Shown here in pieces: positions 1 through 63,567 of a stretch of 63,567 nucleotides of DNA. The stretch is from the NCBI GenBank assembly GCA_964371145.1, contig CAYJKO010000001.1:74567-138133 (forward strand), given 5' to 3'. Both the position numbers and the translations under genes were made by a program. Numbering within the stretch: the first letter of the stretch is position 1; each line of letters begins with the position of its first letter. The notes under the pieces were generated by a model that saw only the letters and a list, made by a program, of their open reading frames with translations, did not search any database and was not told where the DNA came from. Origin of the DNA: an uncultured Muribaculaceae bacterium (GTDB lineage Bacteria; Pseudomonadota; Alphaproteobacteria; Rs-D84).

Positions 1-30
1 ATTGAATTATTTATTTTGTATAATCGTTTT

Positions 31-684
31 ATGAAATTGGAAACGGTCGGAATTTTAATAGATTTAAAGCCTTTTGGGGACAGGGGTGTTATAGCCAAAT
101 TTTTCACGCGGGATTATGGGTTGATGTCCGGATTGATAAAAGGTGGGTTGGCGTCAAAAAAAAATAAACCAATTATCGGGCAATATGGCGACGTTGTTTG
201 GGGAGCGCGTTTGGATTCTCAATTGGGGGTGTTTAATTTTGCGCCTGAAAAAAATATGTCTGTTAATTTAATGATGGATAAAAATTTATTAGCCGCGATG
301 AATTCTGTATTTTCTTTGATAAATTTATTATTGCCTGAACGTGAAAAATACGAAGAATTGTTTTTTAATACTTTGAATTTATTAATTGATTTGCCAATTG
401 TTCTGAATAAATTGGGCGCATATATGAATTGGGAAATCGGATTATTGTCCGAATTGGGTTATGCTTTGGATTTTTCCGCGTGTTCTGGATGTGGGGTGCG
501 GACAAATTTAACCCATCTGTCGCCAAAAACGGGGCGGGCGGTTTGCGAAAAATGCGCCGCGCCATATATCGACAGATTATACGAATTGCCCGTAAATCTG
601 GAAATTTTAAAGAAATTTTTAATGGCGGCCTGTGTGTCCCAAGGGGTAAATTTGCCGTTTTACAGAAACGCGGTTAAATTTTAG
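31..684 (+). CDS. recO: DNA repair protein RecO
   Basis: The length and layout are RecO-like, with a C-terminal zinc motif CSGCG...CEKC. The track start at 16 is TTG. The ATG at 31 lies 6 nt after a TATAAT (19-24), so I prefer 31. Confidence 0.8.
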   Translation: MKLETVGILIDLKPFGDRGVIAKFFTRDYGLMSGLIKGGLASKKNKPIIGQYGDVVWGARLDSQLGVFNFAPEKNMSVNLMMDKNLLAAMNSVFSLINLLLPEREKYEELFFNTLNLLIDLPIVLNKLGAYMNWEIGLLSELGYALDFSACSGCGVRTNLTHLSPKTGRAVCEKCAAPYIDRLYELPVNLEILKKFLMAACVSQGVNLPFYRNAVKF

Positions 685-768
685 ATTTAGATTTTTTGCG
701 TATTTTATCCTTGCTTTGGTTTGTATCTTTTACTATGATTAATTTGTTCAAAATAAAAGGAGAAAATT

Positions 769-1587
769 ATGGCTTGGACTATCTTAATATTGTTGGTTGC
801 TGTTGCTGTATTTTTATTTAGCGGTTTTATCGCGGATAAAATTATGGGGACAAAAACATCAAACAAAAAAAATATCGTAAAATCTGCATTCGCAGCTGTT
901 GCGGTAATCTTTATTGTGGGAACTGTTACGCCTTTGTACTTGGTAAAGGTTAATCCAGGAATCTTGCAACAAATGGTTACAGAAATGCAAAAACAAGAAC
1001 AAGAAAAAACATCTAAAAACATCAGAAAATATGTTCGCGACAATGGCGACAAAATGATGGCGGATGCACCTATTATGGGTAACAAAGACGCAAGCGCTGA
1101 AAAAACAATTTATTTGTTCTCTGCACACTCTTGTGGATATTGCCGCCGTGCACACGCAGAATTAGAAAGATTGGTTGCAGATCGTGATGACGTTCGCGTT
1201 GTTTTGAAAAACTTCTCTATCCATGGTCATTTGTCTGATGCACCGGCTCGCGCTGTTATCGCGGCTAAATTGCAAGACAATGCAAAAGCAATCGCTTTGG
1301 ATAAAGAATTGATGAAAGGTAAATATTATGATCAAGAAGATTTGAAAGATCAGAAAAAAGCACCAGAAATCGTAAAAAAGAACGTTTTAGAAATTGCTGA
1401 AAAAGCAGGATTGGACGTTGAAAAATTAGAAAAAGATATGACCGGTCCAGAAGTTGCTCGTGAAATGGGTCAAGTTCGTGAATTGGCACAACGTTTCGGT
1501 ATCCAAGGAACACCATTCTTGATTATCGGCGACCAAGCTTTCCCAGGGGCTATCTCTTATGGCCAAATGGTTGAAGCTTTGAAATAA
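769..1587 (+). CDS. DsbA-like thiol:disulfide oxidoreductase with N-terminal membrane anchor
   Basis: There is an N-terminal TM helix and a thioredoxin-fold CGYC active site. The C-terminal GTPFLIIGD motif is typical of the DsbA family. An AAGGAG RBS lies upstream. Confidence 0.8.
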   Translation: MAWTILILLVAVAVFLFSGFIADKIMGTKTSNKKNIVKSAFAAVAVIFIVGTVTPLYLVKVNPGILQQMVTEMQKQEQEKTSKNIRKYVRDNGDKMMADAPIMGNKDASAEKTIYLFSAHSCGYCRRAHAELERLVADRDDVRVVLKNFSIHGHLSDAPARAVIAAKLQDNAKAIALDKELMKGKYYDQEDLKDQKKAPEIVKKNVLEIAEKAGLDVEKLEKDMTGPEVAREMGQVRELAQRFGIQGTPFLIIGDQAFPGAISYGQMVEALK

Positions 1588-1603
1588 ATCTTATTCAAAG
1601 ATA

Positions 1604-1636
1604 AATAAAAACCGCCCCAATCGGGGCGTTTTTTTA
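1604..1636. terminator. Bidirectional rho-independent terminator between the dsbA-like gene and polA
   Basis: The stem cgcccc (1613-1618) pairs with ggggcg (1623-1628) around loop aatc. It is flanked by an A-run upstream and a T-run downstream. Confidence 0.75.
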
Positions 1637-1648
1637 TGAATTTTTTTG

Positions 1649-4396
1649 CTATTTATCCCATGACGATGATATGTTCCAATCGACCTGTAATGGGACGGAT
1701 AATTTGGCTATGTTTTCCATAATCGTTTTAATACGGTTCGCAGCATCCGTTGCATATTCTGTATCACATTCAAACACGATTTCATCGTGTACTTGCATTA
1801 TCATTTTGATATATGTGTCATTTGCAAATGTTTTATCAATTTCTATTAAAACCGCGCGCATTATGTCGGCCTCGAATCCTTGGATTGGGGCATTGACCGC
1901 GGCGCGCATTGCATATGCTCGCATACGGGGATTTTTTATGTCCGGCAATTCTATTTTACGACCCCACGGTGTTAATACATAACCGTTATCCATTGCAAAC
2001 GTTTTTGTCGCATCGATATATTCTTTTATTTCGGGCAAACCCGCCATATAAGAATTTATTATGTTTTGGGCATCCGTCCGTGTCATATTTAATTGATTTG
2101 CCAAACCAAATGATGATATCCCATATATAATCGAAAAATTCACAGTCTTTGCCGCACGACGCAGGTCTTTTGATACCGGTATGTCGGATGGAATATCAAA
2201 TATTTTGCGCGCGGTTTGTTCGTGAATGTCCAGATTTTGATTAAATGTTTCTTTAAACGTTTGAATGTCTGCAAAATCCGCCAGCAATCTTAATTGAATT
2301 TGAGAATAATCCAAAGTTATCAAAGTTTTACCAGGAGACGCCACAAAACATTTTCGAATATCGGCGCCCAATTCAGTTTTAATCGGAATATTTTGTAAAT
2401 TCGGATCGCGGCTGGACAGGCGGCCTGTGTTTGTGCTGGTTTGTAAATAGCTGGTGTGAATGCGTCCGTCACCGCCGATTTGCTTTGGCAATGCGTCCGC
2501 ATACGTTCCCGCCAATTTCGCAATAGATCGCCATTGTAATATATGCGCAACAACGGGATGTGAATCGGATAAATCATTCAGCGTATCTGCATCCGTTGAA
2601 CGTTTTTTATTTGCCGGCAATTGTAATTCATCAAACAAAATTGTCGCCAATTGTTTCGGGGACGCGATATTGAATTCATGACCCACAATTGCAAAAATAT
2701 CCGATTCCAATTCTTTTAATTTTTTATGAAAAGCGACCGATAAATTTTGTAATTTTTCTATGTCTACCGCAACGCCATTTCTTTCAATTTTTAATAATAC
2801 CGGCATTAACGGCATATCATAATTGTCATATAATTTTTTGATATCTGGCGCCGTCATCATTTTTTCGTTAAATATTTCATATAACGCCAAACATACAACC
2901 GCGTCTTCGGCCGCATATGGGGTTGCGTTTTTTATATCCAGATTTGCAAAATTTTTATCTTTTTCTTTTGGCGGAAATAGGGATACAAAAGATATGTTTT
3001 CGTGATGTAAATAAATTTGAGACAAATCGTCCAAATTATGTAAATGGTTTGAACCGAACAGAGCATATGACATTAACATAGTGTCTGCGATCGGGCGAAT
3101 TTTCGTCGTATCCCAATTTTCATTTTCCATAATATGAAAATCATATTTTAAATTGTGTCCGATTTTTATTATGTTTGGATTTGTAAATATGGGCATTAAT
3201 TTATCGTGAACAGTTTTCATATCCAATTGATTTGGGGCGGTGTCATCTGTCGCAAATAATTCGAACGTTGCGGATTTATGGCGAATCGGAATATATACGC
3301 CCACGCCTGTGTCGGACGCCATAGATATTCCGACGATTTTATCCGCCATTTGATTTAAACCAGTGGTTTCGGTGTCTATTGCGATAACATTTTTTATTGT
3401 GGATAAAAATTCGTCCAATTGTTTTTCTGTGTTTATCGTTTTGTATTCGGCATTAATTAAATCTTTTTTTTCTGTTATTTCCGTAATGTCGCACACAGAT
3501 AAATTTTGTGGAATTTCTGTGACGGTTGTGGCATTTGGTGTTATGTCACCGAATAATTTCTGGATTTTAGAAGTCAGAGAATTGCTTTCTATTTCATTTT
3601 TTACAAATGTAACGGCGGTATTCGTATTCATAACAAAAGGCGAAATATTTAAACCCGTTAAATCGACGTCTGTTTTCAATCGCACCAATTCTTTTGATAT
3701 GTACGCTTTATCGCGGTTGTCGATTAAAAGATTTTTAATGCGTTCGTTTTTTATTTTATCCAGATTTTCATATATCCCGTCCAACGTTCCAAATTCATTA
3801 ATTAATTCGGCCGCCTTTTTCGGACCAATCCCCGGAACACCCGGAACGTTATCGGTCGAATCGCCCATTAAACTTTGGGTGTCGACCACCTGGTCAGGGC
3901 GAACATTAAATTTTTCTAAAACTTCGGGATAATTAATAATTTTCTCTTTCATTCCGTCATATAAACAAACGGAATCTTCGACCAATTGCATTAAATCTTT
4001 ATCGCTGGTTACGATTTGAATAAATTCTGTTGATTTATATTGGGCCGCAAGCGTTGCGATAACGTCGTCGGCCTCTACATTCGGAACACACAAAACGGGG
4101 ATTCCCATTGCGCGAACAGAACCACGTACAATTTCAATTTGTTTAATCAATTCGTCCGGTGTTGCGGAACGGTTTGCTTTGTATTCTGGGTATATGTTAT
4201 TTCGAAAAGTATTACGGGATGCATCAAATACGCAAACGACTTTGTCGTCTGCTTTTAATTTTGCCAAAATTGACAACAACATATTTAAAAATCCATATGC
4301 TGCATTCGTAGGCGTCCCGTCTGAACGTGTCATCGTTGCACGAACACCATAAAAAGCACGAAATAGCAACGAATTGCCGTCTATTAACATCAACAT
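1649..4396 (-). CDS. polA: DNA polymerase I
   Basis: The product is 915 aa. It has a 5'-nuclease N-terminus (LIDGNSLLFRAFY), a 3'-5' exonuclease DTETT motif, and family-A polymerase motifs DYSQIQLRLLA and QVHDE. Confidence 0.95.
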   Translation of the reverse strand: MLMLIDGNSLLFRAFYGVRATMTRSDGTPTNAAYGFLNMLLSILAKLKADDKVVCVFDASRNTFRNNIYPEYKANRSATPDELIKQIEIVRGSVRAMGIPVLCVPNVEADDVIATLAAQYKSTEFIQIVTSDKDLMQLVEDSVCLYDGMKEKIINYPEVLEKFNVRPDQVVDTQSLMGDSTDNVPGVPGIGPKKAAELINEFGTLDGIYENLDKIKNERIKNLLIDNRDKAYISKELVRLKTDVDLTGLNISPFVMNTNTAVTFVKNEIESNSLTSKIQKLFGDITPNATTVTEIPQNLSVCDITEITEKKDLINAEYKTINTEKQLDEFLSTIKNVIAIDTETTGLNQMADKIVGISMASDTGVGVYIPIRHKSATFELFATDDTAPNQLDMKTVHDKLMPIFTNPNIIKIGHNLKYDFHIMENENWDTTKIRPIADTMLMSYALFGSNHLHNLDDLSQIYLHHENISFVSLFPPKEKDKNFANLDIKNATPYAAEDAVVCLALYEIFNEKMMTAPDIKKLYDNYDMPLMPVLLKIERNGVAVDIEKLQNLSVAFHKKLKELESDIFAIVGHEFNIASPKQLATILFDELQLPANKKRSTDADTLNDLSDSHPVVAHILQWRSIAKLAGTYADALPKQIGGDGRIHTSYLQTSTNTGRLSSRDPNLQNIPIKTELGADIRKCFVASPGKTLITLDYSQIQLRLLADFADIQTFKETFNQNLDIHEQTARKIFDIPSDIPVSKDLRRAAKTVNFSIIYGISSFGLANQLNMTRTDAQNIINSYMAGLPEIKEYIDATKTFAMDNGYVLTPWGRKIELPDIKNPRMRAYAMRAAVNAPIQGFEADIMRAVLIEIDKTFANDTYIKMIMQVHDEIVFECDTEYATDAANRIKTIMENIAKLSVPLQVDWNISSSWDK

Positions 4397-4427
4397 ATGG
4401 ATAAACCTTTTGTTTATAAATTATACA

Positions 4428-4979
4428 TTAAAATATATATCTGATTTTTGCGCGTAAATCCATTTGAAGCAAATCCGCACCGTCATTTGTAATCGGATCT
4501 ATATAAATGTTCGCAGCGTTTCTGATGCGTCCTTCTACGTCAACGTCAAATGGAATTACCGCAACGTCAACTGTTATACCCGCCATTGCTTGGTATATAA
4601 ATTTTTCAGATTCAAATTTTTGAATTCCGTAAAATGTATCGCCTTCTATAATCAATCCTGCACCTGCGCCAATATATGGTTTAATAACAGGTGTTGGGAT
4701 TTTAAAATATCCGTTAACCATAGCCGTTTGATATTTCATCGAATCGCCATCTGTATATTCATATTCTGCGTCCGCACGGAACAGGGGAATGTCTATACCA
4801 ATTAAACCAGAATAAGACGTGGTGCTTTGAGTTTGTGGAATAATTGTGTCAGAAAAAGTTGCACGGCCAATGCCATATCCCGCGCCTGCATACATATCGA
4901 TTAAAATCGCATTTGCATTTGTTGCAACGCCCATAAATCCGGCAATAAAGCAGGTGGTTAAAATTTTATTTTTTATCAT
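4428..4979 (-). CDS. Small outer-membrane beta-barrel protein (OmpA/OmpW-like 8-strand type)
   Basis: I start it at the internal Met (MIKNKILTT...ANA signal peptide). The sequence has an alternating beta-strand pattern and a terminal aromatic (IRYIF). The longer track ORF (to 5117) would overlap pth. Confidence 0.7.
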   Translation of the reverse strand: MIKNKILTTCFIAGFMGVATNANAILIDMYAGAGYGIGRATFSDTIIPQTQSTTSYSGLIGIDIPLFRADAEYEYTDGDSMKYQTAMVNGYFKIPTPVIKPYIGAGAGLIIEGDTFYGIQKFESEKFIYQAMAGITVDVAVIPFDVDVEGRIRNAANIYIDPITNDGADLLQMDLRAKIRYIF

Positions 4980-5034
4980 TTGTGGTTTGCCTTTTGTTTT
5001 TTTGTGGTTTATATAGTATAATATATAAAAAAGT

Positions 5035-5601
5035 ATGGATACTATGCAAGAAAATAAACCTATTTTAATTGTTGGATTGGGTAATCCCGGATCCAAATAT
5101 GAACAAACCAGACACAATATCGGATTTATGGTGTTGGATTATTTCGCGAATGAAAATAATGCCGATAAATGGAAATCTGCATTCAATGCGCAAATTACCA
5201 GTTTTGTGTCGCAAAACGGTCGCCGAGTTATTTTGGCAAAGCCTCAAACGTTTATGAACAACAGCGGTCAATCTGTTTTGGCGATTGCTAAATTTTATAA
5301 ATTGGATTTAACCGATATTCTTGTCGTGCATGATGAATTAGATATAAATTTCGGATGCGTTAAAACCAAAATCGGTGGTGGCAGCGCGGGGCACAATGGT
5401 ATAAAATCAATCGATAAATTGGTCGGTCGTGATTTTATTCGTGTTCGTGTCGGTGTGTCACACCCAAGAAATTTAGGATATGACATAGATGCCGCCGATT
5501 GGGTGTTGTCACGTTTTTCAACCAAAGACATGGGTGATATGAAATCTGTAATTTCGCACGCATGCGACAGCATTGATAATTTTATAAATAATAAAAATTA
5601 A
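5035..5601 (+). CDS. pth: Peptidyl-tRNA hydrolase
   Basis: It carries the GLGNPG..Y..TRHNIGF signature. An alternative start is at 5044. Confidence 0.93.
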   Translation: MDTMQENKPILIVGLGNPGSKYEQTRHNIGFMVLDYFANENNADKWKSAFNAQITSFVSQNGRRVILAKPQTFMNNSGQSVLAIAKFYKLDLTDILVVHDELDINFGCVKTKIGGGSAGHNGIKSIDKLVGRDFIRVRVGVSHPRNLGYDIDAADWVLSRFSTKDMGDMKSVISHACDSIDNFINNKN

Positions 5602-8351
5602 TCACCAGAATATTTAATCAAAGAATTAGTAATAGATGATTGGCATCCGACACCGGATTTGCTTGTTGGGTCGTTTGCTGTGTGTGTATAGCCGCATTCG
5701 CCGCTTGGACCTTCGTAATAATGAATAGCATCTTTTTTCGGTGATATTCCGTTCGTCGATATTTTGTTATATTCCGCATTAGTATATATGCCGTCATTGC
5801 TGATTAATACATATTTCCCATTGCATGTTGCATGTCCATTGGAAATATTGTCAACCGGTATAGCCGTTGTTATTCCGTCTTGGGGTATGCAATATAATTG
5901 ATATGTTGTGTATCCGTCGATAACGGTTTGTGACGGTGTTTCTGCGGTTGTTGGTATACAGATGTCTCCGCCTGGACGTGTGCAACAATTTCCAAATTTA
6001 TCTTTTGCAAGACAACAGTTAGTCCAATATCCATCTGGTTCGTTTGAGTCCGGGTATATGTTTATTAACATACCACAAAGTTCTTCTGTACTGGATAATG
6101 CGCTGTTTGGTATACATCTGTCGGTATCTTCGTCATAAGAAAATCCAGGTGGACATGGGATAACAACGCAGCTGTCCGTTGCGCCGGCAGTATTTGTATT
6201 TGTTGCAAACCAAGACATCAATGTTTCTGTATCGTCTTTCGGTGTTAAGATTTTATTTTCTGTTAATGTTGTTTCTGTTGGGTCGTCGTCACAATTTCCC
6301 CAAATTTTTTCTGCAATGCGGCACAATGCCATTGCGGATTCATCTGTTGGGTCGACTTCTGCTACTTCACATGCAGAATATGGGGTCGCGCCCGCGTCAT
6401 ATAATTCATTATAAAAAGTTTGGTTTACAGAATATGTATTGTAAATTTCTGTGATTTTATCAATGCCGGCGGTTTCTATACATTCGTTGACCTCGGCCCA
6501 ACACAAATCTTGTTGTAAGATGTCGTGGCGATTTTCAGAAGATACGGATTCGCAAAGACCAAAATTACCAGATATTGATTCGCACGCCTGGGTCATGCAA
6601 GATTTGCCAACTTGGGTACATGTTTGCAAAACAGCCAGATATGTTTGTTCCAATGAAATCCCATCTATTCCATCAACCCAAGTATCGTTTCCGCCACCGG
6701 TATTATTTAACAACGCAGTACAAGAGGTGCGGATTTCGGAACACATTTCGTTCGCCGTTTTGTCCGACCATACGCCAAATATGGACAATGCGCGCGCATC
6801 AAAATCTGCGATGTCTTCGTTGCTGTCGATTAAACATTGGCTGGTTAATTTTGTGCAGCTTTGGCGCATTTCTTCGATTTTTGCATCTTGCGCTAATTTA
6901 ATTTGCCCCAATGCATCTTCTATGAAATCTTCCCAAACCAAACTGGATACATCTTGGCAATTTTCCATCGCAGGTTCTAAATATTTTTTCTTTGATTCTA
7001 AATGCGTCACAAAAGATAAATTACCCGGCACGTCAGACCAGTCTAAATCGCCCGCCGGTCTGGTTATCAAATTTGCCAAATTGGATAAATTGCTGGACAA
7101 GAATGCGCCGCCGGTTGTCGGATCTATGTATTGTCCTGTTATATCCAAACATTTTGATAAATCGTCCCCGCATACGGATGTAGAATACATCATTTCCAAC
7201 ATTTTCTTTTTACATGTTAAAATGTCATCAGAATTTTTGGTTTGGTATGTGTTTAATCTGGACATATCTAATAATGCGCTGCCTTCGTGGATTTGTGCTG
7301 CGGCTTGGGTTTGCATATTATCAAAAGCTTTTGCCACGGTGTTGCAGTCTTGTTCAATAGACATTTGGTATCCGCTTTGGATTAATTCAATAGATTCTGC
7401 ATCACAAATCTCATTTGCAATATCCAAACATACGGGCAGGGCGGCGTTATATAAATCAACACCTTCTTTTAATACGGTGTCCGAACCCATCATAAAATCA
7501 ATGCTGTCAAATGCAGAATCTACGTTCAAAGACAAAGATATCGCAGCCAAGCTGTTTTCGGTTTGCGTCTGGGATGTTTCTTTGTTTAATTTATCGGCGA
7601 TTTCAGCCAATATGCCTTTGGATTCGGAATCGTCTTCCGTTGCGAATGCTAATTCGCCTTCGGTTGCTTGTGATATGGCCAGCGCATCTTCTTTATCCAT
7701 GTTGACCGTTAACAATCTTTCATTAAATTCCAACATTTCTTTTTCAATTAAATTCATTCTTTCTTGAATTTGGTCGAATTCATTATGACGAGCAGAGCAA
7801 GCACAACGTTTTAATTGTGCGTCTTTGTTGGCACAAAATTCATCCATACAATCGTAAAAAGTGTCACGGCATTTAGAGTAGCTGCCTTGTTTATTAATAA
7901 TTTCGTCAGCCGTTAATGTTGCGCTGCGTGAAATGTTTGCGGTCGGTACAGCGGAACGGACGGCGGTCGAAGTTGTCGCACTGCGAGATATGGTCGCAGC
8001 GGGTGTTCTGGTGTTTATTTTATTTGCAGTTGCCGTTCTGGCAGATATAGTGGATTTCGTAACCGCAGATCTTGATGTGGTGGTTGGGTTTGTCGTAGTG
8101 TCACGATTGACAACCGCCGGTTGCAATCTGTTTGATACGGCCGAAGTTGTTGCGCTGCGAGATACGATATTGTTATTTGTTTGGGCGCTGCGTCCGGTAG
8201 ATGTTGTTCGGGTTGTTGAATTGTTCGCGGAAACATTGGTTGTGTTTCTTTTGGATACGCGTGAATTTTCGTCTGATGCAGGTGCATCAAAAGAAGCGTT
8301 AATCCCAATTAACGCAAGGCACACAGTTAAAATAGTAAGTCTTTTCTTCAT
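5598..8351 (-). CDS. Large secreted cysteine-rich protein with Ser/Thr/Arg-rich N-terminal region
   Basis: The signal peptide is MKKRLTILTVCLALIGINA. About 125 aa of low complexity follow, with repeated (I/V)SRSATT units. Next comes the motif C-x4-Y-x-DCM-x2-FC-x8-RC-x-CS and many further Cys residues. It is a paralogue of 45840..46841. Confidence 0.75.
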   Translation of the reverse strand: MKKRLTILTVCLALIGINASFDAPASDENSRVSKRNTTNVSANNSTTRTTSTGRSAQTNNNIVSRSATTSAVSNRLQPAVVNRDTTTNPTTTSRSAVTKSTISARTATANKINTRTPAATISRSATTSTAVRSAVPTANISRSATLTADEIINKQGSYSKCRDTFYDCMDEFCANKDAQLKRCACSARHNEFDQIQERMNLIEKEMLEFNERLLTVNMDKEDALAISQATEGELAFATEDDSESKGILAEIADKLNKETSQTQTENSLAAISLSLNVDSAFDSIDFMMGSDTVLKEGVDLYNAALPVCLDIANEICDAESIELIQSGYQMSIEQDCNTVAKAFDNMQTQAAAQIHEGSALLDMSRLNTYQTKNSDDILTCKKKMLEMMYSTSVCGDDLSKCLDITGQYIDPTTGGAFLSSNLSNLANLITRPAGDLDWSDVPGNLSFVTHLESKKKYLEPAMENCQDVSSLVWEDFIEDALGQIKLAQDAKIEEMRQSCTKLTSQCLIDSNEDIADFDARALSIFGVWSDKTANEMCSEIRTSCTALLNNTGGGNDTWVDGIDGISLEQTYLAVLQTCTQVGKSCMTQACESISGNFGLCESVSSENRHDILQQDLCWAEVNECIETAGIDKITEIYNTYSVNQTFYNELYDAGATPYSACEVAEVDPTDESAMALCRIAEKIWGNCDDDPTETTLTENKILTPKDDTETLMSWFATNTNTAGATDSCVVIPCPPGFSYDEDTDRCIPNSALSSTEELCGMLINIYPDSNEPDGYWTNCCLAKDKFGNCCTRPGGDICIPTTAETPSQTVIDGYTTYQLYCIPQDGITTAIPVDNISNGHATCNGKYVLISNDGIYTNAEYNKISTNGISPKKDAIHYYEGPSGECGYTHTANDPTSKSGVGCQSSITNSLIKYSGD

Positions 8352-8407
8352 TTCTTTATTTGTATCATAGCAAATTTAAAGATTTTACCGCAAGCGCAAA
8401 ATTTAAG

Positions 8408-8428
8408 TGGCGCGGACAGGGGGATTTG
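8408..8428 (-). repeat. Degenerate copy of the tRNA-Leu 3' end (T-loop to CCA)
   Basis: The minus-strand sequence caaatccccctgtccgcgcca compares with tRNA-Leu caaatccccctatccgcacca, giving 2 mismatches in 21 nt. It lies 59 nt downstream of the tRNA. Confidence 0.6.
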
Positions 8429-8487
8429 GGCGTATGTTCGCCTGTGCTGGCGCACCCATATTATAATTAATTGTTTTTTATTTTAAC

Positions 8488-8571
8488 TGGTGCGGATAGG
8501 GGGATTTGAACCCCCATGGGTTGCCCCACAACGACCTCAACGTTGCGCGTCTACCGTTCCGCCATATCCGC
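8488..8571 (-). tRNA. tRNA-Leu (anticodon GAG), CCA encoded
   Basis: I folded the cloverleaf by hand. The acceptor is GCGGATA/TATCCGC, the anticodon loop is TTGAGGT, there is a 13-nt variable arm, and the T-arm is GGGGG-TTCAAAT-CCCCC. Total length is 84 nt. Confidence 0.9.
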
Positions 8572-8669
8572 TTTGGTTTTTATGCTATCATAATAAATGT
8601 TTTTTTTTCAAGGATTTTATGATATAATGCGGATATCTTAATTTAAATTAATCAAAAAAAGAGAATGTT

Positions 8670-10226
8670 ATGAAATCTTTATATGCAAAAATTATAACTG
8701 TTTTAATGTGCGCAGGTTTGCCTGTTGCTGGGTTTTCTGCTGGGACGTATTACAGCGGTTCATACCAATCACCACAAAGAAATTACAGTACAACAAATTA
8801 CACACAACAAAGATATGCTCCTGTTGGGACTGCTAAATATAATACGCCGTCTTACAATCAATCTTCTTATAATCCGTACAACGCTTATACACCTTATAAC
8901 GCATCAACCCAGCAAATGCAACAAACGCAAAGAACCGCTGCGACGAATTCAAGCGCAACTGCGAAAGGTTTGACTCTGAACGGTCATCTTGGGTATGAAA
9001 GTTCTATGTGGCAATTTTCTATGGCCCAGGCCGGCAGCATATTGACATATAATAATGTGGATTGGTTGACATTTAATTTGGGCGGAGATTATAAATTTGG
9101 AAATGATATACCAATGGAAATAAATGCGGGCTTAACAATAGGAACGCAAGCATCGGAAACTTATATGACGGACGACGATATCACAAATGGTGGTTATTTG
9201 GTCGCAGAATGGTATAAATCCGATAATTCTTTGTTGGGTCAACAAATCGGACACGCGATGTCAATCGGAACATCCAGCGGTGGGTCTATGTTGGGATTCC
9301 ACGCAGGGTTAGGTTTGACAGATTATTTCACAATGGGAAAAATGAAAATAACACCAAGTATTGGTTACCGCCATCACAGTTATACTTTGGAGACTGCGGG
9401 TAATTATGGTATGTCCGTTGACACGGCAGCTTGCTTTGAAACAGCAGATGGCGAAATTCAATGTGATCCAACCGTTATTATAACAACCAGCACAGGTGAT
9501 TTATATATCTTGTGGCGTGATAATACAGATGACAACTTATTGACACCAAATTCTACGAACGAATTGCCGTCCGGTATTTCAATCGCGGGAATTTCAACAG
9601 GCGGTACATATTATTATGAACAAGGTGGAACTTCTCATTCTTATGATGTTGCGTGGTCTGGTCCATATTTGGCGATGGATGGTCGTTATGATATAAATAA
9701 TGATAATTTTGTAAATGCACGCGTAGAATTGGGTTTGCCATCTTATTCAGCAATCGGAGATCAACCATACCGTTTTGATTGGGCGCATCCGAAAAGCGTA
9801 GAAGATTCTGCCGGTATTGGTTCTGCGATACATTTCGCTTTTGGTGCTGATTATAATACACGTATATCTGATTCTGTTATGTTAACGATTGGCTTGAATT
9901 ATGATAATTATTCTGTATCTGGTGGTTCTGCGACAACTTATTTGAACGAAGGTTTCTATACAGGTATTTATTCAGAATTACAGGCTTGGTGGATAGACCC
10001 GTCATATGGTAAACAGGCAAATTTAGACAATTTCTTGCCGGCAAATTGGGCGGATGCAAGCTGGGCACCGGATTCAACAATCGATCCTGCTTTGCAAGCG
10101 GTGCAAGCCGAAGCCGTTGCTATTAAAAGATTGGAAGCTGCAGATTGGCAAATTTCAACAGAAAATGAAATTGAATCTTTTTATAAATCAATTGGAATGC
10201 GTGTCGGGTTCCGCGCTGCGTTTTAA
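8670..10226 (+). CDS. Outer-membrane beta-barrel protein with Tyr/Asn/Gln/Thr-rich N-terminal region
   Basis: It has a signal peptide and a low-complexity stretch at about aa 26-100. The rest is rich in beta-strand pattern and ends in the OMP-type C-terminus GFRAAF. The family is not resolved; an omptin-like assignment is only a weak guess. Confidence 0.65.
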   Translation: MKSLYAKIITVLMCAGLPVAGFSAGTYYSGSYQSPQRNYSTTNYTQQRYAPVGTAKYNTPSYNQSSYNPYNAYTPYNASTQQMQQTQRTAATNSSATAKGLTLNGHLGYESSMWQFSMAQAGSILTYNNVDWLTFNLGGDYKFGNDIPMEINAGLTIGTQASETYMTDDDITNGGYLVAEWYKSDNSLLGQQIGHAMSIGTSSGGSMLGFHAGLGLTDYFTMGKMKITPSIGYRHHSYTLETAGNYGMSVDTAACFETADGEIQCDPTVIITTSTGDLYILWRDNTDDNLLTPNSTNELPSGISIAGISTGGTYYYEQGGTSHSYDVAWSGPYLAMDGRYDINNDNFVNARVELGLPSYSAIGDQPYRFDWAHPKSVEDSAGIGSAIHFAFGADYNTRISDSVMLTIGLNYDNYSVSGGSATTYLNEGFYTGIYSELQAWWIDPSYGKQANLDNFLPANWADASWAPDSTIDPALQAVQAEAVAIKRLEAADWQISTENEIESFYKSIGMRVGFRAAF

Positions 10227-10232
10227 AAAAAA

Positions 10233-10257
10233 ATTGGCCGTTTGGCCAATTTTTTTA
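10233..10257 (+). terminator. Rho-independent terminator
   Basis: The stem attggcc/ggccaat encloses loop gttt and is followed by a T-run. Confidence 0.7.
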
Positions 10258-10328
10258 TTTGATTGCTTGATTTTATTTATTTATTTTCGTATGCTGTATT
10301 TATATAGATAGAAGGGTTAATACATAAA

Positions 10329-10946
10329 ATGTTGAAAAAAATATTGGTTTTTTGCGCGGTTTTGACCGTATTTGTGCCGTCATTTGCAAGTGATAATATT
10401 GTAAATGGGGTGGTTACGGTTAATATGACGGGTAATACTGCGGCGGCGGCGAAAGCCGCGGCATTGGACGAAGCGCGCGAAAAAATAGTTTTTAATGTTC
10501 TGTCAAAATACACAGACGAATTAATTTTGCAAGAATTTATGGTAAAAGTGCCAAAATCTGATTTGGCAAATTTGGTGGTGTCGACCGGTATTACGGGTGA
10601 AAAATTTTCTGATACTGCGTATTCTGCCAACATAGATATGGGCGTTGATTTGGCGGCTGCAAAAAAATTGTTGGATGATAATTCTATTAATAATTGGTTG
10701 TTATATTCACAAAGAGAGGATGCACAAAAAACTTTGGTTTTTGTAACAATTGACGGATTGTCTGATTGGATTAATTTTAATAAAATTGCGCGCAATACAG
10801 GGTTCGAATTTGATTTGTCACGTATTTATGATGGACGTGCGACCGTTTCCGTTATGTCAGACAGCGCTCCTTTATTTGTATCCGCGTTTAAAACATATGG
10901 ATGGCGCGGCGGTCAATCAAATGGTGTATACCACATGTGGAAATAA
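10329..10946 (+). CDS. Hypothetical secreted protein
   Basis: The signal peptide is MLKKILVFCAVLTVFVPSFA. It is co-oriented with the next gene, 25 nt upstream of it. The antisense ORF 10277..10795 is judged spurious. Confidence 0.6.
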   Translation: MLKKILVFCAVLTVFVPSFASDNIVNGVVTVNMTGNTAAAAKAAALDEAREKIVFNVLSKYTDELILQEFMVKVPKSDLANLVVSTGITGEKFSDTAYSANIDMGVDLAAAKKLLDDNSINNWLLYSQREDAQKTLVFVTIDGLSDWINFNKIARNTGFEFDLSRIYDGRATVSVMSDSAPLFVSAFKTYGWRGGQSNGVYHMWK

Positions 10947-10971
10947 TAAATTTGGGACGAAAATATAAAAT

Positions 10972-12009
10972 ATGAAATTTGTGATTGTATCATTTTTAAC
11001 ATTATTTTTAATCCATCCTGTTTTTGGTGCGAGTATACCGGGTTCAAGTGAAGTTTTAAGTGCTTCGTCGGCCGTATGTGGTCCAGTTATAAATTCTGTT
11101 TCGGGGTTGCAGGGTACCGTTCATGAGGTGCGTAATGGATTGCTGGTTGAAAAATATATTAAATTGGATGCGCCGGCTTCCAGTGGAACTTGTGACTTTG
11201 AATATATTGAAAGTTGTTATCCGGGAACAAGCGCAACAAATTTTCATTCTTCGGATTATATAAATGGTTTTAATGGCGGGGATCGTGTGACGTTTGGTTC
11301 AGCTTATGTGCATGCGAAAAAAAGAGTAGAAGATGGAAAAATATTTTATTCTTTAAATAATTGTGGCACTTTTCAAATGGGGCCGGAAACATATTTTTCT
11401 GGTGTTATTATACCTTTGGACAACAGAAAATATATAAAATTAAACAGCTCTTATACGTATACAGATTTTAATGGGGCAACAAAAACAGGTACAGATTTTT
11501 ATTGTTATGATTTTTTGGGTTTAAATGAAAATAGTTTATATGCCGGAAAATCGGTAGAGGTTATATTTCAAGCTATAAAAGAAAATAATGTTCAAATAGA
11601 TGTTGATTATGATTATTTTACTAATGAATATAATGTCGGAGAATGGATGCCTGCGTTTGATAATTGTATTGTTCGTGAATCTTCAGCGGCGCAATGTTCT
11701 CCAAACCAACGTATGGTAGGCGGCTCTTGTACGGATTGTCCGGTCGGGTCTTTTGCGGCGACAGATGTTCATGGTTTGTCAACTTGTAATTATTGTGAAG
11801 CCGGGTATTATAAAACAGATGGTGGGGGTGACAACACATGTTACGCATGCCCAGAATTTAAGGTTTTAGAACAGACGGGCGCAATTTCAAATCTTGTGAC
11901 AAGCCCTGATTTTGCATTAGGTGCATCTTCATGTGTTGTGCCATCGGGTGAATATTCTGATGAAACGGGTGATTTTACTTTGTCTGGTAATTGTATCGCT
12001 GCACCTTAA
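10972..12009 (+). CDS. Secreted protein with C-terminal ephrin-receptor-like (GCC2/GCC3-type) cysteine-rich repeats
   Basis: It has a signal peptide. The C-terminus reads CSPNQRMVGGSCTDCPVGSFAATDVHGLSTCNYCEAGYYKTDGGGDNTCYACPEF, which fits the pattern C..C..G.Y...C..CP. Confidence 0.65.
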   Translation: MKFVIVSFLTLFLIHPVFGASIPGSSEVLSASSAVCGPVINSVSGLQGTVHEVRNGLLVEKYIKLDAPASSGTCDFEYIESCYPGTSATNFHSSDYINGFNGGDRVTFGSAYVHAKKRVEDGKIFYSLNNCGTFQMGPETYFSGVIIPLDNRKYIKLNSSYTYTDFNGATKTGTDFYCYDFLGLNENSLYAGKSVEVIFQAIKENNVQIDVDYDYFTNEYNVGEWMPAFDNCIVRESSAAQCSPNQRMVGGSCTDCPVGSFAATDVHGLSTCNYCEAGYYKTDGGGDNTCYACPEFKVLEQTGAISNLVTSPDFALGASSCVVPSGEYSDETGDFTLSGNCIAAP

Positions 12010-12021
12010 TCGTTTTTTTTC

Positions 12022-12050
12022 TTGATTTTTTTATGCGCGTGTCTTATAAT
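12022..12050 (+). promoter_or_regulatory. Sigma70-type promoter upstream of rpsB
   Basis: TTGATT (12022-12027), a 17-nt spacer, then TATAAT (12045-12050). This leaves a leader of about 115 nt before rpsB. Confidence 0.5.
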
Positions 12051-12171
12051 TCGTGCACTTGCGGAAATTTTTCGCATGAATAACACAGTCTTTTTGATGC
12101 TTTCTGTCCAATTTTAAAATTGGCTTTTGCAAAAAGATCAGGTAAAAACAGAAAAAAATAAGGATATAAAA

Positions 12172-13026
12172 ATGGCATTACCTAAATTTACTATGAAACA
12201 ATTAATGGAAGCTGGCGTTCATTTTGGACACCATACTCGTCGTTGGAACCCATTGATGACACCATACGTTTATGGCGTTAAAGATAAAATTCACATTATT
12301 AATTTAAATAAAACTGCTCCATTATTGCACCGTTCTTTGGTTGCATTAGAAGCAATCGCAGCTGTTGGTGGAAAAATCTTGTTCGTTGCAACAAAACACC
12401 AAGCAAAAGAAATCGTAAAAGATGCAGCTATGCGTTGTGGTCAATATTATGTAAATAACAGATGGTTGGGCGGTATGATGACAAATTGGCCAACAGTTTC
12501 TATGAGCATCCGTCGTTTGAAAAAAATGGAAGCAGATATTGAAAATGCTGAAAAATTAGGATTAACTAAAAAAGAAATTGGCGTTATGACAAAAGAAGCT
12601 GGAAAATTACGCGACATATTCGGTGGTATCATGGATATGCACGGTGTTCCACAAGCAGTTGTTATTATCGACGTACCACGTGAAATGAATGCTGTACGCG
12701 AAGCTAAAAATTTAAACATCCCAACAATTGCTATTTGCGATACAAATGCAAACCCAGAAGCTGTGGATTACCCAGTTCCAGGTAATGATGACGCGTCACG
12801 CGCGACTCAATTATATTGTGATTTGTTTGTTGATGCAATCTTGTCTGGTATCGAAAAAAAATTGTCCGGTTCAGATCGTAAAAAAGTAGAATCTGTTTCT
12901 AAATCTGATATCGCAGAAGAATTTGAAGATGAAGCCAAAAAATCAGCTGCTAAAACAAAATCAAAAATATCAGAAGCCAAAAACGAACGTCGTGAAAAAT
13001 TGGCAGATAAAGCAGATAATGCTTAA
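12172..13026 (+). CDS. rpsB: 30S ribosomal protein S2
   Basis: It carries the HFGH.TRRWNP signature. The ATG at 12172 has an AAGGA RBS; the track start at 12127 is TTG. Confidence 0.95.
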   Translation: MALPKFTMKQLMEAGVHFGHHTRRWNPLMTPYVYGVKDKIHIINLNKTAPLLHRSLVALEAIAAVGGKILFVATKHQAKEIVKDAAMRCGQYYVNNRWLGGMMTNWPTVSMSIRRLKKMEADIENAEKLGLTKKEIGVMTKEAGKLRDIFGGIMDMHGVPQAVVIIDVPREMNAVREAKNLNIPTIAICDTNANPEAVDYPVPGNDDASRATQLYCDLFVDAILSGIEKKLSGSDRKKVESVSKSDIAEEFEDEAKKSAAKTKSKISEAKNERREKLADKADNA

Positions 13027-13109
13027 TACATTACATTAAATATATTCTGTGGATTTAAAACCCACAGAATATATAAATTTTAATTTTACATAAACAAAAG
13101 GAAAGACGA

Positions 13110-13979
13110 ATGGCAGAAATTACAGCAAAATTAATCCAAACTTTAAGAGAAATGACCAGCGCAGGTATGTTGGATTGTAAAAAAGCATTGATCGAAACAG
13201 ACGGCGATGTCCAGGCTGCTGCTGATTGGTTGCGTCAAAAAGGTATTGTAAAAGCTGCATCCAAAGCAGGGCGCGTTGCCGCATCCGGTTTAGTGTCGGT
13301 TATCAAATGCGATAAATTCGGTTGCGTTGTTGAATTAAACGCAGAAACAGATTTCGTTGCTAAAAATGAAAAATTCCAAAACTTGGTGTCATCTGTTGCA
13401 AACAAAGCTGCTGAATTGAGCGGTGATTTTGATGCAACTTTGGACGCTGTAAAAGACGATATTGCTGCAACTATTGCAACTATCGGTGAAAATATGAATT
13501 TGCGTCGTATTAATAAAGTTGAAGGCGATAATATTTATACTTATGTTCATAACGCATTGGTGCCAAATATGGGTCAAATCGGTGTGGTTGTTGGTATTAA
13601 CGGAGACGCCGACAAAGTTAATGAAATCGGACCAAAAATTGCTATGCACATTGCGGCAACTCGTCCTGAATTTATGACAATTGCAGACGTTGATGCGACA
13701 GCTGTTGAACGTGAAAAGAAAGTTTTCATCGAATCTGGCGCAACAGATGGTAAACCTGAAAATATCGTAGAAAATATGGTAAAGGGACGTATCCAAAAAT
13801 GGTATGGTGAATCTGTATTAGAAGAACAACCATTTGTTATGGATCCATCTAAAACCGTTAAAGCAACTTTGGCAGATTTGGGCGCATCTTTATCCGGATT
13901 TTCTTATTACGTATTGGGCGAAGGAATTGAAAAAGCAGAAGATAATTTGGCAGACGAAGTTGCGAAAATGTTGTCTTAA
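13110..13979 (+). CDS. tsf: Elongation factor Ts
   Basis: The N-terminal UBA-like region reads LREMTSAGMLDCKKAL. It sits in the conserved rpsB-tsf arrangement. Confidence 0.95.
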   Translation: MAEITAKLIQTLREMTSAGMLDCKKALIETDGDVQAAADWLRQKGIVKAASKAGRVAASGLVSVIKCDKFGCVVELNAETDFVAKNEKFQNLVSSVANKAAELSGDFDATLDAVKDDIAATIATIGENMNLRRINKVEGDNIYTYVHNALVPNMGQIGVVVGINGDADKVNEIGPKIAMHIAATRPEFMTIADVDATAVEREKKVFIESGATDGKPENIVENMVKGRIQKWYGESVLEEQPFVMDPSKTVKATLADLGASLSGFSYYVLGEGIEKAEDNLADEVAKMLS

Positions 13980-14010
13980 TAATTGCTTTTTAATTACTTT
14001 GCAAAAATTT

Positions 14011-14040
14011 AATCCTCTGAATTCCCAGAGGATTATTTTT
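14011..14040 (+). terminator. Rho-independent terminator after tsf
   Basis: The stem aatcctctg/cagaggatt is followed by a T-rich tract. Confidence 0.7.
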
Positions 14041-14103
14041 ATTAAAGATTTTAAATGTTTGCTGTGATATAATATAATAATAATTAATCAAAGGATGGTA
14101 AAT

Positions 14104-15321
14104 ATGAAAAACGAATTAATTAATGAATTAGAACAACGCGGATTTGTTCATCAATTTTCAAATATGGATGGATTAAATGATGCTTTGAATTCTGGAAAAA
14201 TTGCGCTGTATTTGGGGTCCGATCCAACGGCCGATTCGTTACACGTTGGGCATTTGGTACCGGTTATGATGATGCGTATATTTCAAAAATATGGGCATAC
14301 CCCAATTATGTTGGTTGGCGGTGCAACGGGCCGCATTGGTGATCCGTCTGGTCGTGATACGGGGCGCCCGATGTTGTCGGATGCGGATTTAGATAAAAAT
14401 TTGGCTGGGTTAAAAAAATCTTATTCGAAATTCATAAATTTCGATTGCGATAATTCTGCGATTATGGTGGACAATTATGATTGGATGAAAACGTATTCTC
14501 ATATCGATTTTTTGCGTGATTTTGGAACAGATTTTACCGTTCCGCGTATGCTTTCTATGGAATCTGTGAAACGCAGATTAGAAACGGGTATGACATTTTT
14601 GGAATTCAATTATATGACTTTCCAAGCGGTAGATTTCTTGGAATTGTATAAAAAACACAATTGCGTTTTGCAAATTTGTGGTGCCGATCAATGGGGGAAT
14701 TCTATTATGGGAATCGAATTGGTGCGTAAAAAAATGCGTTCCGAAGTATTCGTTTTGTCGACCGCATTAATTACAGATTCTGCCGGCAATAAAATCGGAA
14801 AATCTGCGGGTAACGCCGTTTGGGTAAATGAAGATAAAACATCTCCATACGAATATTATCAATATTTCCGTAATGTGTCGGACGATTTAGTTGTTAAATT
14901 TTTAAAATTATTTACAGATTTATCTTTGTCTGAAATTGCAGAATATGAAAATTTAACAGGCGCAGAATTAAATGCTGTTAAAAGAAAATTGGCATATTTG
15001 GCAACCGAAATTGCTCATGGTTCTGATGCTGCAAAAACATCAGAAAAAACATCAGATGAATTATTTTCTGGTGGCGGCAGCGCGTCTGCACCATCGGCTG
15101 AATTTACGGCAGAAACAGATAGTGTTTCAATCACAGATTTAATTTTATCCGTTGGTTTGGTGCCGTCCAAATCCGAAGCCAGACGTACAATAGAACAGGG
15201 TGGGTTAACCGTAAATGACGAAAAAATTGTCGATTTTAATTTGATTTTGAATATCAAATCGGGGGACGAAATTATGTTGAAAAAAGGTAAAAAAAATTAT
15301 CTAAAAGTAATCATAAAATAA
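14104..15321 (+). CDS. tyrS: Tyrosine--tRNA ligase
   Basis: It has a HIGH-type HVGH motif, a KMSKS-type KIGKS motif and a C-terminal S4-like domain. The ATG at 14104 lies 8 nt after AAGGA. Confidence 0.9.
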   Translation: MKNELINELEQRGFVHQFSNMDGLNDALNSGKIALYLGSDPTADSLHVGHLVPVMMMRIFQKYGHTPIMLVGGATGRIGDPSGRDTGRPMLSDADLDKNLAGLKKSYSKFINFDCDNSAIMVDNYDWMKTYSHIDFLRDFGTDFTVPRMLSMESVKRRLETGMTFLEFNYMTFQAVDFLELYKKHNCVLQICGADQWGNSIMGIELVRKKMRSEVFVLSTALITDSAGNKIGKSAGNAVWVNEDKTSPYEYYQYFRNVSDDLVVKFLKLFTDLSLSEIAEYENLTGAELNAVKRKLAYLATEIAHGSDAAKTSEKTSDELFSGGGSASAPSAEFTAETDSVSITDLILSVGLVPSKSEARRTIEQGGLTVNDEKIVDFNLILNIKSGDEIMLKKGKKNYLKVIIK

Positions 15322-15322
15322 T

Positions 15323-16393
15323 ATGAAAAAAATTGTCGTTTTTATTTTTGTCGCAATGTTTGCCTTCCACGTGGGGGCAAACAGCGAACTTTCCAAAATT
15401 CAATCCGAAATTAAACAGGCTAAAATCGCAGAACGTCAATTACAAGAGAAATATGAATCATCAAATCGAGACATCCAAAGAACAAAAAAAGATTTGGTGT
15501 ATACTGCGACAAAATTCAGTGAATTAGAACATGAACGCGCCAAAATAAAAGAAAATATTAAAAAATTAACGGATAATCAAAAAGATTTAACAGAAAAATT
15601 AGAAGAAAACAGATCGAATATTGCAGATTCTGCTGCGGCTATTTTATTCGTTGCAAATAATCCAAATTTTGATTCCGATAATATGAAAGATTATGTTTTA
15701 ACATCCGCGGTTTTAAGTGGGGCGGCAACCAATTTCCAAGACGAAATAGATTTAATGGAAGATCAAATAGAAGAATTAGAAGACATCAAAGATGAATTAG
15801 AATCCGAAATAGAAAAATTGGATGAAACAGCAGAAAGATTTGCATCCCAGAAAAAAGAATTGGATGATTTGTTGCGTGACAGATCTGCGCAAAATAAAAA
15901 TTTAAAAACCCAGCAGACAAATGTGCAAAAAAAATTAAAGACTTTGTCCGCCAAAGCTAAAAATATTTCCGATTTGGCATCTGGCGTGGGCAGCTCTGAA
16001 ATGTCGGGATCGTCCCGTTTCAGTTTTCGAAAATTAAACCCGCCGGTAAAGGGTGATTTGATTCAGAAATTTGGTGATAAATTGACCGCAGGTCGCACGG
16101 CGGACGGTTGGAAAATTGCTGCTTCTGGCGGTGCTTTGGTTGTCGCGCCCGCGGATGGTGTCGTTAAATTTGCAGACGATTTCAAAGGATTTGGGCAAAT
16201 TATAATTATATCCCATAAAAACGGATACAATACCGTTATGACGAATTTGGGACAAATTGACGTATTGATAAACCAAGAAGTTTTAGGTGGCGAGCCGGTG
16301 GGCCGTATGAGCGAATCTAAACCTGAAATGTATCTGGAAGTGCGCCGCGGAAAATCTGTTGTTGATCCCGAAAAATTATTTAAGACGCCATAA
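15323..16393 (+). CDS. EnvC-like coiled-coil M23 peptidase-domain protein (murein hydrolase activator type)
   Basis: It has a signal peptide, a long coiled coil and a C-terminal M23/LytM domain. Confidence 0.75.
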   Translation: MKKIVVFIFVAMFAFHVGANSELSKIQSEIKQAKIAERQLQEKYESSNRDIQRTKKDLVYTATKFSELEHERAKIKENIKKLTDNQKDLTEKLEENRSNIADSAAAILFVANNPNFDSDNMKDYVLTSAVLSGAATNFQDEIDLMEDQIEELEDIKDELESEIEKLDETAERFASQKKELDDLLRDRSAQNKNLKTQQTNVQKKLKTLSAKAKNISDLASGVGSSEMSGSSRFSFRKLNPPVKGDLIQKFGDKLTAGRTADGWKIAASGGALVVAPADGVVKFADDFKGFGQIIIISHKNGYNTVMTNLGQIDVLINQEVLGGEPVGRMSESKPEMYLEVRRGKSVVDPEKLFKTP

Positions 16394-16456
16394 AAAATGC
16401 GGTTGAAATCAATATAAATTTGTTATAGAATTTTAACGATAAAAGAAGGAAGAAAT

Positions 16457-17824
16457 ATGTTAAAAAAATTTTTAATTTTAATGGTTATGATAATCCCAAC
16501 AATTGTGATGGCGGGGGATAATAAAAAAGATGACGAGCCGGTTGTACATTTAACAGATGAAGAAATTTATGAAGAATTAAAAAAATTGGCATTGGTTTTT
16601 GAAACCGCACGTGAAAATTTTGTTGAACCGGCGGACGAGAAAAAAATGTTGGAAGGCGCGATGAACGGTATGTTAGAAGCATTAGATCCACATTCTGCAT
16701 ATTTGCCAAAGGACGATTTCAAAGATTTTAATGACAAATCACATGGTGAATTTGGTGGATTGGGAATTCAAATAACCAGCGACAAGGGCGCGGTAAAAGT
16801 TATATCGCCGATGGATGATACTCCGGCCGAAAAAGCGGGTATAAAAGCGGGTGATTATATTACTCATATCGACGGGGAACAGGTGTTCGATTTGACTTTA
16901 AGTCAGGCTACGAAAAAAATGAAAGGTCGTCCGGGGACAAAAGTAAAATTACGTGTTGTATCAGATGGCGAAGCAAAAGACATTACATTAAAACGTGCAA
17001 TTATAAAGGTTAAATCTGTAAAATTTGAAACAAAGGGTATGGATGGCGCAGATGAAGACGAAAAAAATATCGGATATATCCGTATTTCAGATTTCGGCGC
17101 GACAACTACGAAAGAATTGCACGACGCGATTAAAAAATTAGAAAAAAAAGATGTAATCGGATACGTGTTGGACGTCCGTAATAATCCGGGTGGTTATTTG
17201 ACGGCCGCAATAGAAGTGTCAGACGCGTTTTTAGATTCTGGCGAAATCGTATCGACCCGCGGGAAAGATAAAAATGACATTATCCGCAGCGTTGCCCAAA
17301 AGGGTGATTTAATAAACGGTAAACCAATTGTTGTATTAATTAATCACGGATCTGCGTCCGCATCTGAAATTGTGGCAGGTGCAATCCAAGATAATAATCG
17401 CGGTATTATTATGGGATCTCAAAGCTTTGGAAAGGGCAGTGTACAACAACAAAAACCATTGGGTGATGGGACCGCAATTCATATTACTATTGCACGTTAT
17501 TACACTCCGAACGGAACGTCTATCCAGGGGACGGGAATTACACCAGACGTCGAAGTTTTACACAGCAAGGTCGAAGTGTTAGAAAAAAAAGAAAGTCTGT
17601 ATTCCGAGGCGTCATTTAAAAATGCTTTGAAAAATGAAGATAAAAAAAGCAAAGATAAAGATGAAGACGATGATGAAACAGATGAATTAACAGATGAGGA
17701 AAAAGACGCGCGTGATTATCAATTGCAACGTGGTATGGATATGGTGCGAGCCATGGTTAAAATCGATGCTAAAAATCGGTCGGATGCCGATAAGGATGAC
17801 GCGGAAGATTCTGATAACGATTAA
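16457..17824 (+). CDS. ctpA: Carboxy-terminal processing protease (S41)
   Basis: A PDZ region is followed by the S41 core with GSASASEI. It ends in an acidic tail. Confidence 0.9.
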   Translation: MLKKFLILMVMIIPTIVMAGDNKKDDEPVVHLTDEEIYEELKKLALVFETARENFVEPADEKKMLEGAMNGMLEALDPHSAYLPKDDFKDFNDKSHGEFGGLGIQITSDKGAVKVISPMDDTPAEKAGIKAGDYITHIDGEQVFDLTLSQATKKMKGRPGTKVKLRVVSDGEAKDITLKRAIIKVKSVKFETKGMDGADEDEKNIGYIRISDFGATTTKELHDAIKKLEKKDVIGYVLDVRNNPGGYLTAAIEVSDAFLDSGEIVSTRGKDKNDIIRSVAQKGDLINGKPIVVLINHGSASASEIVAGAIQDNNRGIIMGSQSFGKGSVQQQKPLGDGTAIHITIARYYTPNGTSIQGTGITPDVEVLHSKVEVLEKKESLYSEASFKNALKNEDKKSKDKDEDDDETDELTDEEKDARDYQLQRGMDMVRAMVKIDAKNRSDADKDDAEDSDND

Positions 17825-17827
17825 AAT

Positions 17828-17852
17828 AAAGCCCCATTTCGGGGTTTTATTT
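17828..17852 (+). terminator. Rho-independent terminator after ctpA
   Basis: The hairpin aaagcccc-atttc-ggggtttt is followed by a T-run. Confidence 0.65.
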
Positions 17853-17909
17853 TATGGATTAATTCCCAATTTTTTGATATGATGTATTCGTAAAAATTAC
17901 GGAGAAAAT

Positions 17910-19688
17910 ATGAAAATTTTACCAAATTCATTATTAAAATTTTATGGACGTTATGCTTTTCGTCCTTATATGTATCTTATTATCCCTTGGTTCTTTTTGT
18001 TGTCGGGGTGGAGATTAATAGACAGAATTTGGCTGCCTTGGTTGGAAAAAAGTTTTATCGCCAAAATTGAAAATCCAAATATTTTTAATGTGGATATTGT
18101 GGAATTTATATTACCGGTTGTATCTGTGTTTTTTTTCGCATTAATGGCGTCTTTGTTTATTCATATAATAGATGATATTGTTTGGATGCGTTTGCGTACT
18201 CGCATTATGAATAATATATCCGAAGTTTTAACAGATTATGTGCATAATCAATCAGTAAAATTTTGGAAAAATCGCGTGGTTGGAAAAATTCACGAACAAA
18301 TAGCGCACCTGTCAAAAGGGTTTGAATTTTTGGTGACGATAATGGTTCGTTTGGTTGCGGTTGCCGTTATTTCCATGAATGTTGTGATTTTGTTTCAAAT
18401 AAATCAACAGTTGGCGTACGTTTTTACAGGGATTATCGGATTTTACACTTTGTATTGTTTGTTGCGTGTTAATTCTATGACTGCGTCTAATAAAGCGGCT
18501 GCAAATTCATATTCTACGTTGGGCGGAAAATTGATTGACAGTTTTTCTAATTTTATGGCGGTAAAATTATTTGCAAATAATAATTATGAACGTGAATGTA
18601 TGAAAGATGTCCGCGAAGAATATATAAAAAATAAAATTCACGCTGGAATGGTTCGTCGTGCATTTTGGGGTATTCCGCAATTTATTCGTTCTGTCTTATT
18701 TTGTGCTTTGATTGCGTTTTGCGCCGTGTTTTATATCCAGGGTAATATTGATTTGTCGGATGTGTTTTTTGCTTTGACAATTAACAGCATTATTTCAAAT
18801 CAAATAGAAAAAATTATCCAAGATTTGCCAATCATTTCCGAATCATTAAGTGCCGCAAAACAAGCGTATGATTATTTAAATGTGCCGGTATCTGTGTCTG
18901 ATTCAAAATCTGCAAAAAAAGTAAAAATCAAACGCGGGAAAATAGAAATAAAAAATTTAAATTTTCATCATTCTCATTCTCATATTCCGGTATTAACCGA
19001 TATTTGTATATCTGTAAAGCCGGGTGAAAAAATCGGTATTGTCGGAATCAGTGGATCCGGCAAAACAACATTGGCAAATTTATTATTACGTTTGTATGAT
19101 CCAAGCGCGGGTGAAATATTAATCGATGGTCAAAATATCAAAAAAATGACTCAAGATTCATTACACAAAGCAATCAGTTTTATTCCACAAGATACTACGA
19201 TTTTCAACAGAACTATATGGGAAAATATTGCATATGGGGACGTTGACGCAGATATGAAATTGATAAAAAAGGCTGCAAAAGATGCATCCGCAGACGAATT
19301 TATTATGGCGTCGCCAAATAAATATAAAACGGTTGTTGGTGATCGCGGAATTAAATTGTCGGGCGGGCAACGTCAACGTATTGCGATTGCGCGCGCATTT
19401 TTGAAAAATTCTCCGATTTTAATTCTGGACGAGGCAACATCCGCGTTAGATACCGAAACAGAAGTTGCAATCCAAAAAAGTTTAGAAAAATTATTTAAAA
19501 ACAGAACGACTATTGCAATAGCTCACAGACTGTCAACCTTGCGTAATATGGATAAAATCATAGTGTTAGACCAGGGGAAAATAGTCGAAGTTGGAACACA
19601 TTTACAATTGTGCAGAAAAAAGCGCGGAATATATGCAAATCTGTGGAAAAAACAATCTGATGGATTTATGGGGCTGATGGGTGCATGA
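17910..19688 (+). CDS. ABC transporter, fused permease/ATPase (MsbA-like exporter type)
   Basis: The N-terminal half is a TM domain. Walker A is GISGSGKTT, the ABC signature is LSGGQRQR and Walker B is ILILDEATSALD. Confidence 0.88.
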   Translation: MKILPNSLLKFYGRYAFRPYMYLIIPWFFLLSGWRLIDRIWLPWLEKSFIAKIENPNIFNVDIVEFILPVVSVFFFALMASLFIHIIDDIVWMRLRTRIMNNISEVLTDYVHNQSVKFWKNRVVGKIHEQIAHLSKGFEFLVTIMVRLVAVAVISMNVVILFQINQQLAYVFTGIIGFYTLYCLLRVNSMTASNKAAANSYSTLGGKLIDSFSNFMAVKLFANNNYERECMKDVREEYIKNKIHAGMVRRAFWGIPQFIRSVLFCALIAFCAVFYIQGNIDLSDVFFALTINSIISNQIEKIIQDLPIISESLSAAKQAYDYLNVPVSVSDSKSAKKVKIKRGKIEIKNLNFHHSHSHIPVLTDICISVKPGEKIGIVGISGSGKTTLANLLLRLYDPSAGEILIDGQNIKKMTQDSLHKAISFIPQDTTIFNRTIWENIAYGDVDADMKLIKKAAKDASADEFIMASPNKYKTVVGDRGIKLSGGQRQRIAIARAFLKNSPILILDEATSALDTETEVAIQKSLEKLFKNRTTIAIAHRLSTLRNMDKIIVLDQGKIVEVGTHLQLCRKKRGIYANLWKKQSDGFMGLMGA

Positions 19689-19697
19689 TTTTCGAAA

Positions 19698-19727
19698 ACT
19701 TGGGATAAATCCCCAAGTTTTTTTTTA
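19698..19727 (+). terminator. Rho-independent terminator
   Basis: The stem acttggg/cccaagt is followed by a T9 run. Confidence 0.75.
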
Positions 19728-19811
19728 TGTTTTGTCTTGCTTTTTGCCCGTTTTGGGGGTAGTATTCAACTCGTGTTCAAAATGAATTTTTTAAAGGGAA
19801 GATTATAAAAA

Positions 19812-22800
19812 ATGTCAAAATTAATAGTAGACGGCAATTGGGCTGCGGCCGATGTTGCATATAGATGCAGTGAATTTGCAGCAATTTATCCAATTACACC
19901 CAGCAGTACAATGGGCGAATTGGCCGATGAATGGATGTTTCAACATAAAAAAAATATTTGGGGTTCAATCCCGGGTGTCATAGAAATGCAATCCGAGGCG
20001 GGCGCAGCAGGCGCGATGCACGGTGCGTTGCAAATGGGGTCTTTGGCGACGACTTTTACCGCCAGCCAAGGTTTGTTATTGATGATACCAAATATGTATA
20101 AAATTGCGGGCGAACAAACTCCGTTTGTTATGCACGTTGCTGCGCGCGCGTTGGCAACACACGCGTTATCAATTTTCGGCGATCACAGTGACGTTATGGC
20201 CGTTCGCCAAACAGGGTTTGCATTATTGTCCAGCCACAATGTACAACAAGCGTCCGATATGGCGGCAATTGCGCATGCGGCGACTTTGCGTGCTCGCGTT
20301 CCTTATTTACATTTCTTTGACGGGTTCAGAACCAGTCATGAAGAATCCAGATTGGAAAAAATCCCAGATGATGTTTTACGCGGATTAATTCCTGATTCTG
20401 AAATTTTAAAATATCGTGAAAATTCTTTGAATCCAAATAATCCAAAAATACGTGGTACGGCTCAAAATCCTGACGTGTTTTTCCAAGGACGCGAAGCGGT
20501 GAATTCTTTGTACGAACGCGTACCAGAAATTACTCAGAATGTTATGGACGAATTCGCAAAATTAACAGGTCGCGAATATAAATTGGTTGATTATGTGGGA
20601 AATCCCGCGGCTGAAAATATTATTGTCGCAATGGGCAGCGCATGTGAAACCATCGAAGAAACTTTGGAATCTTTGCCGGATAATGTGGGTTTAATTAAAA
20701 TCCGTCTTTTCCGTCCGTTTCCAAAAGACGCATTTTTATCCGCTTTGCCAAAATCTGCAAAAAGAATTGCTGTTTTGGACAGAACGAAAGAACCGGGCGC
20801 TTTGGGTGAACCGTTATGGATGGATGTTAAAACAATTGTATCGGACGATATCAAAGTTATGGGTGGACGTTACGGATTGGGTTCAAAAGAATTCAAGCCT
20901 CGTGATGTTGCAGCCATCGTTACGAATTTAATGCAAGACACATTACATCATAATTTTACAGTCGGAATAAACGACGATTTATCAAAATTATCTTTGGAAA
21001 CAGATCCGAATTTTACAATCGAAAATGCGAACGTTAAAACGGCTTTGTTATATGGTATCGGATCAGACGGTACGGTTGGTGCGGTTAAAAATATCGTTAA
21101 AATCGTCGGTGAAAATTCTGATTTATATCCACAAAGTTATGCGGTGTACGATTCTAAAAAATCAGGCGGATTGACCGCGTCTCATATCAGATTTTCAAAT
21201 GAACATATTCGCAGCCAATATTTGGTCGAATCGGCTGAATTTATTTCTGTATCTAATTTCGTTATTGCGCAAAGATTTGATGTGTTTGCATCGTTAAAAG
21301 CGGGCGGGGTGGTGATGATTAATACATCGCTGGCTCCGGAAATGGCTTTTGCAAAATTGCCAAAACAAACACAAGAACATTTGATGCAATTGAATGCTCG
21401 TGTTTATTTCTTGGACGCGAATCGCGCAGCTCACGAATTGGGATTGGGAAATCGTATTAATACATTTATTATGTTGAATTTCTTTAATTTAACAAAAGTA
21501 ATCGATCCAAGTGCGGCCGCAAAATCTGCAAAAGACGCGATTGAAAAAACATACAAGAAAAAAGGTATGGATGTCGTCGAAGCCAATTGGCGCGCGGTTG
21601 ATTCGGCGAAAGATTATTTACAAGAATATAAATTGCCGTTTAAAATTGCAGATAATGCACCCGATTTTATTCCGGCTATGACATCTGACGCACCTGTTTC
21701 TATCGCGGGCGTTTTGGGTGAAATTGCCGCCGGTCGTGGTGACGATTTGCCAGTTTCTGCATTTAAAATAGACGGCGAATTCGGTGCGGGACAATTTCCG
21801 GTTGGAACTGCTAAATACGAAAAACGTGCGATTTCTGATAAAGTTGCAAAATGCGATTTAGAAAAATGTATCCAATGTGGAAAATGTTCTATGTTGTGTC
21901 CGCATGCTGCCATTCGTATGAATGTTATTGATGAATCAGACATAAACGGTGTTAAAACCGTTAAAATGAAAACCCCAGAATTGGGCGCAGATAAATTGTT
22001 TACTTTGAACATATCACCTGCCGATTGTACGGGGTGTGGTGTTTGTATCAAAAATTGTCCGGTAAAAGCTTTGGAAATGACAGACATTAAAGATACACAA
22101 AATATGCAATCAGAATTCGAAGCGGCAATAAAATTACCAGAATTCGATGTAACAAAATTGAATTTAAATATTCCAAAACACATTGAATTGTTACCTCATT
22201 ATTTTGAATTCCCAGGCGCATGTGCGGGATGTGGTGAAACACCATATGTTAAATTAATGGCTCATTTATTCGGAGACAGAATGGTTGTTGCAAATGCAAC
22301 GGGTTGTTCTTCGATTTATGGTGCGAATTTACCGACAACACCATGGACGGTTGATTCTGCGGGTCGTGGACCTGCTTGGTCAAATTCTTTGTTCGAAGAT
22401 AATGCAGAATACGGTTTGGGTATGCGTGTTGCATTGAACCAAAAAAAGCATGCTTTGAAAAACATATTGTTTGAATTGGAAATTCCAAATGTTGAAGAAT
22501 TAATTAATGAACGGGATATTCAAAAACAAAGACAAATCGAATCTGATTTATTGAATACTTTGTCAAAAATGAATTCGGACAAATCAAAATTGGCTATCAG
22601 TTTGTTGCCTGAAATCGTAGATAAATCTGTTTGGATTGTCGGTGGTGATGGTTGGGCATATGATATCGGATACGGTGGATTGGACCATATTTTACACAGT
22701 GGTGAAAACGTAAATATATTGGTTATGGATACCGAAGGTTATTCAAATACCGGCGGTCAACAATCAAAAGCAACCCCATTCGGCGCCAGCATGAAATTTG

Positions 22801-23288
22801 CGATTGGTGGTAAAGAACGTGCAAAAAAAGATTTGGGATTGATTGCTATGATGTCGGGTGCATATGTTGCGCAAATCGCAATCGGCGCAAACCAAGCCCA
22901 AGCTATCAAGGCTTTCCGCGAAGCCGAAGCATTTGACGGACCATCGATTATTTTGGCGTATGCTCCATGTATTGCGCATGGATTTGCATTGCAAAATGGT
23001 GTGGAACATCAAAATAATTTGATTAAAACGGGTGCTTGGCCTTTGTTCAGATTTAATCCAAAATTAATTGATGATGGACAAAATCCTTTGGCAATCGATT
23101 CAGGCGAAAATAAAACAATGGAATTAGACGATTTCTTGAAAACAGAAAGCCGTTTTGGCGCAGCCCGTTCCGTTAACGGCAATTTCGACAAATTGGTAGA
23201 AAAAGCCGAATTAAACAATGAATACAAACGCGAATTGAAAAAACATATTGCTGAATTCGCATTAATGTATAATAAAAAAGAAGGGTAA
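19812..23288 (+). CDS. nifJ: Pyruvate:ferredoxin (flavodoxin) oxidoreductase, single-chain
   Basis: The product is 1158 aa. It has two 4Fe-4S motifs (CIQCGKCSMLCP and CTGCGVCIKNCP) and a TPP-binding region GGDGWAYDIGYGGLDH. Confidence 0.93.
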   Translation: MSKLIVDGNWAAADVAYRCSEFAAIYPITPSSTMGELADEWMFQHKKNIWGSIPGVIEMQSEAGAAGAMHGALQMGSLATTFTASQGLLLMIPNMYKIAGEQTPFVMHVAARALATHALSIFGDHSDVMAVRQTGFALLSSHNVQQASDMAAIAHAATLRARVPYLHFFDGFRTSHEESRLEKIPDDVLRGLIPDSEILKYRENSLNPNNPKIRGTAQNPDVFFQGREAVNSLYERVPEITQNVMDEFAKLTGREYKLVDYVGNPAAENIIVAMGSACETIEETLESLPDNVGLIKIRLFRPFPKDAFLSALPKSAKRIAVLDRTKEPGALGEPLWMDVKTIVSDDIKVMGGRYGLGSKEFKPRDVAAIVTNLMQDTLHHNFTVGINDDLSKLSLETDPNFTIENANVKTALLYGIGSDGTVGAVKNIVKIVGENSDLYPQSYAVYDSKKSGGLTASHIRFSNEHIRSQYLVESAEFISVSNFVIAQRFDVFASLKAGGVVMINTSLAPEMAFAKLPKQTQEHLMQLNARVYFLDANRAAHELGLGNRINTFIMLNFFNLTKVIDPSAAAKSAKDAIEKTYKKKGMDVVEANWRAVDSAKDYLQEYKLPFKIADNAPDFIPAMTSDAPVSIAGVLGEIAAGRGDDLPVSAFKIDGEFGAGQFPVGTAKYEKRAISDKVAKCDLEKCIQCGKCSMLCPHAAIRMNVIDESDINGVKTVKMKTPELGADKLFTLNISPADCTGCGVCIKNCPVKALEMTDIKDTQNMQSEFEAAIKLPEFDVTKLNLNIPKHIELLPHYFEFPGACAGCGETPYVKLMAHLFGDRMVVANATGCSSIYGANLPTTPWTVDSAGRGPAWSNSLFEDNAEYGLGMRVALNQKKHALKNILFELEIPNVEELINERDIQKQRQIESDLLNTLSKMNSDKSKLAISLLPEIVDKSVWIVGGDGWAYDIGYGGLDHILHSGENVNILVMDTEGYSNTGGQQSKATPFGASMKFAIGGKERAKKDLGLIAMMSGAYVAQIAIGANQAQAIKAFREAEAFDGPSIILAYAPCIAHGFALQNGVEHQNNLIKTGAWPLFRFNPKLIDDGQNPLAIDSGENKTMELDDFLKTESRFGAARSVNGNFDKLVEKAELNNEYKRELKKHIAEFALMYNKKEG

Positions 23289-23294
23289 TAAACT

Positions 23295-23729
23295 ATGAAA
23301 AAATATGCTTTGTTTTTTATGGCAATTGTAATTTTGTCGGGGTGTTCTTTTCAAACAAAACAACGTGGATATATATTCCCGTCTGATTTAGATGAACAGG
23401 TGAAAACTATTAAAAATACGAATCAGTTAGAAGATAGTTTTGGTAGCCCGCAAATTAAAACAATCCATGGAAATGAAGTATGGGTTTATTACAGCGTAGA
23501 TGAAAATACCCGTGGCCCAATGGCAATGAAATATGACAATAAAACTGTTTTATTGGCATGGGTCCGGGGTGAAAATGTCGAAAAAATACAGGTTTTGCGC
23601 GATGAAGACTTGGAAACTGTTCATCCCGACCGAAATGAAACGGATGTGCCGGCAGCAATAGAATTAAACGCAATAGAAGAATTATTCAATAATATCGGGC
23701 GTTTTTCACCAGCAGGTCTGGGACAATAA
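23295..23729 (+). CDS. bamE: Outer membrane protein assembly factor BamE (SmpA/OmlA lipoprotein)
   Basis: The lipobox is LSGC and the core is SmpA_OmlA-like. It has an extended C-terminal tail, NIGRFSPAGLG. Confidence 0.75.
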   Translation: MKKYALFFMAIVILSGCSFQTKQRGYIFPSDLDEQVKTIKNTNQLEDSFGSPQIKTIHGNEVWVYYSVDENTRGPMAMKYDNKTVLLAWVRGENVEKIQVLRDEDLETVHPDRNETDVPAAIELNAIEELFNNIGRFSPAGLGQ

Positions 23730-23760
23730 TTTCAAGATTATTTGTTTTTTGACAAAAATA

Positions 23761-23769
23761 TGATATAAT
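23761..23769 (+). promoter_or_regulatory. Extended -10 element (TGaTATAAT) upstream of carD
   Basis: The TGnTATAAT element lies 47 nt before the carD ATG. Confidence 0.4.
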
Positions 23770-23816
23770 GGGACACAGAAGACGAGAATGATAACCGTTA
23801 TAAAGGCTTAAAAATT

Positions 23817-24377
23817 ATGGCAAATAAAAAATTAGAATTTAAAACAGGACAGTATGTTGTTTATCCGACCCAAGGTGTGGGGAAACTTTCCCGTGTTGAA
23901 GAACAGGTTATCGGTGGACAAAAGATGAAAATGTTGGTAATCGATTTTGAAAAAAATAGTATGACATTGCGTATTCCTCTTGATCGCGCTGAAATGTGTG
24001 GTTTGCGTTCTTTGGTTACAAATAAAAAAATGGATGAAGCTATTTCAACAGCAAAAGGCAGAGCAGGGGTGAAAAAATTACCTTGGCCCCGACGCAGTGC
24101 GCAATATGAAGAAAATATAAATTCCGGAGATCCAGTAAAAATTGCAGAAGTCGTTCGTGATTTGCAACGCAGAAACGCAACAGATACAATGACTTATTCC
24201 GCCAGAAATTTATATTACCAAGCATTAGAAAGAATGGCACAAGAATTTGCGGTTTTGCATAAAATGGATATAGAAGACGCCTCTGAAAAAATTGAAAGTA
24301 TTTTAGGTGTTCCAAAAGAAATTGATTTGAATGCAATTGATGTTGCTGATGATGAATTAGATGAAGATGCGGATTAA
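23817..24377 (+). CDS. carD: CarD-family transcriptional regulator
   Basis: The N-terminal CarD_CdnL_TRCF motif reads FKTGQYVVYPTQGVGKL. The tail is acidic. Confidence 0.88.
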   Translation: MANKKLEFKTGQYVVYPTQGVGKLSRVEEQVIGGQKMKMLVIDFEKNSMTLRIPLDRAEMCGLRSLVTNKKMDEAISTAKGRAGVKKLPWPRRSAQYEENINSGDPVKIAEVVRDLQRRNATDTMTYSARNLYYQALERMAQEFAVLHKMDIEDASEKIESILGVPKEIDLNAIDVADDELDEDAD

Positions 24378-24393
24378 ACAAAAAGGGAAAAGT

Positions 24394-24510
24394 ATGAAAA
24401 AAATATCTCAAAAAAGATCACCAAGAAGTGATTTGAAAAATGTAAGAAAAGAGAAACAAAAGCTTCAAAATTTTTTCGAAAAATTTATGAATACTTTTTC
24501 TGGAAAATCG
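24394..24510 (+). CDS. Possible small basic protein (38 aa)
   Basis: The ATG follows a purine-rich AAAGGGAAAAG stretch. The translation is MKKISQKRSPRSDLKNVRKEKQKLQNFFEKFMNTFSGKSK and it ends just before a terminator. It falls below the ORF-track length cutoff. Confidence 0.25.
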
Positions 24511-24513
24511 AAA

Positions 24514-24540
24514 TAAAAAACCGCATTTGCGGTTTTTATT
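24514..24540. terminator. Bidirectional terminator between the carD side and ssb
   Basis: The hairpin is aaaaaccgc-attt-gcggttttt. Confidence 0.7.
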
Positions 24541-24550
24541 TTGTTTATAC

Positions 24551-25018
24551 TTAAAACGGTATATCGTCGCTGATGTCGGATACGGAAAATTCTTCACGTG
24601 GTGCCGCCGGCATAGGGGTCGGTGCATATTCTGAACCGCCGCCTTGGTATCCGCCTTCTGCAGATTTTGCGCCAGATAATATAACCATTTGACCGCCAAA
24701 TTGATTTAATACAACTTCGGTTGTATAAACGTCAACGCCTTGTTGGTTTTGCCATTTACGTGTGCGTAAAACGCCTTCGATGTATAATTTTGTGCCTTTT
24801 TGTAACAAACGTTCTGCAACATCCGCCAAACCTGGGCTGAATACAACTACGCGATGCCATTCTGTTTGATCTTTTTGTTCACCGGTTGCTTTGTCTTTCC
24901 AACGTTCTGATGTTGCCAAAGAAAAGCTTACGATTTTTTGACCGTTTTGCATTGCTCGAACTTGTGGTTCTTGGCCAATGTTTCCGACCAATATTACTTT
25001 GTTTATACTTCCTGCCAT
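24551..25018 (-). CDS. ssb: Single-stranded DNA-binding protein
   Basis: The internal Met gives MAGSINKVILVGNIG. It has an OB fold, a Gly-rich linker and the acidic tip DDIPF. Confidence 0.93.
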   Translation of the reverse strand: MAGSINKVILVGNIGQEPQVRAMQNGQKIVSFSLATSERWKDKATGEQKDQTEWHRVVVFSPGLADVAERLLQKGTKLYIEGVLRTRKWQNQQGVDVYTTEVVLNQFGGQMVILSGAKSAEGGYQGGGSEYAPTPMPAAPREEFSVSDISDDIPF

Positions 25019-25090
25019 CGTTTCACCTTTTTTATTTTGTATGTAAATTATATTATCTATGTATTCGATTCTAATTGCAAGCAAATAAAA

Positions 25091-25297
25091 TTATTTTGCA
25101 ACCGATTTATATAATCCAAAAAACCATCCAATGCCCGTCCAAAATAAAAATATGCTGGACATACGAACGTACATTGTTTGGGTGTTGTTTTTTTTATTTA
25201 CAGCCGCAAAATGGGTTGGCAATAACAATATGACGCATATTATCGCAATGTATGCGATTAATTTTATTGCGTACATAATGTCAAGGCCAAATAACAT
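25091..25297 (-). CDS. Small two-TM membrane protein, superinfection-immunity (Imm_superinfect)-like
   Basis: The motif LP...A(x12-20)F.WTGIGW resembles the PF14373-type signature. I start it at the internal Met so that it does not overlap eno. Confidence 0.5.
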   Translation of the reverse strand: MLFGLDIMYAIKLIAYIAIICVILLLPTHFAAVNKKNNTQTMYVRMSSIFLFWTGIGWFFGLYKSVAK

Positions 25298-25299
25298 TT

Positions 25300-26562
25300 T
25301 TAATTTCCGTATTTTGCGCAATCGTCCAATTGTTCATCGATTCGTAACAATTGGTTGTATTTTGCCATTCTTTCACCACGAGACATAGAACCTGTTTTAA
25401 TTTGTCCCGCGTTTGTTGCAACCGCGATATCTGCGATTGTTGTGTCTTCGGTTTCGCCAGAACGATGAGAAATTACAACGCCGTAATTCGCATCTTTCGC
25501 CATTTTGATTGCGCGTAGAGTTTCTGACAATGTTCCAATCTGGTTTGGTTTAATTAAGATTGCATTTGCGATATTTTTATCTATGCCGATAGATAATCGA
25601 TTCGGATTTGTTACAAATAAATCGTCGCCGACCAATTGGCATTTGTCGCCCAATTGTTGTGTTAATATGGCCCAATTTTCCCAATCTTGTTCGTCCAACG
25701 CATCTTCTATTGAAATAATTGGGTATTCATTAATTAATTCTTTGTAGAATTCAATCATATCAATTGCAGACAATTGTTTGCCTCCGAATTTGTATATGCC
25801 GTCTTTATAAAATTCTGATGCTGCTACGTCCATCGCGATAGAAATGTCTGTGCCCGGTTCATATCCGGCGGCGCGTATCGCATTCATAACAAAATCTAAT
25901 GCCATTTTTGTGTCTGAAAAATTTGGAGCAAATCCGCCTTCGTCGCCGACATTTGTAGATTGCGAATCGTCATGTAATAATTTTTTCAAATTATGAAATA
26001 CTTCTGCGCCCATTTTTATCGCGTCAGAAAAGTTTTTTGCGCCATTTGGGATAATCATAAATTCTTGTACGTCCAATCCATTATCTGCGTGTGCGCCGCC
26101 ATTTATGATATTCATCATAGGCACCGGCAATACATTCGGATTGTCGTTATTAAATATATTTGCAATGTGTTTGTATACAGGTATTTGTTTTTGGTTCGCC
26201 GCCGCGTGCGCAGTTGCCAATGATACGGCCAAAGTTGCATTGGCACCCAATTTATTTTTATTTTCTGTGCCGTCCAATTTTAATAAAATATTGTCGATTT
26301 CTGTTTGATCGGATGCGTCCATATTTATTAAAGCAGGTGATATAATTTCATTAATATTTTTTATCGCAGATTTAACGCCGCGTCCCATAAAGTCTTTTCC
26401 ACCGTCACGTAATTCCAAAGCTTCGAATTTGCCCGTAGATGCGCCAGATGGAACGGATGCACGACCAAATGCCCCGCCAGATAACATTACATCACATTCA
26501 ACGGTTGGGTTGCCACGACTGTCCATAATTTGACGTGCAAAAACAGATTTTATTTTTAACAT
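25300..26562 (-). CDS. eno: Enolase
   Basis: It has the SHRSGETED motif and full-length enolase layout, with an AAGGAG RBS. Confidence 0.96.
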
Positions 26563-26586
26563 TTTTCTCCTTTTCCTTTTTTATTT

Positions 26587-27315
26587 TTACATAACGAAAT
26601 CTTCGCCCAGATATACTTTTTTAACCATTTCATCTTTTACGATTTCAGATGTTGTACCGTGTTTTAAAATTTTACCATCGTGCAAAACATATGCGCGGTC
26701 TGTAATTCCCAAAGTTTCACGTACATTATGGTCGGTTATTATAACACCCAATCCGCGATTTTTTAATTGAGACACCAATCCGCGAATGTCACCAACTGCG
26801 ATAGGATCAATACCTGCAAATGGTTCGTCCAATAATATAAATTTTGGGTCATTTGCCAAAGCGCGAGCAATTTCAACACGTCTGCGTTCGCCGCCCGATA
26901 ATGCGGTCACGGGGCTGCGTCTTAAAAATCCAATTGAAAATTCTTCCAGCAAAGCTTCTAATTTTTTTTCACGTTTTTTCTTGTCGGGTTGAACAATTTC
27001 CAACATCGCCATAATATTTTGTTCAACATTTAACCCGCGAAATACGCTGGATTCTTGTGGCAGGTATCCGATTTTCAATCTGGCGCGTTTATAAAAAGGT
27101 AACTTTGTAATATCTTGGGAATTTAAAAATATCTGTCCGCCTGTTGCTGCGATTTGTCCCGTCACACAATAAAAAGCAGTTGTTTTTCCCGCGCCATTCG
27201 GTCCCAGCAAGCCAACGGATTCACCCGTTTCAACGTACATAGATATATCGCGTATAACGGTTCTTTTGCCATAGGCTTTTGATAAGTTGTCTATTTTCAG
27301 AATGCTTTTTTTCAC
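26587..27315 (-). CDS. lptB: LPS export ABC transporter ATP-binding protein
   Basis: Walker A is GPNGAGKTT, the signature is LSGGERRR and Walker B is ILLDEPF. It uses a GTG start with an AAGGA RBS. Confidence 0.88.
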   Translation of the reverse strand: MKKSILKIDNLSKAYGKRTVIRDISMYVETGESVGLLGPNGAGKTTAFYCVTGQIAATGGQIFLNSQDITKLPFYKRARLKIGYLPQESSVFRGLNVEQNIMAMLEIVQPDKKKREKKLEALLEEFSIGFLRRSPVTALSGGERRRVEIARALANDPKFILLDEPFAGIDPIAVGDIRGLVSQLKNRGLGVIITDHNVRETLGITDRAYVLHDGKILKHGTTSEIVKDEMVKKVYLGEDFVM

Positions 27316-27325
27316 AGGCGTATCC

Positions 27326-27805
27326 TTACAGTTGTATTAACATTTTATCAGTTAAAATTTTGTCGCCATTATCAGAATCTATGCGAACGTTTCCGATAAA
27401 AGTAATCTTTTTTGTTTTACGATCATATTGTGCAGATTGAGCGGTAATAGTATCTGTTATTTTCGTGTCGTTTTGTATTCTGACAGTTGTTCCAGAAATG
27501 TTACCAGTTGTGATTATATTTGGAGTGTCATATTCTTGTTTTGCCCATTGTGTTTGAATCGAAAACGGTTGGCCGTTTGTATCTGTCCCAACGAATTTAG
27601 CATTAGATATTTTGAATTGATTATTTATAACATCGTTCATATTAATTCCAGATATGGGGGTCCATAATAATTGGCTGGAAAAAAAAGAGCCTGCGATTAA
27701 TGCGCCAACCATGACCAATCCCCAGCCTGTGAATATAAAATTCCACATGCGTTTCAAGCGCAAATGATTATTAAAAACTATAAAATGTCTGTTATTTTTT
27801 TTCAT
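27326..27805 (-). CDS. lptC: LptC-like (OstA-fold) LPS export protein, membrane anchored
   Basis: It has a single N-terminal TM helix followed by a beta-rich domain. It lies immediately upstream of lptB. The start is uncertain. Confidence 0.5.
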   Translation of the reverse strand: MKKNNRHFIVFNNHLRLKRMWNFIFTGWGLVMVGALIAGSFFSSQLLWTPISGINMNDVINNQFKISNAKFVGTDTNGQPFSIQTQWAKQEYDTPNIITTGNISGTTVRIQNDTKITDTITAQSAQYDRKTKKITFIGNVRIDSDNGDKILTDKMLIQL

Positions 27806-27904
27806 ATCTGCATACAGTTTAGGATACTAAAACAAAAAAATCAATTTTATATTTTGATAAAGATGTGTTTTGTGGTATAATTTATTTCAGAGAGAGTAGA
27901 TATT

Positions 27905-28708
27905 TTGAAAAAGTTCTTGAAATTTTGTGTGTTTTTGGCGGGTATATCTTATGCCGGTGCCGGTATGTCTGCTATTAAAATAACCAAAGCGTCATCCGTT
28001 GAATCGGTTGCAAAAAATGACGCGGGTTCATCTACGACTTCTGCAATTTCCAGTTTGGTGCCGACTGCTATCAATATATGGCAGGGCGTATCCAGTTTGC
28101 AAAATACAAAATCTCAATTAACCCAAGAATGCTTGCCTACGACAACAGAAATTAATTTTGTCGATAAAATGATGAAAGAATGGGCAAAGTCAGGTGGCGC
28201 AAAACCAATTAGCATAAAAGTATGTGATGGTACAACATATCAAACATCTGTGATGTATGCGGCCGATACTTCTGGTTTGGAAAATACAATCTGTGCGGAT
28301 TCTTTCAATACAGATAAAGATGAATATAAAATTTGGCATAAATACCCAAAAGCAGGAATTGCATCATATTGTAAAAATGGCGATGTGTTTTGTGATGGCA
28401 AGGATAAGGTGTCTGTGTCCAATGCGTATGATTTATTTGCTTTAATCCCGTTTGCACCCGAAGATTATCTGGCGTCTGAATTAACAATGGCGGCACAATT
28501 ACAAGAAAAAGCGGCAAAATGTGGAACTGCGAGTATAAATGCAAAAACAAAGGCTGCGTGGTCTGAATTTTTGATGGGCACTATTGGTAATTTGGGCCAA
28601 TCAACAAATACAGGTGCAATTGTGCAACAGGTGTCATCCATGGGTGGGACGGGGTCTGGTGCTTTGAATTCTTTGGGTGGAATCGCAACGCAATTTTTAA
28701 TGAAATAA
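27905..28708 (+). CDS. Hypothetical secreted cysteine-containing protein
   Basis: It uses a TTG start. It has a signal peptide, 8 Cys residues and a Gly/Ser/Thr-rich C-terminus. TGgTATAAT at 27873-27881 lies upstream. Confidence 0.6.
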   Translation: MKKFLKFCVFLAGISYAGAGMSAIKITKASSVESVAKNDAGSSTTSAISSLVPTAINIWQGVSSLQNTKSQLTQECLPTTTEINFVDKMMKEWAKSGGAKPISIKVCDGTTYQTSVMYAADTSGLENTICADSFNTDKDEYKIWHKYPKAGIASYCKNGDVFCDGKDKVSVSNAYDLFALIPFAPEDYLASELTMAAQLQEKAAKCGTASINAKTKAAWSEFLMGTIGNLGQSTNTGAIVQQVSSMGGTGSGALNSLGGIATQFLMK

Positions 28709-28824
28709 AACACATAAACACCAATAGGAAATACATCGGTTATTTGCCGGTGTTTTTTTTGTTGCGTAAATTGTGACGATTTTACTATGATATAAATTAT
28801 GTAAATAAGGAGCGATAGAGCAGA

Positions 28825-30744
28825 GTGAGAAAGCTTTTGCCGTTTTTGTGCTGTTTAAAGAGTGTTTTTGTATTAAAAACGCGACTGTCTTTTGCAACTG
28901 TGCCAAGGCTTGTAATCTGCGGAATATTGATGGTTTTGTGCTTTTCCGCGAATGCGAATGCAAATTGCGCAAATAACGAATATTTGGACAATGGTGTTTG
29001 TACGTTATGCCCATGGGGCGGGGCCGCGATTGTCGGTGCGGATAATATCCAAGATTGTTATTTTGATGTGGTTTTTCCGTCAACAACCACAGAATGGGTG
29101 GTTCCTACGACGCATATAACGTGGATCAATACGGTTCCGCAAGATTTGCCGACCAAATTTTATGATATCTTTGAATTGATTGATATTACAACAGGGACAA
29201 AATTACCGTATGACGAAGCAGCGCATACCTATACAGGGATAAATGCAAATACAAAATACAGATTTATAGATATGGTAAACGGATGGGGGGCTGTGAAATC
29301 TGTAAAGGGGATGTTTACAACGGTGCCTTTTACTTCGATCGATTTGCCAAATACATGGGGTAATATATCCTCAACGGAATTAATGTTTTTTAATGCGCCA
29401 AATTTGGTTACAATTAAATTGCCGGATGCTTGGGGTGATAGTTTGGTGTATTTGGCTTCTATGTTTGCGCATTGCAAATCGTTAAAAAATATTAATTTGC
29501 CAGATGATTGGCATAAAGTTCAAAATTTGGGTCAATTATTTTACAATGCATTTGCGTTCGCGGGGACGGAATTGCCGGATACGTGGGGTAATGTTACGAA
29601 CGCATCATATATGTTTTCATCGTGTCGTGAAATGGAAACGGTTGTGTTGCCGGATGATTGGCGTTCGGTTGGTGCCATAACGGCGATGTTTTCGAGCACT
29701 CGTAAATTAAAGACAATCAAATTAAAAGACGAAAATGGTAATATTCGAACCGATTTGCCGCCGAATTCTTTGCCGGCGCGTTGGGGTAATATCAGGGGCA
29801 CAATTAGTTTGTTTTCTAGCGCGTTTGAGTTGGAGGCAATTGCGATACCAGACAGTTGGGATAATATGATAAATGTAAAAAATATGTTTTCTAGCAATTA
29901 TAAATTGACCGATATTAAATTATTGGATGAAAATGGTAATGTTCGCACCGATTTGCCGACGAATTCTTTACCAGTATCTTGGGGCAAAATCACAAATACG
30001 GCATATATGTTTTATAATAACAGATTATTGTCAGAAATAATTATTCCGGACAGTTGGGGTTTGGTACAGGATACGTCATATATTTTTCAAAACGTGCCTT
30101 TGACGGAAATTGATTTGCCGGTGACCTGGGATAATGTTTGGAACACGCGTTTTTTATTGGCGGGAACGAATATCGATTATATTGTGTTGCCAGACAGTTG
30201 GGAAAATATCACAGATTTCGAAGGGATGTTCACAAATGCGGGTTTCACCGCGTCGGGGGTGGGGGTTACAAATGAAACCGATCCAAATATCCCCGTCGGC
30301 ACAATTGCGTCGCCCGCGGTAAAAATATTCCCGTCCCAATTATACGCACCCGAATTGGGTGTGGGTGTGGTTGTTGAATCGTGCCAACCTGGATATTATG
30401 TGTTTGACGAAGTCTGTATTCCTGTGGGGCCGGGATATTACGGTGTTGGTGGTTGGACGGACAGAGCTTCTTGCGGTACTGGTCGGACGTCGATTGGATT
30501 TGGCGCGGCTTCCAGCCATGTGACGGATTGTGGACGTGTATTAAATTTTACATTGCCAGATGGTACGATAAAGCAATTGGGAATGTCTTATACAAGAACT
30601 ACGTTTCCATCTTTGGTGATTAATTCAGGTGGTACGGAATATTATGGTAAAATGAAGCTGTGTAATAATGAATCTGATTATGTTGGAACTTTGCGATTAA
30701 ATTATGATGGCAACACATATTGTGTTTATGATGATAATTTATAA
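28825..30744 (+). CDS. BspA/DUF285-type leucine-rich-repeat surface protein with Cys-rich caps
   Basis: There are about 12 repeats of roughly 24 aa of the form LPD.WG.V.....MF.....L..I (about nt 29335-30235). Ephrin-receptor-like Cys motifs sit at both ends. The GTG start is uncertain. Confidence 0.7.
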   Translation: MRKLLPFLCCLKSVFVLKTRLSFATVPRLVICGILMVLCFSANANANCANNEYLDNGVCTLCPWGGAAIVGADNIQDCYFDVVFPSTTTEWVVPTTHITWINTVPQDLPTKFYDIFELIDITTGTKLPYDEAAHTYTGINANTKYRFIDMVNGWGAVKSVKGMFTTVPFTSIDLPNTWGNISSTELMFFNAPNLVTIKLPDAWGDSLVYLASMFAHCKSLKNINLPDDWHKVQNLGQLFYNAFAFAGTELPDTWGNVTNASYMFSSCREMETVVLPDDWRSVGAITAMFSSTRKLKTIKLKDENGNIRTDLPPNSLPARWGNIRGTISLFSSAFELEAIAIPDSWDNMINVKNMFSSNYKLTDIKLLDENGNVRTDLPTNSLPVSWGKITNTAYMFYNNRLLSEIIIPDSWGLVQDTSYIFQNVPLTEIDLPVTWDNVWNTRFLLAGTNIDYIVLPDSWENITDFEGMFTNAGFTASGVGVTNETDPNIPVGTIASPAVKIFPSQLYAPELGVGVVVESCQPGYYVFDEVCIPVGPGYYGVGGWTDRASCGTGRTSIGFGAASSHVTDCGRVLNFTLPDGTIKQLGMSYTRTTFPSLVINSGGTEYYGKMKLCNNESDYVGTLRLNYDGNTYCVYDDNL

Positions 30745-30828
30745 CATTATTTTTATTCTTATTTTTCGCTTTACTAAACAGCGAAAAATAAGGTATAATG
30801 AATTAAATAGACAAACAGGGGAAGGTTT

Positions 30829-32313
30829 ATGAAATATAAAAATAATTCTTTAAAAATTGCGCTGGCTTTGATTTTTCCGGGGTTTTTAATGGTCGGATGT
30901 GGTGGACAAAACGCGTCTGACATTAATGATAATATGATGATGGCGACCCCGTCTGTTGATTATGTAGAAAGTTTAGATGTATCAAAGTCTGCTCATGATG
31001 ATTCTTTCTTGGATCAATTGGCAATGAATTACAGATCTTATGGTATTTATAATGCCAGAACCAGCGGTTATCCAGATATCGGTGAAATTTTCGCAAACAA
31101 AGCTATTGCGGCTTTTTCCGGTGAAATGCCGGCTGCTGAAAGTTTGGAACAATGGAATATCGGCGATTCAGAAATTTCATTTGAAATAAATAATGCATAT
31201 AATGATATGATGGACGCTTTCCAAAATGACGCAACAATAGAAAGCCCAAAGGTCGCAGCAGAGGCTCAGGCTAAATTCGATTGTTGGATTTCATCTGCCG
31301 CCAGCGGACAGGGTGCGACTGCATTGGAATGTCGCGACAGATTTTTCAAAGCGTTAAGCGCATTGGATTGTGGTGGTGATTTAATTGAAAAAGAAATCAC
31401 AACAATCAAAAAAGAAACAAATATCAGAACAGAAAAAAAACAAGAACAATTCTACCCAATAACACGTGATATGACAATCACAGGGAATGCAAAAAATGCA
31501 CGCGAAGGTATAATAATCGTAAATAATATTGAAATGCCAGAACCAAAACCAATGGTGTTCAATCAAAATATTTACAGCAAAAAATCAGAACAAATCGCAC
31601 CGACTCCGATTGTTGCGGCGCCTGAACCAACACCAATTATTATTCAACAACAACCGGCAACCGTAATCACAACGCCTGAACCTGTTGCTGCACCTGTTGT
31701 TGTAAATCAACCAATAACAGATTATGTCACACGTGCAGAATTTATTGAAATGATGAATTTATTACGCGCAGAATTAAATGTTATTAATTCTAAATTAGAA
31801 AAAATTGGCAATTCTGAAACATATGAAAAAACAACTATCAAAGTGCAACAGATTCCATTAGAACCAAAACAACGCATAATGGAAGAAATTTTTGAAGTGC
31901 AATTTGATTTTAACAAAGCAATTGTTAAACCAGAATATCAAGATTTGATTAAAAAATTGGTTGATGCGACACAAAATAATAAAAATATGAAAGTTTCCGT
32001 TGTGGGTTATACCGATACGGTCGGATCACAGGCCTATAATTTTGCATTGGGCGGAAAGCGCGCAGAATCTGTTATGGATATGTTGGTGGAATATGGAATC
32101 CCACGTTCTCAAATTGTGATTGTGTCCGCGGGCGAAAATGATAACAAAGTTCCAACAAAAAATGGTGTGGAAAATGCGGAAAACCGCCGAGTGCGCATTG
32201 TTAAAGAGGTTCGTTACACAGAAAAACCGGCCACAATGCCCGTACAGGTTCAAACAGAAGAAATTTTGACAAATAGTGATGAAATTGAAATAAAACTTGA
32301 CAAAAATATTTAA
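30829..32313 (+). CDS. OmpA-domain lipoprotein with Pro-rich linker
   Basis: The lipobox is LMVGC. It has a Pro/Val/Thr-rich linker and a C-terminal OmpA/MotB domain (VVGYTDTVGS..YN..LG.KRA). Confidence 0.85.
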   Translation: MKYKNNSLKIALALIFPGFLMVGCGGQNASDINDNMMMATPSVDYVESLDVSKSAHDDSFLDQLAMNYRSYGIYNARTSGYPDIGEIFANKAIAAFSGEMPAAESLEQWNIGDSEISFEINNAYNDMMDAFQNDATIESPKVAAEAQAKFDCWISSAASGQGATALECRDRFFKALSALDCGGDLIEKEITTIKKETNIRTEKKQEQFYPITRDMTITGNAKNAREGIIIVNNIEMPEPKPMVFNQNIYSKKSEQIAPTPIVAAPEPTPIIIQQQPATVITTPEPVAAPVVVNQPITDYVTRAEFIEMMNLLRAELNVINSKLEKIGNSETYEKTTIKVQQIPLEPKQRIMEEIFEVQFDFNKAIVKPEYQDLIKKLVDATQNNKNMKVSVVGYTDTVGSQAYNFALGGKRAESVMDMLVEYGIPRSQIVIVSAGENDNKVPTKNGVENAENRRVRIVKEVRYTEKPATMPVQVQTEEILTNSDEIEIKLDKNI

Positions 32314-32369
32314 TTGGTGTAACTTACATTAAATAAAGATGTTTTGTCTGCTTACGAAGAGGTATAATT

Positions 32370-32519
32370 ATGAGTAGTTTAAAAGACGCAGTGCAAAAAA
32401 TGCAAGAAAAAGTTGTTGGCGCAGGAAGATTTAATAAAGCGATTTTTAATATGGAAAACGCTTTGAGAAATCGCGGCATCGAACTTGGAGATGCCTCAAT
32501 AGGTCAAGAAAGAGAATAA
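32370..32519 (+). CDS. Possible small protein (49 aa)
   Basis: A GAAGAGG RBS lies 7 nt upstream of the ATG. The translation begins MSSLKDAVQKMQEKVVGAGRF. It is followed directly by its own terminator. Confidence 0.35.
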   Translation: MSSLKDAVQKMQEKVVGAGRFNKAIFNMENALRNRGIELGDASIGQERE

Positions 32520-32524
32520 TTAAA

Positions 32525-32556
32525 GGGCTGCAAAATTTGCGGCCTTTTGTTTTTTA
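32525..32556 (+). terminator. Rho-independent terminator
   Basis: The stem ggctgc/gcggcc encloses loop aaaattt and is followed by a T-rich run. Confidence 0.65.
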
Positions 32557-32568
32557 CTTTGATTTTAC

Positions 32569-32597
32569 TTGACTTTTCTGGTGTTTTTTGATATATT
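32569..32597 (+). promoter_or_regulatory. Sigma70-type promoter for rho
   Basis: TTGACT (32569-32574), a 17-nt spacer, then TATATT (32592-32597), with TG at the extended -10 position. Confidence 0.5.
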
Positions 32598-32658
32598 ATT
32601 TGTGAACAGATGTTCTTCTGTTATTTAATTTCTCCAAATAAAATTTTAAGGATTTTTT

Positions 32659-33927
32659 ATGCATGTAAATGAATTAAAGGCCAAAAGCCCAAAAGAATTA
32701 TTGGAAATGGCTGAAAAAATGGGAATTGAAAATCCCTCTCAATTAAATGTTCAACAATTACGTTTCGCGGTATTGCGAATAATCGCGGCCGATAAAAAAA
32801 CTGAATTAATCGGTGACGGTGTTTTAGAACGTATGCAAGATGGTTTCGGATTCTTGCGCGCAGGGGTCAGCAATTATTTGGCGGGTCCGGACGATTTATA
32901 CGTTTCACCAAATTTAATTAAAAAATATGGATTAAAAACTGGCGATTACATAGAAGGTAAAATCCAAGCCCCACAAAACGAATCCGAAAGATATTTTGCG
33001 TTGGACGGAATTGAACGTGTTAATGGTGAAAAGCCTGAAAAATTGAAACATCGTATTTCTTTTGATGATATGACACCATTGTATCCGGATGAAAAATTAA
33101 AAATGGAAGTCGAAGATGACAAAGAAAAAGGGCGCGCTTTATCTGCTCGTGTGATTGATTTAATTTCTCCGACGGGAAAAGGTCAACGTTCTTTGATTGT
33201 GGCGCCCCCACGTACAGGTAAAACGGTTATGTTGCAAAATATTGCGAATTCTGTTGCAACGAATTATCCGGATGTAAAATTAATTGTATTATTAATCGAT
33301 GAACGACCAGAAGAAGTTACCGATATGAAACGCAGCGTTCGTGGCGAAGTTATTTCCAGCACATTTGATGAACCGGCCGCACGCCATATCCAGGTTGCTG
33401 AAATGGTTATAGAAAAAGCAAAAAGATTGGTGGAATCAGGTCAAGATGTTGTAATATTGTTGGATTCTATTACACGTTTGGGACGCGCTTATAATACGGT
33501 TGTACCATCCAGTGGTAAGGTTTTAACAGGTGGTGTGGACGCGTATGCATTGCAACGCCCAAAACGTTTCTTTGGTGCGGCTCGTAATATCGAAGGCGGT
33601 GGCAGTTTGACTATTATTGCAACGGCTCTGGTCGACACGGGATCTAAAATGGACGAAGTTATCTTTGAAGAATTCAAAGGTACAGGTAATTCCGAAATCA
33701 TTTTGGATAGAAAATTATCTGATAAACGCGTATATCCTGCAATTGATATTACAAAATCAGGAACTCGTAAAGAAGATTTATTGGTTGGTAAAGACATCTT
33801 GTCAAAAATGTATGTATTGCGCCGCATTATTAATCCGATGGGAACATTGGATGCGATGGAATTTTTATTGGATAAATTGCGTTCTACAAAAACCAATGAT
33901 GATTTCTTTTCTTCTATGAATGGATAA
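32659..33927 (+). CDS. rho: Transcription termination factor Rho
   Basis: It has the N-terminal Rho_N region, the RNA-binding GFGFLR motif and Walker A PPRTGKT. Confidence 0.96.
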
Positions 33928-33933
33928 AATCTT

Positions 33934-33959
33934 AAATCCCCGAATGGGGATTTTTTTTT
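33934..33959 (+). terminator. Rho-independent terminator after rho
   Basis: The stem aatcccc/ggggatt encloses loop gaat and is followed by a T9 run. Confidence 0.8.
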
Positions 33960-33981
33960 ATAACAATATGGAAATACAAAA

Positions 33982-34218
33982 ATGATGAAAATTTATATGG
34001 CTGGGTTTATCCTGGCCTTTATTTTGTCCGCATATTTTGCGGGTCAAAAAGTAGGGCGCGAAAAATGTCGCGCAGATTTCGCTGAACGTGAAACAGGCGA
34101 TGTTTTAAATGCTCAAACAAAAATTATAAATACAAAAGAGAAAATAAATGAAGAAGATTATAATAATGATATTGTGTATGTTCGTGATTGGTTGCGCAAA
34201 AAATACACCGCAAAATAA
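33982..34218 (+). CDS. i-spanin-like small type-II membrane protein
   Basis: It has an N-terminal TM helix followed by a charged, helical region. The next gene starts inside its 3' end. Confidence 0.4.
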   Translation: MMKIYMAGFILAFILSAYFAGQKVGREKCRADFAERETGDVLNAQTKIINTKEKINEEDYNNDIVYVRDWLRKKYTAK

Positions 34219-34360
34219 CGTATCGAATTTATTGATTGCACGTCAAATATGTGAACCGATTTATGGAACGGGCAAAGATTGGGATTGTATCAGCGAAAAT
34301 ATGGCTCGCCAAATATATCGACATAACAGAAAGTGCGAAGAAATAAGAAAAAAGAGTTGA
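34148..34360 (+). CDS. o-spanin-like small lipoprotein (LysC/Rz1-like pattern)
   Basis: The lipobox is VIGC. The mature part reads CEPIY...D.D.IS...ARQIYRHNRKC. It starts in the +1 frame 71 nt before the stop of the preceding ORF. An AAAGAG RBS lies upstream. Confidence 0.45.
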   Translation: MKKIIIMILCMFVIGCAKNTPQNNVSNLLIARQICEPIYGTGKDWDCISENMARQIYRHNRKCEEIRKKS

Positions 34361-34384
34361 CAATAATATATGTTTGTGTATAAA
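34357..34384 (+). promoter_or_regulatory. Sigma70-type promoter for the kinase-like operon (near-leaderless)
   Basis: TTGACA (34357-34362), a 16-nt spacer, then TATAAA (34379-34384). The ATG at 34393 is only 8 nt downstream and has no RBS. Confidence 0.5.
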
Positions 34385-34392
34385 ATATTGTT

Positions 34393-35403
34393 ATGAGAGT
34401 TGAATCAAAATCTTTTGTAGCAGATTTAAGCGAGAGCAAAAAACCAGAATTAGAATATATTCATTCTGGTGCTCAAACATCGGCATATAAAATACAATCA
34501 TTGTCTGGGGATTTTGTTTTAAAGGTTCCGAAATATGCACATAGCCCAAAATGGTCAATAAAAATACGTCGGGCAAAAAGATGTTCGGACAATGTTCGTA
34601 AAACTTTTAATAATGATAAATATTTTATCCCAAAAACTTTTATTTCAAATGGCGATGTTTATGAACAATTCGTCCCGGGCATTATGGCAAAAGATTTTAA
34701 TTTCCGCGATATGTGTTCAAAAGAAAAAAAACTGTATGCTTTCTCTATGGCAAATTTTATTAATGATATGTCTGACATGGCGGCCATTAAAACACACGAG
34801 AACGATGAACGTTATCAAATATTACAAGGCGCAGTTGCAAATTTTATTTATTCCGATTTATTGGACGATTTTTCAGATTATATATTGCCAGAAAATAAAA
34901 ATTTTTTGATAGAATTATATGATTTTTTGGCTAATTGTCCCGAAAACAAAACAAAAATTTTAATGCACAACGATTTAAATTACGCAAATGTTTTTATTGA
35001 TGAAAAAAATAAAAAAGTCGGCATAATTGATTTTGAATATATTGAATATGTTTCCCAAATACATTTAATGTATTCTGATTTTGCCCCATCTAAAACATTT
35101 TGGGATACGGTTGATTCATTGCCTCGCAAAACAAATTCAGAATTTAAATGGGAATTTGACATGGATAAAAAACGACTGTATAGATATACAATAAATTTAT
35201 CAAATTCTATGAATAAATTTTATGATAATTACCAAAATATTTATGATTCGTATAAACCCGCGCGCGACGAATTAATAAATGTGAATGAAAATTGTAAAAA
35301 ATTAAAACCTATTTTTGCCAGATTAAAAATTAAAGAAAAATTAAAACAAATGCAAAATAAATCAAAACAATTATGTTTGCCGGAGAAAATTAAATGCAAA
35401 TAA
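34393..35403 (+). CDS. APH/choline-kinase-fold phosphotransferase-like protein, paralogue 1
   Basis: It has the beta3 Lys motif FVLKVPK, the catalytic loop HNDLNYANVF and the DFG-equivalent GIIDFE. The family motif DSLPRKTNSEFKW is shared with the next two genes. Confidence 0.75.
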   Translation: MRVESKSFVADLSESKKPELEYIHSGAQTSAYKIQSLSGDFVLKVPKYAHSPKWSIKIRRAKRCSDNVRKTFNNDKYFIPKTFISNGDVYEQFVPGIMAKDFNFRDMCSKEKKLYAFSMANFINDMSDMAAIKTHENDERYQILQGAVANFIYSDLLDDFSDYILPENKNFLIELYDFLANCPENKTKILMHNDLNYANVFIDEKNKKVGIIDFEYIEYVSQIHLMYSDFAPSKTFWDTVDSLPRKTNSEFKWEFDMDKKRLYRYTINLSNSMNKFYDNYQNIYDSYKPARDELINVNENCKKLKPIFARLKIKEKLKQMQNKSKQLCLPEKIKCK

Positions 35404-36344
35404 CGGGAAATAATTTTATCATTCCAAATTATAGACCGAAAAACGTCGAATATTGTATAAGCAGTGGTTCCGCCAGCGAGGTTTACAGATTAGATGATTC
35501 TGTCGGTGATTTTATTGAAAAAACACCAACGATTGCATATCGTGGGCAATTTGAATTTTGGATGGATACTGTAAAATATTCAAAAAAAATTACAGATAAA
35601 TTGCGCGGATTAAACAATAATAAATATTTTGTGCCGAAAACTTTTATAGCGGGAAATCGTGTTTTTGAACATATGATGCACGGCGTATTATTGAAAGACT
35701 TTAAATGGGAAAATGTAACAAATGTGGATAAAATTAAATACGCATTATCTTATGCGAATTTTATAAATGATTTTTCAGAATTAAAACCGGTTAAAAATAA
35801 AATGTTTTTTGGAAAAGAAATTCGTGGTATTTCAAAAGAAGGCATTTTTCTAGAATATTTATCTGAATTGGATTATATCTTGACCGAAGAAAATTATACA
35901 TTTATAAAAGAAGCTTTTAGAATAGTGGCAAAATTTCCTGAAAACAAACAAATCGTTTTTTGGCATAATGATTTGCATGATAAAAATATTTTTGTAAACG
36001 AAAAAAACAAAAAAATTGGTATCATAGATTTCGAAATGTCTGATTATAATTATAAAATATATGCTATGTATTCTCGCAAATCTTATGGAAAAACATTTTG
36101 GGATACAGTGGATGCGTTGCCGCGTAAAAAAAATTCAGAATTCAAATGGGGTTTCGATTCGGATAAATGTCGTATGTATAGATTTTTAGAATCATTGTTT
36201 ATAGATATGGTTGCGTGGCGTATGGGGTTGGACAAACCGCATCATTTTATTGGAAATTTTAAATATTTAGAAGATATAAACGAAAGATGCGATAAAATTC
36301 GTGCAGTTTTTAACAGGTTGAAAATGAATAAAATCAAAGGTTAA
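35394..36344 (+). CDS. APH/choline-kinase-fold phosphotransferase-like protein, paralogue 2
   Basis: It carries HNDLHDKNIF, GIIDFE and DALPRKKNSEFKW. A GGAG RBS is present and the gene overlaps paralogue 1 by 10 nt. Confidence 0.75.
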   Translation: MQITGNNFIIPNYRPKNVEYCISSGSASEVYRLDDSVGDFIEKTPTIAYRGQFEFWMDTVKYSKKITDKLRGLNNNKYFVPKTFIAGNRVFEHMMHGVLLKDFKWENVTNVDKIKYALSYANFINDFSELKPVKNKMFFGKEIRGISKEGIFLEYLSELDYILTEENYTFIKEAFRIVAKFPENKQIVFWHNDLHDKNIFVNEKNKKIGIIDFEMSDYNYKIYAMYSRKSYGKTFWDTVDALPRKKNSEFKWGFDSDKCRMYRFLESLFIDMVAWRMGLDKPHHFIGNFKYLEDINERCDKIRAVFNRLKMNKIKG

Positions 36345-36345
36345 A

Positions 36346-37398
36346 ATGAAAACAATTTCTTCAAAATCTTTTCAAATAATTCCACAGATTATAAACAATG
36401 GCGAAAATATTAAAATTGGTCGTTGGACGCGTACAGAAAAAACAGATTCTGGGTCGGGGCCGATTGTAAAAAAAATTATAAAAGATATGTCAAACCATTA
36501 TATGGTGGAACATTGGGTTGATCGCGTAAAATATGCTAAATCTGTGACGGATAATTTGCGATTAAATAAAACAGATGCGTATTTTGTTCCGAAAACTTTT
36601 ATATCAAACGGTAATGTATACGAACAGTTTGCGTATGGCACACCGGTCTATGATTTGAAAAATCCATCAAATAAAATAAAAAAATCTGCGACAAACTCTT
36701 TGGCTAATTTTATCAATGATATGTCGGAAATAAAACATACAGAACATTATGTTAAACAAGATGATGGAATTTGGCGTTATGCAGATTTGCCAGAAAGTGT
36801 GCGTATTGATTTCGGAATTGAAAAATATATAGAAACGTACAATTTAAACCAAATCACAGATGAGACAAAAAAAATAGTTGATGAAATTAATCGTCATTTT
36901 AATTTAAACCAAGAATTAGTTTTCTGGCATGGGGATTTGGAACACGAAAATTTCTTTGTTGATGAAAAAACAGGCTTGGTATCGATATTTGATTTTGAAA
37001 TGGCGAAATTGTATTCTAAATATGATATAATGTACGACAGGTTGGATTTTATTCATTATGACGAAGATGATGCGCATAATATGTTCAGAGCCAAGTCTTT
37101 GTTTGATATGGCAGATTCTTTGCCACGCAAAACAAACCCAGATTTTAAATGGAATTATTCAAAAGACGGTTTGGAATTATATGAATTTATTGAAGATATA
37201 AAATTTTGTCTGGATGAATGTTTCGCCGAAAGTTTTTCAAATTACGAAGAATATTATGACCGGCGAACCTTTATAGATTCTTTGAATGAAACGGCAAAAC
37301 GTATGAAAGAAGTTTTCGAGAATTATAAAAAAATCGAAGAATATAAACAGGCAAGGGTGGGGCGGATTAAGGCATTACCTGGGTTTAAAACAAAATAA
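36346..37398 (+). CDS. APH/choline-kinase-fold phosphotransferase-like protein, paralogue 3
   Basis: It carries HGDLEHENFF, SIFDFE and DSLPRKTNPDFKW. It starts 1 nt after the stop of paralogue 2. Confidence 0.75.
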   Translation: MKTISSKSFQIIPQIINNGENIKIGRWTRTEKTDSGSGPIVKKIIKDMSNHYMVEHWVDRVKYAKSVTDNLRLNKTDAYFVPKTFISNGNVYEQFAYGTPVYDLKNPSNKIKKSATNSLANFINDMSEIKHTEHYVKQDDGIWRYADLPESVRIDFGIEKYIETYNLNQITDETKKIVDEINRHFNLNQELVFWHGDLEHENFFVDEKTGLVSIFDFEMAKLYSKYDIMYDRLDFIHYDEDDAHNMFRAKSLFDMADSLPRKTNPDFKWNYSKDGLELYEFIEDIKFCLDECFAESFSNYEEYYDRRTFIDSLNETAKRMKEVFENYKKIEEYKQARVGRIKALPGFKTK

Positions 37399-37406
37399 AA
37401 AAAGAC

Positions 37407-37435
37407 TTGCATATTGAAAATTAATTTGTCATAAT
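37407..37435 (+). promoter_or_regulatory. Promoter for tRNA-Pro
   Basis: TTGCAT, a 17-nt spacer, then CATAAT preceded by TGt (extended -10). It ends 11 nt before the tRNA 5' end. Confidence 0.45.
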
Positions 37436-37446
37436 TGTTCGGTAAT

Positions 37447-37523
37447 CGGGGCGTAGCTCAGTCTGGTAGAGTGCTTGGTTTGGGACCAAGATGTCGCGTG
37501 TTCGAATCATGTCGCCCCGACCA
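37447..37523 (+). tRNA. tRNA-Pro (anticodon TGG), CCA encoded
   Basis: The acceptor is CGGGGCG/CGCCCCG, the anticodon loop is TTTGGGA and the T-arm is GCGTG-TTCGAAT-CATGT. Total length is 77 nt. Confidence 0.9.
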
Positions 37524-37729
37524 GATTTAATAAAAACAGCCGTTTTAGACGGCTGTTTTTATTAAATATTGTTCGCGGACGTTGATGTGTGCAGAGAACA
37601 CGCGGCGTGTTCGAGACGATAGCCCGTGAAAACGAGCAAATGCGAAGTTTAAACGGTTGCGAGTCGAAAGGGGTCCAATTCCCAACGGGAATTAGGGAAT
37701 ATACAATCATGTCGCCCCGACCAGATTTA
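37524..37729 (+). mobile_element. Mini-insertion (about 175 bp) bounded by 25-nt direct repeats of the tRNA-Pro 3' end; att-scar-like
   Basis: The sequence aatcatgtcgccccgaccagattta occurs exactly at 37505-37529 and 37705-37729. Each copy is followed by a different terminator hairpin (37532-37562 and 37731-37763). Confidence 0.5.
37532..37562 (+). terminator. Terminator after tRNA-Pro
   Basis: The stem cagccg/cggctg encloses loop ttttaga and is followed by a T-run. Confidence 0.7.
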
Positions 37730-37730
37730 C

Positions 37731-37763
37731 AAAAAGACCACCAAATCGGTGGTCTTTTTTTTA
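37731..37763 (+). terminator. Terminator after the displaced tRNA-Pro 3' fragment
   Basis: The stem agaccacc/ggtggtct encloses loop aaatc and is followed by a T8 run. Confidence 0.7.
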
Positions 37764-37880
37764 ATTTAATCCAGGTAATCACGATTTTGAAAATAGATAA
37801 AATTATTTTTGGTAAAGGTTGTCTTTTTTATTTAATGTTTTTATGATATGATGACATCTGTTATAAAAAAAAGGTCTTTC

Positions 37881-38480
37881 ATGCATTTTATAGTATTTGA
37901 TACAGAATTTACTTCTTGGCGCGGATGCCAAGAAAATGGTTGGAACGATTGGCAAAAAAAAGAATTGGTTCAGATCGCAGCAATAAAGGTTGATTCAAAA
38001 ACATTGGATGTTGTTGATACGTTGAATCTTTACATAAAGCCAAAATTTAACCCTGTGCTATCAGATTATTTTATAAATTTGACCAAAATTACAAACGAAA
38101 TAATAAATGAAAAAGGCACAGATTTTGAATCTGCATACAAAATGTTTTGCGAATTTTCAAAAGGATTGACTTGTTTCAGCCACGGTTGGGGTTTGGAATT
38201 TGAAAATATTGCAGATGGAAAAATTATTAATGAAAATCTGGTATTAAATAATGTGTCCGGTGACACGAATTTAAATTATAAAAATATAGCCGCATGGTTT
38301 AAAAAAATGTATGAAATAAGTAATATTGACATTCGGTCTCAGGCCTCTGGGGATATTGCCAGGTTGCTGGGAGTCGAAGATGAAATAAAGAAAACTGGTT
38401 TGGATATTCATAATGCATCATATGACGCTTATTCTATTTTAGAAGGGATTAAATTTTTTAATGCCGATGGCTTGTTATAA
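37881..38480 (+). CDS. DEDDh-type 3'-5' exonuclease (DnaQ/ERI-1-like fold)
   Basis: Exo I is FDTEFT and Exo III is HNASYDAYS. The ATG at 37881 lies 6 nt after AAGG; the track start at 37848 lies within a TGaTATGAT -10-like box. Confidence 0.7.
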   Translation: MHFIVFDTEFTSWRGCQENGWNDWQKKELVQIAAIKVDSKTLDVVDTLNLYIKPKFNPVLSDYFINLTKITNEIINEKGTDFESAYKMFCEFSKGLTCFSHGWGLEFENIADGKIINENLVLNNVSGDTNLNYKNIAAWFKKMYEISNIDIRSQASGDIARLLGVEDEIKKTGLDIHNASYDAYSILEGIKFFNADGLL

Positions 38481-38482
38481 AT

Positions 38483-38509
38483 AAAAACCCCGATTGGGGT
38501 TTTTATTTT
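38483..38509. terminator. Bidirectional terminator shared by the exonuclease and the autotransporter
   Basis: The hairpin is aaaacccc-gatt-ggggtttt. Confidence 0.75.
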
Positions 38510-38531
38510 GATTGCATACAATTCTGTTTTT

Positions 38532-41500
38532 TTAGAATTGATATCTGGCTTTGAATGTTCCGCCGTGGCTTGAAAAATCCGGGCGACCTTCGAAATCATA
38601 GCTGATGCCGAATGTCCATGCTTTGATTTCTGTTTCCAAACCAATTGATAATTCAATCGCGAATGGGTTTAATGCTTCGCCTGTGATTGCATAGTTCGAA
38701 CCATTAAAGTTTACAACGCTGTTTGTATCATTGGACAAGATGTCATAAGATATTCCCATACGTGCAATCGGATTCAAATTATATTTGCCGTCCATTATAA
38801 ACCAATCTGTTTGGTAATCTGTTGCCAAAGTGGTTGTTAAAATGGTTGCGTTATCTGTGGATATTTCTTGGCCCAATGAATCTGTGTAATCACCATGTGA
38901 TACATTCATTAATTGTAAACCAAATTCAGGTGTCCAACCGTTGCCCATATCATACCCCGCAAATGCAGTCAAATTCAGATTATTTGCGTCGAAATCCGCA
39001 GTTTTTGAAACGCCAGATGCATTTGTTTCTTCTTCAAAACTTGCAAAGCTCATGCCCAAAGCCCCACGGATATGCCACATATCTGCACTTTTATATTTTG
39101 CATATGCGTATAATGAATGTCCGGTTGCCTCTGTTTCGGATACATCATTATCAATTGAACCTGAATTATATCCGTATGCAAATCCAACTAAAACATCCGG
39201 TGTGATTTTTTTATCAAATCCGAACGCCATACCCGCATCTGTTGTTGTGAAACCATAAGATTTGTCGGTATTTCCTTTGTTGCTGAATCTGCCCAATATT
39301 GCCGCCCAAGTCGATCCATTTTCATAGAATTTTGATGCGTCAGTTGTAAATTCAGTGTTTTGACGTTGCGCAATTTCATTCGTCATTAATCCCGCCATAT
39401 TTCTGAATGATTGGGTAACTTTTTGCGAATCGTTCGGAGCAATCGCATTCAGTGCCGTAACATAACCTTTTTCGTCATGTTGTGATAATGAATTCAATTG
39501 TGATGCAACATTTTGTGCGTCACCTGTTAAACCTGTTGCATTATCCCATATTGTGCCAACCGCAATGTTGTTAGATGTGCCACCAGCGTTGTTTACGACG
39601 TCTTTGATATCTGCGTTATATGTTAACACATATGTACCATCAGTTGATCCTTTTGTAACTTCGTATCTGTTGTTTGATAACATTGAAGCGAAGTCACCAA
39701 TTATTAAATCAGCATCAATCAATAATATATCACCAGTTGATGTGTGCTTTGCCAATTTGTTTTCAGCAACAGTCAACATCAACTTTGAAGTGTCGGAATC
39801 CAAGTTTAAACCGCCAATGATTTTAAGGCTGCCACCCGAATGCATATTTGAACCTTCTGAAATATCGGTCAATTCAATCGCCAACCCACCTTCAATTTTT
39901 GTAGGAGAGTGCAGGATTACATGTCCTGTTCCAATATCTAAAATACCCGATTGTGTTACATTAAACTGGTTTTGGCCCACAATTGCGGATTCATCAAATT
40001 TAACGTGTGTATTGATATTTGTTGTACCTGTGCCTAAAATATTTCCGATAAAAGTATCGCTGTTTATATTAAAGATACCGTTGTTTGTTAAATTAATATT
40101 TTCAAAATTACCATTTGTTGATGTAAATGTACCTTCGTTTGTAATATCTGTTGTTGTAATTGTGCCATAGTTTGTAAGTGAAGCTCCGGAAACAATTGTC
40201 AAAGAATTATCAGATACAATTTCACCATAGTTATATGAAACGCCGGTTAGCTCGGTGTTTGCAATACCAAATATACCATAGTTATTTAATGATCCAATGG
40301 TTGCGGCTCCATGACCTAAAAATCTGACACCTCCTGCGACATTCACGGTCCCCTGTATCAATCCAGTATTAGAATATGAATCACCTATGATATTCAATGT
40401 ACCCGTTCCTTCAAAGGCATGAGTATTTTCAATCGCGCCAGTAATCGTTCCATTGTTTGTAAATGGACCATATTGAACTTTTACCAAATGCTGGGTGATG
40501 TTACCGGTATTTGTGCCGGTGATATCAAGTGTGCCAGTTCCAGTAATCGTATTTGCATTATTACCGGATGTATTGAATTTTCCATCATTTATTATGTCTG
40601 CAGTAATCGAGCCTGTATTGTTTAATGTGTATTTTTCACTTATTACGACAGCGCTTTGGGTTATTGTTCCCGCATTAGTCGCAGACGTTGTACCCGAATT
40701 ACCTGAATTGATAAATAATGCACCGTTCCCATCAATTGTTTGACCAACGCCCAAATCGAACAGGGCATAAATATTCCCGTTATTCGTTAATGTTTTGCCA
40801 TCTTCGATTGATAATAGTTCTTGATATACATTGGCGGCATTCGTTGTGTTTTCAGCAATATTTAATTCACCATCGCCACCTAACGCTGTATCAAACGTTC
40901 CACCGGTCAAAGATAATTTTCCTGAATTATTTATATCGCTTCCGATATTCAAGTCGTCCGCATTTATTGTTAATTGACCTTTGGATAAAATTGCCAGCCC
41001 ACCTTGATTTATTTCATTGGCTGTTGTTTGGCCTTCAAAAATAACAGTTCTGCCATATCCATGTATGCCGTTTGTGATATTATTTACGCCACTTAAATCA
41101 ACAATTCCATTATTTACGATGTCTTGGTTATTGTTGTTAAATGCGATGTTTTCGACATATGCCAAACTGTTTTCATTAACAATCAAGGCTTTGTTAAATC
41201 CAGAGATTTCAGAGCCTGTGGTTCCTGCAATTTTCAAATCGTAACCAACGTCATTTTCATTGACGGCAATACCATTGTATTCATTGGATGAACCATATCC
41301 AGAAAGATTGGCACCATTATTTAAATTCAATGTATAGGTTGTGTCTGTCGCATTATCACGATGCAGTGTTCCAAGGTCGCCTGGTTCCATAACTAGCATA
41401 TCAGAATTTGTTGAAAAAGATGTGAAACTTGCATCGTTCCCATTTAAACCACGAATCCAGTCGGTTAATCCGGTTGAAGATGCAATTCTTTCAACGGTTA

Positions 41501-43871
41501 ATTGACCTGTTGCAGATTGGGTAAATGTATATTTATGTGTTGCGGTTGTTGTTATGATTTCGCCGCCCAGAACACTTGTTGTAATTGAACCCAAATTACC
41601 CAACAGATATTCGATATTGTCCAAATCGCCTTCGGTTGTGATATTGATATTTGACAATGTCAAATTCGCATCACCACCGTTTGTGATATTGATTTTATCA
41701 TAATTTGTAAGTCCTGCCGTTAAATCAGCATCGATTTGCAAATTACCAGTTCCGGTTAAAGATCCAATTTCGCGGGCAGGGTCTGTTGTGGATTCTGCCG
41801 CCTCGCTTAGTGTGATTGTTTTGCCGTTCAAATCCAAAGTACCTTGGATATTTGCGGATGAACCCAGGTATGTTGCATTTTCTGAGAATAATACGGTTGT
41901 GCCACTGGCGCCCAGAATTGTTTCGTTGATTGAATCATTGGTCACCTCTAGTCTACCAAAGTTCATTATGAACCCTGCATCTTCCAATGATGTGTTTAAT
42001 GTTCCACCAATGTTAACGGTTGCAGCGCCCATTGTTCCATTGTTAATCATTGTCGCATTACCAAGAATCATTGATGATGAGTTGATTACACCGTTGTTTG
42101 TAAATGTGCTGTTCGTGACATCAAGTCCGAAACTTGATATTGTGCTTCCGGCAGATAATGTAGTGTCGGTATTAATAAATACAGAACCAGAACCGGATAT
42201 ATCTTTGTCCAAAATCAGTTCAGAAGAATAGTCAGTAAAAGTTAAATATCCATTGTTTACAATATCTTTATCAAATGTCGAATTTTGCAAATAGGCTGTA
42301 CCGCTGCTATTAACAATGATGTTATTTTCAATATTGCTGTTATTGAATATGATGTTTTGACCATTGATGGTAACATCGCCCGTTCCCATTATGTCTTTGG
42401 TAACTGTTTTTAAAGCGTTCGAACTGTTTTCAACAATCAGATTTCCTTCATTGCCCAAGCTGTTAAAATCGTTAATCGCATTGACGGTGTCAATGTCTGT
42501 GATCAGGGTTGCGTGATTTAATATATTAACATTTGTTTTGATGGTGTTGCCACTGTTTAAAACAACAGTGCTGCCAGATGTGATATTTGTTGTGCCGCTT
42601 GTAACGTCAACATTATGTGCCAACGTTCCACCCGTCAGGTCAAGTGTTCCATTGACATAAGTAATGTTTCCAATATCGTCTGCATTGGTTGTAAGTGTTC
42701 CACCATTGCTAATACTAATATTGTTTGAAATAAATCCAGTATTTTGGATATCAATGCCGTCTGTTATTCTGAACACTCCTGAGCCCGAAACATCCACTTC
42801 GTTGTCAACTTTTGCCTGGAAAATTCCATTGTTTGTAAGCGCACCCGTGATATTCAATGCGCCATTGTTTGTAAAGGTTACATTGTCGCCTATGGTTAAA
42901 TTATTTTGTGTTATGCTGCCATTGTTTATGACCCCACCGTTGACGGCAATTGTTAAATTCCCTGTTCCTTCGATTTTTTCACCAGCGTCCAGCGTAATGT
43001 ATCTGAATGTTGTATCACCATTATTCGTTAATGTTTCACCATCTGCAATGGCTAAACGGTCTTGTATAACATTGCCTGTAAATATTGTGCCGTTGGCGAT
43101 GATTACATCCCCGCTGATCCCTGTTAAATCTTGATCCAACGTTCCGCCCGTAAATGTAATTTTTCCTTCATTTTGGAATGTATTAACAAGTACATTATTT
43201 GCATTTATTGTCAAACCTGCATTAACATTTGTTAAATACAATTTATCTTGGTCAATTACTACGCCATGTTCGAATATAACATTGTTTCCTGTTATATTTG
43301 TGACGCCGTTGCCATCTATATATCCTTCATCAAAGGTTACATTGCCGCCTATATTCAATGTGCCATTGTTCATAACAGAGACATTGTTATTTGTAAATTT
43401 CAACCCAGTAAGCTTCAGCGTTCCGCCCGCATCATTTATAAAAGCGTTATTAAAGCCTGTGATTAATGAATCAGGACCGGTTCCTTCGACATTTAATGTA
43501 TAGCCCGCAGTAACAGTAATACCGTTATGGTTTTTCGAATTGTTATATCCAATCAAATCATAATCATTTAATTCCAAAGCTAATTCACGCAAAGACCCCG
43601 AACGTGCCGTTGTTCCCAATTCGGCTGCGGTGCTTACAATTATATCGCCGCTTGCGGAAAATGTTGTGTATGTATCATCAACGCCGTTTGTGCCATTGAT
43701 AAAGTCTTTTATATCTATGGGTGCTGCTGCATGTGAGGTTGCAGGTGTTAAAATAACGCTCCCTAAAACCGCGCCGGCAACAATGGCTTGACCAGATTTG
43801 TAAGATCGAAAAAGCACGCTTTTGTAAAGTTTTGATAATAATTTAATTCCGGTTTTGGTAAGGGTTTTCAT
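38532..43871 (-). CDS. Giant autotransporter (type Va) adhesin-like protein
   Basis: The product is 1779 aa. It has an extended signal peptide, a passenger rich in Asn/Gly/Thr beta-helix-type repeats, and a C-terminal beta-barrel of about 280 aa ending FKARYQF. Confidence 0.88.
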   Translation of the reverse strand: MKTLTKTGIKLLSKLYKSVLFRSYKSGQAIVAGAVLGSVILTPATSHAAAPIDIKDFINGTNGVDDTYTTFSASGDIIVSTAAELGTTARSGSLRELALELNDYDLIGYNNSKNHNGITVTAGYTLNVEGTGPDSLITGFNNAFINDAGGTLKLTGLKFTNNNVSVMNNGTLNIGGNVTFDEGYIDGNGVTNITGNNVIFEHGVVIDQDKLYLTNVNAGLTINANNVLVNTFQNEGKITFTGGTLDQDLTGISGDVIIANGTIFTGNVIQDRLAIADGETLTNNGDTTFRYITLDAGEKIEGTGNLTIAVNGGVINNGSITQNNLTIGDNVTFTNNGALNITGALTNNGIFQAKVDNEVDVSGSGVFRITDGIDIQNTGFISNNISISNGGTLTTNADDIGNITYVNGTLDLTGGTLAHNVDVTSGTTNITSGSTVVLNSGNTIKTNVNILNHATLITDIDTVNAINDFNSLGNEGNLIVENSSNALKTVTKDIMGTGDVTINGQNIIFNNSNIENNIIVNSSGTAYLQNSTFDKDIVNNGYLTFTDYSSELILDKDISGSGSVFINTDTTLSAGSTISSFGLDVTNSTFTNNGVINSSSMILGNATMINNGTMGAATVNIGGTLNTSLEDAGFIMNFGRLEVTNDSINETILGASGTTVLFSENATYLGSSANIQGTLDLNGKTITLSEAAESTTDPAREIGSLTGTGNLQIDADLTAGLTNYDKINITNGGDANLTLSNINITTEGDLDNIEYLLGNLGSITTSVLGGEIITTTATHKYTFTQSATGQLTVERIASSTGLTDWIRGLNGNDASFTSFSTNSDMLVMEPGDLGTLHRDNATDTTYTLNLNNGANLSGYGSSNEYNGIAVNENDVGYDLKIAGTTGSEISGFNKALIVNENSLAYVENIAFNNNNQDIVNNGIVDLSGVNNITNGIHGYGRTVIFEGQTTANEINQGGLAILSKGQLTINADDLNIGSDINNSGKLSLTGGTFDTALGGDGELNIAENTTNAANVYQELLSIEDGKTLTNNGNIYALFDLGVGQTIDGNGALFINSGNSGTTSATNAGTITQSAVVISEKYTLNNTGSITADIINDGKFNTSGNNANTITGTGTLDITGTNTGNITQHLVKVQYGPFTNNGTITGAIENTHAFEGTGTLNIIGDSYSNTGLIQGTVNVAGGVRFLGHGAATIGSLNNYGIFGIANTELTGVSYNYGEIVSDNSLTIVSGASLTNYGTITTTDITNEGTFTSTNGNFENINLTNNGIFNINSDTFIGNILGTGTTNINTHVKFDESAIVGQNQFNVTQSGILDIGTGHVILHSPTKIEGGLAIELTDISEGSNMHSGGSLKIIGGLNLDSDTSKLMLTVAENKLAKHTSTGDILLIDADLIIGDFASMLSNNRYEVTKGSTDGTYVLTYNADIKDVVNNAGGTSNNIAVGTIWDNATGLTGDAQNVASQLNSLSQHDEKGYVTALNAIAPNDSQKVTQSFRNMAGLMTNEIAQRQNTEFTTDASKFYENGSTWAAILGRFSNKGNTDKSYGFTTTDAGMAFGFDKKITPDVLVGFAYGYNSGSIDNDVSETEATGHSLYAYAKYKSADMWHIRGALGMSFASFEEETNASGVSKTADFDANNLNLTAFAGYDMGNGWTPEFGLQLMNVSHGDYTDSLGQEISTDNATILTTTLATDYQTDWFIMDGKYNLNPIARMGISYDILSNDTNSVVNFNGSNYAITGEALNPFAIELSIGLETEIKAWTFGISYDFEGRPDFSSHGGTFKARYQF

Positions 43872-44042
43872 GATTTTTCCTTCTATTTTATTTATTTGTA
43901 CGGGTTTACAATACTATATGAAACATAGCTTTTGCAAGCTATATATGAATAAAATCATAAATAATATTCACAATGTTTTTTTCGTATTTTAATGTGCCGG
44001 AAAATATGATACAATAATCAAGAACTTATATCGGGATGAAAT

Positions 44043-45275
44043 ATGATAGTTGTAAAAAAAATAATGAAAGATACTTCGAAAAAAATATCAAATAAAATCG
44101 CAAATACGACGCGTATTCGCAATGGTTTGGCTGTTTTTTCAGAAAAGAAAAAAATAAAAAGTTTAATAACAAAAGTTTCAAATTCTTTAATTAATGAATT
44201 TACGACAGATGTCGACATCAGATACAATATGATTGTTAATTTTAAAAAAGATTTTAACCAATCATATTTAAATAAAAACCAAATTCAAAAAAATAAAGTA
44301 TATGACGAAATTGTATCAAAAATTTCAAAAAACAACGGGGTTGAACCAGAATATGTTCGTGCAAATATGGATAAAGGCGTCGTTCGTTTAATGTATAAAA
44401 ATAATCCAGAAAAACAAAATGAAATTTCAAATTATTTTCCCGCTGGTATGACGGGCTGGTCGGATGAATTGATAAAAAAAATAAATGCCGAAAAAAATAA
44501 ATTCAATGCATCACAATATACGAAAACTAAAAATAAATTTATTCTTGAATATTGGGTGCCAGCATTGGCGTTCGCAGAAATTAATAATATGATGAATTAC
44601 CAATCTGTCCGATACAAAAATTTTGAACCGGTTGAAGACCGCGGGTATTGTTTATGGGTGTTTATGTTGACTTTATACAAACAAAATGCGAAATACAAAA
44701 TATTCGATTTTTTGCACGATAATATGAATAAAGGTATTTCAAACCATAAATTATTAGAATTATTCCAGAACAATTATCCGGAATATATACATGTAAAAGA
44801 AACAGATGATAATATTATCGACGTTTTGAATGAAAGCAAAATTAAAGATGGTTCTATTATAATAAAAGGAAATTTGAACGGTTATTTTTTGCATGCTTTG
44901 TTATATAGAAAAATTGGACAAAAGAAATATATCCAATCTTTTAATGAAGAAAATGTGCGCGAATTAAGAAATATGCGAAGCCAAGCCGCCATATTGGATA
45001 CGCACGGTTTAATAAAAAAATCTGTGGAAAATAAAATTAAAAATATGAATAAAAAAGAACAACTGAATTATTTAATTAATTTAGACGCCCAAATTAATTC
45101 AGATTCAATTATAGATAAAAATTTCAAAGATTTATTGGCCGAGGGTAAAAAATACAATCATAAAAAGCAATGGGATGAATTTTATAAAAGATATGACATT
45201 GTGATGGATGCAAAATTACATACCGAGCAATCAAAAACCAGATTAAAAATTGCCAGATTGGAAAGAGGAAAATAA
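44043..45275 (+). CDS. Hypothetical Lys/Asn-rich protein (no signal peptide)
   Basis: This is a 410-aa intact ORF. TGaTACAAT at 44007-44015 lies upstream. I recognise no family. Confidence 0.6.
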   Translation: MIVVKKIMKDTSKKISNKIANTTRIRNGLAVFSEKKKIKSLITKVSNSLINEFTTDVDIRYNMIVNFKKDFNQSYLNKNQIQKNKVYDEIVSKISKNNGVEPEYVRANMDKGVVRLMYKNNPEKQNEISNYFPAGMTGWSDELIKKINAEKNKFNASQYTKTKNKFILEYWVPALAFAEINNMMNYQSVRYKNFEPVEDRGYCLWVFMLTLYKQNAKYKIFDFLHDNMNKGISNHKLLELFQNNYPEYIHVKETDDNIIDVLNESKIKDGSIIIKGNLNGYFLHALLYRKIGQKKYIQSFNEENVRELRNMRSQAAILDTHGLIKKSVENKIKNMNKKEQLNYLINLDAQINSDSIIDKNFKDLLAEGKKYNHKKQWDEFYKRYDIVMDAKLHTEQSKTRLKIARLERGK

Positions 45276-45277
45276 TT

Positions 45278-45835
45278 ATGAAACGCAGATGTGAATGGGC
45301 AGGCGATATAAAAATTTATCAAGATTACCATGATACAGAATGGGGTGTTCCATTATATGATGATACAAAATTATTCGAATTTTTAATTTTAGAAGGTATG
45401 CAGGCCGGATTATCTTGGATTACCATATTAAAAAAACGTGATGATTTTCGAATCGCTTTTGATAATTTCGATGTGAATAAAGTCGCGCAATATAATGATA
45501 AAAAAATTGCTGAATTATTAAACAATCCAAAAATTATTCGAAATAAATTGAAAATCAATGCCGCGATTAATAATGCAAAAAAATTTATAGAAATCCAAAA
45601 ATCTTATGGATCTTTTTCTAAATTTATCTGGGCGTATGTCGATAATAATCCAATTGTGGGAAATTGGAAAGCGCAGGGAGATGTTCCCGCAAATACGCCG
45701 CTGTCCGATAAAATCAGTCGTGATTTAGTAAAATTGGGATTTAAATTTGTTGGAACAACAATAATTTATTCTTTTATGCAAGCCACCGGTATGGTGAATG
45801 ATCATATAAAAGATTGTTGGGTAAAAAACAGATAA
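45278..45835 (+). CDS. tag: DNA-3-methyladenine glycosylase I
   Basis: It has the motifs C.W......YHDTEWGVP and EGMQAGLSW. Confidence 0.92.
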   Translation: MKRRCEWAGDIKIYQDYHDTEWGVPLYDDTKLFEFLILEGMQAGLSWITILKKRDDFRIAFDNFDVNKVAQYNDKKIAELLNNPKIIRNKLKINAAINNAKKFIEIQKSYGSFSKFIWAYVDNNPIVGNWKAQGDVPANTPLSDKISRDLVKLGFKFVGTTIIYSFMQATGMVNDHIKDCWVKNR

Positions 45836-45839
45836 TAAT

Positions 45840-46841
45840 TTACTTTAACGCTTCGACAAAATCTTTAGCCGCATTTTTTAAACCGTTTAATCCGTATTCG
45901 TATTCATTGCAATCGCGCGCAATTTCAGATTTATACATATCACGCATATTCCCAGACATATATCCACAAGCCGTTAAATGTTGAATGCAATAATCGTGTC
46001 CCATTATAAAAGATTCTTGGCCTCGAACGGTGCTGACGGAATCTGTCCAATCTATGTCCAATAAATTATCCAAATTTTCCCAAGAATTGTCATTGGTATG
46101 GACGCCTATCATATCGTTCCAATATGCGTTTAATTCGCTTTCATCGACAATCGCGCCATTTTTCAAAGTCAAAATTTCCATAATTAATTCATCAATCTCG
46201 GTTCTGTATTGATCATCAATCTGCGCCAATTTAGAACTGCAATAACATCTGTTATACGCTGTGTCTTCGCGTTCGCAATAATCGTTCATACAATCTGTGT
46301 AATCTGCCAAACATCTTTCTGCGGATACATAATCTGTGCCACCGGACACATATGTTGAATATACGTTTGTTTGCACATTGTTGGTCGGTACGCTGGAACG
46401 GGCCACAACACGTCTGTTTGAATTTGATGTTGATGATGTTGTACGTGTCGCGGGTGTGGTGGCGCTGCGTGAAACGTTTGTTGTCGACGTGTTATATGTC
46501 GTGGACGTGGTTGCACTGCGTGCGGCGGTGGTGTTTGAATTCGTCGTGCCAGTGCGTGGAACAACGCGTCTGGTTGTTAAATTTTCTGTACGCGCAGTCA
46601 CAGATGTTGGCAAAGAAGAATATTCTGTTGTTACCCCCGGGTTCATTTTAACCTTCATCGTGTTGTTCATATATGGATACATGGTTTCAAAATTTGTGGG
46701 TGATACAAAATCAGTAACGGACGTCGGTTTCGTCGTACCAGCGCGTGACACGTCTGTTGTGATATATGCACGAGAATTCGCAAATGCAGGCGCAAATAAT
46801 AATATTGCTATAAAAAATAAAAATCCCGTCTTTCTTTCCAT
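45840..46841 (-). CDS. Secreted cysteine-rich protein, short paralogue of 5598..8351
   Basis: It has a signal peptide and a Thr/Ser/Arg-rich region containing SRSATT units. This is followed by C-x4-Y-x-DCM-x2-YC-x8-RC-x-CS. Confidence 0.7.
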   Translation of the reverse strand: MERKTGFLFFIAILLFAPAFANSRAYITTDVSRAGTTKPTSVTDFVSPTNFETMYPYMNNTMKVKMNPGVTTEYSSLPTSVTARTENLTTRRVVPRTGTTNSNTTAARSATTSTTYNTSTTNVSRSATTPATRTTSSTSNSNRRVVARSSVPTNNVQTNVYSTYVSGGTDYVSAERCLADYTDCMNDYCEREDTAYNRCYCSSKLAQIDDQYRTEIDELIMEILTLKNGAIVDESELNAYWNDMIGVHTNDNSWENLDNLLDIDWTDSVSTVRGQESFIMGHDYCIQHLTACGYMSGNMRDMYKSEIARDCNEYEYGLNGLKNAAKDFVEALK

Positions 46842-46884
46842 ATTTATATAATAAAGATTTATTGAATTTTAAACAAGCATAAAA

Positions 46885-47397
46885 TTATATACTGTAAAAT
46901 AATTTTAACTCGGCTTTTCTGCGGTTTATTAATCCGGCTGATATTTTTCCTCCCGTTTTATTCCACGCCAACCATGCAGATTCTAAATCAGGATAAATGT
47001 CGGATTTAAAATCTGGGTTATTTATATGTTTACAAACGCTTGATTTTGCAAAACCGCCAATCCCAATATTGAATGCAAAAATAACCAACGCATCAAATTG
47101 ATTTTGATTTAATTTTGCGGTTATAAATTTATTGACCGCATCTTCAAATCTGTATAAATCAGATTTTAATAATTCTGTTGCCCCGGATTCGTCCAGACCG
47201 CTTGTATATTTTCCGGATTGTTTTTCCGTGTTCGTCAATAGATGTCCATATCCGATTGTTGCGCCACGGGGCGGGTTTGCGAAATTGGGGACAGGGCGAC
47301 CCGTTTGATCGTCATATATTATATGTATCCCATTGTGTTTTATTGCACCTTCTAAATCTTTTAATAATAAAATGGCATTTTTACTGATTTTTTTCAT
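46885..47397 (-). CDS. GH24 phage-type lysozyme
   Basis: It has LEG (catalytic Glu), YDD, TIGYGH, the DALV.FAFN..G motif and GL.NRR..E. An AAAGGA RBS is present. Confidence 0.85.
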   Translation of the reverse strand: MKKISKNAILLLKDLEGAIKHNGIHIIYDDQTGRPVPNFANPPRGATIGYGHLLTNTEKQSGKYTSGLDESGATELLKSDLYRFEDAVNKFITAKLNQNQFDALVIFAFNIGIGGFAKSSVCKHINNPDFKSDIYPDLESAWLAWNKTGGKISAGLINRRKAELKLFYSI

Positions 47398-47420
47398 ATT
47401 TCTATTCCTTTTGTATGTAA

Positions 47421-47447
47421 AAAAATACCCCGCAAAATGCGGGGATA
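47421..47447 (-). terminator. Minus-strand terminator between the tRNA-Arg repeat region and the lysozyme gene
   Basis: The stem ccccgca/tgcgggg has a T-run on the minus strand. A second hairpin (47456-47479) lies beside it. Confidence 0.6.
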
Positions 47448-47538
47448 AAAATAAAACAGACGAGATTCGCCCCGTCTGTTAAAATTATGTTAATATTATA
47501 TCAAAAAAACACAAAAAAATCAAGGGTTTGAATTTATG

Positions 47539-47693
47539 GCGGGTCCCTTTCGCAATCGTATATAATACACGGCACTTTGTTTGTGCATTATAACTATTTG
47601 CACGAACCTTTTACGGTTCTCATCCGGGGACGGACAGAGAATAAAAAAATCCCCAAAAGGGGATTGTTTTATTCTGGCGCGCCCCACAGGATT
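47539..47693. repeat. Copy 1 of a perfect 155-bp tandem direct repeat (includes a displaced 19-nt tRNA-Arg 3' end)
   Basis: By eye it is identical to 47716-47870. The period is 177 bp and the spacer is 22 bp. Confidence 0.9.
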
Positions 47694-47715
47694 GTAATTC
47701 CCACGATTGAAAATC

Positions 47716-47870
47716 GCGGGTCCCTTTCGCAATCGTATATAATACACGGCACTTTGTTTGTGCATTATAACTATTTGCACGAACCTTTTACGGTTCTCAT
47801 CCGGGGACGGACAGAGAATAAAAAAATCCCCAAAAGGGGATTGTTTTATTCTGGCGCGCCCCACAGGATT
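47716..47870. repeat. Copy 2 of the 155-bp repeat; its last 19 nt are the real tRNA-Arg 3' end
   Basis: The evidence is as for copy 1. Each unit contains a minus-strand terminator hairpin, aatcccc-tttt-ggggatt. Confidence 0.9.
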
Positions 47871-47928
47871 CGAACCTGTGACCTGCAGATTAGAAATCTG
47901 ATGCTCTATCCAGCTGAGCTAGGGGCGC
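47852..47928 (-). tRNA. tRNA-Arg (anticodon TCT), CCA encoded
   Basis: The acceptor is GCGCCCC/GGGGCGC, the anticodon loop is TTTCTAA and the T-arm is ACAGG-TTCGAAT-CCTGT. Total length is 77 nt. TGtTATAAT on the minus strand (47938-47946) lies upstream. Confidence 0.9.
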
Positions 47929-48094
47929 GTGCGTTGCATTATAACACTAAAAATTATAAATATTCAATAAAAATTTATAAAAATTATCGAAATTTGATAT
48001 CGTATGCGCAATAAACGACAATGATTTTGTTCCTGTTATAAATTTATGCCAATTTTGATATTATTATTTTATGTATAAACAAAAGGATGCAAAT

Positions 48095-48559
48095 ATGAAT
48101 GGATTGAAATTTATCGGCGCTATGATCGCGTCTTTTTTGCCGGGGGTCGTTGGTTCAAAATTTACGCCCAGCGCAGTCCCAAACAGTTTTTATTACGATT
48201 TAAATAAATCTGTTTTAAATCCGCCGGGATATGTGTTTGGTATCGTATGGAATATATTGTTTTTTATTTTGGGGTGGGCGTTATATTTGGTTTTAACCAG
48301 CGATAATAAAAATAAACGTCCTGCAATTGCGTGGTTCGGGGTGCATATGGTATTAAACGGAATGTGGTCTTGGTTATTTTTTGGAATGAATTTTCAAATT
48401 TTAGGCTTAATTAATATAGCGGCTTTGATTATAGTTGCAATATTTATGATGAAATCATTTTATGAACACAGCCGAATTGCGGGTCGAATGATTATTCCAT
48501 ATATAATATGGTTGTGTTTCGCGTTTTATTTAAATTTGGCGATAATTATTTTGAATTAA
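48095..48559 (+). CDS. tspO: TspO/MBR family tryptophan-rich sensory protein
   Basis: It has five TM helices and is Trp-rich, with the motif LNPPGYVFGIVWNILF. The ATG at 48095 lies 8 nt after AAGGA. Confidence 0.85.
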   Translation: MNGLKFIGAMIASFLPGVVGSKFTPSAVPNSFYYDLNKSVLNPPGYVFGIVWNILFFILGWALYLVLTSDNKNKRPAIAWFGVHMVLNGMWSWLFFGMNFQILGLINIAALIIVAIFMMKSFYEHSRIAGRMIIPYIIWLCFAFYLNLAIIILN

Positions 48560-48561
48560 TT

Positions 48562-48900
48562 TTAAAATTTTAAAATTTTGATATCTGGGTCGCCTTTGTT
48601 TAATTTTTTTAAAGCGATTTCTTCTATGAAGTCTGGTGACCCTTGTTTAATTAAATCGGTATGCAATTTCAAAGATTCTAATTTTTTTGTTTTGATTTCT
48701 AATTGTGCCTGGGTTCGGTTTAATTGGCGTGCGTTGGCAATGTATTGTTGAATGGTTACATCGCCGAAAAACCATCTGGAAATCATTAATACAAAGGCTA
48801 ATACAATAAATATTACGCCAAAACGGCCACGGCGACTGGTTTGCCAAGCGCGTTTTAAAAAGCTAAATAAATTTTTGATTTTTTTCATCATGTGTGACAT
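48562..48900 (-). CDS. ftsB: FtsB/DivIC-like septum formation initiator
   Basis: A single TM helix is followed by a coiled coil and IEEIALKKLN. The start is uncertain (48888-48900); the longer track start would overlap dus. Confidence 0.6.
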   Translation of the reverse strand: MSHMMKKIKNLFSFLKRAWQTSRRGRFGVIFIVLAFVLMISRWFFGDVTIQQYIANARQLNRTQAQLEIKTKKLESLKLHTDLIKQGSPDFIEEIALKKLNKGDPDIKILKF

Positions 48901-48909
48901 TATACCACT

Positions 48910-49821
48910 ATGAATATAAATAATCAAATATTTGCTGCACCAATGGCGGGGATAACCGACAGACCTTTTCGTACGATTTTAAGAAAATTTTCTAAACGTG
49001 CGGCATTGGTAACCGAAATGATATCTTGTCACGCTTTGGTTGGTGGGCATACAACATGTTTACGTAATTTCGATAAATATGAACCAGAAGGTGATATAGG
49101 GGCTCAAATTTTTGGTGCCAATCCTGAAATAATGGCGACTGGCGCAAAAATGTTGCAAGATAACGGCGCAAAATGGATAGACATTAATATGGGTTGTCCG
49201 GTCGCAAAAGTTGCAACAAAGGCTGGTGCGGGCGCTTATTTAATGAAAGACCATAAATTGGCGGCCGATATCATTGGTGCGGTTGTAGGCGCGGTTCAAA
49301 TACCGGTTTCAGTAAAAACCAGATTGGGTTGGGATTTTAATACAAAAAATTGGCAAGAATTAATTCGGATTGCGGGCGAACAAGGTGCGTCTTTTGCTGC
49401 TTTGCATGGCAGAACGCGTTCTCAATTATATACAGGGTGTGCTGAATTAGATATAAAGCCCGATGGTTTAATCCCAATTATTGGTAATGGCGACATAAAA
49501 ACAATGGCGGACGTTAAAAAGGTAATGGATTTAGGATACCAAGGTGCAATGATAGGGCGGGGGTTATATGGTGCGCCCTGGTTGTTGGGAATATTGACAG
49601 GTGAAATTGAATCCGTACCGGATAATATATGTGATGTTATTTTAGAGCATTTGGATTTAAGTATAGAATATTATGGAACGCGTACGGCGGTACCGATGTT
49701 CCGTAAACATGCGGCTTGGTACAGCGCAGGTATGAAAAACGCAAATGAATTCAGAACTCGTATAAATCAAATGTTGGATGTTAATGACATTAAAACGGCT
49801 ATCAAAGAATTTTTCTGTTGA
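48910..49821 (+). CDS. dus: tRNA-dihydrouridine synthase
   Basis: It has the APMAGITDRPFR motif and the INMGCP Dus signature. Confidence 0.88.
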   Translation: MNINNQIFAAPMAGITDRPFRTILRKFSKRAALVTEMISCHALVGGHTTCLRNFDKYEPEGDIGAQIFGANPEIMATGAKMLQDNGAKWIDINMGCPVAKVATKAGAGAYLMKDHKLAADIIGAVVGAVQIPVSVKTRLGWDFNTKNWQELIRIAGEQGASFAALHGRTRSQLYTGCAELDIKPDGLIPIIGNGDIKTMADVKKVMDLGYQGAMIGRGLYGAPWLLGILTGEIESVPDNICDVILEHLDLSIEYYGTRTAVPMFRKHAAWYSAGMKNANEFRTRINQMLDVNDIKTAIKEFFC

Positions 49822-49888
49822 TTTATTCGGACGCTGACTGCTATTATACGATTACAAATTTTTAATATGAATACCAAGGGTCGAGAAA

Positions 49889-50752
49889 ATGAGCGAAAAA
49901 TTAAACAATATTAATAATACAGAATTAACCGCGGGTCAAATGTTGCGCCAAACCAGAACAACTGGTCGTGGTAAACGCGAAATCGCAAGCATTTCAAAAG
50001 TTTTGCGTATCCGTGAAGAATATTTAGAAGCCTTGGAAAATGATAATTATGATGCAATTCCAGAGGTTATTTATGTTTTGGGTTTTGCCCGTAATTACGC
50101 AATTGAATTGGGGTTAGATCCAACTGTAATCATTGATAAAATCAAAGTTGCTATTAATTATTATCAAAATAATGAAGAAGCAGCATTGACCAAAGATGAA
50201 AATGTGAATGTGGCCGATGAAAAAAACGATGAACCCGCAATTGTAAAAGAATCTGCAAATTTAAAGAAAAATACAAAATTATTTATGGTTGGAGGTTTAA
50301 CTGCGCTGGGTGTGGTATTAATTATTGGTTTGATTTTTGCTTTTATTGGGGCTGAATCTGCAACGACAAATGCAAATATTATAAAAGTAAATGAAACTGC
50401 CGAAGTTATGGCGGAGGCTCCGGTTGTTGACAATAATGATATTTTCAATATTGCAATTAATAAAGAATATGGCACAGAAAACAAAGCTGATGCAAAAATT
50501 ATATTGCAAGCATCAAGCGATTCTTGGGTTCAGGTAAAAAATAAAGCGGGCGACAATTTGTTCCGCCGTTCATTGGTTGCGGGTGACGTATATTATGTTC
50601 CAAACGGAAATAATATTTCTGCAACGATTGGTAATGTTGGTGGTGTAGACATTTGGGTCGAAGGCAATTTAATCCCACCTTTGGGTCGTGAAAATGTCAG
50701 CAAATCAAATATTTTGATGACACCACAAAATTTGTACAATTTGACAAGATAA
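49889..50752 (+). CDS. rodZ: RodZ-like HTH/transmembrane cytoskeleton protein
   Basis: The N-terminal HTH region reads LRIREEYLEALENDNYD...GFARNYA. It has a central TM helix and a C-terminal beta domain. Confidence 0.6.
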   Translation: MSEKLNNINNTELTAGQMLRQTRTTGRGKREIASISKVLRIREEYLEALENDNYDAIPEVIYVLGFARNYAIELGLDPTVIIDKIKVAINYYQNNEEAALTKDENVNVADEKNDEPAIVKESANLKKNTKLFMVGGLTALGVVLIIGLIFAFIGAESATTNANIIKVNETAEVMAEAPVVDNNDIFNIAINKEYGTENKADAKIILQASSDSWVQVKNKAGDNLFRRSLVAGDVYYVPNGNNISATIGNVGGVDIWVEGNLIPPLGRENVSKSNILMTPQNLYNLTR

Positions 50753-50759
50753 TTTAAAA

Positions 50760-50789
50760 AAGCTCTTTTAAAATAAAGAGCCTTTTTTC
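50760..50789 (+). terminator. Rho-independent terminator
   Basis: The stem gctcttt/aaagagc is followed by a T-run. Confidence 0.65.
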
Positions 50790-50826
50790 TATTGAATTTT
50801 CATTTTTTTGCACTATCTTGTTTTAT

Positions 50827-53673
50827 ATGAATACAATTAAAATACGCGGTGCACGCGAAAACAATCTTAAAAATATCGATCTGGACATACCAAAAAATAA
50901 ATTGGTGGTCTTCACGGGCGTATCTGGATCTGGAAAATCTTCTTTGGCGTTTAATACAATATATGCCGAAGGTCAACGCAGATATGTTGAATCTTTGTCC
51001 GCATACGCGCGTCAATTTTTAAATATGCAAAAAAAACCGGATGTGGATACTATCGAAGGTTTGTCGCCTGCAATTTCAATTGAACAAAAAACAACTTCTA
51101 AAAATCCGCGTTCAACCGTTGGTACGGTGACGGAAATTTATGATTATTTCAGATTGTTATGGGCACGTGTCGGTGTTCCGCATTCCCCGATTACGGGTTT
51201 GCCTATTAAATCGCAGACTATCCAAGAAATGGTTGATTGGACTTTGAAAATGCCGGCGGGTTTAAAAATTTATGTTATGGCGCCATTGGTCCGTATGAGA
51301 AAAGGTGAATATAAAAAAGAAATTGCTTTTCTGGTAAAACAAGGCTATCAACGGGCGATTATAGACGGTGAAATTTATGATTTGGGCTCTGTCCCTGCAT
51401 TGGATAAAAATAAAAAGCACGATATTTTCGTTATTATCGACCGATTGGTTTTACCCGAAGAATCCGAGGGGGATGAAAAAAAACAAGATTTTAATACCAG
51501 ATTATATTCTGCGTTCGAAGGTTCATTGCGATTGGTTCCGGGATCCGTTTTGGTGCGCAGATTGGACACAAACGAAGATATTTTATATTCACAAGATTAC
51601 GCATGCCCCGTCAGCGGGTTTACAGTCCCAAAAATAGAGCCTCGTTTGTTTTCGTTTAATGCGCCGGTTGGTGCGTGCAGCGCGTGTGACGGTTTGGGAA
51701 TGCAATTAAATATATCGCCTGAATTGGTTATACCGGACGGTTCTAAATCTATTTTGGATGGTGCAATTGCGCCTTGGTCTCGTGGTGGGATGTTGACTCA
51801 ATTCGATCATTTGTTAACGGCGATAAATAAAAAATATAAATTACCATTATCTAAACCTTGGAATTCTTTAACGGCAGAACAAAAAGATTTGGTGTTATAT
51901 GGGTCAGGGGACGAGGCGGTTAAAATTAATTGGAATGGATTTATTTATGAAAAGCCATTCGAGGGCGTTATTCCAAATATTGAACGCAGATTACGCGAAA
52001 CGGAATCAGAATCCGCCCGTAATGAATATTCTAAATACCAGGTGCAAAAACCATGTTTGATATGCCATGGAAAAAGATTAAATGTCCAAGCTTTGTGTAT
52101 CAAGGTTAATTCAAAAGATATTATGGATATATCTGATTTGTCTGTGAACGATTCGTTGGAATGGTTTAAAAAATTGCCGACCGTTTTATCCGACAAAGAA
52201 AATGATATTGCGCGTATTATTTTGCGAGAAATTACAGAAAGATTATCTTTTTTACAAAATGTAGGTTTGGGTTATTTGACTTTGTCTCGTATGGCGGGAA
52301 CTCTGTCCGGGGGCGAGGCGCAACGAATCAGATTGGCGTCTCAAATCGGCAGCGGTCTGTCGGGTGTTTTGTATGTGTTGGACGAACCGTCAATTGGATT
52401 ACATCAAAGCGATAATGATAAATTATTAGAAACATTGAAAACTTTACGCGATAAAGATAATACCGTTATCGTGGTAGAACACGACGAAGACGCAATGTTG
52501 ATGGCAGATTATCTGGTTGATATTGGTAAAAATGCGGGGATTCACGGCGGAAATATTGTGGCGGCTGGAACGCCGGCTCAGGTGATAAAAAACAAAGATT
52601 CTTTAACCGGACAATATTTATCGGGCAAGAAAAAAATAGAATTGCCAAAAAAACGTCGTACGGGTTCGGGCGAAAAAATTGTTGTAACTGGCGCACGCGA
52701 AAATAATTTAAAAAACATAGACGCAGAATTTCCATTGGGTAAATTTATCGCATTGACGGGCGTATCGGGGTCTGGAAAATCTACGTTATTGTTGGATACT
52801 TTGTATCCGTCATTAATGCGTGGATTGCATGGTTCAAAAATAGAGGCTGGCGAACATGATACTATTTCTGGATTGGAATTTATTGATAAAGTAATCGATA
52901 TTGACCAATCGCCAATTGGGCGTACTCCACGCAGTAATCCTGCGACTTATACGGGTGTATTTACCAATATTCGTGATTTTTTTGCGGAATTGCCCGAAGC
53001 CAAAACACGTGGATACGCACCGGGACGTTTTTCTTTCAATGTAAAGGGCGGCAGATGTGAAGCGTGCCAAGGGGATGGTCAAATAAAAATCGAAATGAAT
53101 TTCTTGGCCGACGTTTATGTCGAATGTGATAAATGTCGCGGAAAAAGATATAATGAAGAAACTTTGGCGGTAAAATACAAAGGAAAATCTATTGCTGACG
53201 TTTTGGATATGACGGTCGAAGAAGCATACAGATATTTTGTGAATGTTCCATCCATTGCTAAAAAATTAGAATTATTAAAACGCGTTGGTTTGGAATATAT
53301 TAAATTAGGACAAAGTTCTTTGGTGTTATCCGGGGGCGAGGCGCAACGTATAAAATTATCAAAAGAATTGGCGGCGCGCAGCACGGGAAAAACTTTGTAT
53401 ATTCTGGACGAGCCGACAACAGGCTTGCATTTCGAAGATATCAAAATGTTATTGTCCGTATTGCAAGAATTGGTAGACCAGGGCAATACCGTTATCGTAA
53501 TTGAACATAATCTGGAAGTTATAAAAACGGCCGATTGGATTATAGATTTGGGTCCTGCGGGCGGCGTTGGTGGCGGTCAATTAATTGCATATGGTACACC
53601 AGAAGATGTGGCAGATAATGAAAATTCTTTGACCGGTAAATATTTAAAAAGATATTTGAAACCAAAAAAATAG
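50827..53673 (+). CDS. uvrA: Excinuclease ABC subunit A
   Basis: It has two ABC modules ([12 protein letters not shown] and [11 protein letters not shown]) and CxxC zinc fingers. I use the ATG at 50827; the track start is TTG. Confidence 0.96.
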
Positions 53674-53681
53674 TATGGCGG

Positions 53682-53710
53682 TTGAATTTGATTAAAATAT
53701 ATAGTAAAAT
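53682..53710 (+). promoter_or_regulatory. Sigma70-type promoter for the SRP54 M-domain gene
   Basis: TTGAAT (53682-53687), a 17-nt spacer, then TAAAAT (53705-53710). An AAGGAG RBS follows. Confidence 0.5.
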
Positions 53711-53738
53711 ACATTACATAATTAACAAGGAGTAAAAA

Positions 53739-54233
53739 ATGTTTGGATTTGGAAAAAAGAAAGAAGTTGCAACAGATAACGTAAAACCAGAAAAAGTTGA
53801 TACGGGTATGAAGGCAACGGCCGCTCGTATGATGTCTGGTCAATTTGATATGAATGATATGTTGACTCAATTAAAACAAATTAAAAAAATGAGCAACTTT
53901 GGCGGTATTTTAAAAATGGTTCCTGGTATGGCGGGCGCGGTTGGTGCTATGAAAGAAAAAATCAAAGACGGCAGCGTAGACAAACAAATCAAAATTTTAG
54001 AAGCTATGACAGCGGACGAAAGAAATGACCCTGAAAAAATATTTGCAAATGCAAAAATCAGAATTGCAGAAGCATCCGATTCAACAGTTCGTGAAGTTGA
54101 ACATTTAATCAAACAATATTCAAAAATGAAAAGTCAAATGGCTATGGTTCAACGTATGGGCGGTATGGAAAATTTGATGGAAAAATTGAAAAAAGGCGCA
54201 CCCGGTGGTGGCAGCGCGCCAGTTGGAATGTAA
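53739..54233 (+). CDS. Stand-alone SRP54/Ffh M-domain-like protein (no NG GTPase domain)
   Basis: It aligns by eye with the E. coli Ffh M domain, matching FDMNDMLTQLKQIKKMSNFGGILKMVPGM...EAMT..ER..PE...RIAE.S...V.EV..LIKQY..M. The RNA-binding SRKRRIA.GSG motif is replaced by ANAKIRIAEASD. Confidence 0.75.
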   Translation: MFGFGKKKEVATDNVKPEKVDTGMKATAARMMSGQFDMNDMLTQLKQIKKMSNFGGILKMVPGMAGAVGAMKEKIKDGSVDKQIKILEAMTADERNDPEKIFANAKIRIAEASDSTVREVEHLIKQYSKMKSQMAMVQRMGGMENLMEKLKKGAPGGGSAPVGM

Positions 54234-54898
54234 TGAGAATTTTAAATAAAAAAATTGCACAAAAAAAATCTTCGGTCGCTTGGCTTCAACGCCAGGCGTC
54301 TGATCCGTATGTTGCGCGCGCTCAAAAAGACGGATATCGTTCACGTGCAGTATATAAAATTTTGGAAATGAATGAAAAATACAGATTTTTCCGTAATAAC
54401 CAAACCGTTGTTGATTTGGGGGCCGCTCCCGGCAGCTGGACTGAATATGTTGCACGTGAATATCCAAAATCTAAAATTTTTGCAATGGATTTATTGGAAA
54501 TCAAACCTATTGTCGGCGTTGAATTTTATCAGGGCGATTTTACAACGGATGACGCTTTGGATTGGTTAAATGAAAAATTAAATTTACCGGCGGCCGATTC
54601 GGACGCGAATGGATGCGTTGATGTTATTATGTCGGATATGGCGCCAAATACCGTTGGTCATAAAAGAACCGATCATATCCGTCAAATGGTGTTATTGGAA
54701 TACGCGTATGATTTCGCGAAATCTGCGTTAAAAGTTGGTGGTACGTTTATTGCTAAATCTTTTACAGGTGGTACGACGACCGATTTATTAAAAGAAATTC
54801 GTCAAAAATTTGACGTCGTTCATCATATGAAACCGCCATCTTCTCGTAAAGATTCAGTTGAAATGTTTATCGTTGCAATTGGTTATCGTGGTAAGTAG
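54233..54898 (+). CDS. rlmE: 23S rRNA (uridine-2'-O)-methyltransferase RlmE/FtsJ
   Basis: It has WLQRQ..D.YV..AQKDGYRSRA.YK and VVDLGAAPGSW. A TAATG overlap couples it to the preceding gene. Confidence 0.92.
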   Translation: MRILNKKIAQKKSSVAWLQRQASDPYVARAQKDGYRSRAVYKILEMNEKYRFFRNNQTVVDLGAAPGSWTEYVAREYPKSKIFAMDLLEIKPIVGVEFYQGDFTTDDALDWLNEKLNLPAADSDANGCVDVIMSDMAPNTVGHKRTDHIRQMVLLEYAYDFAKSALKVGGTFIAKSFTGGTTTDLLKEIRQKFDVVHHMKPPSSRKDSVEMFIVAIGYRGK

Positions 54899-55538
54899 TA
54901 AAAATCGGTTTCAAAACACATTTTTCTTTGAAGACTAAATTTGAAATTATTTTATTTGTTTTGTTTTCTATAACTTTTGCCTCGACTTCATTTATTCTTT
55001 TATTGTACGGAACGTATCGATAAAACATTTTCAAATTTTTTGAAATTATTTGATTAATGTCGTTTTGATATGTTGCCTGATTATGGTCTTGTAAAACGTG
55101 CATTATTTCATGTGCGATATATGAAAATGCAACTTCGATATGAAATTTGTATTTATAAAAAGACGGATAAAATAATATTTTTTTTAAAGATGAACAATAT
55201 GAAGCTATGGTTGATTTTTCTTCTGCGTCATATTGAATGTTTTCTAATAAAATATTTGATTTTGGCAATGTTTTTTTTAATGTGTAATTGGTTAAATACA
55301 ATATGTCGGACGGGGAATACGAATCGTATAAATTGTGTTTTTGGATGTATTCCCAGCCAAATGATGCAATTTTGTCTGCGCGTTCGTTTAATTTATCTTT
55401 ATCTAAAATTGCCGAATCGTTCACCAGATTGAAAAAATTTTTTTCGAATATTTCGGTCTTTGTGTCCATTGAATTCTTCGATTTTTTGTATGTTTTATAC
55501 ATTTGTTTTATTTCGAATTTGTTTTTATAGTCTGGCAT
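54867..55538 (-). CDS. Small HExxHxxQ protein, paralogue 3
   Basis: It carries AHEIMHVLQ and then VPYNKRINEVEA. It is homologous over its full length to the two upstream genes. Its 3' end overlaps rlmE by 32 nt. Confidence 0.7.
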   Translation of the reverse strand: MPDYKNKFEIKQMYKTYKKSKNSMDTKTEIFEKNFFNLVNDSAILDKDKLNERADKIASFGWEYIQKHNLYDSYSPSDILYLTNYTLKKTLPKSNILLENIQYDAEEKSTIASYCSSLKKILFYPSFYKYKFHIEVAFSYIAHEIMHVLQDHNQATYQNDINQIISKNLKMFYRYVPYNKRINEVEAKVIENKTNKIISNLVFKEKCVLKPIFTTYHDNQLQR

Positions 55539-55541
55539 TTT

Positions 55542-63567: not shown

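Follow-up and report, generated by a model that had tools for sequence, protein, structure and literature searches.

The antibiotic kinases APH(2'')-Ib/IIa/IVa, Mph(2')-II, APH(9) and AmiN (PF01636) have a bilobal fold with an APH-type helical subdomain, an N-lobe Lys, an H-x-D-x4-N loop and a D-F-x metal site. Two further APH-fold kinases, AmgK and NahK, serve envelope synthesis by phosphorylating scavenged MurNAc, GlcNAc or GalNAc, and choline/ethanolamine kinases (PF01633; LicA; Plasmodium 3FI8/6YXS) provide a further point of comparison. Here we analyzed a window of 63,567 nucleotides, by which we mean the whole stretch of DNA under study, and found that a block of three tandem genes is an operon of three intact ATP-dependent O-phosphotransferases of the APH fold, which share the features of the antibiotic kinases given above. 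The features of the locus are as follows.

33934-33953, + strand: terminator-like hairpin and T-run 3' of rho, an 8-bp stem then TTTTTTTT (terminator scan)
33982-34218, + strand: Rz-like i-spanin-type gene, 78 aa, N-terminal transmembrane helix; phrog_1026, E=1e-4
34148-34360, + strand: Rz1-like o-spanin-type lipoprotein gene, 70 aa, lipobox VIGC; phrog_1275, E=9e-11
34357-34386, + strand: sigma-70-type promoter-like site, TTGACA, 16 nt, TATAAA (or 18 nt, TAAAAT)
34393-35403, + strand: kinase paralog 1, 336 aa, APH/choline-kinase-type fold, no Shine-Dalgarno site
35394-36344, + strand: kinase paralog 2, 316 aa, GGAG 8 nt 5' of the ATG, no C-terminal tail
36346-37398, + strand: kinase paralog 3, 350 aa, AAGG upstream, the most divergent copy
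37407-37435, + strand: tRNA-Pro promoter-like site, TTGCAT, 17 nt, CATAAT, conserved in L020
37447-37523, + strand: tRNA-Pro (anticodon tgg; ARAGORN; Rfam tRNA 62.3 bits), identical in L020
37705-37729, + strand: second copy of the 25-nt tRNA-Pro 3' end, a direct repeat of the first copy at 37505-37529

The reading frames of kinases 1 and 2 overlap by 10 nt, and the kinase 2 stop codon and kinase 3 start codon are separated by a 1-nt gap. An earlier, sequence-only reading of this DNA had given these positions, sizes and junctions exactly, and the ribosome-binding sites it placed before genes 2 and 3 were found as GGAG and AAGG. Kinase 2 used as a query matched kinase 1 with E=8.7e-56 and pairwise identity among the three proteins is 35-39%, and therefore their paralogy lies far beyond chance. 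Alignments showed that the N-lobe Lys, H-x-D-x4-N and (I/F)DFE are kept in all three, in agreement with the catalytic core claimed for each copy. The sequence D(S/A)LPRK(T/K)N(S/P)(E/D)FKW is likewise present in all three; it had been called private to the trio, which is incorrect because it is the family-wide signature LPRxxNPxLxW.

The window belongs to a gut alphaproteobacterium of the Rs-D84 / Candidatus Enterousia group that has a reduced genome and a Rho that is 90-92% identical to that of gut Alphaproteobacteria, one of them named Ca. Enterousia avicola. Homologs of the kinases formed about 41 clusters (E<1e-39) among 1.84 billion representatives, none of them named, and genome matches were almost all to Ca. 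Enterousia or uncultured Alphaproteobacteria MAGs. We conclude that the family, which carries the signature motifs VPKTFISxGxVxE, ANFINDMSE and LPRxxNPxLxW, is a rare one without a name and, within the genomes sampled, occurs almost solely in the Rs-D84 order. The closest relatives beyond the family itself are an unnamed sister family (P0042-P0082) of about 300-aa APH-like proteins in related Alphaproteobacteria (E 1e-27 to 1e-13, about 25% identity).

In a neighbor-joining tree the three window kinases form one clade (bootstrap 87), sister to the kinase of the related contig L020, where the gene order is i-spanin-like, o-spanin-like, single kinase and identical tRNA-Pro. Since L020 is the same locus with one kinase, a single gene between the Rz/Rz1-like pair and tRNA-Pro was triplicated within this lineage. 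Both the monophyly of the copies, seen in the kind of phylogeny that had been proposed, and the single-kinase L020 locus uphold the earlier suggestion that one accessory gene was triplicated locally. The family evolves quickly: the kinase is 53-61% identical between genomes whose mltG is 68-88% identical, and the window kinases share 31-35% identity with the L020 kinase, compared with 49-56% for the neighboring spanin-like proteins.

The promoter-like site of the operon consists of TTGACA at 34357-34362 and TATAAA at 34379-34384, followed by 8 nt to the kinase 1 ATG at 34393 without a Shine-Dalgarno site, just as first described. It overlaps the o-spanin-like stop codon, ends 6-8 nt 5' of the kinase 1 ATG (counting either -10 box) and is the best site in the region (score 11/12), where promoter-like sites in the AT-rich stretch are not in excess (24 vs 26.6 +/- 5.3 in shuffles). 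An ungapped alignment placed TTGAC in L020 at the identical 30-nt distance from the kinase ATG. The conserved site and its distance make a near-leaderless kinase transcript plausible, a reading that draws on consensus matching and one comparison (L020). Several other window genes also have a -10-like box directly 5' of the ATG, so the arrangement is not special to the kinase operon, and leaderless-type starts look common in this genome; the near-leaderless start proposed earlier is therefore plausible, but not distinctive. The operon would be transcribed from its own conserved sigma-70-type promoter with an mRNA leader of roughly 0-3 nt, and genes 2 and 3 would be translated in a coupled manner through their own Shine-Dalgarno sites. 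Upstream, the transcription unit(s) are bounded by the hairpin at 33934-33953. The terminator scan showed no convincing terminator in the window between the spanin-like genes and kinase 1, and read-through from the former into the kinases may occur. The same scan found none at 37398-37447, between kinase 3 and the promoter-like site of tRNA-Pro, which is the downstream boundary of the block and whose CATAAT and leader are identical in L020 by alignment.

All three kinases exceeded the Pfam APH cutoff of 23.2 bits, with scores of 30.8, 31.9 and 25.3 bits for kinases 1, 2 and 3, respectively. For Pfam Choline_kinase, kinase 2 scored 37.2 bits, above the cutoff of 29, whereas kinases 1 and 3 fell under it (23.6 and 23.2 bits). 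AF2 models were obtained for kinase 1 (pLDDT 88, pTM 0.85) and kinase 2 (pLDDT 85), and the best Foldseek matches were APH(2'')-Ib/IVa and Mph(2') for the former (E about 1e-10) and APH(2'')-IVa for the latter. The top 50 PDB matches of both models were all small-molecule kinases, and the structural matches include APH(2''), APH(3'), APH(9), Mph(2'), AmiN, corramycin kinase and ethanolamine kinase. Pfam, NCBIfam and PDB sequence matches were confined to a catalytic segment of 40-80 residues, and these searches gave no substrate-specific signature. The profile and Foldseek searches that the sequence-only reading had recommended thus support the APH fold with small-molecule kinases as the nearest structures, and two of its statements held: that the substrate is not inferable from sequence, and that these are not distinct housekeeping kinases, since Pfam, NCBIfam and PDB gave catalytic-loop matches only and no orthologous known metabolic kinase. 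We conclude that one rare, unstudied kinase of the small-molecule type is encoded here three times, each time in intact form, and we regard the triplication as a genuine and fairly ordinary finding.

We compared the genes that surround members of the two families, and found envelope genes beside them in three separate contexts. In 17 Enterousia-type loci a kinase adjoins mltG (YceG) in the order fabF, AMP-ligase, mltG, kinase, outer-membrane protein, with an mltG-to-kinase gap of 10 nt in L001, and the two mltG-flanking paralog groups are probably a single ancestral arrangement, as in L009. Two tandem sister-family kinases lie between an M23/EnvC-like gene and ctpA in L044-L046 of a related genome, another sister-family kinase adjoins a ctpB-like gene, and in the window and L020 the kinase follows the Rz/Rz1-like envelope pair. 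These data come from one bacterial order, and shared ancestry may keep genes adjacent without a functional link. No salvage partner enzyme (nucleotidyltransferase, LicC/LicD or MurU-like) was seen adjoining any copy.

Given that genes of the family and its sister family are found repeatedly beside cell-wall genes (mltG, envC-ctpA, Rz/Rz1-like), we tentatively suggest, with a probability of roughly 45%, that the triplicated genes encode cytoplasmic salvage kinases for an envelope precursor, with a small-metabolite hydroxyl being phosphorylated. The enzymes would act in the cytoplasm, where the conserved Lys, the H-N-D-x4-N loop and the DFE metal site would direct phosphorylation to a hydroxyl on a small metabolite; by eye, no hydrophobic N-terminal signal-like segment was evident in the kinase translations. 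The metabolite would most likely be scavenged for cell-envelope biogenesis, for example an amino sugar of the peptidoglycan or LPS type or a head group of the choline/ethanolamine type. Following triplication, sequence change in the copies would have been fast except in the catalytic and signature motifs, as would suit a widening or division of substrate specificity in an organism that has to import most building blocks.

The nearest structural relatives are antibiotic kinases, and on that point a role in resistance is therefore favored, with detoxifying kinases acting on antibiotics or toxic small molecules (aminoglycoside-, macrolide- or amicoumacin-like compounds from gut neighbors or a partner organism) and triplication widening their spectrum. 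The best structural matches of both models were APH(2'')-Ib/IIa/IVa, Mph(2')-II, MphB/MphH, APH(9), AmiN and corramycin kinase, weak NCBIfam matches to APH(3') were found (E 0.0016-0.09), and quick divergence with recurrent tandem duplication is typical of chemical arms-race genes. However, the PDB is rich in antibiotic kinases, which biases the top matches, and the NCBIfam resistance models scored 12-18 bits against cutoffs of 205-400. In many species of a single order, with genomes under 1 Mb, the kinase keeps a stable syntenic place next to housekeeping genes, whereas resistance genes are usually mobile and patchily distributed. No sign of a plasmid, transposon or integron was noted around the genes, and the searches yielded no relatives from phages or viruses. 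We consider resistance unlikely as the function of this block.

It is improbable that the proteins are instead protein kinases or partner-directed effectors, acting on the cell's own envelope machinery or on host or partner proteins with the basic C-terminal tail as an export or docking signal. A PDB profile search did match casein kinase II alpha (E about 1e-5) from the catalytic loop to the metal-binding segment, but Pfam Pkinase scores were 13.9-14.4 bits against a cutoff of 31.7, no protein kinase occurred in the top 50 PDB structural matches of either model, and the helical insertion between N-lobe and catalytic loop in the AF2 models is of the APH type. Enterousia members of the family carry a Lys/Arg-rich C-terminal helix and then a conserved terminal peptide, LVPMSHY(E/Q)K; in the window, however, copy 2 lacks this peptide, copies 1 and 3 have it in degenerate form, and it is modeled with low confidence (pLDDT about 53). 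Rapid evolution, lineage-specific expansion, a sister-family kinase that abuts a Fic gene with zero intergenic gap and the partner-dependent lifestyle proposed for Rs-D84 (PMC12306168) would all suit an effector, whereas no secretion-system genes were recognized among the window ORFs, which were inspected mostly by eye over their first 70 residues.

The upstream genes had been described as an orphan phage-lysis-like pair. Their match to Rz/Rz1 spanin PHROGs bears out the likeness, but the pair is a conserved chromosomal one 3' of rho. The o-spanin-like gene overlaps the 3' end of the i-spanin-like gene in another frame, and its homologs in L020 and L038-L043 (44-56% identical) have the same overlapping layout; the i-spanin-like gene has a 49% identical homolog directly upstream of the kinase in L020 and others 3' of rho in L038-L043. 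In other Enterousia-type genomes the pair lies 3' of rho and is neither followed by a kinase nor adjoined by a holin or endolysin, so a comparison of neighborhoods, as had been proposed, found the locus shared with L020 and the pair elsewhere independent of the kinase. Conserved in this way across the clade, the pair is no evidence for a prophage or island; it is conserved chromosomal context that need not act with the kinases. Downstream, the 25-nt repeat looks like an att scar, and a terminator hairpin follows each of its copies. The claimed att-like scar at the tRNA thus exists, but the repeat encloses about 175 nt 3' of tRNA-Pro and the kinases sit 5' of it, and therefore it does not delimit the block.

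Cargo (a moron) of a degraded prophage or integrative island, inserted at tRNA-Pro behind a lysis cassette, is thus a very unlikely identity for the block. Besides the spanin matches and the att-like duplication, it would account for a phage-type lysozyme 9.5 kb away and for the low GC of the block (27-32% vs about 37-38% for the window). However, nearly all of the genomes examined show this low GC in genes of the family, at chromosomal loci too, and it is therefore no proof of horizontal transfer; no integrase, terminase or capsid gene lies in the neighborhood, 50,697 phage records, IMG/VR and BFVD yielded no relative of the kinases, and the locus is common to L020 at 49-56% protein identity. 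That two or three copies are decaying, non-catalytic duplicates (pseudokinases) without separate function is just as hard to credit, for although kinases 1, 2 and 3 keep 41, 42 and 39 of 52 family-conserved positions against 51/52 in the single-copy L020 gene, have long branches and very low GC, and show loss of the C-terminal tail (copy 2) or a 13-aa insertion 3' of the DFE motif in the alignment (copy 3), their scores are within the range of the other full-length members (40-45/52 in the most divergent), their frames are uninterrupted and normal in length, the Shine-Dalgarno sites and the coupling of translation have been retained, and the loss of catalytic residues in two copies that had been named as a sign of decay was not found, with every invariant family position (the Gly-loop G, Lys, catalytic-loop H/D/N, DFE D and signature-motif N and W) kept in all three.

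Returning to the described systems, the APH enzymes are the best structural matches of the window kinases (Foldseek E 1e-10 to 1e-7), which pass the Pfam APH gathering score. They differ in that the window kinases are 14-19% identical to the solved structures with TM-scores of about 0.45-0.55, miss the curated resistance models by an order of magnitude in score, carry their own signature motifs and a basic C-terminal helix, and belong to a family whose setting is chromosomal and conserved in one order rather than mobile. Plasmodium choline kinase is the best PDB match by sequence (E=1e-6), and H-N-D-L-x3-N and I-D-F-E-x-x-x-Y of the window kinases are similar to the Brenner and choline-kinase motifs; copy 2 scores above the PF01633 gathering threshold, and an ethanolamine kinase appears among the structural matches. 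Unlike choline kinases, copies 1 and 3 do not reach that threshold, and the similarity covers the catalytic segment only (about 75 residues). In the Plasmodium enzyme, IDFEYSGYN has an Asn 5 residues after the DFE Glu, which only copy 2 shares and which is not conserved in the family, and no licB, licC or licD-type neighbor was seen by the family's kinases, unlike in LicA systems. The sister family, as uncharacterized as the window kinases, resembles them in its tandem paralogs and envelope-gene neighbors (M23/EnvC-like and ctpA), and differs in having neither the LPRxxNPxLxW signature nor the C-terminal tail. AmgK and NahK gave no specific sequence or structure match in NCBIfam and Foldseek, and no MurU/GlmU-type nucleotidyltransferase adjoins the family kinases, unlike in AmgK/NahK salvage. 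The resemblance to AmgK and NahK is one of fold and context only: an APH fold in an auxotrophic lineage, with both the window family and its sister family adjoining peptidoglycan-remodeling genes (mltG, envC/M23 and ctpA).

The block consists of three tandem kinase-like genes that lie between a pair of small overlapping ORFs and a tRNA-Pro gene, with the following features of the window, some of which recur in related contigs (L020, L038 and L041):

Features of the kinase block and its immediate flanks
33982-34360, Rz/Rz1-like ORF pair (2552-2936 in L020, 10183-10525 in L038, 10562-10907 in L041)
34357-34384, + strand, promoter-like site of kinase 1: TTGACA at 34357-34362, 16-nt spacer, TATAAA at 34379-34384, 8 nt before the ATG
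34393-35403, + strand, kinase copy 1, 336 aa
35394-36344, + strand, kinase copy 2, 316 aa, overlapping copy 1 by 10 nt
36346-37398, + strand, kinase copy 3, 350 aa, after a 1-nt gap from copy 2
Ahead of the tRNA, + strand, promoter-like site of tRNA-Pro, TTGCAT-17-CATAAT, conserved in L020
37447-37523, + strand, tRNA-Pro(tgg)

The positions, sizes, strand, overlap and gap of the three ORFs were exactly those described in the earlier, sequence-only reading, and its claim of paralogy was borne out by pairwise identities of 35-39% and by a search in which copy 2 as query retrieved copy 1 at E=8.7e-56. The catalytic core that it had reported was likewise present in every copy: the N-lobe lysine (K44, K43 and K43 in copies 1, 2 and 3 in the alignment), the H-x-D-x4-N catalytic loop or Brenner motif (H192-D194-N199, H191-D193-N198 and H195-D197-N202), here in the form H-(N/G)-D-L-x3-N, and the metal-binding aspartate of D-F-E/G (D213, D212 and D216) within (I/F)-D-F-E. 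No copy had lost catalytic residues, and none showed separate orthology to a known kinase. The GC content of the block was 27-32%, compared with ~37-38% for the window.

Profile searches and structure prediction, both proposed with that reading, placed the proteins in a familiar fold. All three copies passed the Pfam APH gathering cutoff (PF01636, clan PKinase; 30.8, 31.9 and 25.3 bits for copies 1, 2 and 3 against 23.2), with matches that span just ~45-65 of the 239 profile positions around the catalytic loop, whereas Choline_kinase (PF01633), with a match again restricted to ~45-65 residues around that loop, was passed by copy 2 alone (37.2 bits, against 23.6 and 23.2 for copies 1 and 3 and a cutoff of 29). 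AlphaFold (AF2) models of copies 1 and 2 (pLDDT 88 and 85, respectively; pTM 0.83-0.85) showed an APH-type architecture: the N-lobe is rich in beta strands and has a long helix, a subdomain made of helices is inserted ahead of the catalytic loop, and the C-terminus is also helical. Foldseek matched these models to APH(2''), Mph(2') and APH(9) structures with probability 1.00, and the best 50 PDB matches of both models were all small-molecule kinases, among them APH(2'')-Ib/IIa/IVa/Ia, APH(3'), APH(9), Mph(2'), AmiN, corramycin kinase and ethanolamine kinase. Based on predicted fold, catalytic residues and Pfam score, we assign copies 1-3 to the APH/choline-kinase-like phosphotransferase superfamily.

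These nearest structures are favorable to the possibility that the three proteins are detoxifying or resistance kinases. However, the curated resistance models failed, with the NCBIfam antibiotic-resistance APH/Mph models (APH_3p and related) reaching 12.2-18 bits against cutoffs of 205-400, and the distribution of the family is stably syntenic; we consider a resistance role unlikely. A function as protein or effector kinases is decidedly unlikely in our estimate. The family profile did match casein kinase II alpha among PDB sequences (E about 1e-5), as it did Plasmodium choline kinase (E=1e-6), in both cases over the catalytic segment only, while the protein kinase profile PF00069 scored 13.9-14.4 bits against a cutoff of 31.7 and no protein kinase occurred in the best 50 PDB structural matches of either model. 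NCBIfam otherwise gave sub-threshold matches confined to the catalytic loop, to KdkA, APH(3'), Bud32 and LanKC; for the Kdo/LPS-core kinases (KdkA, WaaP), the KdkA model scored 12-13.8 bits against a cutoff of 142, over that loop alone, and PF06293 was absent from the Pfam matches of the kinases. Neither the neighbors in the window nor those at 20+ related loci included licB, licC, licD or another CDP-choline pathway gene.

When 1.84 billion cluster representatives were searched exhaustively by HMM, just ~41 clusters came back at E<1e-39, below which the scores fell to an unnamed sister family of ~300-aa proteins (E 1e-27 to 1e-13). The 10 clusters looked up for a name were all annotated merely as "hypothetical protein", and the literature search found nothing on the kinase family, just genome-level descriptions of Enterousia / Rs-D84. 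Of 18 matches among species-representative genomes, 17 carried titles of Candidatus Enterousia or of uncultured Alphaproteobacteria MAGs of animal-gut origin; the remaining one was L020, from a bin labelled Muribaculaceae. The window Rho is 90-92% identical to that of many Enterousia-type genomes, including one named Ca. Enterousia avicola, and on the strength of this identity and of the family distribution we assign the window to the Enterousia-type group of the order Rs-D84. L020 itself (also L026; CAYIZJ010000054.1) is a 4.2-kb contig that stops a few bases beyond the end of its tRNA-Pro; it was deposited in an uncultured Muribaculaceae bin and is probably mis-binned, since the spanin-like pair that it carries is alphaproteobacterial and is accompanied by a family kinase and by a tRNA-Pro that matches the one in the window exactly. 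A metagenome scan for closer relatives and further spanin-kinase loci gave 10 loci, the best at ≤37% identity and none (0/10) with spanin-like genes.

The signature LPRxxNPxLxW is family-wide and occurs together with two others, VPKTFISxGxVxE and ANFINDMSE. It corresponds to the motif D(S/A)LPRK(T/K)N(S/P)(E/D)FKW, which had been taken as private to the three copies and is not. We also observed that the C-terminus of most family members (the Enterousia homologs P0003-P0009 and P0011-P0035) has a Lys/Arg-rich helix and, at the very end, a conserved peptide, LVPMSHY(E/Q)K, which is degenerate in copies 1 and 3 (window 35368-35400 and 37363-37395), modelled with low confidence in copy 1 and absent from copy 2.

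When 55 sequences were placed in a neighbor-joining tree with the sister family as root, the window copies grouped in a single clade (bootstrap 87), the sister of which was the L020 kinase (support 58). Gene order in L020 is that of the window, i-spanin-like gene, overlapping o-spanin-like gene, a single kinase and tRNA-Pro(tgg), and its tRNA-Pro and promoter-like leader are essentially identical to those of the window. Because the three copies form a clade and the matching L020 locus holds one kinase, we infer that one ancestral gene became three in the lineage of the window, a conclusion that we regard as secure and that agrees with the local triplication first proposed. The kinase evolves faster than neighboring genes: window and L020 kinases are 31-35% identical, compared with 49-56% for the spanin-like proteins, and elsewhere the kinase is 53-61% identical where mltG is 68-88%.

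The promoter geometry (TTGACA-16-TATAAA, 8 nt to the ATG), the lack of a Shine-Dalgarno sequence at kinase 1 and the ribosome binding sites of genes 2 (GGAG) and 3 (AAGG) were as originally described. The site at 34357 scored highest among the promoter-like matches of the region (11/12), but the region held 24 such matches against 26.6 +/- 5.3 in shuffled sequence, and because this count equals the shuffled expectation a consensus match is by itself little proof. In L020, as an ungapped alignment shows, TTGAC stands 30 nt from the kinase ATG just as it does in the window, and the comparative support for the putative promoter is better than the consensus support. A start ~7 nt past the -10 box would leave a leader of roughly 0-3 nt. 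Shine-Dalgarno sequences were present at about half of the window genes, whereas several genes, for example those at 5035 (+), 56755 (-), 57313 (+) and 48071 (+), lack one and have a TATAAT-like box no more than ~10 nt ahead of the start codon. Leaderless-type starts therefore seem common in this genome and no peculiarity of the kinase operon, which suggests that it often produces mRNAs with little or no leader. No terminator was found between kinase 3 and tRNA-Pro, and near the kinase block Rfam returned tRNAs only.

Elsewhere, the kinase is immediately beside mltG (YceG) in 17 Enterousia-type loci, within the conserved stretch acpP - fabF - AMP-dependent ligase - mltG - kinase - outer-membrane-protein-like gene(s) - rpsL - rpsG - fusA. 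Two paralog groups occur, one upstream and one downstream of mltG, and one locus (L009) carries both. A tandem pair of the sister family lies between an M23/EnvC-like gene and ctpA at L044 (4069-5900), and also at L045 and L046, in the genome of a related alphaproteobacterium with TyrS 65% and CtpA 75% identical to those of the window; in the window itself these two genes are direct neighbors and no kinase separates them. At L023 (5279-6930), in another genome, a sister-family kinase neighbors a ctpB-like gene and directly adjoins a Fic gene. Other members, P0039 for example, stand alone among housekeeping genes.

Several further features were recorded in these contigs. At L003 (2210-4194; also L004) a kinase of the family comes after an MsbA-like ABC transporter gene and is itself followed by three tandem genes for ~190-230-aa proteins, the first two detectably similar to each other. 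The window has a second tandem trio of paralogs at 54867-56755 (-), with products of 223, 221 and 182 aa, 25-29% identical, and a GC content of 27-33%; it had a weak DUF2201_N match alone and no convincing family match, showed no similarity to the L003 post-kinase paralogs, and is another lineage-specific expansion. A 410-aa ORF at 44043-45275 (+), in a 27-30% GC stretch, was matched by neither Pfam nor PADLOC. On either side of the kinase region are large surface-type proteins, one of BspA-type LRR/DUF285 at 28825-30744 (+; Pfam LRR_5 E=1e-17) and a 1779-aa repeat protein at 38532-43871 (-), the C-terminus of which reads like a putative autotransporter barrel; similar proteins occur near rho in L038-L043.

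The two small ORFs upstream of the kinases had been read as an orphan phage-lysis-like pair. They do match Rz-like spanin PHROGs (phrog_1026, E=1e-4; phrog_1275, E=9e-11), and with an N-terminal hydrophobic helix/transmembrane anchor, a VIGC lipobox and a 71-nt out-of-frame overlap the pair fits a putative two-component spanin (Rz/Rz1) architecture. The phage connotation did not hold, as an overlapping Rz/Rz1-like pair also follows rho, at the corresponding chromosomal position, in the Enterousia-type genomes L038-L043 (o-spanin-like protein, 44-56% identity), where unrelated genes and no family kinase come after it; the family HMM did not match the 317-aa protein behind the L038 pair, even with filters off. 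No holin or endolysin gene adjoins the pair in these genomes; in the window, rho lies upstream of it and the kinases downstream. A tblastn search with the o-spanin-like protein gave no match in 50,697 phage records. The pair has the look of core or domesticated genes for an envelope-spanning complex, as opposed to prophage remains. The nearest lysozyme gene, a lone one of phage type (46885-47397, -; Pfam Phage_lysozyme E=1e-29), lies beside tRNA-Arg (47852-47928, -) ~12.5 kb from the pair, and in L041 a GH108 lysozyme gene is ~5 kb from its pair; lysozyme and spanin-like genes could together make up a scattered lysis module, either GTA-like or domesticated.

On the other flank, the att-like scar noted earlier is a real repeat: 25 nt of the tRNA-Pro 3' end (37505-37529) recur 200 nt downstream (37705-37729), with a hairpin terminator after each copy, and an integrative element, since excised or deleted, may have left it as a scar. 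The enclosed segment (37530-37704, about 175 nt) is relatively GC-rich and unmatched in Rfam, and it folds barely better than shuffled sequence does (z=-1.9). The repeat does not bound the kinase block, because it encloses the 3' side of the tRNA and the kinases lie 5'; no integrase or phage structural gene was found among the ORFs near the block, and we rejected a tRNA-integrated island or prophage. A phage origin of the kinases was likewise rejected, with nothing from tblastn of copy 3 against the 50,697 phage records, no relative in an IMG/VR scan with the family alignment and nothing close in a BFVD Foldseek search. PADLOC gave a marginal MkoA fragment match alone (copy 2, E=0.0024), and a defence system was not retained. 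The GC content of family genes is below the surroundings by about 1-6 points at nearly every locus examined (5-9 points in the window), and as a family-wide trait it is by itself no sign of recent transfer. We show that the kinase block occupies a conserved chromosomal position and is not mobile; prophage cargo, for all the spanin matches and the tRNA repeat, is highly improbable.

Decay of the duplicates deserves equally little credence: of 52 positions with ≥80% conservation among the other family members, each window copy keeps 39-42, including every invariant one, compared with 51 in the single L020 gene and 40-45 in the most divergent other members, which points to intact copies that diverged quickly after duplication.

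We conclude that the block is a lineage-specific triplication, in a coupled operon, of an intact, rare and order-restricted APH-fold kinase gene. The enzymes would be cytoplasmic small-molecule O-phosphotransferases that phosphorylate a scavenged envelope precursor, for example an amino sugar or a choline/ethanolamine-type head group, and divergence after duplication would broaden or split their specificity. The envelope role is suggested by the kinase positions next to mltG, envC-ctpA and the Rz/Rz1-like pair, together with the auxotrophic biology of the order. As a whole, we give this explanation a tentative probability of roughly 0.45; its fold and triplication parts are secure, and the substrate class is a guess from the neighborhood within one order and the type of structural relatives.

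Rs-D84 genomes are smaller than 1 Mb. Amino acid, nucleotide and lipid pathways are missing from them, as are parts of glycolysis, but RodA, MreB and MrdA are encoded, and a partner-dependent lifestyle has been proposed for these bacteria (PMC12306168). It is conceivable, if quite unlikely, that such a lifestyle relies on an order-specific, fast-diversifying kinase set, which would capture envelope blocks scavenged from other cells or work with the domesticated Rz/Rz1-like pair and peptidoglycan-remodelling neighbors, and the tandem expansion of which, from one copy to three here and to two elsewhere, would follow differences in partner or in source of nutrients. The Rs-D84 / Enterousia group consists of widespread uncultured gut Alphaproteobacteria, apparently dependent on other cells for most building blocks. 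A family kept in genomes of <1 Mb, nearly confined to one order, repeatedly duplicated and repeatedly beside cell-wall genes is a reasonable candidate for a specific need such as a salvage step, and knowledge of its substrate could help to explain or culture these bacteria.

Compared with known systems, the solved small-molecule kinases are 14-19% identical to our models, at a TM of about 0.45-0.55. The choline-kinase motif D-x-E-x4-N has its Asn in copy 2 only (DFEMSDYN), with V in copy 1 and Y in copy 3, and in the family alignment this position varies and the Asn is not conserved. The family is a new, uncharacterised subfamily of a very well known kind of enzyme, and its mechanism is expected to be conventional.
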